Of a stretch of 64,000 bases of DNA, positions 1 to 64,000 are shown piece by piece. Numbering within the stretch: the stretch's first letter is position 1; each line of letters begins with the position of its first letter. Both the position numbers and the translations under genes were made by a program. The DNA lies in contig CM097882.1 of the NCBI GenBank assembly GCA_044892505.1, positions 321,966,001 to 322,030,000 of the forward strand. Reading direction: 5' to 3'. The notes below the pieces were generated by a model that was not told the origin of the DNA, did no database searches, and saw nothing but the letters and a program-made list of their open reading frames with translations. This stretch comes from Schmidtea nova (taxonomy: Eukaryota).

Positions 1-8357: not shown

Positions 8358-11300
8358 CTATACCATCATTATCGTCTTTTCCTCGTATCGTTCTTCATCT
8401 TCTATTTGTTTCCAGAATTCTTTACCTTTCGTTCTTCTTTGGAATTCTTTCTGTATCTCTTCTGGTATTTCTATTCTTTGCTTCATAATTTTAATATCTG
8501 GCCATTGTATGGCTGTCGCTTTGTTTCTCTTTCTGTATCTCCAATATATTATCATGCTTGTCGTCATTATCCCATATGCTATTAATATTCCTATGCTGAT
8601 TAATCCTATTACTGTTTTTCCACGGTTTGTTTCTCCTTTATTCTGGTTCGCTTTTATCTCATTTTGGGTTTGAGCCTCTGGCTTCTTCTCTTTCTGTATT
8701 TGACTCTTAACTTTGTTCATTACTTCTTGTGTAGACCAATGGCGGTTTAGTAGTTGTTTGACGTTATTTTCTTTTGTTCGGTTCTCCACGTTTCCTGGTT
8801 CGATCTGTTGTTGTAGTTTCTCTGAGATCTGATATAATCCGCATTCTGGTTTTTCTGAACCTTTTCTGGTGAAGGTACATATCGCGTATGTCCTATTTAC
8901 TTCCATTTTCTTTAATTCGACTTTTTCTTTATTCTTTATTTCTTTACAGTGGGTTAGGTTGTCTTCTTCTCCTTCTGGGTTATGCTTTGTCCAACATATT
9001 CCTTTAACTGTCTGATCGAGTCCTGTTAATGTCAGAGTTCTTTCTGTCTTTGTTAATTCTTCTTCATCGAATTTCAGTATCTCTCCTTTTTGGAATGTCT
9101 TGCAATGCTCTATTCCCTCTTGGATTCCTCTCTCCCAGATACATATACTTCCTTCTTCATTCATTTGTATTTCTTGTATTTCGATTTCCTTGTTTGTTCG
9201 TGATTCGTCGCTTGTCTGAACTTGGTATTCCTTCCTTGGTTCGTTGTATGTTCCCCAGCATAGTTTGTTGCTACTTGTTTTCCTTATTGTTATGGCCATT
9301 TGTTCTATTATTATTCCTTTATCGATACGTTTGGACATTGCTAGTATTAATGCTATGCATACGCACTCCTGTTGGGGTGATATTCTTTCTCTCGTTTTAT
9401 TGGTGCTTTTCTCTCCTTCTCCTGGTTTGTTCGTTGTATTTTCCTTCTGAGTTGCTGGTCGATCTATTGTGTTTTTGATCTCTTTCTTTGTTGGTTTTAC
9501 TTTGTACCACTCAAGTCTGGGCGTTTCATATTTTTGACATACGACTGTCTTAGGTAGCCCTGACTTCTTTTCCTTTCCTATTATGCATATCCGATGCATG
9601 ATTCCTCTATCCATCCCTTCTATTCGTATTATATCCTGGTCGGATTTTCTGATTATGCATTTTAGTGGGTTATCTTTCCCAATTGGTTCATCCTCTCTAT
9701 TCCAGCATATTTTCTCGACCTCCTGGACATTTACTATTTTTATCCCTGTTTGTAGGTTTGTTGCTTCTTCCCTATTGATTAATGTCAATATTATTGTTAG
9801 ACCCAACCATTTTGAACTCTGCGGTAGGCTTCTGGTTCGCCTTTCATATTTTTTCTCTTCTCCTTTAATCTCTTTTATTTCCTTGTCTTTGTTGTTTATT
9901 CCTAGTTTTCCGCTTTTTGCTTCTTTCTTCTTTGGTTCTTCTCGTGCTTCTTCTTCTAGCATTTCCACTCCATGGCTTGTACTGTCTCTATTTGTCCATT
10001 GGGTTACCGATTTCTTTGGGTTTATCTTGCGTATCCATATAGCTGATAACGCGATTATTACTGGTATGGTCGCTGTTAATATTCCTAAGCCAATTAGTTC
10101 TTTAATTTCTTTATTCTCGTCTGTTTGTATAGATTCGCTTTGGTTGAACATTATTCCGTATTGTCCCTTTAGTTTTCTCATTAATTGTTCCCGTTCTTCT
10201 TGCTTTCTTTTGACTTCCTTGATAACTTCTTCGGGTGTCCATTTTGCTTGAGGGTCGGTTATGGTTTTTTCTACGTCCATTTGTTCATTCGTTTGGCTTA
10301 GTTCCCTGAATTCGAGTTTCCTTGTTATTCCTTTTGATGTTGCGTTCGCTGGTGTATAGTAGGTTTCGCATCTTTCTTGTTGGTTTCCTAGTGCGTCCGT
10401 TTTTTCTATTGTACATACTTCGTATTCGCTATTAAATTGTAGTTTTTCGATCTTGATTTCTTTATTTGTTTTTCTGCACTCTCTTGATTGTCTTCTTATA
10501 TATTTCTGGACTATTATCCAACATATCTCCAATGTTTTATTCTCTATTTTCCATAATGTCAGAGTTGCTGATGTCTTTTTCTCGGATTTTGTCGTAACTT
10601 CTTGGCTTATCGGTTGTTTATTGTTTTTAAAGGTAGTGGTGTACTTCGGTTTCCCTTTGTTTCGTTGTCTTCTTTTATTTTTTCGTGTTAACGTTTTAGT
10701 TCTTGTTCCGGATGAAGTGGTGTATATTCCGCATTCTAGGTCGTTTATCGTTATCTGATCATTTTTCTTTACGAGACATATTTCATAAGTTTGTTTACTT
10801 TCTAAACCTTTTATTTGTATCGTCGTTGCTCCTGTGCTTGTTCGACATTGTGGTGTCTTTCTTTCATTTGTTTCTTTTTCGTACTTCCTCCAGCATACTC
10901 CTTTCACATTTGGTTCTATCTCTTTTATTTCTAATGTTATGTTTACTTTCTGTTTGATTTGTTTATTTCTCTTCCTCGTTCTCCTTCTGAACTTTATTAC
11001 TTCTCCAGGTTGGAATGTTTTACATTTTGTGGTACCTTTCTTGTTTGTCTCTTTTTCTAATAGGCATAGTTTGTACATCTTATCTGCTTTTACTTCGGAT
11101 ACTTTAATTACTTTGTTTGTTGTTGGTTTTCGACTTTTCCTTATTTCATTTACGCCGATTTCCTCGTTATTCCTCGCCCAACATTTTATGTTAGTGTTCT
11201 GTGTATCTTCCACTTCTGTTATTGTCATAGTTTCAATTTCTATTCCTTCCTCTAATCGTTTTATCATTATTAGTATGAGTGCTAAGCATAATACCTCCAT

Positions 11301-14300
11301 TTGGTAAGACACTCTTTCGGTTTCGTTTGTGGCAACTCTTGCTTCGGGCCTCTCTATTGTAATTCGTAGGGTTGGTGTTGTTTGCTTATCTATTGCCTGG
11401 GGTTTTTTGTTTTCTGTTCCCTGTGTCTCTGTTCTTCCACATTTTCCGAGGATGTAATGTCCTTTGGGTGACTGTTGTATTGTCATGGCTGCTTTAGGTG
11501 TTTGGTATTTTGCACATGCGATTGTGTTGTGTGATCTTGGATGCTTTTGTTTTCTAACGGTGCATATTTTGTACCAGGTATCTAGATCTAGGTCGTTGAT
11601 CTCTATGATTTCTTGCTCGTGTTCTGAGATTCTGCAATCCATCGGGCTATTTTGTTCCGTGATTTTGTCCTTTTTCGACCAACATACTCGTTCGATTCCT
11701 TTTGCGTTTTTTATTTGTATTATTGCCCTTTCTTCACATGTCATTCCTTGACTTGGATTAATTAACGTTAAAATCACTGTTAATAATAGTAACTCTGGTC
11801 TGAAGAATGGTTTTATAGTTGATTTATAGCCTGTTCTTTGGGTGTCATTTTTATCTCCTTGGTCGTTTTTTCCTTGTTCTCCCTCTTCATCTCTTTGTTT
11901 TTCGTCTTCCTTTTTCTTTTCTTCCTTGTCTCGTTTCTTGTCTTTTCTCTCGTTTTCCTCTTTATCGGGTGGTTCGTGATCGTTTGAATTTTCTGCGTTG
12001 TTACCGTCGTCACTATCTGTGTTGTCATCTCCCCCTGGCTCGTCGAAAATGTCGTCCTCGACATTGATTTCTTCTATTAGTTTCGCATACGCTAATGTCG
12101 TTAGATTACTTGCCTCAAATTCTTGTGTTTCTACCTGCTCCGGTATTACTTTGTTAGTGGATTTATGTTCCAAGATTTCCTTTTTGGCCTTGATCCAATT
12201 GTTGATGTATGTCTTCATCAATTCTTTCCATTTGCCTGTGTATTTTTCTTCTTTCGGGCTGGTTGTGATTCTTAGATCCTTTCTTTCCATAAACATCTTC
12301 AATATCTCTGGCCATTTATACGTTATTAAGGCACTTCTTATACACCAGTTTTGGTTATGTTCTGTAAACTTATTAATCCTGAATGCTGGTTCGTTAGTAT
12401 TAGGATTTATCCACGTAAGTATTGATTCTGTTAGTTCGACGTTGTTCATCATTGCTAGTACACTGGGTTTCTTGACCGTATCAGTTAGGTGATCTATTTC
12501 TTCCTGATTTGGGACGGTTTTTAGGAAGTTGACCATTTCCCAATTATGTGTTAGTAACGCTACATCCAAAATTGAATTATCTTTATCTGTTTTACCTGTA
12601 AGTCCTGCACCTGCTTTGTATAGTTCCTCTAATACCTTTGTTTTCGTTTTGGCCCTTGCTGCAAATACCATAAGTGTATCTCCTTTCTCGTCTATCATAT
12701 TCATTTTGCTTCCGCAATTTAGCATTACTCTTGCAATTTCCATTACTTTTCTATCTTTGCCATTTCGTAGAGCTCTATGTATGGGCATTATTCCGTCCTT
12801 TGGTAGTAAAAATGTTACTGGCATCTCCTTTTTTATTATTACTATGTCGTTTCCGTTGTAAGTTCCTTTTGCGTATGCGTGTACTTTTTCAACTAATGCA
12901 CCGAGTATTTCCAGTGCATGTTTACTATTCTCGAATTCTGGTAACAATTCTTTTGCTTTTTCTTGTATCGCATCTAGTCTAGCTTGGTATGGTGCTTCTG
13001 CTTTAAAGAGTGGTGTGAGTTTCTTGTTACTTTCTCTTTCTTTTTTCTCTAAAACCTGTTTGCATTTTTCGGGATGGTTTAAGATTTTTACTAATTCCTC
13101 ATATTCGCTTACTATCGTCTGGTATTTCTCGTTAAAATTGCTTATGTCTTTGTATGTTATTAGTTTATCAAGTGGTTTCGCACACCATTTCCTAATCTTA
13201 TTGAATAAGGCTTCCTTCTCTTTATCGAATTTGTATTCTTCTTCATTCTTTGTGATGTTTATGTTTCCTCTGTCTAATAAGGTTAGTAATGTCTTCTGAT
13301 CACAAGTAAATTTCAAAAGGTATCTTAACAGTGCGTTTTGTCCTTCGCTGTATACTTCGTTTATGTCTAAGACCCATGTATCATCTTCTGGTCGTTTCCA
13401 TTTGATTAACTTACGGATCGTGTTGCATTTACCAATTTTGATGGCCTCTTTGATAATGTCTCCTTTAACTAGTTCGTCTATCTCCCAAGTGGAGTTAGCT
13501 ATTATGTATTTCAGCATTGGTTGGTGAGAACTCCATATTACGTGATTTAGCACTGTTTTATCTTCTCTATCTCGTTCTGTCCAACTGAAACGGGCTTTTA
13601 TCAACAGATCTACCATTTCTTTATCTGCTTGGTAGATGGCTGCTGTCATTAATGGAGTTTCCTGTTCACGATTCCCAACGTCTAGATTTTGGTTTGTTTC
13701 TTTTGCGATTTTCAAGAATTCTTTTGCTCTTTCAATGTTTTTACACTGAATCGCATTATGTAAGGCTGGTTGTCCTCCTACATCTTTTAATAAGAGTATT
13801 TCAGGGATTTTTATCAATAATTCAGAAATAATTGGTTCGGTTGGTAATCCTTGTGCGTAACGGCTAATTATGTGTCTAATGTCCTTTGATATGCCTGCTT
13901 CGTCTCTAACGTGCCATCTTCCCATTATCTCTCTCGCCTTCAATATGATTTCTTTATTTCTGATTTCCTTTTGTCTTATTTCTGCTTTGTCGTCTTTAGT
14001 TGCGTTAGCTCTGAGCATATTTATCCTGGCTGTTTGTGATCTAGTTATTATTCGATTTTCTGGTGTTGTAGTTATCGTTTTAGGCACCTTCTTACATCTG
14101 CAGGTGTTTACATATATGGGTCGTATTAACGGTCGATTTATTAGCTTAACTTTGACATTATTGTCCTTCTTGTATATAATTTCATAAGGTCCTCTTCCAG
14201 GTCTTTGGAGTTTCTTAACAGTTCCGGGTATTATTTCGGGAGTTTCTATTATCACCCAATCTCCTGGTTTTAGATCGTTCGCTTTAACATTTTTCTTCTG

Positions 14301-17300
14301 GTCGTGTAAATCCTTATAACTTTCCTGATAAAATTTAATGTTGAGTTCTGCCGTTTTCCATATTTCCTGCATCCTTTCCTTGAATTTGGTTACGTAGTCG
14401 TCATCTTCCATATATTGCGATAATGGTGGCTGATACTCTAAATCTATGGGCATGTTGCATTCTCTTCCATACATAAGTTGAAATGGGCTTAGTTTTGTTG
14501 CTGCATGTATCGACATTCGGTATGCCATTAAACATAATTTTATGTATTCATCCCAGTCAGTTTGGTGTCTGCTGACGTAGTTTGATAACATTCTAATCAA
14601 TGTGCCGTTGAATCGCTCCGTTTGTCCATTCGTTTGCGGGTGATATGGTGAAGTTCTCAATTTTGCTATTCGGAAATAGTTTGTCACCTCGTTCAATAAC
14701 TCGCTCATAAAATTAGTTCCTTGGTCTGTGAGTATTTGTTTTGGAGTTCCGTATCTGCAACATATGTCTTCTACTAGAATCTTTGCTACGGTTTTTGCTT
14801 TTTGGTCTTGCATGGCAAATGCTTCCGGGAATTTCGTCAGATAATCCGTTATCACCAATATATAAATATTTCCGTTTAAACTTTCTGGTAATGGTCCTAT
14901 TACGTCCATTGCTATAGTTGTCATTGGCTCTGCTGGTATCGGCATTGGTTGTAGCGGGTTCTTCCATTTCTTCCCACTATCCTTTCTGGTTGCGCAAGTT
15001 AGACAATTTTTAATCCATTCCTTTATATCTTCTTCCATTGTTCGCCAATAATATTTTTGTCTCATACGGTTTATGGTCTTTTTCTCGGACATATGACCTC
15101 CCAATTTCCCATCATGGTATTGGATCATTATCTCTTTCCTTCTGTTTTCCGGTAAACACATCAATCTCTTTTCCCCGTCTTGTATTAATAACCATCCTTT
15201 ATTTATTATGTAGCGATGTTGATATTTTCCTATATGTTCCTTTAATTCCTTATTATCCTTAAATACCTCCATATTTCGAGACGTTAGGAACTCTATGATC
15301 TGTCCCAATTCTTTGTCTTCTTGTTGATCTTTCTTAAGCTCGCTAAAATCTAGATCCTCCGCTATTAATACACAAATTCGTTGTACATCAGGATCGGTTA
15401 GTTCTGGAAATGTCAGTCTTGACATACAATCTGCATTCGCATTCGCTCGTCCTGATTTAAATTTTATGTCTGGTGAGTACTCCTGTAACTGCATTGCCCA
15501 TCGCATTAATCTACTGGATGTTTCCTTGTGCTGTCCTAACCATACAAGCGGTTGGTGATCTGTTGTTATGCAGATGATGTGACCCCATAGTAAATATTTA
15601 AAGTGTTTAATAGCTAATATAATTGCTAATGCTTCCCGTTCTGTTACTGAGTAATTTTTCTCATGCTTTTTGAATGTCCGGCTATAATATCCGATTACGC
15701 GTTCTTTTCCTTCATCATCGTATTGCCCTAATACTGCTCCTGCTGCATATCCGCTTGCATCCGTTGCAAGTAGGAATGGCTTCTTAAAGTCTGGGTGTAC
15801 CAATATGGGTGCGGTTATCAGTTTATCTCTTAATGTCTCGAATGCTGTTTGTTGTTCATCTCCCCATATGAAGGATACATCTTTCTTTACTAGTTCCTGT
15901 ATAGGTTTTGCGATTCCAGCGTAATCTTTTATAAACTTTCTATAGTATCCACATAGTCCGAGAAATTCTTGTATTTGGGTTATTGTTTTTGGTACTGGAC
16001 ATTCTTTTACCTTGTCGATATTTCTAGGATCCGGTTCTTTTCCTTTTGCTGACACTATATGTCCTAAAAATGTTACTTTCTCTTTCGCCCAATCGCATTT
16101 TGATGGCTTGAGTTTTAACTTCCATTGTCTAAGCCTAACGAATACATCTCGAATATCCTGTATGTGTTGTTCGAATGTACTAGAGTAAATCAATAAGTCG
16201 TCGATGTAGACCATGCACTGCTTTATTCCGTGGGTGACGAAATTCATGCATCTCTGAAATGATGCTGGTGCGTTCGTTAATCCAAATGGCATCTTTCGAA
16301 ATTGATATAGGTCTCTACCGATGGTAAAGGCAGTTTTCTCCTTATCTTCTTCCTTCATTTTTATTTGCCAATATCCGCTTTTCAGATCTAACGACGTAAA
16401 ATATGCTGCTCCTTGTAATGTTAATAGCATTTCATTAATGTCTGGTAATGGGTAAGTATCCCTTTTTGTCACTGTATTCAATCTTCGATAGTCTATGCAG
16501 AATCTCTGTGTTCCGTCTTTTTTCTTTACCATTACCACTGGAAATTGCCAGGGTGAACAACTTGGTTCGATTACTTCTGCATCCAACATTTTCTTCACTT
16601 CTGCTTCTGCTACTGCTTTCTGTGCTTCCGCTAATTTGTACGGCCTTAATGCAATTGGTGTTTCATCTGTTAATGGTATTGTATGTAGTGTGACATCACA
16701 TGTTCCTAGATCTAAATCGGATGCTGCAAATATATCCTTATACTCTATCAGGAGTTTTTCTAGCTGCTTCCTTTGATCCTCATTTAATAATTCACTATCA
16801 ATATTCCAGGTTGGTTCTTTATCTTTCTCTGCTCCTTCTATTGGCAGTTCGATATCCATCATTGGGGTTAATTTACCTAATCTTTCGTTTTCGTATATTA
16901 TTTTGTCCTCTTCATCGAAGTTTACTACGTTTATTGGGATTTCTCCATCATCGTTTATGTTAACTAGTCCTCTTGCCATTGGCAACGCTTTTCTTTTCTC
17001 GAATCTCTTACTTGGTTCGAAAATCATATCCCCTTGGATTGTCGGATCTATTTTTACGTAACATATTTTCTCCTTTCTTGCGGGTATTATCATTTGCTTT
17101 GAACTTGTCACTTTGGCTTCTATTGCGCATATTTGTCCTGTGCGATCTTTTAGTCTCATTGTTCCGAGATCGATTACAATCTCTTTAAATAGTGCTGGCA
17201 TCAAATCTGTTCCGATAATGCAAGGTACGCTTAATGCTGGTATGACAGCTACGTACGTATCGATTTCCGTGTTTAAATGGCGTATTTTTACCCACCATCT

Positions 17301-20300
17301 TCCTGCTACTTCTACAACTTCTTTGCTACATGCAATTACATGGACGTTTGTCCTTTCTATTTCTCGTCTTTGCTCTTGTGGTATCCATTTGATGTCGATG
17401 GCGGAAATGTTTGCTCCCGTGTCGATCATTGCTTCGATTTCCCTTCCGTTAATCTCTATTGTCGTGGTTAATACTGGACCTGTGTTTGATGACATTACTG
17501 CGATCGTGTGTGTATCTCCTTGTGGATCTACGCTTCTACATCTTCTCATTTTATAATCTTCTGGTATCATGGGATATACATTTGTCATTGGCATCATTTG
17601 CATCGTGCTATTTTTTCCTCCTTGTAGTGGTTCTTGATACATGGTTGGTGGAGGTGCGTAACATTTCCATGCGTCGGCTGGATTCTTTTCGATGTATTGG
17701 GGTGCTTGGTTCTTATACACTTGTCCTCCCTTATAGTCGTCATCGTCATCGTCGTCGTCACTTGAATCATTATAGGTTTTATATCCTTTCATCCTCTCCC
17801 ATAAACCTTTTCTTTCTCTCTTGAGCTGTTGTCTTGCTTGTTCGTCATTCATTATCTTTCTAAATTTTCGTCCTACTTCTTCATCTGTTCCCTTCATTTT
17901 TGCGAGTATCTTCAACAATCTCTTTATTCGATGTATGTCCTTTGAGTGTCCGTGCAACACCATCGTTTTCGCAAGGAATGGTAAAAATCCTACTACCATT
18001 TTCCAATTCACTTTCTTTTCTCTCTTGTAAATATCGAAACACGCTAACATTTGCGTTATTATCACTCTGACGATTTGTATTATTAATATAACTCCCAGTA
18101 TTCCGGCCATCATTTGTCCGAATATCAGAAATCTTCCCCACATTGCTTTCATCATATTTTCGGTGGCTTTCTTGAAATGTGCTGGTGACAACAACAGTTC
18201 ATAATTCGGTCCTTCTCGATAATCCGTTCCTCCTGTTATCGTTACGATATTTGACAGTAATGCTTCTCTTCTTGCTGGGAATAATATATTCTGCCTTGCT
18301 GCTTCTAAATCTTTCGGACTATATATTCCATTGTTTGAGACATCTACGTCGCTGAATTGCCTATCCTTTGACAACTGCATTAGCTCGAATTCTCTTGGTG
18401 CTATCACTTCGGATCTTCCTGGGAACATAACCCATTTACCATCTGGTTTTTGATAAAGCGGTCCATACGCATTACTACAGTTGAATGGATTTGGTTCAAA
18501 CCCTGGTGGATTTATGATTCTCGTCACCGGTTGAACGTATCGTACTTTTCCTTTGTAATCGATTTCTAACTCATTTGTACAGGTTCCAGGTTTCAACTGT
18601 GTTGTTGCTGCTAGCGATGCATGTGTCTTTTCGCAGATGTATACATACATTGCTTCTCCAACCACCCTTCCGAAATGTCCTTCTCTCAGTGGTAATAATG
18701 GCATCGCGCTATCTGGATTCGTAATCGCTACGGCTAACTTTGTCTTTAATATTTCTCGATTCAGTATACAATCATTATTGATCAGATCGTAATACACTTT
18801 TTGTAATGAGGCTTGTCCTCTATGGAATAGGAAATCCATTTTATTATTCACATATAGGTGTAGTTTGATATCCATTGTGTCGATTTTGGGTTTCGCGTTT
18901 GGCACTTCTTGTTTTGACACATATATTCCTGGATAATTCGTTTCGTATACCGTTGTACTACACTTAAGGGTTGCTTTCCCTTTTATGAATCTCATTCCCA
19001 CATCTTGATTTGTGGTTATCAACACTGTTGGTGTGGCTCTCATTTCTATCCGTTTTTCTCTATGATCCGGTTTCAGTTGTCTTTTATTCTCTAAAGCTTC
19101 CTTGAGGTGCTTTGCTCTAGCTTTGTCGTCATCGTCTTCTTCCTGAAACGTTTTTCCTTGAATTTCGTCGAACTTTGCTCCTTGTAGCAGTTGTAACTGA
19201 CATTCGTTTACCTTTGGTTTGTACACTAATGTTGACATTCCCGTTTGACACATGCTCCTGTCGATTTTACACATGGATAACGTTTTCATTTCTCCCGTTG
19301 TTGGTTCGAAGAATGCTTCATAGCTTTTTAATTCGACTATATACGTATCCATTACTACTAGGTTGGTTGCGGGTACTCCGAATATCGGGTAGGTTTCTCC
19401 TTGACAATATCCTTCTCCTCCCGTAATCCGTCCTGCTACATAGTAGGTTTGTTGCAGCATCATTCCTGGCTTTCCTCTTATCTTGATTTTATCTCTTGTT
19501 GTTACTTCTCCATGTTTAAACAGTGCTTCGCAGTCTTCTCCTTGTAACACGATTGGTTCTCTTTCCGTTCCTGGCATGACAATTGCTGAATAATGTCCTC
19601 TCCCGCAGTAGAATGCGAATCTCGTCTTCTGCACTTTACATTCATTCACCATTGTCTTTATGAGTTCTGCTTCTTGATACACGTGGTACCATTGTTCTTT
19701 TTTAATCTTCTGCAACTCTACTGGAGTTGCATCTTTGCATTGCTCCGTACCTCTCAATGAATACTTTTCTCCTAACTTCATTTGGTCGCAATCAAACACT
19801 TCGAATGCTGTTGCGCTATCGGTGCTAATCATCCATATCAACATCATCATTATTATAGAACTCAGATTCATTGATGACTTTGCGTTTCCTGTTCCTGTTT
19901 GTTCCTTCTCTAACTCTTCCAATATTTTTTCGAATTTCTTTTTCATATTCTTGGCTTGCGTTTTCTTCTGGTTAGTTTTTATAAATGTTTCCCATCCTCC
20001 TTTGTTAATGACGTAGGGTTCTATTTCTCTAGCTATAATCTTTGCGGTATTTTTTATATGTCTCTCTAATGCAGTGGGTTTTTGTCGACCTCTACTCAGT
20101 GTTAATAGATTGTAGATCGTGTATGCGATGGCTATTACGTATTTATTATCAGTTTCCGCTCCTTCTGTCAATTTCTTTATTAACATCGTGGTTCCTTGCC
20201 AGTCTAAATGATTTGACTTCGTCTTTTCTTTTATGAATTCCGGTAAGATGGGTGCGATTGCGTTGTGTAGTGACTTCGCCTTTTCGCTTATCTCAGTTAT

Positions 20301-23300
20301 ACGCCAGTATTTTCTTAATTCCGGATCAATTATTGCCAATATTTCCATTATTGTTTTCGATATCCATTCCTCCCCCTGACATATTGGTGTTGTCTCTTTT
20401 TCTTTCATCTCCGCAATTTTATTTAGTTTCTTTAAACATAATTCCCATTGATCTTGTCTCTTTTCGTCTTTATTTCTTACAACTACATTCGCTAGGTCTG
20501 TCTTGGGTCTACCTCTAGGTCGTTTATCCATTCCTGTGCCTGTTTCCACAAATCTTGTTGCTCGTCCAGTTTCTTCCGTGACATCTCTTGGTTCGTTAGC
20601 TCTCTCTTCCAACCATCTTTCCATTTCCTGGGTTAATTGTACATTTTCGACATTTGCTCTTCTCGTTTCGTCTTCTGTCAAATCGTTTATTTCTTCTATT
20701 ATTATTTCTTCTTCGACTTCTGTTCCTCCGGTGTTGGTTATTTGTATTGTCGTAGGTAATTCTTGTATTCTTTCGAAAATATTGTCGTCTTTTTCCTTTG
20801 TTAATTCGGTTAATTCTTCTATCATATCGTCGCTGTCTGTAAATATTTCGTCCACGTCGTATGGTTGTGGTGGAGTCCTTTCTCTATTTCCTCTGGGTGT
20901 TGTCTCAGATCGTCTCGAACTTGTCCCTGGTGTTAGTGCTGATTTCATCGGGCTCGGCGTACTTATACTTCCGTGTGGTTTATGGTTTTCTTCTTTACGT
21001 TTCAATGGTTGACCCGCTATTGCTTCTACTGTCAAGGTATTCATGAGGTCTAATTGTGCTGGTGTTATTCCGATTTCCAAACTGTTATCTAATGATCGTC
21101 CTTGGTGTTGTAAATGGAATGGTGGTTCGTATCTCAATTTCTTTTTAATATCTCGAATTTTTTCTGCTATCCCTACCCACAACTCTTCCTTATCCTTGTT
21201 TGGGTATATTACTCTTAGATGTACTTTCTGTGGAATTTCCTGTGAGAATTCTTGGTTTCTCCATTTCCTAATTACATGGTCTAGTTGTTCCGGGCACCAC
21301 TCGTTAACTCTTTTATATTCCGCGATTGCTTTTGCTACTTTACGCAAGCATGTTATATCTTCCCCATTTACCACGAAAAAATCTGCGAGACCCTTTATTA
21401 ATTTTCTCTTACCGTGCGCATTAGTTTTTAATATTTCGACGAATTCTTCCGTTTTTTGCTTTTCCCTTTCTAACCACATGGCCGCTGTTTCTGGTCCATC
21501 TAGGTCTATTGGCGTAGCTTTCCTTGTCACCATGCAAACCCTTCCTATCTCTGGTTCGCAGTCATCTTCAATTCCTCTTTTATATTCTTCTTCATATTCC
21601 CCTTCTTTTGGTTCCCAACATTTTCCTTTCTCGTTCCATTGTTTTTCTACGGGTGTTCGTATTCGTCTGTTGAGATTGAGTTCTTCTAATACATTTTCCC
21701 ATTCCGGCCAAATTCGCCAATTTCGATAGATGTCTACTATTTGTTGTAATTTGCACACAACTTCTTTCCGTCGTTCCCGTTCTCTTTTCTCGTCTTTAGC
21801 AGTTTCTCTGGGTGTATCGTCCATTCTGCTAACGTGGATTGTTTGGTGATTATCCCATATACCGATTTTATATAATCGTCTCTCATCGTGATCCCATAAT
21901 ACATGTTCGTTGTATTGTATGATTATGTCGTCTTCCCATTCGTCTTCTGGTTCTCTTTGCACTAGTGTCTCGTTGATGACATTTATTAATTCTTTAATGG
22001 TGCAATCCGCTACCACTTCAATTTCTTTGGTGTCTTCATTAGGCAATTCTACTGAAATTTTTAGATCTGTTATTTTCCCTTGTCTGAACATTGTTTTTCC
22101 CATTTTTGCGATTAATTTGTCGTGTGAGATCTGTGACCATCTCGTGTGACTTGTGTCACGTATGCACTCAATACATCGTTTCAATTTCTCGTATTCGCTT
22201 CTCATTAACTCTTTTCTATGTTTTTTGACTTGTGGTATGATTTGTTCTATCAGGGAATTTAGATTCTTTCGCAAAACTCGTTCTTTCTCGTATTCTAACC
22301 GTGGTTTTATTCTCCTTTCGAAGCACGCGTTTGCTTCCCTTGCAACTTCTTGTAGGTTCTCTTCTTCTTTTTCATCACATATTGATAACAGGGTTATTTC
22401 TCCTGGCCATATACCTGTTTCTACTAAGTGAGTTCTTTTCTTTACGAGTCTATTCTGCGAATAGATGAATTTGTTTTTGTATGAGCTCCCTAGTCTATCC
22501 TCTACCCATCTGTAGATATCGTCTGTAAATGGAGTTTTGATCCAGATTCTTGGTGTAGACGTATTTATTATTATTGAGATGGTGTAATTGAGGAGTGGTT
22601 CCTCTATTAATTTCCCTACGTATCGATTCAACATGTCTACCTCCCGGTCTTGTAACCATTCTTTGTAGTTCATTTGTAGTAATGCTTTCATGAATTTCCG
22701 ATATTGTTTCTTGTCCATGAACTCTTCGTTATATATTACTTCTAGCGAGTTATCTAGTAATTTCTGGATTTCATCTACTTTTATCTGTGTAGGTTCTGAG
22801 GTCTTTATTACTTCTCTCTCTTTATTTTCGTCTTCGGATTCATTTAATATGTCTCCTGCTAGGCTACTGATATCACTATCTTCTTCTTCATCGGAAAACT
22901 CTCTGGTGGTATTTCTTAGCATATTAATATGTGCTGTTTGGTTCGTTTCCCCTTGTATATTCTCCGTTGGTTCTGGTTCGTTTTTGTCAATTTCTGGTGT
23001 TGGTTCACTCTTATCCTCTATTACTTCGACTTTTTCCATTTTCTTTCCCAACTCCTCTATCTCTTTTAAACGTCTTCTTATCATTTTTCCTTCAAATATT
23101 CGCCGGATTCGGGTTTCGTGACGTATTGGTGGTGGAATTTCTTCTGGTTCTATTTCTTTAATTCTCATCACATTTCTTTTTGTTTCTACTACTCCCATGT
23201 TTTCCCATATATCCGTTAATTTCAATTTTACTGATGGTGCATCTCCTATTTGTAAGAACGCTTCTCTGGGCAGTTTTGTCGCTCCTGGAATCATCTGGTT

Positions 23301-25307
23301 TACTTTATTGAACAGTATTTCCACCTTTTCTTTTGCGTTATATTGGAATCGAAACATATGGTCGTTGGGCATGATTACCATCATTCCTTTTTTCCAAATT
23401 TTTCTTCTCTCTTCCTGGTTTATCTCGGTTTCCACTCCCTTTTCTGCTTCTTTTTCTACTTCTTCATCTTTTTGTACTATTTCTTTTCGACTTTCGTTGT
23501 CGGCTGGATTCGGGTCTATCGAATTCATTTCCAGTGTGGTTTCTTTCTCGCGAGTGTCTGTTTGGTTTGTTGCTCTTAGCATGTTAATTCTTAGAGGTTG
23601 TCGTTCTCTTTCTTGCTGTTTTTGTTCATCCTCTCTTTGTATTCTTGCCCATTCCTGAGCGTGTCGTGCTTGACTTTCTCGATTCAATCGTTCGTTTTCG
23701 CTTTCTATTTTTCTCATCATGCTAATTTGCTGTTGATTGGTTTGCGGATTTCCTCTCGTCGTATTGTTTATAAGTTCCGTCAATCTTTGGACTTCTTGCA
23801 TTAAATGTATTTCTTTGGGGGTGGTTTTGTTCTGATTATTGTTATTATTGACTTGTTGGTTCCCATAATCTGGTCGGTTTACGGTATTTGCTTGATTTCC
23901 GTAATTTGGTCGGTTCCCATTACTCTGCCAGTTTCCTCGTTGATTACTTTTTTGTCCGCAATTTCTTGAATAGTGACCAGGTCGTCCGCAATTATAACAG
24001 ATTATTGTAGAACATCTGCTTTCCGAGTGTCCTTTGACTCCACATTTTCCGCAATTCAAATTTTGATAGCATTCTTGCTGCCAGTGTCCCAACTTCCCGC
24101 ATGTTTTACATTGTTTTGTTTGTCTTTGAGGGTTGTAATTGTTTTGATTTTCAAAGTTCTGCACTTTATTTCCTTCATTCCTTCGTTGAGGGGGTGGTCG
24201 GTTTAATTGTTGCGAATTTGGAATATGATTGTTGAGATTTACTTCTGGTTCGGTTTGCGCTGTGTCCATGACTAAATAAATTCTGCCTTCGCTTCCTATC
24301 ATATGCAATTCAAATCGGTTAGCTGTTTCTAACGCTTGATCTATGGTTTTGCATCCTTGACATCCCACTTGTGCTCTTATGTCGGGTCTTCTTAATCCTC
24401 CTATGAAGATGGCTGCCATTAACTCCTCGTTTATTGGACCTCCATCCTTGAATACCGATTTTGCTAATTTTTTCAGTTCGCTCGCGTATACCGCATTAGA
24501 TTCATTCATCTTTTGTTTCCTCATTGAGAATTCTATGAATGCCTCGCTTAGCACTTTATTTATTCCAAATGTTTGTTGGAAAAAATCCTTTATCGCTGTC
24601 CAGCTTGTAGGTGGATTGGTACCATTTTTTGCTTCCAAATATAGGTCCAATGCACTATCTTTCAAGTATAACTGTATTCTGCTTACCGTTGTTTCAGCTT
24701 TCCATTTGCATACTTCCACGAATATGCCAAATTCTTTTAAAAAGGTTTCTAATTTACTCGCATCTCCGTTGAACGGTTCTCCTGAAAATTTATCCTTTAT
24801 TTCTTCTCTTGGTTCACCCATTTCAATTCCGCTGTCTTGAGTTATTTTACTTTCGTTTCCTCTTGTTTCTAGTTCGTTGTTATGTTCGTCTTCCGTTTTA
24901 CTCGAGCTTGAATCGCTTTCTGTTTCTCTTATTCCTTCGTTATCTGATATTATACTTTCGTTATCACTCGCGTTGATTTCTATCTCTGGTTCTACCTCGT
25001 TTTCTACTTCTTCGATATTATCGTTGTTAGTCTCGTCGCTCTCTGTTTCACTTGCTTGGTTCTCCTTGGGTTCGGCTTGGTTTTCTTTGTTACTTGAGCT
25101 GTTGCTTATTATTGACAATTTATCGTTCTCGGTAATCGATTTATCTCTTATTATTTTCCTCGATTTACTCCCTTGTGGGTTATCTTTGCCGGCTTTCTGC
25201 TTTTTTGTTGATTTTGTTGTAGTACTAGTTTTGTCTTTTTTATTACTGTTGCTATCGACTTTCTTTTCCGTTGGCTTTACTACGACACTCTTTGCTCCTT
25301 TTCTCAA
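8358..25307 (-). CDS. 5649-codon Gag-accessory-Env-Pol-accessory polyprotein
   Basis: One stop-free frame of 16.95 kb. The listed start is TTG; first in-frame ATG is at 24821 (codon 163). Subdomains listed separately. Confidence 0.95.
   Translation of the reverse strand: [5649 protein letters not shown]
8541..9815 (-). CDS. Polyprotein: membrane module B (signal-like segment, 3 Cys-containing FN3-like repeats, TM)
   Basis: [16 protein letters not shown]; repeats of CW..C..I.I..l....Y.IC..C..Y/F; internal [35 protein letters not shown] then RYRKRNK. Collinear with module A. Confidence 0.6.
10032..11800 (-). CDS. Polyprotein: membrane module A (signal-like segment, 4 Cys-containing FN3-like repeats, TM)
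   Basis: [69 protein letters not shown] resemble the FN3 L..(P).T.Y strand motif; TM [22 protein letters not shown] then RKINPKK. Confidence 0.62.
12400..13790 (-). CDS. Polyprotein: two blocks of ankyrin repeats
   Basis: [33 protein letters not shown]; second block [33 protein letters not shown]. Confidence 0.85.
14060..15200 (-). CDS. Polyprotein: integrase (HHCC, DDE core, GPY/F)
   Basis: [50 protein letters not shown]. Confidence 0.97.
15410..15800 (-). CDS. Polyprotein: RNase H
   Basis: [43 protein letters not shown]. Confidence 0.96.
16040..16810 (-). CDS. Polyprotein: reverse transcriptase (gypsy type)
   Basis: [46 protein letters not shown]; YIDD at 16197-16208; FLGH. Confidence 0.98.
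17130..17490 (-). CDS. Polyprotein: aspartic protease
   Basis: [12 protein letters not shown] (DTG at 17415-17423) and CIIGTDLM. Confidence 0.95.
17950..19871 (-). CDS. Polyprotein: envelope glycoprotein, class III fusion type resembling chuvirus G / herpesvirus gB-like retroelement Env
   Basis: Signal [22 protein letters not shown] then [86 protein letters not shown]; C-terminal TM (~18040-18143). Cys spacing matches my recollection of chuvirus-type glycoproteins. Confidence 0.8.
19975..20370 (-). CDS. Polyprotein: Bcl-2-like helical domain
   Basis: [16 protein letters not shown] fits BH2 (L..WI..NGGW..F); spacing from KLTEG to GGW is 61 aa versus 60 from ELFRDG to GGW in BCL2; BH1 NWGR not conserved. 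Confidence 0.55.
20502..20525 (-). other. Polyprotein: AT-hook motif KRPRGRPK
   Basis: Exact match to the AT-hook core PRGRP with basic flanks (aa ~1595). Confidence 0.6.
21020..23390 (-). CDS. Polyprotein: four ubiquitin-like (beta-grasp) domains at ~23180-23390, 22378-22590, 21830-22065, 21020-21228
   Basis: [45 protein letters not shown]..QTIHV and [43 protein letters not shown] align by eye to ubiquitin; [29 protein letters not shown] fits the ubiquitin C-half; the first ([13 protein letters not shown]..) is weakest. Confidence 0.55.
23958..24110 (-). CDS. Polyprotein: nucleocapsid, three CCHC zinc knuckles
   Basis: [42 protein letters not shown]. Confidence 0.97.
24290..24800 (-). CDS. 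Polyprotein: Gag capsid-like domain
   Basis: [58 protein letters not shown]..FIGGL typical of gypsy Gag. Confidence 0.85.
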
Positions 25308-25923
25308 GGGGATTACTTTTGTATACTCAATTTTCCTGTTCTATCTCTTATCGTTTTTCTGATTCTTCTTGCTTGATTGATTGATTTGATTGATTTGTAT
25401 ATCTAAAATACAAAGGTCCTCAACGATACATTATTGTTATCGTCGCGCTTTTATTCCCTTTCTTTCGGGATTACTTATTACTGGGTTTTCATTATTTCCC
25501 AATTCCCAGGTTTCCCTTTTATTTTTAGTCTATTTAAATTATCTATAGACTGGTCACAATTATCTATTTACGTCGTAATAATTATCTATACTTTATCCAA
25601 TTAATTACTTTTCCCACAGTTTCCCAATTTATTGGTCGCTCGAGCGCTCTAATTCCCTGAGTCTTTCTGACTCGTTTATCATTATTTTATCATTTCTATT
25701 CATTATTCCCTGCTAGCAATCGTTTTACTCATTCTGCCGGTTGTTCCGGTCAGCCCAAAAAATTTTTACTATTCTCCTTGCATGCTTTACTTAAGGTTGC
25801 ATAATCAGCTTTACTCGCATTTTCTTAACTACTGGTGCGCACTACTCTAAATCTCGTCGACGATTATACTAAGGGTCTATATTCCCTCTATTACTATTTA
25901 TCCGGATATATCTATAGTTCACT

Positions 25924-26115
25924 ATGGCTCTTCTGGCCTCAATTTTATATCTCACATGGCTCTATTGGAATCAATTTAATCTCTCAAATGGCTCTCTTGG
26001 CCTCAATTTAATCTCTCAAATGGCTCTCTTGGCCTCAATTTAATCTCTCAAATGGCTCTCTTGGCCTTAATTTAATCTCTCAAATGGCTCTCTTGGCCTT
26101 AATTTAATCTCTCCA
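25924..26115. repeat. 32-bp tandem array, 6 copies (partial 7th at ~26140)
   Basis: Unit atggctctcttggcctcaatttaatctctcaa at 25924, 25956, 25988, 26020, 26052, 26084. Confidence 0.95.
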
Positions 26116-26155
26116 TAACGCCTAGCTAGGTCATTCAATATGGCTCATTGGCCTC

Positions 26156-26505
26156 AACCCTTTTTTTCAAGGGACAAACCGCTAATAACCCTTTGTTTCA
26201 AGGGACAAATCTCCTAACCCTTTGTTTCAAGGGACAAATCTCATAACCCTTTGTTTCAAGGGACAAATCTCATAACCCTTTGTTTCAAGGGACAAATCTC
26301 ATAACCCTTTGTTTCAAGGGACAAATCTCCTAACCCTTTGTTTCAAGGGACAAATCTCATAACCCTTTGTTTCAAGGGACAAATCTCATAACCCTTTGTT
26401 TCAAGGGACAAATCTCCTAACCCTTTGTTTCAAGGGACAAATCTCCTAACCCTTTGTTTCAAGGGACAAATCTCATAACCCTTTGTTTCAAGGGACAAAT
26501 CTCCT
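26156..26505. repeat. 29-bp tandem array, 11 near-perfect copies plus 1 degenerate
   Basis: Unit aaccctttgtttcaagggacaaatctc(a/c)t, period 29 from 26187 to 26505. Confidence 0.97.
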
Positions 26506-26984
26506 AACTTTACTTAACCGGTTAATCACAATTCCCTACTTCGCTAGCGATTAAAATTTCTCAGCTGAGTTATAACTACTTCTATGCGAGCTGACTATGC
26601 ACCTTTCTATTCTTTCAAAAATGTCATTTATCTCTCTATTCTATCCTAACTAAATTCTGATCAGTCTGCTTCAACTTTTTATTTATTTTTCTTATGCGCG
26701 CTTTACTCCATCAAGATTTCCCTATCTCTCTCCCCAATCAAAATATACAAAAAGATCGCGTTGGTCCATTAATGCAGGATGTGGTGATCAGTCACATCAC
26801 AAAAACTTTCCAACATTTGCGATGGGCCCCTTTCTATACACCCTGACTAGGTTGATCAATCGGTACCTCCCAATGGGTTCTTATCGGACTACTTTGTAGT
26901 AGCTCAAAAATTATTTATATATTACAATTGTACCCATGATTTCATCATTAATAGACCAACAAAACTCCACTTAAACATTATTTA

Positions 26985-27446
26985 TTATAAATATACAATA
27001 ATTTTATCGTCTATCATCAGGTTGCACATAGGACATAGGTCGCATTTGCTGGCACATATTTTACAAAAGCGAAAATGTCCGCAAGGTAAAAACATAATTT
27101 GTATCTCGTTATCCTCACATATATAGCACTGTCGGTATTTTTTCGCTGCTTCTACCCCCTGCGCCCTCCATTGATTGTATGTTGGGGTTAATCGTTGTTC
27201 TATTTGCCTGCACTTAATGTTTAGTTCTGCATTTTCTAATCGTGCTCTGTACCATTTGTAGCGGGTCTCTATGTCGATTTTTCTTGTTCTTTCTGTTATC
27301 TTTATTAATTCATCTGTTTCCTCAGTCTGTGTTGTGGGTTCTTGAAATTCAATTTCTCTAAATCGGTTTATTTTCTTGCCAATCGTTTCTAATGTTTCGC
27401 TTTCTGTGTTGAGGAATTCTTCGATTTCTTTCAGTTTTTCCTCCAT
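26985..27446 (-). CDS. Coiled coil plus C-terminal IAP-type RING (C3HC4) E3 ligase, no BIR domain
   Basis: CYICEDNEIQIMFLPCGHFRFCKICASKCDLCPMCNLMIDDKIIVYL matches the IAP C-terminal RING pattern C..C......vFlPCGH..C..C.....CP.C..I. Confidence 0.85.
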   Translation of the reverse strand: MEEKLKEIEEFLNTESETLETIGKKINRFREIEFQEPTTQTEETDELIKITERTRKIDIETRYKWYRARLENAELNIKCRQIEQRLTPTYNQWRAQGVEAAKKYRQCYICEDNEIQIMFLPCGHFRFCKICASKCDLCPMCNLMIDDKIIVYL

Positions 27447-27751
27447 TTACTGAATAAATAATTGTTTTTAACTTTGTTATTTTTATCATTTCTAAAGTAG
27501 TCATATGTTTCGTTTTGTATCTTTTAATATTTAACAATCCTCCCCGTGTTTCCGAAAATTGTCGTCCCGACAAATTATCTATGCATGCATTTAATTTTTA
27601 ACTTCACTTTTGTTCACTGTCATGTTGTTATTTTAATACAATAATTTAAATTTAATTATAACCTTTCTGTTTTTTATTAAATTAATTGACACGAGCATTT
27701 TAAACTTCTCTGCAGGTTTTACATTTACATTTTTCCGATAAAACGAAGTTG

Positions 27752-27769
27752 ATCCCGGCTGAGCCCCCA
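27752..27769 (-). promoter_or_regulatory. Primer-binding site, tRNA-Pro-like
   Basis: Minus strand TGGGGGCTCAGCCGGGAT; 16/18 identical to the MLV tRNA-Pro PBS TGGGGGCTCGTCCGGGAT; 6 nt inside the LTR end. Confidence 0.85.
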
Positions 27770-28243
27770 AATTTATGCTGGGTTCATGGAGGGGTTAGAT
27801 GAAAAATGCTCTAACAATGACTAGGGATCCCTCATCCATGATCATGCATAAAATTGCAATTCTACACTCAAGCGCCCTGGATTATTTCCCTGTATAATCA
27901 AGTTGGTGATGCGCAGGGTGGTTAAACAATGATGGGCAGGTGAGCACTATCGCTAGTACTACTCCCCATTTATGTTTACGGGTTCATCGCTGCCGTTAGA
28001 AGGACTTATGCTTTAATCATCTACTTATGTATTCCGCGTTAATCTTTCAGAAAATTTAATTTTATTATTGCTCAGTCTGCGAGAAGTATTTCAACGAATG
28101 CTCGCTTAATTATTTAATTATCTCTATTCGATATTTTGTAAAATGAATTTATACTTTTGTTCTATCTTTACCTAATCATTGGTAAAGCTAATTAAATCAA
28201 TTTAAATGAACGATAAAATTCTTAAGCCAATACAACAATTTAT

Positions 28244-28840
28244 TCAATTTTTAATGAGTTCGGTAAAAACTCCCGCCGGAGGAAAAATCTCTGTCAATAA
28301 TGCCTCCTCGGTCATCTGATGTAGACCATCGACTTGGCTTTGTAATTGCTGGGCAAATAATTTTCTCTGTCTCCGCCGTTTCTGCCCAATGCGCTTGCGT
28401 TTCTGGTGCGCATTTACCGATGAGGTGGTTGAATTTACTGCAGGAGCTGTCTCATTCCGATTTTCGATTAGATCTGCGACATCCGTACCAATGGAATTCA
28501 CAGTCTTCTTCTCTGATGTCCAAGCTTGGTACGTAACTGGACGGATTTGCTCTCTGAGCTCCCTCTCAATATATGAGGCAGTTACGGAATGGAGGCATTT
28601 TCGGAGTTCTATCTTTGTAGCCTCCCATTCCATTTGGTACTCGGCTGCAGTCTGTTGGGCGCGCTCGGTTTTACTGATTTGCTCCTTCATTCGGGCCGGA
28701 GCAAACCAGCTTTTGCGCAAATATGCAATCTGTGCCTCTGCTTTGATCAATTGTGCCTTGAGGAGACCCACTTCCTTGTCCTGGGCCCTCCGAATCCGCC
28801 ACATCTTTTCCAATTCCCTCTGTATCGAATCGGTGGTCAT
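28244..28840 (-). CDS. LTR-encoded 198-aa protein (5' LTR copy)
   Basis: Identical translation to 1613-2209. Confidence 0.65.
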   Translation of the reverse strand: MTTDSIQRELEKMWRIRRAQDKEVGLLKAQLIKAEAQIAYLRKSWFAPARMKEQISKTERAQQTAAEYQMEWEATKIELRKCLHSVTASYIERELREQIRPVTYQAWTSEKKTVNSIGTDVADLIENRNETAPAVNSTTSSVNAHQKRKRIGQKRRRQRKLFAQQLQSQVDGLHQMTEEALLTEIFPPAGVFTELIKN

Positions 28841-29026
28841 TCTATAATTGGTTTAGGATATTTACTTCATGATTAAATGATGTGAAAAAATGAAACTGAT
28901 TATAGGGTTATTTGGCTACGAATATGAATTATTAAAAACACAATACTAAAACTCAAAACAACAAAACAAAAACACTGCTGAATATTAATATTTAATCACA
29001 ACTTTTAAAGATTTGACAATCAGTTC

Positions 29027-29506
29027 TTATCTCCGAAACAGGCTATGCAGTTCGCTGTTAATCGGTTTCTGACGGAGACGAGCCCAAGAGAATGAGGGTT
29101 GTCCTTTCTGGCACTCCTTGCCGAACGGTTTTCGTGGCAGGAATTCGTGTAGGCCTAGTTGGCATAGTTCCCGACGAGGGATATGCCCCCAATAAATTAC
29201 ACGGCTTGTCCGTCCATCGGTGTCCTTGATCAGTACGACAAGGCGGCCAAATTTGTTCGAGTACGGCCTTTGAGAAATCGGCCAGTTCGGTCCTCCTCGA
29301 TAGAATATTTGGTCGTGCCCTCCTGTCCATATCGAGAACGGGCATTTTCGGCCAAACCCCTGTCGCCACTTATACATTTGGCAGTTGAGGGTCCGCAATA
29401 TCGATGCTGGTAGATCCTTGAGCTGCGAGATATTTCCATTTCGTAGATTCACTTGTTCCATATTCCGTAGTTGAGTCAATCGATTTATAAGTTCAGCTGT
29501 CGACAT
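29027..29506 (-). CDS. LTR-encoded 159-aa protein (5' LTR copy)
   Basis: Identical translation to 2396-2875. Confidence 0.55.
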   Translation of the reverse strand: MSTAELINRLTQLRNMEQVNLRNGNISQLKDLPASILRTLNCQMYKWRQGFGRKCPFSIWTGGHDQIFYRGGPNWPISQRPYSNKFGRLVVLIKDTDGRTSRVIYWGHIPRRELCQLGLHEFLPRKPFGKECQKGQPSFSWARLRQKPINSELHSLFRR

Positions 29507-30621
29507 CTATATTACATTTATTGGATATAAAATATCTGAGTTAAGGGGGGAAAATTCGTTGATAATTTAATTATACTGTATATAATCACAAAAGTTACTT
29601 AAAAATAATAAGGTAAATTTTCTTTCTCTCCGCCGTGATCTACCATGGTCGGAATAAAGAGTTCATAATTAATCCTGTGCTATGTACAGCAGTCAGGAAA
29701 TTATAAAATTTATTCGAAAATTCTCCGCGCTATATACAGCGATCGGAAGATAAATTAGATATCCGCGCCATGTACGACGATCGGTCTATTTTTAGAGTTT
29801 CATGACTTGATGTGGATTCTCCGTCGCATTCCAATGCGATCGGTATTTATCGATCGGGTGACGCTGTAGGTGAGATACTAATTCCGAATGAAATCGGACT
29901 TTAACCTTCATTGAAATTTTCCATTTTATCGAAATTATATGAATTAGTTTTATTTATTTATCCTTATTCTCCATGCTGGAGGTTCAAATTAGGCTCATTT
30001 TTCTATGCGTTATGATGCTGAATACACCCTACCCTGGGGTGTCTCCCATTACCCAGCTACTCTCCCTATTTAGCCCTCGACACTCGTCCTCTGTGCAACC
30101 AAATGATGACTTTTTACTTATCGCCAGAAAACTGTCTGGACGTATTCGCATTATCGATATTCTGTGACTGAAAATTTTACTCGACTAAATAAGCATTAAA
30201 ATTCTCTAATCTCGCTGATAAATATCTAGTTAAATTTGAATGATGTAATTTAATTATTTCAACTACCAAATTAAATATGAAAACCGGAAACAATAAAAAG
30301 GTTGAACCGCCATGTGAGACCCTGAGGCCCCACGACGACGACTCGGACTCCCTCGCCGCGTGAGCAGCATAGGAAGTATAGCTATATGCATTAAAGTGTC
30401 AATAAAAATAATCAATGAAAAAATAAAATAACGTTTACATATAAACTTTTAATTAAATAAAAATCATGGGTACATCATATAAGATAACATAAAAAAATTA
30501 CTTCCGTACTTGAATGTGTGGTTCCTTGTATGAAGTTCGGTTCTTTCAAAAATTATTACTCAAATCAAAGTTTAGTCTTGATTGTGAGTGAAAATGTAAA
30601 ACGTCTCTGTCTGTGATTTTT

Positions 30622-30643
30622 GGATCGGTATTTATACTGATCC
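30622..30643 (-). promoter_or_regulatory. Candidate LTR promoter TATA box (TATAAATA at 30629-30636) inside a palindrome
   Basis: Plus strand ggatcggtatttatactgatcc. Confidence 0.55.
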
Positions 30644-31012
30644 GTCTGGTTGGATTGACCAATCAGGATCAGGCCGTCCATCAAAGTATTTTTATTATTT
30701 TATTCTAATCTAAACATTATTTTGTTTCCTTTTCCGGTTTCTCGCTGGGTGGTCCTGATTTTCCAAGTAATTAATTAATTATTTGTACTATTATTTTATT
30801 TAATTCTATTTTTTCTTATTTCAGGCCCCCTTTTGCGGTTGTTTACCGGTTTATTTTCAAAATTTCCTTTTACTGAAAATTTATCAATTATTATTTGTCG
30901 TTTTATTGTTATTTTTAATTTGTTTTTCTTGCTATTTTTATTTTTATTATTTCTTTATTGTTTCATGCTTTTGTTCGTTTTATTGTGTTTTTAGGTGATT
31001 TGGCGGGCCCAA

Positions 31013-31014
<2 letters not shown>

Positions 31015-31051
<37 letters not shown>

Positions 31052-31064
31052 TATTATTATTATT
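31015..31064. repeat. (TTA)n microsatellite directly abutting the LTR
   Basis: ttattattatt.. begins at the first base outside the LTR. Other (ATT)n tracts at 35050-35070 and ~56850-56903; (TA)n at ~35528-35572, ~48410-48465 and ~50429-50464. Confidence 0.95.
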
Positions 31065-31069
31065 AATTG

Positions 31070-32866
31070 GCAAAATGGAGAACGGATAATAGAAAGGAGA
31101 AGAATGTAGATGTATTTTTGTAGAAGAACATTTGTGTCGAGGAAGTACCGACAGAAAGAATAATTTCAGAACTGAGCAAAGAAATAAATAGCTTGAAAGA
31201 GAAAAATGGAATTCGATAAATGAAAATTTAAAGGATAAAAATGAATTTGAAAATAGGAAAAATATTTTGGAATTGGAATTAGAAGAAGAAAGAATCAAGA
31301 CAATGTCGTTAAAATTGAGAAAAAAGGAGGTGGTCGATTTAAAGACGAAACTGAAATCATGCCAGGTTAATTATGAGAATTATTGAAAAGCAAGAATGAA
31401 ATTCAAAGTAAATTGGAATTGTTATTTGAGAAATATTCAAAATTATTTGACAAGCTGGCATTAGTTAAAGCTCACAAAGGTGAGCTGGAAAAGAACTTGG
31501 GGAATTTTGAAATCGAAACAAAAAGCGCTCTTGCTGACAATTCGGCTTTAATAACACAGCTTCATTCATAAATAGAAGTTCTTCAAAATAAAATAGAAAC
31601 GATTGAATTAGAAAATAAAAGGAAATTAATGAATCAGAGGTAAAATTAGAGAATTTGGCTGAAACTGTAATGTTATCAGCTGAGATAGAAAATGTAAATG
31701 ATATTAACGACAAATTGGCAACTGTAAATCGGGAACTAGAAATAAAAATTGAACGAAATGAAATCGATTTAAATGAGCTTACTGCGAAAGAAAGGCATTT
31801 AAATGTGGAGATGAAGGAAAAAGAAAAGGATTATTTAAAACAACTTCGAGAGGCTAATGACAAAATCGCTTCTCAGCAAACCTTGGTGAAGGATTTGACT
31901 GAAGAAAATGTTAATTTATTTAATAAACTAAATGGCAGTCTTGGAATGATTGAAGATATTAAATTAAACTTGAAGTCTTTAATGATAGAAAAGATGTCTC
32001 GAAAATGGGACTCAATACAAAGAAAAAGTTGGTTAAAGAAGAGGAAATTGAAAAAGATTATTGAAGAAGAAATTTATATTTCGAACAATGTAATGAATAT
32101 TGACAAAAGATTGATCGAATCCAAAAGAGATGGAGAAATAATTGAGAGTCAATTGGTTAAATTAGAACGTAATTTAGAGAAAAATAGAACGAAATGGTTG
32201 CTGCCGCCTTATCCAGTTGTAAAGTGTGATAAGGAAATGATAAAAGTTCGGACCGTGTTCTATACAGCTGGAAAATTCATAAATAAATGCATAATGCAAG
32301 AAGCATGGATGCAGAGAATTGATTGGAAGGAAATACTTCCTCCAGAGTTGCAAAACAAGGTGAAGGTGGTGAGTATTCCACGTGTGGAATTAAAGGAGGA
32401 CGTGGAAGGTAATTAATGGTCAGAAGACGAGGAGAATAATGGGAGTCAAATTAGCTAAAAATTAATCTTTCGAAGGCGATGGAGAAATACCCTGGAATTA
32501 AAAAATCATTTTTGGAAACGGTGGAAACGAGAAGTGGTACCGATGTGGATACAGCGTTCTAAGTGGAAACGGGAACAGAATGGTCTGGAAGTAGGTCAAA
32601 TTGTATGGATTTTAGATAAAGGAGACAGTAATACCGATTATTGGCCATTGGGGAGAATTATTGAAAAGATGGTTGGAGACGATGGTCAAACTCGAGTGGT
32701 AAAGGTTTGGAGTAAAGGAAAAGAAATAATTAGACCAATATCTCAGCTGTGTTCCTTGGAGATAGAGGTGGAAGGTCAAGGAACAGTAGACTGACACGTG
32801 GAGGTTATTAGTGGTCATGGAGAGTGGGTGAAGTGATGATGTTGACAGAAAGTCAAAGGGGGAGAA
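31070..32866 (+). mobile_element. Internally deleted BEL/Pao LTR retrotransposon remnant (coiled coil, RNase H fragment, integrase C-terminus, PPT)
   Basis: QEAWMQRIDWKEILPPEL..SIPRVEL (Pao motif TIPRLEL); FWKRWKREVV..WPLGRIIEKMVGDDGQTRVVKV..RPISQLCSLE; PPT aaagggggagaa at 32855-32866 then TG. Confidence 0.85.
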
Positions 32867-32970
32867 TGGTCGCGCCCGCTTTTAAAATATTTTTAAAAAT
32901 AATTAAATAATATTTAAAATAATTAATTGCGGGGCTTTATTGCTGTGAGGGATTGTGGAGCTAGCCTGAA

Positions 32971-33012
32971 GCCGTTGGACCGTCTTATCGAAATCTATAT
33001 AAATTTTATGTG
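32971..33012 (+). other. Planarian spliced-leader exon copy (42 nt), as the 5' end of a retroposed mRNA
   Basis: gccgttggaccgtcttatcgaaatctatataaattttatgtg has 38/42 identity to the S. mediterranea SL as I recall it (GCCGTTAGACGGTCTTATCGAAATCTATATAAATCTTATATG); not followed by GT, so not an SL RNA gene. Confidence 0.85.
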
Positions 33013-33803
33013 ATAATTTAAATAATTTATGTATAATTGAACAAGAGGAAAGTTATCCACTCAACGACAATGGAACTGCAGCATTGAGTTTTACAGTGAA
33101 AAAAATTTTGAATGGATGAAAAGATTTTTAAAAGAAACTGAATTAAATTCAAAAACCATGCATTTTTATTTATTTCCCGTCAGTTCGATAACGTATCATA
33201 AAGCATACCCAGATAATCCAAAAAATCAATAAAGTCTACGAATCTCTTGTTCCTTTTCTAAATAAAACCGGCAATTTGTAAGTTATAGCAAACCTATCCA
33301 GTCGATTAATTCCCGTCTTCGAATTAGTAATATCAAATAATTCATTCGATTTTCTATTATGTTTTCTTCCACCTCAATATTGCATGGCTAAGAAACCGAT
33401 TTACGATTTAAGAAATCCCTCCCAGAATTTACTCGAACAAATGGATTTAAAATCAATTCTAGCATTGAATAGCCTGAGAAACAGTTTATTAATTCGTGAT
33501 TATTTGGGTGATTTATTTTCAATTTATCAAGAAACGCTATTTCATCTGAAAAGGTGGGCAATGTTTGGATTGATATACCACAGATCGACTTCAGGCTTTC
33601 TCAATGGAACATCTCTAGCGATAATGCTGGCGGATGTCTTTCACAGCTGTCAGCAGGAGTCCTCGACTGTCGTCGCTTGTCTTTGCGTTTTTTCCCGCTA
33701 TTACGCCGAATTGAATTGGCAATTTGGGACAGTACTGGACCGGTTATTCCGGGGAGTGAGTCCAGTGTTGAGGATCGGCAGGCATGGTGATCGGAGAGTT
33801 TAA
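33013..33803 (+). pseudogene. Processed poly(A) polymerase-like pseudogene fragment
   Basis: RLIPVFELVISNNSFDFLL..DLRNPSQNLLEQMDLKSILALNS..TLFHLKRWA..GFLNGTSLAIMLA..LNW is collinear with the PAP central domain; stops and frameshifts upstream; no intron visible. Confidence 0.78.
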
Positions 33804-33928
33804 TCTTGTTTTTTATCAACAGTCTCAGTGTAGTTCACATGTCCGTTTTTACATTTTCAGATTGTAAATTTATGTTTAAGGTCTTGTGAATTAATTTTGT
33901 TCAGTTTTATTCGGTACATAGGAATTTT

Positions 33929-34158
33929 GGAATTTATTAAAAACTTTAATTTGGAATTTATTAAAAACTTTAATTTCGAATTTATTAAAAACTTTAATTT
34001 GGAATTGATTAAAAACTTTAATTTAATTTATTAAAAACTTAATTTGGAATTTATTAAAAACTTTAATTTCGAATTTATTAAAAACTTTAATTTCGAATTT
34101 ATTAAAAACTTTAATTTGGAATTGATTAAAAACTTAAATTTGGAATTTATTAAAAACT
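33929..34158. repeat. 24-bp tandem array, about 10 copies
   Basis: Unit (g/c)gaatttattaaaaactttaattt. Confidence 0.92.
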
Positions 34159-34499
34159 GAGATTTATTTTAGATTTGTTTTACTGGGTTAGTTTTTGGTA
34201 TTTGAGGGGGGGGGTTTGGTTTAAAAAGTAATTAGTAAGATTTTGTGATTGGGTTTTTAAATGAAATTTGAAAAGTCTTTGTGACTTTTTATGAATTGCT
34301 TTGTCTTACAAATATAAATTTTGGAAAATGTTAAATAGTTGTTGTGCTGATGCTCATATTGATATTAAACAGTGTTCTGTTCAATGTAAAAACAATGAAT
34401 ATAAATCTATTGATATTAAAGGGAAATGCTATGATGATTTATCGTGGAATTTTACAAAAGCCACTACATCGGATTTATATAAGTCATTTAATGGCTTTA

Positions 34500-35000
34500 T
34501 CACGGAAAAAGTCAAATATGCATTTAAAGCGATTGCGTTAGATGTAGTACTTTCTGTTGGTGTTCGAGGTAATGATTGTGGCGTAGTTGCGACACAAAGA
34601 AAAGTCCCAGATAAAATGATTGAAAAGAGTTCAGCTACAAGATTATTTAATATAACTGAAAATACAGGTTGCGTTATGACCGATATGATTCCTGATTGCA
34701 GATCGCAGTATGCCGTGCACAAATGGAAGCTGCACGATTTAAATATAAAAATGGATACGAAATTCCCGGTTACATGATTTGTCGCAGTATTGCCGATATT
34801 AATCAATTGTACACTCAATCAGCTGAAATGAGGCCATTAGGCTGTTCAATAATCGCATTGTCATATGATAAGGAGATGGATAAGCCACTGTTATTCGAAA
34901 CCGATCCAAGTGGATTTGTAGCTGGTAATCGAGCGGTTGTGGTCGGTGAAAAGCAGTTGGAAGCTAAAAGCTATGGGAAAGAAAGCTTCGTAAAAATAAA
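34500..35000 (+). pseudogene. PSMA6: Processed proteasome alpha-6 (alpha1) subunit pseudogene, frameshifted
   Basis: KYAFKAI..SVGVRGNDCGVVATQRKVPDK..LFNITENTGCVMT; after a frameshift EAARFKYKNGYEIP..ADINQLYTQSAEMRPLGC..TDPSG. Confidence 0.9.
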
Positions 35001-35524
35001 GAATTTTCAATTGATGAGGAAATCAATCGCTGCTGGACGCGGCGAACCAATTATTATTATTATTATTATTGTTTTTTCAAGGAAGGAGAAGGCAAGATGA
35101 AAAACATGTGCTTAATATTGCCAGTCTTAAAGAGCAATGATTAAATGCTTGTGCCTAAAAGACATGCTGGGCAAGTGATCGCGTCCACAAGGGTCGTCGC
35201 TGCCACCCCCAAAGTTGGGTCAATTGGACCTGGACATCAATAGTTCGCTATCTATAGCGATCATATCTCGGTTAATCAAGGGTAGTCAGCTACCAAGACA
35301 TCATCCACAACGTAGTGTTTCATACGCCATGACCGATTTAATTAATATGTTAACAAACATTATCAAACATCGCAGAGGCCTCCCATTAGGTTATTACGGT
35401 CGTCCATCACAACGACTGGCATGTTAATTAAAATATTAAAGTTTTACGAAGAGACCAAATAACAATGGGTTTAAAATATTTTTTTCCATACGTTATGCTG
35501 TGATAGAAATAGCATTTGGCAACA

Positions 35525-35575
<51 letters not shown>

Positions 35576-36826
35576 ATCGACGGTTGAAATCAGATGATCA
35601 ATTCATTGAAAAATTGAAAAGTTTTACTGAGTTTTCTTTCCTATCATTGAAAACTAAAATAATCAATAAAAGCAAAATTCAAAGATTTACTTGTAGATTG
35701 AAGAAATATCTAAATAATTTAAATTCTTTTAACTTTTGATAATTTTTTGGATTCTAAATCTGAAATTAATACAAATAAGTTTAAAATTTACTTAATATTA
35801 ATAATATAATATTTATAATTTAACGAACTAAACAAAGGAAAGAGAAGTTCATTGACCTGAAAATTCTATGTATACAAAATTGTTTACTTTTGGAAAATCA
35901 TGTTCTGGTGAACTACAGTTTTTAATTCATGCTTGGTTAACATCGATAGAACAGAATGATGCGCCATATGTGGGTATATTATACTTGTATCTTTACTAGT
36001 TTCGAAGAAAAAAAAGAAGAATAAATTTTTAAAGTGAAGATTTCCATGCAAACATTTGACTTTTGAATTAGAATGACTGACATAAATTGTTTCTAAATAA
36101 GTTACCTATTTTTGTGCTGTTAATGGTCGGCTTTTTTATCTGGATAAATTTTTTTCGTTATAAAAATAAATTATCCGAAAGATAAAATAAGTTGATGTTT
36201 TTTTGAGTTTTTTTCACATAGTTTCCTAACAACTTATCAGATTATTTTAGTGTTTCTGTGACTGCTGATTTGATCTATAGTTTATTTATCTAATGATGAT
36301 CTTCTTAATCTTTTAATTTCCGAAGTCTTTTTAAGTACCTAAACCAGGGTTTAATTTTGACCAGAACGGTTCAGAATAGCGTTTCGGTTGTTTTGAAACA
36401 TCAAAAAAAGAGAATCAAAACAATAATATGAATTTATCGATAAAAGCACTTGGTTAGTAGTTTTACCACTAGGACCAGTGGCAAATCTTATAAAAATGAC
36501 CAACCAGTCAAATAGTTTGGCGATTTATTCTGTCAAATTAATAGGTTCATATAAAATGGTATTCAATATTGGTGAAAATTAAAACTTCATTTATTCTTTG
36601 AACATAATTTCATTAAATAGAATGAACTGAAGCAACATTTAAAAGTTCTTTTTATATTATTGTAAAGAGAATTAAATTCTATTTATACATTATTATATTG
36701 CGAACTCAATTGGCTCATGAAGACTTGTAGAAAAATCATTTGAATATTTGGTGTAGCTACCTATGAGTTTTCTTCATCAAGCGCAGCCCATTTGTGTGTA
36801 TTACATTCTCACCAGGTTTTACACTG

Positions 36827-37401
36827 GGCATAATCCTATTATAGTACGTTTTAAAAAAAGTACGTTTTTAAAAAAATAGTACGTTTTAAGAAAAATAGTA
36901 CGTTTTAAAACTTAAAACGTTGTAACGTATAAATATCTTAATAACGTATATTTTATAATTTTAAATATTCAAATACAATTGTTATTTTGTTAAGTTAGTA
37001 TTTTTTTTAAATTAATCCATAAGTCAAAACACACCGACACAACTACAATCACGCCTGTTGTTTATGATTTGAACTATATACGAACAACCAGAATAATAAC
37101 ATCTACCATTCATGATTTTTTAAACTAGTTTCTATTTCCAAGAAGTTATGAAAGATTTAGTGTATTTAATGAGATATAGTATGTTTTAGAACACTTCGTG
37201 AATTAAAATTACTGTGTTTGAATATTTATAATTATAAAATATACGTTTCCTAGTTATTTTTACGTTACAACGTTTTAAGTTTTAAAACGTACTATTTTCT
37301 TTAAAACGTACTATTTTTTAAAAACGTACTATTTTTTAAAAACGTACTATTTTTTAAAAACGTACTATTTTTTTTAAAACGTACTATAATAGGATTCTGC
37401 C
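36827..37401. mobile_element. Foldback/MITE-like element with ~115-bp TIRs built from subterminal repeats
   Basis: Left ggcataatcctattatagtacgttttaaaa, right ttttaaaacgtactataataggattctgcc; repeated (t)agtacgttttaaaa units. No TSD found. Confidence 0.8.
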
Positions 37402-40400
37402 TTACAACATTGTACTTATTATTTTGTCATTATAACGTAATATTCTGGTTTTGTATAACAAACGTAATTATATCAAGTTCAAGGTTAAAATTTACCGTCA
37501 TTTTATATAAAGTGAAAATTTNNNNNNNNNNNNNNNNNNNNNNNNNNNNNNNNNNNNNNNNNNNNNNNNNNNNNNNNNNNNNNNNNNNNNNNNNNNNNNN
37601 NNNNNNNNNNNNNNNNNNNNNNNNNNNNNNNNNNNNNNNNNNNNNNNNNNNNNNNNNNNNNNNNCATACAAAGTCACATGGAGGATGTATAGTGCAAAAT
37701 CTCATAGTTATCTAACTGAAAATGATTAGAAATACATTAGTAGTTTTATTCGATAGTATTGTATTTGGTACGTTAAAATGTGCACTAAGTGTTAAATGGT
37801 TAAAATGTAGCAGTTATACTTTCATTAATTACCAATTTAGTATAATGTAAAATTTCGTCGTTTTTATTTAAGACAATAGTAATATATAATTCAAATAACT
37901 TAATTATTGTTATAATATAAATTTAACAGTTGTATGAAGAATAAAAAAATTTAGAATATAAAATTTTAAAATATGAAAAATTAAAAATAAAAAATTATAA
38001 AATTAAATAAAAATAAAAAACATTATTATAAAAGAATCTATGAAATTTTATTCATAGAAACATTTAAAATTTAAATTCATATGGGAATAAATGTGCCTTT
38101 TTAATGGTTTGCTAAACTTATAAAAATGTGAACCAATCCAATAAATAGTTAAATATTTTTTTTAAATTACGACAAAATTATAACTGTAAGAAATTGATTG
38201 TGTTTTCCAAAAGTCTAAACAATATTTTTGATTTTCTTATCTTTTATTTTTATCTTGACATGATAATTTTAATAAATCAAAGGATTTTCGATTTATTTTT
38301 ATTATTGTGACATAAATTAAAAGTATATCAAGAATGCCAGACAAAATAATAAATAAATAATAAATAAATCTCGATTAATTTACCAAAACAAAAACTAGAA
38401 AGTCGTATAAAAAATTTATTGTTTTTTTTTCAAATTATTTGTATTTTTCATGAGAAAATTTATTTATTCTTCTGGAAAACTTACAAACAAAAATTGGAAA
38501 ATGAAAATATTTAAACACAGTTTTAAACAAAATGTAAATAGAAATTTGTAATTCTATCTTATAGAATTGGAAAGAATTACTCTCATTGTTTTCCAGCATT
38601 AGAGCTGTGAGAAAGTTGACTAAAGAAATTATTAATATCAATTCTTTGAAAAGTAGAAAAACTCCATTTTTTGACTATTTTATTCGTTTAAAATTTAGTT
38701 TTTAAAAATCGTAAATCACTGATTTATAAAAGGAATTGAAGTCAAAAAATCATTTACATTTTTTAACTTTGATCTCTTTTTTCTCTTTTTTCTCTTTTCT
38801 CTCTTTTTTTAAATTGTGTTTTCATAAAGCACACTAATTTTTGAAACAGACTTTTTCAGGTGTTTATATAAATATAAACTTGAAAAATCCTGTCGAAAAA
38901 TCCTGTGCTATATAAAAAACAATTTTGATTTATATACTTTATATATAATATTGTAAAGGTAAAGATTTCATAATTTTATGTTTATTTGAAACCTTGAATT
39001 CATTTAGATAAAATTTCCAATAGTAAGTAGGGGATAGTGAGCGGTCTAGCACAAGCGATTTATCCCTAAACTGTGCATATAACATAATATGCATACAGTT
39101 TACCCCCACCCGAAATTATATAATACTTTTTTATATTACGTAATAGTTATGGAATAATTTATAGCCTATAAAATCATAATACATTACTTTATGTGTTGCA
39201 TAATCACCATATATTACTTTAAAAATTATGTAACGATTAGGAAATACTTTTTACCGTATGCAGTAATTCCGTAATGCTTTATTTGTTACGTAATAATAAT
39301 AGAATACTTCATGCACTATATAATTATGACATAACTATTGCGTATCTCACCATGTTTCATGATATACATTATACATTACATAATTTTTATGTAATACTTT
39401 AAAAATTTAGATAATAACATAAGCATTACGTAACTGATGGTTAATACTACAATTTATTTATTTTTCATAAATTTTACAAAAAATATAAAATTAAATAATT
39501 TTTTTAACATTTTTTCCAAAATTTTCAAAAATGCTCAGAATCAAATAATTTTATACCAATCTACTGAGAATTGAATGGTGGGGAAAAAATGTTAAATATC
39601 CAGGATTCTCAATTTTCGAAATCATGATATAATGTTTTATAATTTTGTAATTAATTTTGTGCTATGTTAAATAACTTTAAACTAACAGAGTTATTTTCAA
39701 TATTTAGATTTTTTAAAAATCTATAACACTAGAAATAAAATGTAAATAATGGGCTTTTACCCTAAATTTATATCAATTTAAAAAGAATTCTTGACACTAA
39801 ATATTTAGTAACAAACCCGTTAAAATTTAATCCTGAGATTAACTGCTGAATGCGCAAAGCTCGTTAGATCTCTCGACAATTAGTGAACTCAAAGGTTATT
39901 GAGGGTACAAAATATCTTATGGCTAAATAATGTGGAAATGATGAGGTAAAACACAAAATTACAAGACTCCGAAACAGCAAATAAAATATACTTTTTCAAA
40001 GATTTGCATTGGTTGTGCTATCATATTGGAGTAGCCTTTTAAAAAATTGATAACCTTTTCAGAATTATCTTTTGGTTTCAACTTTGATCTTTTTTTATTT
40101 AAATCAATAATTTGTATAATTGTAAGACTACAGTTCAAAATTATTTTTGTTTTCGGTTTTTTTTTTGGTTGTTAAGTACGTAATATTTCGTGGCACAGTC
40201 TTTATCAAGTGTGTATTTCAGGACTCAATAATATTCAACGATATTTGACTTAGAAATACCATATAATTAATATAACTAAAATTCACAAAATCTAATTTGA
40301 TTCGAAATTCATATAAATAACATTTAAAAACAATAAAAATGCGCAGTTAAAATATATTCAAAGATATATTTACTCAAATTTTTGGTTCAAGAAATCCATT

Positions 40401-42467
40401 TCAAAAAGACAGTACCGAAAATTCATTTTAAATATCAAAACGAAATATTGATCTCAAGAGAAAAAATCAAAAAATTCGATAATGAAAAAATAAAATATTT
40501 CACTTTTTTGAAAAACTTTCAAAAATGTCAAAATAAATTTAAGCTGAAATCGTTATAGTCAAGACGTGAAATAGTAAGTCAATCTGACATAGCAAATGAA
40601 TCAAATCTCAATTGTGTCTGATAGTTTTGTAAATATTTACAATATTTTTATTGATACATATTATTTTTCTTTTTAAATATTTGTATTATTATTGCATATT
40701 ACGAATAAACAAAATGAGAAATATTCGAAAATTATTTATCAGTTTTTCTCCTTTGCTTTTCGGAATATTTAGAATTATTTGTTTATTTTTAGATCTAAAC
40801 CCAAATATTATTTATTCGTTGCTTTCTCACAGATTTTAATTTCTCAGCTAATAAATTTATTATTAGTAAAAAAATAAAATATTAATTAGAAAACATTAAA
40901 AATAACAGTTTATCAGATTGTAACAAAAAGATAAAGACTTCATCGGTTTTCCTCTTTTGGTTTAGGAAATATTTAGAATGATTGAACAGAAAATTTATTC
41001 AGAATTAATCTGGGATTTTCACTCGTCAAAATTGGGGTGACCTAAAAAGAACTGAATGCTTCCCATCAAAATAAAATCCGTTCTCCATTCAGCGCATTTT
41101 CAACAAATATCAAACAAATATATTTCCAATGAAATTTGCCTCTGTAAATAATTTTAATTAAAAAACATACAAGTGTAGAATGAATTTAATTTTGTTAACA
41201 ATGAACTGGCTTCTCAAAGTTTGTTTTCCATTGAAAGTAAATAGTGAGATTGGAAATCGCAGAAAACTCTAATATTTTCAGCTGTCAGAATTAATGCCAT
41301 TCAAATTCACATTTCGAATTTCTGATGACATTTCGAGTAGTTTGACACTTTCGGTAATTAAATGCATAATTTAATGGTCTAGTTAAATTATCAAATTCTT
41401 GAAAGCTTCCTGTTTGGTGAAATATTAAACAATTCAATCAGAGATTCATGATTTGTTTTAAAATTAATAAATAAATTTTAATATTTCTCATTTTATTACA
41501 AAATTGCCCATGTTTACAATAAAAAATAATTTTGTTTCGCTTATTAACAGACAATANNNNNNNNNNNNNNNNNNNNNNNNNNNNNNNNNNNNNNNNNNNN
41601 NNNNNNNNNNNNNNNNNNNNNNNNNNNNNNNNNNNNNNNNNNNNNNNNNNNNNNNNNNNNNNNNNNNNNNNNNNNNNNNNNNNNNNNNNNNNNNNNNNNN
41701 NNNNNNNNNNNNNNNNNNNNNNNNNNNNNNNNNNNNNNNNNNNNNNNNNNNNNNNNNNNNNNNNNNNNNNNNNNNNNNNNNNNNNNNNNNNNNNNNNNNN
41801 NNNNNNNNNNNNNNNNNNNNNNNNNNNNNNNNNNNNNNNNNNNNNNNNNNNNNNNNNNNNNNNNNNNNNNNNNNNNNNNNNNNNNNNNNNNNNNNNNNNN
41901 NNNNNNNNNNNNNNNNNNNNNNNNNNNNNNNNNNNNNNNNNNNNNNNNNNNNNNNNNNNNNNNNNNNNNNNNNNNNNNNNNNNNNNNNNNNNNNNNNNNN
42001 NNNNNNNNNNNNNNNNNNNNNNNNNNNNNNNNNNNNNNNNNNNNNNNNNNNNNNNNNNNNNNNNNNNNNNNNNNNNNNNNNNNNNNNNNNNNNNNNNNNN
42101 NNNNNNNNNNNNNNNNNNNNNNNNNNNNNNNNNNNNNNNNNNNNNNNNNNNNNNNNNNNNNNNNNNNNNNNNNNNNNNNNNNNNNNNNNNNNNNNNNNNN
42201 NNNNNNNNNNNNNNNNNNNNNNNNNNNNNNNNNNNNNNNNNNNNNNNNNNNNNNNNNNNNNNNNNNNNNNNNNNNNNNNNNNNNNNNNNNNNNNNNNNNN
42301 NNNNNNNNNNNNNNNNNNNNNNNNNNNNNNNNNNNNNNNNNNNNNNNNNNNNNNNNNNNNNNNNNNNNNNNNNNNNNNNNNNNNNNNNNNNNNNNNNNNT
42401 TTATTCTTTAAAGCAAAGGATAAGTTACAGATTTTTTTTAATATTTTATCATTAGGTACATTTCTAT

Positions 42468-42719
42468 TTATTCTCCATAAACCAAAGGATATTGATTCGT
42501 ATCCATCGGTTTGATGCTGCGTTTACCAACGACACGTCTGAGAAAAAATTCTGCACCTCTTTTACCTTCTACTCTTTGTAAAAAGAACTCTGCTCCCCTT
42601 TTTATACTCGCTGATAAATCCTCATTATTGTCTGGATAATATTTCGACAAAGGCTCATTGAGAACCACCATGACCTGGTGGCACATAATCATGATTATAA
42701 TTTTCGATTGTAAAAGCAT
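42468..42719 (-). CDS. Neuropeptide prohormone yielding GAEFFLQRVE-amide and GAEFFLRRVV-amide
   Basis: Hydrophobic N-terminus; KR-GAEFFLQRVE-GKR-GAEFFLRRVV-GKR (dibasic sites plus amidation Gly); ttgtag directly before the ATG. Confidence 0.88.
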   Translation of the reverse strand: MLLQSKIIIMIMCHQVMVVLNEPLSKYYPDNNEDLSASIKRGAEFFLQRVEGKRGAEFFLRRVVGKRSIKPMDTNQYPLVYGE

Positions 42720-44351
42720 CTACAATGTGATAAAAAATATTCATCAAAAATGTTATGAATTTTAATTTTAAAATTAAAATAATTAAAAGTTTTGGTTAAA
42801 TTATTGCAATAAAATAAATAAATTTGGAATGCAATAAACATTTGAATAATGTCTTGATATCGGCGGTTAAAAAATTCAGGTGTAATTGCACTTCGATTTC
42901 AACGTCCACCTCAAAATAGACCACTGGGGAAATTTTTCATTAATAAAACTTACTTTCCCAGTTGTAAAATCAGTCATTAACGAACCGTTGATAATTTATA
43001 TTTATATATTATTCCCGAATTCCGAGCCTGTGCGATGATAAGTATTGACAAGTTCTAAGTGCATAGCATCTGTTGGGAAGATTAAACATGTCAGAATTGT
43101 TGGGAAATTAAAAAAATAATTTCATATTTATCATTTGAAATTCATTGCAGTAATTTTATTGGTTTTTTAAAACTATTCAATTTCAATTTATTAATTTAAA
43201 AATTTATTTATATTTTTGCCGATATTATTTAGTTTTCGACATGAAACCCGAAATAGATTTTGTTTAATTTTCCTGTTGAATTTTAATTGAAAATTATTTA
43301 AAAATATTATCCATTTACTTTGTGAAGAATAGAAAATTTTAAAATTTTTTTGTTTAAATTAATCTATTATTTTAATTAATTAATCAATTTTTATTAATCA
43401 ATCAATTTTAGTTAATTCAGTGAAAATTTATTGTTATGCGTGAATGAGATTTTGAGGGAAAAATATTTTTTTTTATTTGTTGAGAATTGTTTTTGATTTT
43501 AAACTGGCTGCTTTGAAAGAAAATAGCAAATTAAGGAAAATTGTACAAAAAATATTTTAGTTTTAATTTTTTAATAAAAATATAAATTTTCCAACAATTC
43601 TATCAATTAATAAATTCAAATATTTAAATAATAAATATTTAAACATTAAATAAATATTTTTTTCTGCGAATTAGGCTTTGCTAAAATTTATTCGGAATAG
43701 CATTGTGACTTTAATTAAAAGTTTATTAAATATAACAAGTTTGATATGAACTAAACAGAAATGTTTTTTAACAGAAAATCTATTCAACATGGAATAGTCC
43801 GTAAGTTGTTTTCACAACTTTTTCTGCGGCTCAAATCTGAATCTTTCTTCGGATATCTTTATCCGGCTTTGTGAATTTTCTTTGACCTAGCTTTTACTTC
43901 AATCGGTCAATATTTCGCAGAGTGTCTCTATCCACATCTCAATTCCCTCCACAATGACTCATCCAATTGCACAGATCAAAATATTTATTCAAAAGAAAAA
44001 TTGTGTAATTATTTACAAAGTTTAGTTTATTACAAAATATTATTTATAATAATTAACAAAATTCTGGAGTAATGCCTCTAGTATGGTAGTACCAGATTTT
44101 GGCTGAATGAACAATATTGCTTATCGCGCATTCCTTCAATAGACTTTTTATCTTGTTCTCTGGAACACACATTTTAATTAAGAGAGCAAAGGTTTTTAAA
44201 TCAACTGATACTAAAGAACCTATTATGCATGTTAGTAGTTCAATTTGTAGTCTGGCTTAACTTTTTGTATATCTAATTTTAATTTATTATATTTTTGTAA
44301 ATTTAATTTATCAATTTTTTTCAAAGTTGGAGACAGAGTTGATAGGACACT

Positions 44352-45835
44352 TCATGTCAAGAAGCAAGATAGTCTTTTTTCTGTGTTTTTGATTATCAAA
44401 TCAACACGTTCGATAGAATTTGGAACAAGAGAGTACGCGTGATTAACAACAACAATTAATGCTGGATTTTTGAGCTCTACAAATATTATTAAGACAGAAA
44501 TTGTGACGACTAGTTGCAAGTCTTTGATTAATTTTACATTTTTGAAGAACATGTAATATTGTCTCATCTTCTAATTGTCTCCATTCAAATTCAGTCAAAT
44601 CACTACGGAAAATTAATTTGTTGACTAATGGGCACAGTTTTATTGTATATATCAATAGGTTGCTGGTATTACTTTGTTCCCATTTTTCTAAGTAAGAATC
44701 TTGAATGACAGAGTGAAGAATTTTAGATACTGCTTTTCTTAAAGTTGATAACAAGATTCTTGTACCAATTAGAGATGTAGTAAGACGAATTAAAGGTTCA
44801 CCATTAACTGTTTCAAATAGAATTTTGATATTGTGAACTCTTGAAATACGCGATTGATGTTCGTAGGCGATAATATCTTGTTTTTCTGCTGTGATGGCCA
44901 GGTTTACTTTCTTTTCCATTAATCCATTGAAAACTTTGAGAAAGAGTTGGATTCTTTACTCCAAGTCTTGGACCTGTTACAAGCAACAATAAATCTGTGT
45001 TTATTTTTTTTGAATACACACAATTCAAAGTTAATAATCGAAAAAAGTACACAACTGTTTGCGTGTGATATTCATCTAAAAGATCAGTGCAACCTGCTCC
45101 TCCGTTTTTCCACAGAATTGTAGAAATAACAGATCTCTGAGTGATTTGGAAGATTCAGTATCCTTCTCAGTTGACTTTTCAATAAGCTAATATTATTGAC
45201 ATTAATCTTTGGATTTTGAAATGGATCTGTTTTAAGAGAACTGGTTTTAATTTCTTGTGTCCTAAATGGGAATATCAGACGAGAATGCAAAAAGATCTTG
45301 TAAGCCTTGAGCTTTTTTTTTTAAAGGCACCAGTCATTGAATTTAAGAATGATACTGATGACATGTTCAATTCCTTTAAATTGTTTGAAAGTTAGGTTAT
45401 CTTTTATATAGTTGTCATTTTGCGCAATAAGATTATTTGTTAAATCCGCAGTCAGAACAGATATTTGAGTATTAGTTTCATAATATTTTGTAATTAATGA
45501 TGATATGCATGGATTTTCGTTCATTAAGATTTTGGCAATTTTCGCAGAGTTATTTATTGATTTCTTTTTAGCAATTGCTTTTTTGAAATTAATTACTGTT
45601 ACATCCATTGACTGATTAGCTCCCCTAACAATTTTGGTTTCATCTGCTTTTGATATTGATGAACATATTCTCTAATTTCTTCGATGAACTCATCTGGAAA
45701 GTAGTTCCATTCTCTGGTAATAATCACTGAAAACGCAAGTGAAAGGGCCGCAGTTGAAGTTGTTGTCTTGGTATTTAAGATATATATAATGATAAAAAAT
45801 GAACAATGACAATCTAAAGCACATATATTCAACAA
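44352..45835 (-). pseudogene. Chain of overlapping frameshifted ORFs, unidentified degenerate coding region
   Basis: Six minus-strand ORFs tile 1.5 kb head-to-tail in shifting frames; GC higher than flanks; no motif recognised. Confidence 0.35.
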
Positions 45836-46749
45836 TAATTAGACAAATATTAAATTAAACATTATCATCAGCTTCATTATATTTCAGCTTCATCCTGCAA
45901 CATGAATATGAAAATTATCCCAAAGAACTATTCAGAGTCTTGTTAGCAAATGGATCACTTTTGTTGAGACGGCCTAAGATTACCAAGCTAAGTGAGACTG
46001 TGTCAATCAACTTTAAAAAACTAATCGAATGAGACCCTCTAATTTTTATACTTGACAGTTACGTGCATGTAATCTAATCGTGCGATCCCGCATTTTCATA
46101 ATTAAAGCTTTTATTTTGAACTCTAATGATATGAGATCATTTTAGAAGCTTTGAAAGATTATCTTTGTTCTCTAAATACTTTTCTAAATACTTTGTAGAA
46201 AATTATGATTTTTTGACACGTTTTGGAATTATTTTCATTAAAAATAAATTAAAAATAGTTTTTAATTCAAGCTTTGTTATTTAATAAATTTAATATAGAT
46301 CTTTTAATCGCAAAAACTGTTGATTTTTAAAGTTTGCATGCATTTTTCATTGTGTGTTGTGCTTGTGGGTTTTATTTATTTTTTCTTCCACTTTGACTAT
46401 GACATATTAAATTTCTTAAACTTTGTAAAATCAAAATGTAACATCAACGTAAGTTTTCATTTGATATTGATAATTATTATCTTATATTATAGAATCTCTT
46501 AATGTGTTAAACAATTGTTGTCGGCTAATTGTTGATTTTTTAAATTAGAAATTTCTAAAAATTGAATTTTGATGTTTGTTTATTCAGATAAGTTTGCTTT
46601 AATGAAAATGTATAATTGGTGAAATTTTGAATTCGATCGTTTTTAATATTTTTTGGTAATATAATTGATAGATAATGTCAATTATTGTGAATAATATTAA
46701 TATTTTTCATAATGCTAAGACTATATATTAAAATTCTTTTTAAACAAGT

Positions 46750-46900
46750 ACACAATATTTCGGCACAGCCTTTATTAAGTGTGTATACACACTATGCCAA
46801 AATATTGTGTACTTGTTTAAAAATTAATTTGATCTATGGTCTTACCATAATGAGAAATATTGATATTAATACTAAAAAAATCAAAGGTGAAAGAAAAAAA
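46750..46900. mobile_element. Short head-to-head Penelope 3'-end (pLTR) fragment with degenerate hammerhead
   Basis: cacaatatttcggcacagcc..gtgtgt followed by inverted ..aaatattgtgtacttgttt..gatcta..; same family as 58250-58530 and 60610-60740. Confidence 0.7.
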
Positions 46901-48414
46901 TAATTATAATTGCGAATAAATTGTGAATAATTTTGGAGTAATTAAGTATATGTGGCCTCAGGGTTGGTGTTAAAGCACATTCTACATCTGAACAACCAAA
47001 ATTCAATTTCTATGTCAGCAAAGGAATAGAAATCAGTGAAAATAAACTGAAATTTTATCACATTTATTCTTCCGTATGATATTTTCCTATTCAATGTCAG
47101 TCAAACGAGACGGTTTGCAGATTTATTGTCAGAACATTCTTTAAATAAAGTGATGCCAAATTTTCTCAGAGAGCGATACGCATTAGATTCGATTGACAGT
47201 AAATCTTTCTCTATAATAAAATTAGAATAAAAAAAATTAATAATTTAAATAAAAAATTCTGGTAGTATAACAATTTATTTATATTAGTGTTCGGATGATT
47301 GGTCATTTAACGGCCTTGAGTTTAAATCTTTCCTGGTTTCATAAAAGATCACTTATTTTCTGAATATTGAGTAATTTATTTTTATGGAATGTTTAATAGT
47401 AATTTCATAAATAATTAAATGAATTGAACAAGAATAAAATTACATAGAAAAATAACAAAATCAATTTATAAATTTAAACTTAGCTGTTCTAGTTTCCCGG
47501 TTCAATAATTCTTATAATTATGATTCTTTGGGAAAATAAAATTGTTTGTATAATAATTATGTCACACCTTTTATATTGATTGGTTGATTTTCACCGCTTG
47601 GCAGAGCATTTCTACTTGCAGATATTTTGACAATATTTAAAGATTTTCCAAGCATAAAAATTTAACTTGTATTAAATATATCCAGTAAATTTAATTCTAA
47701 AAAATACGATTTATCAAATGTCTCTGGATAAATTGTTCGAAAATGATACTAATTCTTACAAGATATTAGAATAAGTTTTGTCTAAATTCTTTGCGAATTT
47801 TTCTAAAAAACCTGAAATTGAAGCTTTTTGATAAAATAACATATTTAGGTGTAGATAGACATAAAATATATTCAGCATTAACATCGAGGGCATCTTTGAC
47901 AGTCTAGGCCGTTGATTTTTATTGAATATAGATCCAGCATTATGACTTGCTGTTCTGCTGTTTGTTTGGTTTGATCCACTACTTGGCATACTGAAAAATG
48001 TGTGGCCCTACGAGATATGAAATCGGGTTGTTAGATTGATCGGTTTGAGCCAACATTTGATTAGATTGTGACGTAGCAGTTTGAGTGGTTTCTGATTGAT
48101 TCATTAACGGCATTATGACAATGTTTGGCGACATCATTGATTTCTTATATTGGGAAAATTGATTCATGTTGATTGGAAGAAATTGCATTAGTTCTTGTTG
48201 GACCATGTTGGATTTATTTGAAAAAAGGGCGAAAAACTAAATATTAAGACAATGCTATTTAAATCTTCCATTCAATAATAATTTAATAAATTAATTATTT
48301 TAAAAGAAATATTTATAATCTAAGGCACTACATTAGGTTTCCTAAAGTATTTTTGGATAAATGCTTAACAATAATTTTAATTTTTAATTATTCATTTTTA
48401 TTTATAAATATATA

Positions 48415-48465
<51 letters not shown>

Positions 48466-48468
<3 letters not shown>

Positions 48469-49557
48469 CTGGATCGACAATACCGCCGCCGACAAAACCG
48501 CCGCACCCATTCAAAAGTAACCATTATTAAATGTAAGTATTATGTATTAATTTTAGACAAAAATTTAAATAGTTATATTATAGAAAATTAAAAAAATAAG
48601 TTTTCAGAAAAATGTATTTGAAAAACTACAATATACAAAAAATGTACGTAATACAAAAAATGTGTAATTATGGGATAAAATAATACAGACAATATTTTTC
48701 TTTAAAAACAATTAAAAATATATACAATTTCTCAACGATTCGCAAGAAACTGATTTTATTTTACAAGTACAAATTATACAGATGTTTTAGTTAAAACTAT
48801 GGGACGTATGGAACTATGGGAGTTAAAACTCACACGGACGGATTAGTGTTATCAATAAGGACACAGCTGCAGCAATAGTCGGCAAGTCCGTTTTCGATAT
48901 TTCGATAATATTGACGGCCAATACAATGCAAAAAATATTGCCTGACAGTAAATTGGCTGGGAAGCCCTTTTTGTTTTGCTACAGCTGGGAGTGTTATCAT
49001 TTAACCGCAAAAGTATTCCTCGTAGACATAATGTCTTTGACGTTTTTTAATTGAACCTTTCTACCGCCATACTCTAAGCAAACGACATAATGTAGCATTT
49101 GATTTTTTTGAAATATTTGATCATTTACAATTTACGAGTATTACTCGAGTATTTTTCAAAATACTCAAGTATCGTTTACAGTTTATGAAACATCAATGCA
49201 TTTTTGGAAAGTGCATTTAAAAGTGCATTTGAAAGTGCATCAATTTATTATTCACAGTCCTAATGGTAGAAATTATATATGATATATATCAATTCCACGA
49301 CAACAACTTTCTCTGATTTAGTCAATTTGTTCTAAATGACATATGTTTATATTACTTTTCAAACAAATAAATTAAAATCGAAGTAATCAGCATTCCTACA
49401 AACTGTATAAAACATTTTTTTAAATTTATTTTGGTTTCCGGCGCTTATGACGGCGGTGGTATTGTCGCAGCGGCATTGTCGTTGTTAACAGCGGCACTTA
49501 TATCAGCGGCAGTCATGTCGCGGCGGTATTGTCACCGGTGGTAAAGTCGGGGCGCCA
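48466..49557. mobile_element. Non-autonomous DNA transposon with GC-rich subterminal inverted repeats
   Basis: Left gacaataccgccgccgacaaaaccgccgc versus right gcggcggtattgtc units; both ends begin GGC; abuts (TA)n. Confidence 0.55.
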
Positions 49558-50426
49558 TATATTGTGGTGAACTCAACAACTATGTGTCATTAGGTATTTT
49601 ATCTATTATGTGTGCCGAGTATGTAGGGTGTGGATTCTCCCCTTGTTTTATATTAATGGCCACGTTCATTTTTTATTATTATTTTATTATTATTTTTAAA
49701 TTGTTAATGTAAATTTGAATTTGACTTACTATAGCTAATTGCTATAGTAAGCCAATTCACAAATAAATAATCGATAAAAAATTAAAAAATTAAAAATTAT
49801 TATATTATGCCGTATACTGTTTATCTAAATTGAAGTGAATTCGAAGATTAAGATATTTAGGAATTTAACCGAATCTGAAGAATAAAATAACTAGTCACAG
49901 TAGTTGCAAACAATTCAATTTAACCGAATCCGAAGATTAAGATAATTTGATAATCTGATATTTTGATACAGTCACCATAACTAACTGAATCTAGTTAAAA
50001 TTGAAGGTCCTGTTCGTCTACAGTTTTTTGTTCAATTTACAGTCTCTCCTGTCAACGATCGTTGAGTCAAATTAAAGCTAATTTCCGAACTAAATTCGAT
50101 ATTAAATCCAAGCTAATTTCCGATCTCGTCGGTATAAAATATCTTAATTCCTGTGTAACAAAGTAATATTCTTTATAGTAATATATTTTTGAGTTGTAAA
50201 TTTGTTAGTTCTGTTTAATTTTTTAATTACTTACACCATTATTATTCGTACAATTAACGTCCATCATATACACAGGCACCCCGAGTGTCCCCACAAGATT
50301 TGGTTTTTGGGAAGACTCTCTCGGGCTCTTCTCAACTTTTCTTTCAAACACATCTAATAACAAAAAAACTACATATATTGTAATAAAAAAACCTTAGATT
50401 ATCCACATTAGATTATCCACATAAAA

Positions 50427-50465
<39 letters not shown>

Positions 50466-50764
50466 TTTTTTATGTTTATGGAGGTTTATTTTATGTTTGT
50501 TGGTGGCCGTTTGTGACAATAGTTATATTATATTATGATAGTTATATTATTATAGTTATATTATGATTCACGGGCTACTTAACATGCCTATGCAGTTTGG
50601 ATTTGACCCACAGGTCGCCCAGTGTATTAACTCGGGTTTAAATTGTTTAACATTCAATATTTGGATGAACAGTGAACTAAAAAAAAGTAAATATATGCGA
50701 TAAATCTATTGATGAGAACCGAGGGTTAATTAAATGTCGTGTACCGTATTTTTTGTCGTATAAG

Positions 50765-51292
50765 CAGCGCCGTACTATCGCAAGTGAAACAAGTGCAATG
50801 GCACTGGGCCCCTATTTTTGAGGGGCCTCCAAATATTAAATACATTGGAAAAACTTCTCCATTAGCAAAAATATATTTTAGAAGATAATTATACTATTAT
50901 AGAGAATTTGGAATACATTTTAGAAAGAAGTTTGGAAGAATTAGATCCAAATGTATGTATAATATATCAAATAATTTTAACAGTACCCATTTTACCTTTG
51001 CTCATTGTGAACGATCGTTTTCAAAACTAAAATTAATTGAAAATTATCTACGGTCTACAATGTCACAGGAAAGATTTCCTGGATTGGCAATACTGCCGAT
51101 TGGAAATGTAACAGCCAGAGCAATTGATTACAATGATATAATTAATTAATTTGCCAGCAAAAAAGATAGAAAAATTACTTTATAATTGCTTTCTATTATT
51201 TTTTTAAATAAAATCAATAAAAAATTAATTCAAATTTTAAAAAATTTTTTTAGTTTCTGCACAGGGCCCCCAAAAGTTACAGCACGACGCTG
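50765..51292 (+). mobile_element. Non-autonomous hAT element with 8-bp TSD
   Basis: TSD CGTATAAG at 50757-50764 and 51293-51300; TIRs cagcgccgtac / gcacgacgctg; hAT dimerisation motif CERSFSKLKLIENYLRSTMSQERFPGLAIL. Confidence 0.92.
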
Positions 51293-51964
51293 CGTATAAG
51301 TCGCTACTTTTTTTCGTTAAAAATACAAGTGCGACTAATATAAAGAAGCGACTTATATGATAATTTTTATTTTTTTTCTAACCAAACCAACAAATGTCCA
51401 GCCAAATTTCCAGAAAAAATAACAAAAAATTGAAAAGTTATAATAAATTGTGTTCAAATAAATGTTCGCTATTGTTTTTTCTTAATTATTCACCACGTGC
51501 TTCAGCGTTCGTCAGATGTCATCTCTATGCACAGTTATATAGCGTTTAATAAGTTTTTAAGTGATTACATTAGAATGAATACTTCTTTATGAAGATCGTT
51601 CGGCAGTTGACAAGTCTACACTAACCTGAGACAGGCTTTTTAATGCTGTAGATAACTTCAAAGTAAATAATAACGACTTATGCTGGGCATTGCTGACGAA
51701 CAACTTCAAACAATATGTATCAAATGAAAGCAAGTTTAAAATTTGTACAGCGGTTCGCAATAGTTTCTTTGTTGTAGTAAGTTCACTGTAGCGTGAATAG
51801 TGCCTTTGAAGATCGCTCAGGTTGTGGGTTCGAATCGTGTAGACAGGTATATAAATACGAAGCGTTCTTAAAATCATTTAGAAAAAAAGTTAGCTTCAAA
51901 TATATTACTGAGTCCTGAGAATCTTTCTATAGAGTTTTTAATAAAAAAATTAATTTTTTTAATA

Positions 51965-52900
51965 ATGGCGCCTAGAACTTTGCAAAAAAGTTATGATGCA
52001 GCATTTAAGTTAAACGTTATAGCTTTTGCGAAAGACAATGGAAATCGAGCTGCAGAAAGACAATTCAATGTCAGTGAGAAGATTGTGCGGGACTGGCGAA
52101 AGAAAGAAAACGAGTTGCGATTGACCAAAAAATCAAAGAAGGCCAATCGCGGTGGCCAAGCAAAGTGGCCAGTTCTCGAGGACAGTCAACGACAATGGAT
52201 TGTGGAACAGCGTGCTGCTGGTCATGGACTATCCACAGTTCAAGTTCGACTTAATGCGAAGTCATTGGTGAAGGATAGCAACATAACCGATTTTTCAGGC
52301 GGCCCTAGTTGGTGCTTTCGGTTCATGCGTCGTCATAACCTGTCTATCCGGGCACGAACGACAATGTGCCAAACGTTACCTGATGACTTCATGAAGAAAT
52401 TAGAAAGCTTTCGAAATTACGTGGCCATGGCGATTGCTGAGCATACAGTCAGAGACGATCATTTTATAAATATGGATGAAGTTCCACTCACTTTCGATAT
52501 ACCGATGAGCAGAAGCGTGGAAGAAAAAGGTGTTAAGACTGTCAATATCCGAACAACGGGGCATGAGAAGTCCCACTTCACAGTCGTACTGGCATGCTGT
52601 GGAAGTGGAGCTAAACTGCCTCTGATGATCATTTTCAAACGCAAGACGAAACCAAAGGATGCGCTTCCACCGAATGTTATCATTAAGTATAACTCGAAGG
52701 GATGGATGGATGAAGATATGATGATTTATTGGCTTCAGCAATGCTACAGCAAACGACCGGATGACTTTTTTAAGAAAGAAAAGGCCATACTTATTATGGA
52801 CAGTATGCGAGCCCACTTAACAGAAGGCGTCAAAAAGAAAATCAAGTCAATGAATACCATTCCGATAATAATACCTGGTGGAATGACGAAAATGCTGTAA
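51965..52900 (+). pseudogene. pogo/POGK-like transposase (Brinker-type DBD, CENP-B HTH, DDE), C-terminally truncated
   Basis: YDAAFKLNVIAFA..VRDWRK; GGPSWCFRFMRRHNLSIR; NMDEVP; KGWMD; IMDSMRAH; IPGGMT then stop before the last catalytic Asp. Confidence 0.9.
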
Positions 52901-53015
52901 CCTCTTGTCTTCTCTGACAATGTTTTGCGGTGGGTTTGGCACACTAAGGGACCGCGAAAAGTTTTTCTATGGGCTCTAGCATTCTATTCAATTAAAAAAT
53001 TAAATGGTCGGAGAA

Positions 53016-53455
53016 GTGCAGATCTTGCTTAAACTTTAACTGGAAAAACCATAACTTTAGAAGTTACGTGCAGCGATGCAATTGAAAGTGTGAAAGCTAA
53101 AATACAAGATAATGTAGACATTCCACCAGATTTTTACCGGTAAACAATTAGAAATGGAAGGACTTTATCAGATTATAATATTCAAAAAGAATCTCTACTA
53201 CATTTGGTTTTGCGTCTTCGAGGTGGCATGCAAATATTTGTGAAAACATTAACAGTAAAAACTATTACCCTTGAATTTGAATCAAGTGACACGTTAGAAA
53301 ACGTAAAGGCAAAAGACCAAGACAAAGTAGGAATTCCGACTCTGCAGCAAAGATTAATTTATGTTGTCAGATAATTAGAGGGGCACCGAAAATTATCAGA
53401 CTATAAGGTTGTTAATGAGTCCACCATTAATTTGATCCTACGTTTAAGAGGAAGT
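53016..53455 (+). pseudogene. Degenerate di-ubiquitin
   Basis: Unit 1 (frameshifted) ends HLVLRLRGG at 53227; unit 2 [37 protein letters not shown] at 53228-53455 with an internal stop. Confidence 0.92.
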
Positions 53456-56208
53456 GGTATTGAAGATGATGATGAGTACAGAAATTTATGGACTCGTCGG
53501 CGTTCTCGAAAATGGAAAGTAACTCGAGCGCGTAATTTATTGTTGCAGAAATGGTCCGGGATATAAAGGACACACTTGTAGCATATGAGAAAGAGTTTGA
53601 AGAGACATTGGAAGAATGGTTAAGACTTATCGAGTTATGTGACAAATTAATTAAGAATGAGGAATTAGTATTGGTTGAAAAAGATATTTGTGAGCTCAAA
53701 ATTAAGAAGAAAGAGGTAGATAAGTTAATCAAAAAATAACAGAACAAATTATTGTGACCGAGGGATCAAAAACATCGGAATGTGAATCACCAAGGGAAAA
53801 GAAGAGTTTAAATCGGTTGTAGAAAATAAAAATGCCGATTTTCGATGGGAAAATGGTAGAGTTTAAGACGTGGAAAGCTGCCTTTAATACCGGAATAGAC
53901 AAAACAGACGGAACAGCAGAAGATAAAAGGCTGCATCTAAGGCAGTATTTGTTTGGTGAACCTCTGCGAATGATAGAGACACTGGGTTATGCAGCCGAAG
54001 GTTACAAAATGGCGTAAGAGAAATTGGAACTGCGTTACGGAGTTGAAGAAAGTAGTTACCTGACTATTTTAGAAACTGGATAAATTTCGGCCGGTTCACG
54101 AAGGAGAAGTGAAAGATTTGGATATGTTCGTTGGATTGTTGAAATCAATGGAAGTACGGTTTAAAGCAATTGAAAGAGAAGAGGACTTACAGAGATGCTG
54201 TTTACTGCAACAATTGTTGAGAAAACTACCAGCTTCTCTATTTATTCGACGGAAAAGAGTGCAAGCAAAAGAGGAAAGTGAGGAATCAATAACACGGTTA
54301 GGAGTTGTTGCAAAATAAAGCTGATCTAACACGATCGAAAAATGAAACATTATATGGTTTTGGTCGTGAAATAGATTTTAATTGACAATATGGGCAGAAA
54401 TACTTCAAGGCTTCTGAAAAGATTGACAATAGAAGGTACGCACACTTTACAAACTCTTGCAATGTGGTAAAACAAAACTCAAGTAAAGGTGGAGAAGGAA
54501 TAATTATGCAACAAGATAAAAGCAGGTTGATGTGTTTTAAATGTCAGGGTGCGCATTATCTAGATCAATGCTCACAATTCAAAAGATTGTCAGTAAATGA
54601 CAGGAAAAGGGGAGTTCAAGAGTGGAGATTATGTTATAATTGCTTATGAAAACGTCATGGAGTAAGAGAATGCAGCCTGCAAGGGTTTTGTGGGAAAAAA
54701 AACTGTGGAAGAAAACATCATAGCTTGTTATATATTCGAAGAATGAAGAAATCGGAAGAGGACAGCACTCCAAGACCTCAAACACATGTCATTAGGTTGG
54801 TTACAAGTAAAAAGTCAAATGATATGGGTTACATAAATCTCAGGACAATAATACCTATTATTTTAGAAGCCAATAGAAAGAAAATAAGGGTCAACGCATT
54901 ACTAGACGATGCAAGTACGGTTAGTTATGTTAGTATTCATGTTTCTAAAGAATTACATTTGTCAGGATCAAAAGTTAATGTTCCATTTGGGATAATAGGG
55001 GGTAAAAGAAAAAATTTAGAAGCGCAGAGAGTTACAATGAATTTAATGAGTATAGATGGTAGGATCGTCAAAGAATTTCATGCATGGTCGGTAGAGATGG
55101 TACCAAATAAATTTCGAGTGATTGATTGGAAAAACGCAAGTCAGAATTGGGACCATTTGAGACAAATCAGATTTGCAACGGCTGGAAGGAGATTATCAGT
55201 AGCTGCGCTTCTTGGAGCTGACTATGCGTGATTACAAAGAGCAATAAAAGAAATATGTGGACGTGAAGGAGAACCGATAGCTAGATTAATTCCATTGGGA
55301 TGGACTTGCATCGGGAAAGAACAATCAGGTATTCCATGCAGCAGACAGACTCACTTCATTCAGTCTTATTTCACAACAAATGAAGTGCTGTAACAGCAGC
55401 TTCAACAATGCTGGGAAGTTGATAATATTGGGATAGAGGAAGTGAAAATGTCCCCAAATGATTACAAATTGGTTGACCAGTCAAGAAAATAAATAATTAA
55501 AACGTATTAGACATTAGACCCGGAAAAGGTTGCTTTAGAGTAAGAACTGGTTTCAACAAAAATTGCCTTACAAATAAATATCGACAAACTTGAGGACACT
55601 GTTGATGTATTTTCAAAGGAGTTATTTGTTACAAAGAATAGATTAATCGATGCTCTTGACGATAAACAACAATAAATAAAACAAGTTAAAGACAAATTTT
55701 GCAAAGAGAGAAATATAGGAGAAAAGAAAGCTAAAAAACAAGGAAACATTATTGCAGAATACAAATAGATTGCGAAAAGATTCAGTGTAAGGTCCAAAGA
55801 ATCAAAATCATTAAATATCCTTAACAAAGACTATGAGGTCATCGATCATTGGAAAATTATAATATTTGAATGTGAAAAGTGCAATGAAAGACCTCTTTAT
55901 CATTATGTTAAAAATAAGCTAGGGAGTGATGTTAACACTGATGTCGAGCAATCGACGATTAATAATGAAGTTCGTTGGGTTGCCACACGTTTTGGAGGAA
56001 TGTTTGAAGCGATGGTGACGTGTACGACAATAGCGGTTAATACGGTTTTTGAGAAAGTTAATATAACAGCCGAAAATATTGAGTGGTGTATCTATCACAG
56101 TGGAATGAATGCTGAATTCCTGACCGCTGGTGATGCTAAATACGAGTGGAAAAGAAAGAAAGCTAAATGTTACATTGGGGTGGACACTAATGCGTCAAGG
56201 GGGAGGAA
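53456..56208 (+). mobile_element. Degenerate BEL/Pao retrotransposon (Gag, zinc knuckles, protease, integrase fragment, PPT)
   Basis: MPIFDGKMVEFKTWKAAF..LRQYLFGEP; CFKCQGAHYLDQC..CYNCL; NALLDDASTVSYV; FGGMFEAMV; PPT aagggggaggaa at 56197-56208 then TG. Confidence 0.88.
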
Positions 56209-56255
56209 TGGATAATCATGGCTCATGTTGTAAGTCAATGTCTTTAGGTTTACAG

Positions 56256-56825
56256 TCGCGTCTGTGTGCGCACTGATTATAGTTTTTTACTCGCGTCTGT
56301 GTGCGCGTGATTTAGTTGTTGTCGCGTCGGTGTGCGCACGTATTATGGTTTATTTTATCGCGCCTGTGTGCACTTTTGTGATTTTAGGTTTTCGCGTCTA
56401 TGTGTGAACTCTATATTTTTTCTAGCTCACGTTTGTGTGCGCAAATCAACAAGGATTATTAATTTTGTTGAAATTTGATGTTTGATGAAAAATTAAATTT
56501 TTTCGAATACTAAAAATTGTGGTTCATTCGTTGTGGTAATTGTTTTATCAGGTCAGTTTTTTTGGAGTTTTGTGAGGGAATTATAAAAATTTGCTTTAAA
56601 AGTTGTTTTTGAGATTTTGTTTCCAATTACCACTTGGATCAGTAAAACAAACTCCAAATCTAATAAAAAAATTAAATCAATTTTACCAAAAAAAAACAAA
56701 TTACCCAAGCGCACACAGACGCTGATAATTAATTAAAAGCCATGTGCACACAGACGCATACAAAATAAATATTTATTTACGCACACAGACGCAGTACAAA
56801 ATATCAACGCGCACACAGACGCGAG
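56256..56825. mobile_element. Foldback/MITE-like element with repeated cgcgtctgtgtgcgc inverted units
   Basis: About six plus-sense units at 56256-56445 and about four inverted gcgcacacagacgc units at 56708-56825. Confidence 0.75.
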
Positions 56826-56850
56826 GACCATGCCCAGGTAGAAATCACCA

Positions 56851-56898
<48 letters not shown>

Positions 56899-56903
56899 AA
56901 TAA

Positions 56904-58165
56904 TAATTTAACGGTTTTCTATTTTAATTTAACGATTTTATATTTTAATTTAACGAAAATTTATAAAATATTAATAATGTATTAAATAAAGAAAAACTTT
57001 TATGCAAAAAAACTTTTAAATTAAACACCCGAATTATACTAGAAATCTTACATTTTTATTCCTTTTAGAGCATATGACCTTACGTGGCGAAAAAAAACCT
57101 TCACAATCCAAACCTGAAATTAAACCGGAGGATTCATTAATTAAAGAATATAATTCTTCTCTTGTGTTTGGATTCCCTTGAGCAATATAATGCTTCCACT
57201 TGCTAAAACCTCTTCGATCGGATTTAACTGAGGCAAATGTTGGAGGCAAGAATTTTAATCCAAATCCGCTTGACTGTAAAAAAATTCTTCACTTTTATGA
57301 ATCGATGCGTTATCCAAAATAATGATCCGAGATAAAACATCACTTTCCTTCAAGACACCCACCAATTCTTTACGAAATTCAAAAAACTTAAAGGAATTAT
57401 ACGAAGAATCGTTGATTTTAAAATGTTTAAAGCCATTTTTCATTATCGCAGCACATACCGAAAAGTTTTTACTACTTATTGTTCGCACAGGTTTTCGTGC
57501 CTGGGATCCAACAATACTTCTCCCATATTTCACACGTGTACTACGACTTACACCAAACTCATCTACAAAAATTATTTTTTCTTCGTCATAGAGAACATAA
57601 TCAGAACAATATATCTCTCTACAGTTTTTATTTTCATTTGTATTCGGGACTCTGATACAAATGAAATTCTTTTAATGGAATAGTTCAATTCCTTTAATGA
57701 CTTGCTTATCGTAGACAAACACACGGCTACTGCCAACTCGTCATTTAATTTACCTTTTAGTTTCTTCAAATGCACGCTTATATCATTATTAATTGCAGCA
57801 GTTACAAGATTCTTTACATCTAAAGTCATTTTCTTTCTACGCGGCAATCTTTTCTTTTTCGCTTCCACTCTCCCAGTCTGTTTGTACAGTCTAATCACCG
57901 AAGCCACTGTATTCTGATTCAAATCAAGGTCTTTTGCTATTTCTTTTGGGCCTTTACCTCCTTGGATTTTTTTCAGAATGAATTCTCGCGTGCATGTTTC
58001 CAGTGGTTTTTTTCTCGCCATGATTTTAAATTTTTTAAATTTATTTACAGTTAATAAATTGATTCACGAGCAATAAATTTATATTTTTATTAAATTAATT
58101 TAAAATAGAAAATCGTTAAATTAAAATAGAAAACCGTTAAATTAAAATGGAAACCCGTTAAATTA
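56904..58165 (-). mobile_element. Tc1/IS630-like DDE transposon, frameshifted
   Basis: TIRs made of three ~20-bp taatttaacg.. units at each end; HTH (KEIAKDLDLNQNTVASVIRLY), FVDE, ILDNASIH, and PQLNPIEE in a shifted frame. Confidence 0.9.
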
Positions 58166-58495
58166 TGCTGCAAGCACTGTATTATTAATATCAATAATTT
58201 ACATAATGTAAGACTCTAGATCAAAAGAAACAGTTTTAAACAAGTACTCAATATTTTAAAGCAGCTTTTATCAAGTACACTTTATCAAACACACTTGATA
58301 AAGGCTATGTCAAAATATTGTGTACTTGTTTAAAAGATTTTTTGATCTAGTCTTACCATTATGGATATTATTGATATTAATAAAAAAAATCAAAGATGAA
58401 ACAAAAAATAATTATGATATTATTATTATTATCAATGTTATTATTATCAATAATTCTCATAATGACTATAGATCAAATTTTTTTTATAAACAATA

Positions 58496-58528
58496 ACACA
58501 ATATTTCGGCACAGCCTTTATCAAGTGT
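58496..58528 (-). ncRNA. Minimal type I hammerhead ribozyme motif (U3:A8 variant) in Penelope 3' end
   Basis: ACAC-TTGATAA-A-GGC tgt GCC-GAAA-TA-TT-GTGT: stem I ACAC/GTGT, stem II GGC/GCC, palindromic stem III AATATT; one extra A in the core. Confidence 0.6.
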
Positions 58529-60617
58529 GTATTTCTATCGTTATATTTACTTAATCCTAAATAGTAGCCTTACTTATTTTTTTAATATTTTATAATGATT
58601 TTATTGGATGAAAAAATTTATTTTAATTTTTTTGTGCGAATTGAATGTTGATGGACGGTTTGTATTTTTTATGTAAAAAGTCTCGGAAGCTAATCTTTGT
58701 AATGAATTTTTGAATCCCTCTTGTAGAATCTGGCATTTTGTTTCTTCTATAGATGGAGTTGTTTTATGTACTTTCTCCCAGTGTTCGTAATAATTACTGG
58801 TTTTGTTTTTAGTGTGTTCATTAAGTCGGGTGCGAAAAGTTCTATGTGTTTCTCCTATGTAAGTAGCGTCACATTTTTTGACAAGAAAGTTTATATACTA
58901 TATTTTTGGAAAAGCAAAAGCATCGGGTTGTGGAACGGCAAAGACATTTATGTTTGGAGAGGTTGGAAATTGGTGGCTTTCGGAGTTGTGATTTTAACGG
59001 TGCGGAGGTTATGAACGTTGGACGGATGTGGATAGGCAAATCTGTTTGATTAAAAATTTTGGTGATTTTGTTGGCTGTAGTGTCATTTAGGAAAGGTAAT
59101 CTTAGATATGTTGTGTGTTTGTTATTGTTATTGTGTTTCTGGCGTTTCCTATTGTTGCGTTTATTGTGGTATGGTTCGTTAAGGAAGTGTTTCTTTACAA
59201 AGTCTTCAGGGTATCCATTTTGGAGGAATCGTATTTTGAAGTTTTCTAATGTTTCTTGTATTTTGTTTGAGTCTGAACAGTTTCTTATGGCTCGTTTTCT
59301 TTCTCCTATTAGTAATGCGATTTTGCGTTGAAGTGGAACGTAGCTTTTTCATGGGAGGATATGACCACTATGTAAACTTTTAGAATATAGCTCGGTGTTT
59401 GCATTTAGTGTATCTTGGCCTTTTGTGAAACTTACCATGGTATCTAAAAACGGTATTTTACCTTCTGTGTTCGGTGTTTCAAAAGTGAATTGTATGTTGG
59501 TGTTAGTAGAATTTGCGTGTGATAGGATTTGATTGAGAGGGATGGTGGAGACTATGAAGATGTCGTCGATGTATCGTTTCCAGAAAAGTATTTTGTCCCC
59601 AAAAAAAGATATGATCTTAGATTCTATAAAGTTCATGTAGAAGATGGCTAAGATGGGAGAAAGGTTATTACCCATGGCTAATCCATGAATTTGTTTGAAT
59701 GGTTTTTCTTTAATTATGACAGTATCTGAATTTATTGCTAATTTTAGAAGTTCTATAAAGTCTTGTTTAGTTAAGTCTGCGAGGTCAGTGTTGGCTTTAT
59801 GAGTTTCAAAGAAAGAAGCTGCGATATCGAAAATGTTATTCTCTTCGTGAAGAGGAATAGATCCGTAAAGATTGGAAACATCAAGAGATCCCCAGAAGTA
59901 CTGTTGTCCTGCGTTTAACGGAAGAGACGTATTTGTAATTTCGGAGACGAATTCAGTAGTGTTTTTAGGATGAGAAGGAACCAAAGGCAAAAGTGTTTTT
60001 AGGATTTCTGAAAGAACAATAACAAACACACAACATATCTAACATTACCTTTCCTAAATGACACTACAGCCAACAAAATCACCAACATTTTTAATCAAAC
60101 AGATTTGCCTATTCACATCCGTCCAACGTTCGAAACCTCCGCACCGTTAAAATCACAACTCCGAAAGCCACCAATTTCCAACCTCTCCAAACATAAAATG
60201 TCTTTGCCGTTCCACAACCCGATGCTTTTGCTTTTACAAAAATATAGTATATAAACTTTCTTGTCAAAAAATGTGACGCTACTTACATAGGAGAAACACA
60301 TAGAACTTTTCGCACCCGACTTAATGAACACACTAAAAACAAAACCAGTAATTATTACGAACACTGGGAGAAAGTACACAAAACAACTCCATCTACAGAA
60401 GAAACAAAATGCCAGATTCTACAAGAGGGATTCAAAAATTCATTACAAAGATTAGCTTTCGAGACTTTTTACATAAAAAAATACAAACCGTCAATCAACA
60501 TTCAATTCGCACAAAAAAATTAAAATAAATTTTTTCATCCAATAAAATCATTATAAAATATTAAAAAAATAAGTAAGGCTACTATTTAGGATTAAGTAAA
60601 TATAACGATAGAAATAC

Positions 60618-60650
60618 ACACTTGATAAAGGCTGTGCCGAAATATTGTGT
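60618..60650 (+). ncRNA. Minimal hammerhead ribozyme motif, inverted copy
   Basis: Same 33-nt motif as 58496-58528 on the opposite strand. Confidence 0.6.
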
Positions 60651-61919
60651 TATTGTTTATAAAAAAAAATTTGATCTAGTCATTATGAGAATTATTGACA
60701 ATAATAATAAAAAAAGATCAAAGGTGAAAAAGATAATTATGATATTATGAATATTATTATTATTATTATAATCATCATCTAGATTGCAATTCAACAATTT
60801 TATGATGAGGACTAAAAATAAAACTTTGAAAAAAGATTTAATAAGTCGCAAAAACAGATCTAAAAACTCAATTTGTTTAAATTGATAAAATCATTTAACT
60901 AAAAATTGAAAATTGAAATGTTTTAATAAAAATTATCAATTTAAATATATATTTCAAAATTTAAATAAAATTAAAACTAAATAAATTACGGCCTGAATTA
61001 TTAACAGATCATTTTGATAGTGAGTGACATCTGAGATTAATTGAATGAATTCAGTCCATTGCAAATCGTGTATTAATCTCGCTGATTGTTTCAGCAGTAA
61101 CTATTCTGTAACAATTAATTTTAAATTATTAAATATCAAGAAATAAATTAATTATTCGATGAACTGATAGTGCGAAGAAAAAATTTGATTTTAATTTAAT
61201 TACTTAAACAATCATGGCAACGATTTAATTAATGAAAAACACCATTTATACAATATACGAACTATATATTTGGACAGACTCGAATTTAACATAGTTTTTT
61301 GCTTTCTGGACCCCTCAAGATATCTGGGAGTCTGCCGAAATATATAATTTGTATGTTGTATGAATGGCGTTTTTCATTAATTTAATTCAATTGATTCCTT
61401 CATCATTTGATACTGTGTATATAGTGAATACAAATTCATGCTCAATACTGTCCAAGAAACATCAGTGTAGGGGGAAGAAAAAATTAGTTCCTAAACATTT
61501 TTTCTCCATCCAGAACACGTACTTGTTTTAACTTTTTAATTTATTTTGTATATTTAATTTATTTAATACAATCCTAATTAAAAACAAACACCAATCCTAG
61601 TATATATTTTGCACAATATATTTCGAGAACTTAATTCTCTTCATCAGGTGCTACCCAATCTTCCATTAAAATATAAATCAAATAAATCTATTTTTCGAAC
61701 GAACTAATATTAATTTTTAAAATAAAATGTATTTTTATAAATTCTATAAAATAGTCAAAAACTTTAAAACGATTAAAAATTTTTTAATTTAAATAAATTA
61801 ATCTTAAAAATATAATATTCTCTATTTACAAAAAAATAATTTTTTAAGAATTTATTATAAATATTTTCATATTTATAAACAACAGAATGATTGAAAACAA
61901 AATCCATAATCCTCAATTG

Positions 61920-62290
61920 AAAATGCTCTAATACTCGAGTACAGAAAAGACGGCCAGTCTTGTCCAAAGTATGTGGCATTTCGCCCATGACATTTGAAAA
62001 ATTAAACGAGTATAGAACACAAATCAAAAGAAAAAAATATACATCAACAACCAGATCAGTTAATTTACTTAAACTGCAAAAAATGAGGCAAACACTCGTA
62101 CTCAAAACTCTCACTCACATACTCACAAACATCGATATGACTGAAAACAACACTAAATCCCATTAATTGACTCCGCTCTGAAACTCGAATACAGAGAAGA
62201 CGCCCAGTCTTTTCCAATTTATGTGGCATTTCACCCATGACGTTTGAAAATATAAACGAGAACAGAACAAAGAGCAATACAGAAAACTTA
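61920..62290 (-). mobile_element. Two tandem degenerate Penelope GIY-YIG fragments
   Basis: With one frameshift LYSF-KCHG..ATYFG-KTGRLFCTRVLEH; the unit is repeated at ~61925 and ~62135. Confidence 0.65.
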
Positions 62291-62747
62291 GAATCGCCAA
62301 CAATCACATCAATTAATTCATAAATAAGAGAATAAGAGAAATAATCAGCACGAATGTAAACCTCATCATTAAATCGAAATACTAATTTGACAATGTAAAA
62401 CTCGAATTATAAAAATTAAATACAAACTTTTTCCTAGACACTTTCAAAGAATACCGGAACTGAAAGATAATTGTTTTAATAATTGTCCTAATTGTTTTTT
62501 TTTCTAAATATTTTTTGTTAAATCGAAATTTATAATTTTACGCAACTAATTTCTATTTTTTGATGTCGTTTCTATCATGAGCTATGAAACTTTAAAATAA
62601 CCATTCCACAAGAAAATATTTTGCTCATTGATGGAAAAGAATTTGACAGCGAATTTTTGCTAAACGAAGTGGTAAAATAAAATAATGGGCAAATGCCTTG
62701 ATTTTATTTCTTTTAAACATTTTTTGGATGATGTTAGTATCTTCTTT

Positions 62748-63135
62748 TCCCGAACTTCGGGTATTAATTGCGTCAATCATTAAATAATTAATTAAAATAA
62801 CAAAATTTCAAATCTGTATTTTTTACAACAATTATTCAAACAACGTTAGGAGATTCAAATAAATATGTAAATTTTCTTGCCAGAATTTTCATACAGAACA
62901 TTCATACATACATTCAACATACGATTTTTAATTAATTACAGCTATATTTTAATAAACCTATATATTTAATAAAAACTTTAATAAGACTTTTTATAGTACA
63001 TTTTAAATTTGATTTTAAATATTCTAATTATTAAAATCTTTACTGATAATCATTTTTATTTTTTATGTTTTCTTTGCAAAATACTTTTTTATTAAAATAA
63101 TTTTATAAAAATCTTTAGAGTATTTTTAAACATCT
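62748..63135. repeat. Inverted copy of the repeat at 1-394
   Basis: Direct reverse-complement comparison. Confidence 0.85.
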
Positions 63136-64000
63136 CAGATGATTTTCAGTAAAATAAAGGAAATAAATATATGAAAGAACCGAAATCCTAGACAAAGTCG
63201 GATAATATTTTTCAATTTAATTTACTTTTAAAATATATTTCTCATTACTATATAATTTTTTTGCTGCTAGTTTTTTGGAAGAAAAATAGTTATCTCTCTG
63301 TGAATTTAATAACTAGTGTAAGATATAAATATGAGAATGTACCAAAGATTTATGGGTTTGCACAAAAAAGTATTTAAAAAATTGCAAATTTTCAAACGCA
63401 AGGCAGATAAAACTTAAAAATTTAAATTCAGAATAAAAATAATTAAAAATTAATATTTTGACGATGAAAAGGTATGAGGGTCAGCAAATAAAAAGTTCAA
63501 GATGAATACAATAATTAAAATTTGATTGTAGATCCTCAGGTAAAGGTATTTTGAAAATTAATTATACAAAAAATCAATGATAATCCCTTAAAGAATACGA
63601 GATTGTCGATTTCAAAAGGCACTTTAGCGGTCTGCCAAATTAAGACTTAATCATATAATTATAATATCTTTAATGTTAACAGTTCACAGGAATCACTGTG
63701 TCCAGTCGATAAAACCAAATTTAGTTTGAAATTTTGTCGATAATTAGAAATGTTGCAAAGATATATAAAAAGGAGAGGCCCGATAGGACAAGTGCCAGAG
63801 GCAAATGGACAGTCCAGAAAATTAGAGTATCATAGAGAAAATAGCGTTTCCAGAGTAATAATTATAAAAACGAGTAATTATTCTTTTGTATAGCAAAGAC
63901 TAAGCCCAACCAAGTTAAATCGTAGCAGTAGCACGACATGTAGAGATCAACAGAAAACACCAAATAAACAAAATTAATAACATATAAAAAATTAATTAAA

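Follow-up and report, generated by a model that had tools for sequence, protein, structure and literature searches.

Env-bearing LTR retroelements have, to our knowledge, been described with one envelope protein. The stretch of Schmidtea nova DNA analysed here, a 64,000-nt window of contig CM097882.1 (assembly GCA_044892505.1), raises the question of what an element that already encodes an envelope protein makes from a further set of predicted membrane modules at the very end of its polyprotein. The main features of the element, at positions of the window, are:

27794–31015, reverse strand: 5' LTR, comparable part, identical over 3,222 nt to 1163–4384.
8358–25340, reverse strand: single open frame of 5,660 codons, with its first Met at 24821.
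18057–19871, reverse strand: Env, with a signal (aa 1824–1847), a class III fusogen ectodomain and an anchor (aa 2405–2428), from PF24664 and hydrophobicity.
14061–17465, reverse strand: PR-RT-RNase H-integrase (Pfam RVP, RVT_1, RT_RNaseH, Integrase_H2C2 and rve).
12351–13883, reverse strand: ankyrin-repeat region between integrase and the FN3-like modules, limits approximate (Ank_2, E 6e-14).
8358–11810, reverse strand: tail with both modules, aa 4511–5660 of the frame (ORF translation).
1163–4384, reverse strand: 3' LTR, its end entering an N stretch at 395–1162 (identity with the 5' LTR).

The element is a Burro-like giant member of the Ty3/gypsy group (Metaviridae). Its long LTRs, identical over the 3,222 nt at an offset of 26,631 and at least 3.2 kb in length, enclose ~25 kb, in which the frame reads Gag, a Bcl-2-like region (a weak match, E 0.15), Env, PR, RT, RNase H, IN, ankyrin repeats and the FN3-like membrane modules. 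This PR-RT-RH-IN order, together with one polyprotein, an env placed between gag and pol, and ankyrin and TRAF/MATH cargo, marks it as Burro-like. Env, which sits in frame between gag and PR, matches PF24664 (Monjiviricetes_fusion) at E 8e-72 in a Pfam scan, and the element carries further cargo in the form of TRAF and RING domains, the TRAF ORF lying downstream of the main frame. The initial annotation had placed the modules directly after integrase, which proved incorrect, with ~750 residues of ankyrin repeats and an acidic linker separating the two.

Burro/GYPSM1 elements of planarians are described in PMC6431247 as ~30 kb long, with long LTRs and one ORF of ~5,000 aa. They share with the present element a Gag with three CCHC knuckles, a Bcl-2-like region, an env between gag and PR, the PR-RT-RH-IN order, ankyrin repeats and MATH/TRAF, the likeness to Burro1-4 being judged from descriptions. 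The frame is 5,660 aa here, compared with 4,873 and 5,140 aa in Burro/GYPSM1, and TRAF is encoded downstream, unlike in those elements (PMC6431247); the section of that paper devoted to Burro/GYPSM1 says nothing of an FN3 or membrane module behind integrase. The errantiviruses of Platyhelminthes with a GAG-ENV-POL arrangement and an Env of the HSV gB type (PMC13524379) have gag, class III env and pol in the same succession, and likewise many near-identical intact copies. Passages of that study treat one envelope protein only, and the words fibronectin, FN3, Burro and ankyrin do not occur in its main text. The Burro elements and their env have been published; the tail was not found in the papers searched, PMC6431247 and PMC13524379 among them, and may be annotated in the genome paper that first described Burro or under GYPSM1 in Repbase.

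The tail can be divided, in the order of translation, as follows:

11745–11810, reverse strand: leader SP-A, aa 4511–4532, predicted to be an internal signal peptide (basic N-side and a core of 11 apolar residues).
11493–11744, reverse strand: repeat A1, FN3-like by homology (dN/dS 0.10).
11247–11300, reverse strand: inner leader H2 (LCLALILIMIKR), homologous to SP-A and, from its sequence, likely uncleaved and translocated.
10989–11246, reverse strand: repeat A2, without the C'-strand Cys (sequence comparison).
10713–10955, reverse strand: repeat A3 (Fn3_Dep-1_1st, E 0.0013, under the cut-off).
10347–10583, reverse strand: repeat A4, modelled as a six-stranded FN3-type sandwich (pLDDT 79.7).
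10101–10346, reverse strand: stalk A, with a WTPEEV segment and with two N-glycosylation sequons common to the sister family (alignment).
10032–10100, reverse strand: anchor TM-A, followed by RKINPKK (hydrophobicity; dN/dS 0.047).
9759–9818, reverse strand: leader SP-B, aa 5175–5194, a predicted re-initiating signal (hydrophobicity; cleavage uncertain).
9513–9758, reverse strand: repeat B1, paralogue of A1 (33% identity, E 4e-20).
9318–9371, reverse strand: inner leader H5, paralogue of H2 (sequence).
9066–9317, reverse strand: repeat B2, paralogue of A2 (34% identity, E 6e-15).
8823–9056, reverse strand: repeat B3, paralogue of A3 (29% identity, E 2e-13).
8541–8615, reverse strand: anchor TM-B, a run of 25 apolar residues with RYRKRNK behind it (hydrophobicity).
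8358–8540, reverse strand: predicted cytosolic tail, ending in Val and a stop (ORF translation).

The proposal of seven repeats in two collinear modules, four in A and three in B, was borne out by the CW dipeptides (residues 4553, 4720, 4816 and 4940 in module A; 5212, 5361 and 5449 in module B) and by 29% identity between the modules over 400 columns (E 1e-55), in which A1 pairs with B1, A2 with B2 and A3 with B3, leaving A4 without a counterpart. Seven CW dipeptides exceed the maximum of five reached in 10,000 shuffled tails. The spaced CW..IC..C pattern is matched by six of the seven repeats (A4 being shorter) and nowhere in the other 4,513 residues of the polyprotein, and it arose once in each of six of 10,000 shuffles and never more than once. 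The fuller motif CW..C..Y.IC..C that had been put forward stands in part: all seven CW are present, but the second Cys is absent from A2 and B2 and the Tyr from B1 and B2, so that each occurs in five of the seven repeats.

Searches of the same genome yielded 3,672 first-look candidates and 95 scored matches of 88–100% identity, of which every one covers module B, 21 belong to frames of 5,600 aa or more, and five contain a stop; since all 95 cover module B, the tail is not an assembly artefact. Comparison of 21 copies, picked for long open frames, showed that the tail is under purifying selection. The dN/dS ratio is 0.20 in the repeats (codon bootstrap 0.15–0.26), 0.50 in the polar linkers and 0.023 in PR-IN, all repeat cysteines are invariant, and so, with the exception of Cys5326, is every Cys and Trp of the tail in all 21 copies. 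A captured fragment of a host FN3 receptor, carried along without benefit, would accord with a tail that evolves ~10x faster than Pol, with a module B that appears faster than A (0.26 vs 0.15, with overlapping intervals) and with the choice of copies for long frames; this has been largely refuted and is very improbable, given the upper bound of 0.26, the invariant cysteines, retention of the tail across families at 37–38% identity and a layout that recurs in three clades.

An FN3-type fold is predicted for the repeats with high confidence. An AlphaFold2 model of A4, built on an alignment of 46 element-derived repeats, has a pLDDT of 79.7, a pTM of 0.66 and six strands, B-C-C'-E-F-G. Residues 1–12 fall under pLDDT 50, and isolated FN3 domains, with their seven strands A-B-C-C'-E-F-G, align from about chain residue 14–16, so the modelled sandwich apparently lacks strand A under the usual FN3 strand numbering. 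The cysteine positions fit predicted C-C' and F-G disulfides. VIA-align, run against 48,161 chains, returned FN3-containing proteins (by title or established knowledge) as all 50 of the best 50 matches listed, with Z 6.9–8.5 and mostly 2.1–3.1 Å rmsd over ~70 residues; the best (Z 8.5, 2.3 Å over 72 residues) should be read with the tool's own note that a Z near 8 may mean a common structural arrangement. With Foldseek the best match reached TM 0.62 at probability 1.0 and irisin (4lsd) was among the matches, with none at E<=0.001 there or in a viral structure library. A model of H2 plus A2 was poor (pLDDT 50). The FN3-like fold claimed at the outset is supported by structural modelling for A4, and reaches the other six repeats through sequence homology.

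At the sequence level, a profile search with all seven repeats brought up 56 proteins at E<=0.001 among 1.84 billion, with Pfam fn3 present in 16 of the 18 scanned. No repeat reached a Pfam FN3 cut-off (the best, Fn3_Dep-1_1st, scored 19.2 bits vs a cut-off of 26, and single repeats did no better), protein databases queried with module A, the whole tail or the 46-row alignment gave no relative at E<=0.001, and sequence searches of the PDB gave weak matches such as Tie2 FN3 at E 0.04. The F-strand Tyr occurs in five of seven repeats and the B-strand Trp in A4 alone (W4930, invariant); an assignment of CW to the B-strand Trp was rejected, as the W-to-Y spacing, profile matches and model alignments place CW in strand C. 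Gene transfer from bacteria was also set aside, bacterial FN3 repeats with a shared GVCW being taken as evidence of fold alone. Small host FN3 type I membrane proteins (FNDC5/irisin, FNDC4, FNDC9 and LRRN4CL, along with those whose FN3 is of the FLRT/LRRN/ELFN type with an F-G disulfide) run in the same way from a signal through FN3 and stalk to an anchor and a short tail, and share the motif L..xxxY.(I/V)C....C. The repeats differ from host FN3 proteins in an added C-C' Cys pair, the apparent want of strand A and their place inside a retroelement polyprotein, and host FN3 type I membrane proteins gave no significant sequence match to them.

The membrane-protein architecture proposed initially is supported by hydrophobicity, charge bias, sequons common to the sister family and a layout that recurs in all 13 related elements examined. 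The segments LT(V/I)ILTLIN, C(L/I)ALIL and W(T/S)xxEV occur as described, and so do the two anchors, each trailed by basic residues. To judge from these features, the tail very probably encodes an ectodomain that lies in the lumen and is held by a type I anchor; neither predicted cytosolic tail contains Cys or sequons. The four leaders share 11-residue apolar cores and are mostly alike in pairs (z 4–14, falling to 1–2 for SP-A and SP-B vs H5), and are unlike both the Env signal and the anchors. SP-A and SP-B are preceded by a stop-transfer anchor or cytosolic chain, but H2 and H5 are not. Signal peptidase cleavage follows the (-3,-1) rule, which fits the S-Q-G at -3 to -1 of SP-A, where a cut is likely, and the signal of the related T family, but not SP-B, with Glu at -3 and ends of E-E-A or E-D-A among copies.

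In the biogenesis that we propose, the Env anchor would return the chain to the cytosol, where PR, RT, IN and the ankyrin region would be made and probably cut apart by the protease of the element. SP-A would restart translocation and be cut by signal peptidase, and H2 would enter the lumen uncut, so that A1–A4 would form one ectodomain; TM-A would then stop transfer, SP-B restart it, H5 pass through and TM-B stop it again. Two proteins would likely be released, and likely shown on the element's particles as the attachment partner of the class III fusogen. According to PMC2114505, an interior signal inside a translocating chain was neither cleaved nor arrested, and a signal with at least 111 residues ahead of it did not start insertion in vitro; this last result makes initiation at SP-A a difficulty. 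As the inner leaders come after a translocating domain with no anchor between, and have KR and acidic residues in the place of a cleavage site, three or four products are unlikely, and the earlier estimate of two to four membrane proteins narrows to its lower end: the architecture suggests two type I glycoproteins, possibly one, and not four, with the release of exactly two somewhat favoured.

Processing could differ from this scheme, although it probably does not. An uncleaved SP-B, whose ends conflict with the (-3,-1) rule, would give one three-pass protein with two ectodomains, while a stop or cut at H2 and H5 would give three or four products. H2 and H5 are homologous to SP-A and have the charge pattern of a stop-transfer segment, with an acidic residue ahead of the segment and KR behind it, and second signals more than 60 residues downstream behaved as stop-transfers in PMC2174215. 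H2 also scores as insertable on a crude scale, and an invariant Met precedes it. H5, however, lacks the Met, H2 retains KR(L/I) and the acidic residues in all three lineages, and in the sister family small residues are absent from its -3 and -1 positions. Strict alternation would moreover place A2–A4 and B1 in the cytosol, in conflict with the invariant paired Cys, the shared sequons and the basic residues behind TM-A. A Cys-parity scheme, in which the H2/H5 Cys bonds to the unpaired CW Cys of A2/B2, looked sound within this family, and was dropped because A2 of the sister family has four Cys and the first signal there contains a Cys as well.

Flavivirus prM/E, alphavirus E2/6K/E1 and bunyavirus Gn/Gc are polyproteins from which signal peptidase processing releases fusogens and chaperones. 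The succession of TM-A and SP-B repeats their arrangement of an anchor followed by a re-initiating signal. Unlike in those polyproteins, no anchor precedes the inner leaders here, and the fusogen is encoded before Pol, ~2,100 aa upstream of the modules.

Related elements place the tail in a wider context. A protein with signal, ectodomain, anchor and basic tail follows integrase in 13 of 13, spanning three deep clades (4/4 T, 6/6 F and 3/3 G), and all of these elements carry Env themselves or belong to an Env-carrying family. The sister family, with which two stalk sequons align, has a single four-repeat module, so the A/B duplication is seen only in the present family. Compared with these repeats, the F and G ectodomains gave no significant similarity (hhalign probability 0.2–1.3%); F ectodomains have an Atlas lead of 0.83–0.89, and G one motif and fn3 at E 0.087. 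Ectodomain size differs widely among families, and domain numbers form a series of 1, about 3, 4 and 4+3, which may record the growth of a polyprotein through duplication of a leader-plus-domain unit.

For the role of the tail, the reading that we put first, with a probability of roughly 0.45, is that the duplicated, predicted type I FN3 glycoprotein serves on the virion as the attachment protein that partners the class III fusogen. Herpesvirus gB works with the separate receptor-binding glycoproteins gD and gH/gL, and this pairing of a class III fusogen with a separate beta-sandwich surface protein would be alike if the reading holds, as a functional analogy only and without homology; VSV G and baculovirus GP64, both of them class III fusogens able to attach unaided, count against it. 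More tentatively, the Burro-type retroelements of planarians may be enveloped viruses with a two-component means of entry, in which a class III fusogen between gag and pol is joined by an FN3 attachment glycoprotein of host origin in the slot behind integrase, one that would have grown from a single domain to seven as a leader-plus-FN3 unit was duplicated again and again. If a second surface glycoprotein that is under selection and lineage-wide does exist, it would mean either that attachment is split from fusion, as in herpes- and paramyxoviruses, or that the element alters the surface of its host's cells with receptor mimics.

The same fold and topology might instead serve receptor mimics, decoys, adhesion factors or superinfection-exclusion factors at the host-cell surface rather than entry, in concert with the TRAF, RING, Bcl-2-like and ankyrin proteins of the element, a somewhat less probable function, by which the retroelement would remodel that surface. 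Very variable ectodomain size would suit it, as would Atlas look-alikes among small host FN3+TM proteins (FNDC5, FNDC9 and LRRN4CL, 0.77–0.82, a lead only). Val ends the tail in five of the six proteins compared, three with S/T at -2, and such ends resemble PDZ-binding termini. The cargo of signalling and apoptosis regulators described in PMC6431247 also fits mimicry. The post-integrase slot, however, is the usual env site of gypsy elements with a GAG-POL-ENV order (PMC13524379), the protein is retained in F and G elements, which by blastp have no match to the ankyrin region of this polyprotein, and neither a ligand nor a host template has been identified. The TRAF, RING, Bcl-2-like and ankyrin cargo of the present element points to host signalling, against attachment.

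Either role, attachment or mimicry, would offer a handle on the cell-to-cell movement and tissue preference of these abundant elements. BURRO1 is reported in PMC8532177 to be intestine-enriched on de-repression.

The FN3-like tail forms the C-terminal 1,150 residues of a single 5,660-codon frame (8358-25340, reverse strand). Pfam matches along this frame run, in order, from zinc knuckles through a Monjiviricetes-type fusion glycoprotein (E 8e-72), protease, reverse transcriptase (RT), RNase H and integrase to ankyrin repeats. The paired LTRs (1163-4384 and 27794-31015) show no difference over 3,222 nt, so the insertion is young. The element fits the account of planarian Burro elements in PMC6431247 (section 7), a match that points to a planarian host. 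Its other features are:

6407-7783, reverse strand: intact TRAF-like ORF (RING, zf-TRAF, MATH), separate from and downstream of the polyprotein
26985-27446, reverse strand: 153-aa ORF lying between gag and the 5' LTR and encoding a C3HC4 RING finger (PF13920, E 1e-11), presumably IAP-like
4588-5157, reverse strand: 189-aa ORF with a signal-like start, long hydrophobic segment and basic tail
5233-6294 and 7877-8233, reverse strand: charged, coiled-coil-like accessory ORFs (353 and 118 aa) of no clear family
1613-2209 and 2396-2875, again at 28244-28852 and 29027-29506, reverse strand: two ORFs within the LTR itself (198 and 159 aa), with no family match
25892-26566: units of 32 nt and 29 nt arrayed in tandem, within the leader that precedes gag

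The tail contains seven CW repeats in two collinear modules, A (A1-A4) and B (B1-B3), as the initial annotation had proposed, together with all four motifs it named. The modules share 29% identity across 400 aligned columns (E 1e-55), and 10,000 shuffles gave at most five CW pairs and at most one match to the spaced pattern. The motif CW..C..Y.IC..C is looser than first written, with A2 and B2 lacking the second cysteine, and B1 and B2 the tyrosine. Direct fusion to the integrase did not hold, as ankyrin repeats and an acidic linker, about 750 residues in all, precede the first leader.

This tail module is real and under selection. Among 3,672 candidates in its own genome, module B matched at all 95 places scored (88-100% identity), 21 of them in frames of at least 5,600 aa and five with a stop within the match. 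Twenty of these places, selected where frames were long and open and identity was lower, and thus biased toward intact copies, all keep the seven CW pairs. With the window's copy added, pairwise dN/dS across the repeats, from pairs that are not independent, is 0.20 (codon bootstrap 0.15-0.26); in the same 21 copies it is 0.15 in module A, 0.26 in module B, 0.50 in polar linkers, 0.12 in the ankyrin region and 0.023 from protease to integrase. All cysteines and tryptophans of the tail are unchanged in these 21 copies, Cys5326 excepted.

Pfam scans of the tail and of single repeats gave nothing above cut-off. A seven-repeat profile matched 56 of 1.84 billion proteins at E up to 0.001 (best 2.7e-10), and 16 of the 18 matched proteins scanned carry fn3, the others being one without a family and one unrelated. 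Three library proteins (P0002, P0004, P0034) look like bacterial surface proteins that carry FN3 repeats in tandem, and have the strand-C motif GVCW in common with the element's repeats. The ESM Atlas returned small FN3 plus transmembrane proteins at 0.77-0.82, as a lead only. AlphaFold2 yielded a six-stranded model of repeat A4 at pLDDT 79.7, from 46 element-derived rows including three weakly related ones of the G family, while H2 (the inner leader of module A) with A2 reached only 50. In a VIA search with the A4 model, all 50 matches listed belong to the FN3 type, judging by their titles or by established knowledge, the best among them being an sDscam FNIII domain (Z 8.5, rmsd 2.3 Å, 72 residues); by the tool's own count three chains reach Z 8. 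Foldseek gave the same kind of match, at E 0.05 at best. In isolated FN3 chains the alignments start at about residue 14-16, and we take the model to cover strands B to G in FN3 numbering, strand A being either absent or not resolved; CW is therefore placed in strand C. On this model, we infer that the cysteine positions would fit C-C' and F-G disulfides.

Each module has an opening leader (SP-A, SP-B), an inner leader (H2, H5) and an anchor (TM-A, TM-B). All four leaders have an apolar core of 11 residues, whereas the anchors span 19-25 and are followed by basic residues. The leaders are mostly alike in pairs, and no leader is similar to the Env signal or to an anchor, so H2 and H5 came about through duplication of a leader-plus-domain unit. 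A topology in which every hydrophobic segment spans the membrane would leave A2-A4 and B1 in the cytosol, which conflicts with the invariant cysteine pairs, two sequons common with the sister family, and the charges after TM-A. The consistent reading is that H2 and H5 would enter the lumen uncut. PMC2114505 reports this fate for an interior signal, but also that signals behind 111 residues gave no insertion start in vitro; second signals at a distance are reported in PMC2174215 to behave as stop-transfers. SP-A ends in S-Q-G and SP-B in E-E-A. Under the (-3,-1) rule the former is a good cleavage site and the latter is poor, so the product may be a single three-pass protein.

Relatives in the same genome were found by Pfam-family searches, with sequences taken for six Env, three Bcl-2 and four MATH matches. 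The sister family, T, is 77-83% identical over Env-Pol and 37-38% in the tail, which consists of one four-repeat module with leader, H2, stalk and anchor. Module B is absent there, and the A/B duplication is thus seen only in the window's family. Family F (~3,400 aa, 37% identical) has, directly after integrase, a signal, ~320 residues and an anchor; in the G families (~3,000 aa) the signal is followed by a single domain with the motif L.PxT.Y..C...C, a stalk that is rich in Thr/Ser in two of the three, an anchor and a basic tail. A ten-row RT-RNase H-integrase tree gives three fully supported groups: the window's family together with T; F; and G. In all 13 elements examined, a predicted type I membrane protein fills the post-integrase slot. 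The F and G ectodomains may be FN3 as well; profile comparisons with the CW repeats did not establish homology.

Env usually sits in this post-integrase slot, every env-bearing clade examined has it occupied, and a domain carried on a stalk would be apt for binding a receptor. A putative role in virion attachment is favoured for these reasons, with a probability of roughly 0.45. Next, and close behind, comes mimicry of host surface proteins, a tentative reading with which the element's TRAF, RING, Bcl-2-like and ankyrin cargo agrees, as do C-termini resembling the PDZ-binding C-terminal motif. No paper describing a post-integrase FN3-like module was found in the literature searched, a scope outside which lie the original Burro genome paper, the Repbase report and bioRxiv supplements. 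GAG-ENV-POL elements are recorded in flatworms in PMC13524379, whose main text never mentions fibronectin, FN3 or Burro, and none of five terms is present in PMC12440569. The tail is a putative second membrane-glycoprotein module, apparently unannotated, in a known kind of element.

I-N-M-L-type motifs occur at nine sites in the frame (aa 354, 511, 539, 585, 805, 1267, 2613, 3321 and 3773), several at domain borders, among them one directly after integrase, and are likely candidates for protease cleavage. The 189-aa ORF is possibly a third small membrane protein; at the equivalent position T has an ORF of 176 aa that contains a hydrophobic segment, and its 476-aa counterpart of the TRAF-like ORF is scattered over many sites. 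One T locus (L068-L070) holds two tandem env-pol-tail units, each broken by stops or frame changes. Downstream of the polyprotein in an F locus (L034:5186-6634, forward strand) lies a 483-aa ORF with no Pfam match at E up to 1, whose motifs DxE, GHDL and HxALED recall, we presume, DEDDh exonucleases. At three G loci (L052, L055, L057), downstream ORFs of 649-898 aa overlap the polyprotein end in another frame. Elsewhere in the window, by presumed resemblance, are:

34295-35100, forward strand: two frames similar to parts of a proteasome alpha subunit
51872-52900, 54650-55231, 57255-58063 and 58869-60038: mobile-element-like fragments, presumably pogo-like, Bel/Pao-like, Tc1-like and Penelope-like

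Follow-up and report, generated by a model that had tools for sequence, protein, structure and literature searches.

The 64,000-nucleotide stretch of Schmidtea nova DNA analysed here (the window; contig CM097882.1, positions 321,966,001 to 322,030,000) raises the question of whether a retrotransposon encodes a Bcl-2-like domain just before its envelope glycoprotein (Env), and whether the hydrophobic leader of Env could double as the tail anchor of that domain.

A Burro-type element with one long open frame

The element is a giant Ty3/gypsy retrotransposon of Burro type, an assignment made from the published description rather than by direct comparison with the named Burro sequences or their RT; its size of ~30 kb, long LTRs, high copy number, domain order and MATH/TRAF region all match. 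It spans 29.9 kb (1163-31015) with identical 3.2-kb LTRs, and its true extent may be larger, since the outer end of the 3' LTR adjoins a stretch of N. At least 150 close copies are present (150 scored of 1,106 candidates, at 93-100%). The polyprotein runs in the order Gag, inserts, Bcl-2-like domain, Env, PR-RT-RH-IN, ankyrin repeats and membrane modules. The main features of the element are:

27794..31015, minus strand: 5' LTR, 3,222 bp, 100% identity to 1163..4384
8358..25340, minus strand: single open frame of 5,660 codons, stop-to-stop, first Met at 24821
23958..24821, minus strand: Gag, Retrotrans_gag-like region (PF03732, E 1.1e-4, which falls below the Pfam cut-off) and CCHC knuckles (PF00098, E 5.9e-8)
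14175..17450, minus strand: Pol, with protease, reverse transcriptase, RNase H and integrase (Pfam RVP, RVT_1, RT_RNaseH, Integrase_H2C2, rve)
6407..7786, minus strand: accessory ORF of TRAF-like layout (weak RING, TRAF zinc fingers, MATH)
1163..4384, minus strand: 3' LTR, 3,222 bp, 100% identity to 27794-31015

The TRAF-like ORF, also encoded by the element, provides context for a death-signalling role.

The preliminary description of this locus knew of no retrotransposon-encoded Bcl-2. This was mistaken, as the available part of PMC6431247 (citing Jurka 2007 and Grohme et al. 2018) describes in planarian Burro / GYPSM1 a BCL2-like motif and an in-frame Env between BCL2 and the protease, so that the existence of such a motif is not new. 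Those elements, as described there, share with the present one the length of ~30 kb, the long LTRs, a very high number of copies, a single ORF of at least ~5,000 codons, Gag CCHC knuckles, ankyrin repeats and MATH/TRAF. They differ in that the present ORF has 5,660 codons, its TRAF region forms a separate downstream ORF, and extra membrane modules follow the ankyrins. No BIR (IAP) domain like that of Burro1 was matched in the scanned parts, namely the polyprotein and two accessory ORFs. The present analysis adds support for the fold from a predicted structure, signs of selection, a likely single capture and a specific model of processing.

A degenerate Bcl-2-like domain upstream of Env

The region between the inserts that follow Gag and Env is laid out as follows:

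20502..20525, minus strand: RGRP AT-hook/NLS-like motif upstream of the Bcl-2-like domain, from sequence
20373..20459, minus strand: extra helix with a loose BH3-like pattern (model helix 6-29), preceding the Bcl-2 core and outside the structural match
19977..20372, minus strand: predicted degenerate Bcl-2-fold domain, ~132 residues (ORF residues 1657-1788)
20139..20171, minus strand: BH1 equivalent with TDNK in place of NWGR, as aligned by profile to cellular Bcl-2 proteins
19983..20015, minus strand: BH2 motif YVINKGGWETF (ORF residues 1776-1786)
19869..19976, minus strand: charged linker, predicted helix, between the domain and the hydrophobic segment

The canonical BH2 arrangement W/Y-x-x-x-x-GGW is present, as first noticed. 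The BH2-type pattern, which was composed after the motif had been seen, has a single match in the ORF and none in 5,000 shuffles (GGW by itself turns up in 856 of the 5,000). The earlier claim of a degenerate BH1 at the correct spacing from BH2 also holds, with T-D-N-K aligned opposite the H/N-W-G-R of cellular proteins; NWGR itself is absent, and its Trp and Gly are likewise substituted in most sister-family rows. The BH3 signature L-x-x-x-G-D is absent from helix 2, where His-Asn occupies the Gly-Asp position, a reading that comes from the 15-sequence alignment A2 and the helix order of the model. The helix at 20373-20459 was considered as the BH3 helix of the domain and rejected, because structural alignments begin downstream of it and the Pfam match of a sister family begins at a later helix. 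The RGRP motif recurs as weak Pfam AT_hook matches in family B and is also found in relatives P0004 and P0010.

Homology to the Bcl-2 family is supported through relatives of the domain rather than directly. In all five sister families of the genome (B-F), Pfam recognises a Bcl-2 domain at the corresponding position in the polyprotein, two of the families having been first detected by this very Pfam match, and a profile built from these five without the present family scores the present domain at 30.5 bits, against at most 9.9 for shuffles (n=2,000). Pfam Bcl-2 is matched by 13 of the 15 rows of A2, the A2 profile matches Bcl-xL chains (E 3.6e-8), and hhalign to Bcl-2 reaches 97.7% through relatives and 78% for the present domain alone. 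Word-index protein searches with the domain returned no matches, while a full HMMER search found the relatives; the Atlas search gave no usable match.

The resemblance could in principle be due to chance, the region being a helical linker that happens to contain GGW. Pfam on the domain alone returns weak DUF matches and no Bcl-2 (PF00452) match, its PDB sequence matches have E values of only 1.4-1.9, and the single-sequence AlphaFold model (pLDDT 44.8) is uninformative. Yet all eight of those weak PDB matches are Bcl-xL, and profile, Pfam-row, hhalign and structural results concur on Bcl-2, so that chance is largely refuted and is hardly a credible explanation.

Predicted structure

The comparison of an AlphaFold model with known structures, proposed in the preliminary description, gave a predicted Bcl-2 helical bundle. 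The model, built from the 15-sequence alignment, is of moderate confidence (pLDDT 62.6, pTM 0.58), falling below 50 across the hydrophobic segment. In the VIA comparison it aligned with Hydra Bcl-2-4 at Z 13.7 and 2.9 A rmsd over 136 residues, a score to be read with care, since the tool warns that helical bundles may often reach Z values of about 13; the top 29 rows were all of Bcl-2 fold and the first unrelated row had Z 7.4. Foldseek against the PDB listed 45 rows, all of them Bcl-2-family chains; neither there nor in the viral fold search did a Foldseek match reach E<=0.001. The structural alignments begin at model residues 31-37 (~20372 in the window), in agreement with the domain start of 20370 given earlier. 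Taken with the family profile and the A2 match to Bcl-xL, the model supports the original suggestion of a Bcl-2 fold, in degenerate form.

The predicted bundle, the GGW of BH2 and the BH1-BH2 spacing are shared with cellular Bcl-2 proteins such as Bcl-xL, Bfl-1/A1 and Hydra Bcl-2-4. Unlike these, the present domain has neither NWGR nor the BH3 Gly-Asp and lies within a polyprotein. In a viral fold search the best rows were the Bcl-2 folds of dsDNA viruses (ASFV A179L, BHRF1, BALF1, F1L, N1, A49), likewise captured, divergent in sequence and carried by a mobile genome; those, however, are free-standing genes, whereas the present domain would have to be excised from a Gag-Env-Pol polyprotein.

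The junction with Env

Downstream of the domain the same frame continues into Env:

19806..19868, minus strand: hydrophobic segment of signal-peptide form, with a short h-region, a polar c-region and A-x-A before the Env start
18036..19805, minus strand: envelope glycoprotein, in frame, PF24664 (Monjiviricetes_fusion), E 2.9e-72
18131-18036, minus strand: C-terminal transmembrane segment of Env, from hydropathy

As had been described, the hydrophobic leader begins ~40 residues past the BH2 motif, and it continues directly into the start of PF24664. Cleavable signal peptides have a hydrophobic h-region, a polar c-region and small residues at -3 and -1. This form is seen in 13 of 14 relatives. 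At the predicted cleavage site, placed by position just before the Env start, position -1 is small in 13 of the 14 sequences and position -3 is small or aliphatic in all 14. The segment is thus likely to be the internal signal peptide of Env, as first suggested, a reading that draws on sequence form and conservation. No sequence match to the Env region was found in the PDB. The flatworm Gag-Env-Pol order and an ectodomain lying between a signal peptide/TM and a TM segment are shared with the Gag-Env-Pol errantiviruses described in the available part of PMC13524379, whose Env is of HSV/gB type, a label that for the present Env is taken from published papers rather than from a fold search; unlike the present case, that part of the text contains neither Bcl nor Burro.

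It could be argued that Env is instead made from a spliced or internally initiated RNA, starting at a Met before the hydrophobic segment, so that its signal is never joined to the Bcl-2 domain. In this family a Met is present 22 residues upstream of the predicted cleavage site, and in family E the distance is 23. Such a Met is, however, missing from families B, D and F, and the frame is open across the junction in all six families, which makes a separate Env RNA very improbable.

Since the signal-peptide form is conserved, a cut at this site would at first keep the domain attached to the ER. To this extent the proposal of a membrane-anchored Bcl-2-like product stands, as the tether just after cleavage follows from topology. 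Some features speak against a true tail anchor: the hydrophobic stretch is short, its distance from BH2 exceeds that in cellular family members, and it leads into a signal-peptidase-type site and Env instead of a stop. Its best 19-residue hydropathy (1.37) is below that of all seven cellular-type tails (1.59-2.32) and three host tails (1.71-1.86), although an insertion scale does not separate them (3.1 versus 2.9-4.1). A charged linker of 30-55 residues separates BH2 from the segment, against 9-19 in six of seven cellular-type proteins (the seventh being mis-anchored). It is possible that the segment persists as an anchor remnant of the domain; such an anchor would best be seen as a consequence of how the polyprotein is laid across the membrane, and not as a tail kept from the captured gene. 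No earlier description of such double use of an Env signal and a Bcl-2 anchor was found in the papers available.

The same fold and signal are also compatible with removal of the remnant by signal peptide peptidase or the protease of the element, leaving a soluble domain that possibly acts on nucleic acid through the neighbouring AT-hook. The short, weakly hydrophobic segment, which in the present family ends in a polar, acidic c-region, would fit this outcome, as would the long linker and the RGRP motif upstream. A precedent for the topology inferred here is the HCV core-E1 junction, at which a cytosolic protein, an internal signal and a luminal glycoprotein follow one another; according to the available part of PMC6468556, signal peptidase and signal peptide peptidase strip HCV core of its anchor, whereas the present proposal is drawn from sequence. 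Against removal, the linker showed no cleavage site, and the segments of families B-F equal real anchors in hydropathy (2.12-2.45). We regard removal of the remnant as unlikely, if far from negligible.

Selection and origin

The Bcl-2-like domain is under purifying selection: variants shared among 49 copies comprise 58 synonymous and 11 non-synonymous changes, with omega at 0.05-0.07, a value lowered by the ranking of the copies used by likeness to the present domain. Between families the domain has changed far more rapidly than either Env or RT (45-50% identity where RT has 94-95%), and in the C-D pair its rate of divergence is at least that of the linker. In a tree that bears a long-branch warning, the domains of the six families fall into a single clade (98/98), with the same groupings as those of RT and Env; the placement of the host donor has weak support (68/62). 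This topology suggests that a single capture of the domain from a host gene is likely.

Possible functions of the domain

The explanation we favour, with roughly even confidence, is that a captured, degenerate Bcl-2 fold between Gag and Env is tethered to the ER by the Env signal peptide and damps host death or stress signalling. The element would have captured a host Bcl-2 gene once, in frame between Gag and Env; co-translational insertion at the hydrophobic segment and a cut by signal peptidase just before the Env start would leave the domain on the cytosolic face of the ER, rather than at mitochondria, and the protease of the element would free the Bcl-2-like product from Gag. Lacking NWGR and the BH3 Gly-Asp, the domain would need to work in the manner of the divergent viral Bcl-2 folds, and an anti-apoptotic or NF-kB role such as the preliminary description raised is putative.

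Alternatively, the fold may have been reused structurally, with an uncut Gag-to-Bcl-2 half held by the signal remnant on the Env membrane, where it would serve particle assembly much as a matrix or an anchored capsid does, with no role in death. The domain directly precedes the Env signal in all six families, as well as in database relatives, its canonical BH1 and BH3 residues are lost, and, according to the available part of PMC4358236, poxviruses offer a case of a Bcl-2 fold that serves an unrelated function. On the other hand, BH2 is retained, such elements bear other death-pathway genes, and Gag-Env-Pol elements occur in other phyla, where the available text of PMC13524379 mentions no Bcl-2. 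Structural reuse appears improbable.

A stronger form of the favoured tethering, in which the Env signal peptide is a permanent tail anchor and each Env made also places a viral-style Bcl-2 death suppressor in the ER membrane throughout the lineage, is more tentative and somewhat doubtful. Should the anchor last and the domain suppress death, this would be a Bcl-2 mimic from a reverse-transcribing element and a second route to keeping host stem cells alive; otherwise, it would be a death-regulator fold reused for another purpose. An IAP region of Burro1 has been reported, as related second-hand in PMC13465017, to protect stem cells against apoptosis, and permanent anchoring, if true, would form a second anti-death arm beside it.

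Bcl-2-like domain in the element polyprotein

The Bcl-2-like domain is contained in a single open frame of 5,660 codons (window 8358-25340, minus strand), in which Pfam matches follow the order CCHC knuckles, Monjiviricetes_fusion envelope (E 2.9e-72), protease, RT, RNase H, integrase and ankyrin repeats. The repeats bounding this Burro-type Ty3/gypsy element are identical, which indicates a recent insertion. Out of 1,106 candidate copies of the domain in the genome, 150 were scored (93-100% identity).

Features of the element (window coordinates)
1163-4384 and 27794-31015: identical repeats, 3,222 bp each, bounding the 29.9-kb element
6407-7786, minus: intronless TRAF-like accessory ORF inside the element, with weak RING, TRAF zinc fingers and MATH
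19806-19868, minus: hydrophobic segment, ending at the Env start (19805)
19977-20372, minus: degenerate Bcl-2-like domain (core)
20015-19983, minus: BH2-type motif YVINKGGWETF

The BH2-like motif of the preliminary description is present, as is the hydrophobic Env leader, which starts about 40 residues past it. The BH2-type pattern, composed after the motif had been seen, matched none of 5,000 ORF shuffles. The domain alone had no Bcl-2 match in Pfam; its PDB sequence matches were all Bcl-xL (8/8), but weak (E 1.4-1.9).

A Pfam Bcl-2 search of the genome gave 30 loci that were read, 16 of element type and 14 host-gene-like or host fragments, and further searches with one of these loci and the Env family as queries added more. 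In five other families (B-F; one copy of each read), Gag, a Bcl-2-like domain, a linker, a hydrophobic segment, Env and Pol share one frame. Families E and F, found through Env alone, nonetheless match Pfam Bcl-2 weakly (E 0.002-0.007), and 13 of 15 aligned sequences have such a match, the window's sequence not being among them. A profile of families B-F, from which the window's family was excluded, found residues 1636-1786 as its sole match in the window polyprotein, scoring the domain at 30.5 bits; the best of 2,000 shuffles reached 9.9 and the reversed sequence 0.7. The six-family profile matched Bcl-xL chains (E 3.6e-8), and a profile-profile comparison against seven Bcl-2 proteins of cellular type gave 97.7%.

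With the six-family alignment, AlphaFold returned a moderate model (pLDDT 62.6, pTM 0.58), which superposes on Hydra Bcl-2-4 (Z 13.7, rmsd 2.9 A, 136 residues). In the comparison with solved structures, Bcl-2 folds fill rows 1-29, with Z down to 7.4 at the first unrelated row. All 45 Foldseek PDB matches listed belong to the Bcl-2 family, none reaching E 0.001, and Bcl-2 homologues are the best rows of a viral fold search. Model and profiles agree, and the domain very likely adopts a Bcl-2 fold.

The sister families B-F are high-copy (L090-L099), with ORFs of ~3,000-3,400 codons, and the Gag-Bcl-2-Env-Pol elements form three deep lineages that have only ~50% RT identity to one another. Each of families B-F has a downstream ORF; the four scanned had no Pfam match. 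A fragment of a type B DNA polymerase (PF03175; L095:2-1090), located upstream of a family D copy, probably belongs to a neighbouring Polinton-like element.

Hydrophobic segment as probable internal signal

A full HMMER search found 25 proteins, eight of which run from the Bcl-2-like region into the same Env start. In these eight and the six families (n=14; fragments missing either part were excluded), with the site assigned by position, a small residue occupies -1 in 13 and a small or aliphatic residue -3 in all 14, as in cleavable internal signals. The segment is probably a cleaved internal signal, as judged from sequence. Gag and the Bcl-2 domain would then remain cytosolic, Env would pass into the ER lumen and Pol would return to the cytosol past the Env TM segment; directly after cleavage the signal remnant would form the C-terminal end of the Bcl-2 domain, and insertion during translation would favour the ER over mitochondria.

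Such an arrangement agrees with part of the preliminary description, in which a Bcl-2 tail anchor would double as the Env signal: the relatives share the signal form and the domain would carry the remnant. The permanence of the anchor is weakened on three points. The best 19-residue hydropathy of the window segment (1.37) is below that of 7/7 cellular-type and 3/3 host tails, although the segments of families B-F reach 2.12-2.45 and an insertion scale did not separate window segment and tails. The BH2-to-segment distance is ~30-55 residues, as against 9-19 in 6/7 cellular-type proteins. Finally, a comparable anchor in HCV core is removed by signal peptide peptidase, according to PMC6468556. 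A lasting membrane anchor has at best an even chance. Moreover, Env of this type is preceded by a signal peptide or TM segment regardless (PMC13524379), so that the segment requires no Bcl-2 explanation.

The feature is real and largely known already. The preliminary description knew of no retrotransposon-encoded Bcl-2; a BCL2-like motif in Burro elements is in print, noted by Grohme et al. 2018 according to PMC6431247, which also places Env in frame between BCL2 and protease, the same architecture as in the window element; a planarian is therefore the likely host. Our literature search did not find the signal described as a tail anchor; the Grohme 2018 and 2026 Burro1 texts and supplements may bear on it. 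The IAP region of Burro1 is reported, second-hand in PMC13465017, to shield stem cells against apoptosis, Burro1 transcripts appear once PIWI silencing is lost (PMC8532177), and among viral Bcl-2 folds of divergent sequence the anti-death role may be either retained or lost (PMC11209288, PMC2836074, PMC4358236).

Motif loss, selection and origin

BH1 is degenerate, as had been proposed, with T-D-N-K at the N-W-G-R position, and helix 2 has His-Asn at the BH3 Gly-Asp position. The BH1 glycine is important for BH3 binding. Ahead of the core (20630-20373, minus) lie a helix with W-L-E-E-R, an AT-hook-like RGRP motif and a helix loosely resembling BH3 that could occupy the domain's own groove; parts of these also occur in families B-D and the database relatives P0004 and P0010.

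Selection was assessed in 49 copies (the 29 best and 20 spread along the ranking of 150), counting variants present in at least two. The core has 58 synonymous and 11 non-synonymous variants (omega 0.05-0.07, a value lowered by ranking on domain likeness), Env 124 and 10, and the upstream region 149 and 61. Between families the domain evolves much faster than Env or RT, with 45-50% identity where RT has 94-95%, and in the C-D pair it changes at least as fast as the linker. In a tree with ten host stretches and no outgroup, which carries a long-branch warning, the domains of the six families fall into a single clade (98/98). Their grouping within it matches the RT and Env trees, consistent with a single capture of the domain. 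Among host sequences, an exon with a BH3-like motif (L122:1096-1278, minus) precedes a Bcl-2-family exon (L035) by ~10 kb and is likely part of a Bax/Bak-type gene.

Other features of the element

The TRAF-like ORF is a possible second signalling modulator. Accessory ORFs at 5233-6324 and 4588-5193 (minus) encode a coiled-coil protein (weak Filament match) and a short protein carrying one TM segment, respectively. Past integrase and ankyrins (8361-11850, minus), the polyprotein has more signal-like segments, TM segments and repeated Cys-containing modules with one weak Fn3-like Pfam match (E 0.009); this part, which has a shorter counterpart in the sister families, may yield extra cell-surface proteins. 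In the leader between 5' LTR and Gag, units of 32 bp and 29 bp are arrayed in tandem at 25892-26566. Two stretches (23387-23148 and 22067-21822, minus) are ubiquitin-like by eye and have no Pfam match; a similar one lies shortly upstream of the Bcl-2 domain in families C-F, as described in PMC6431247.
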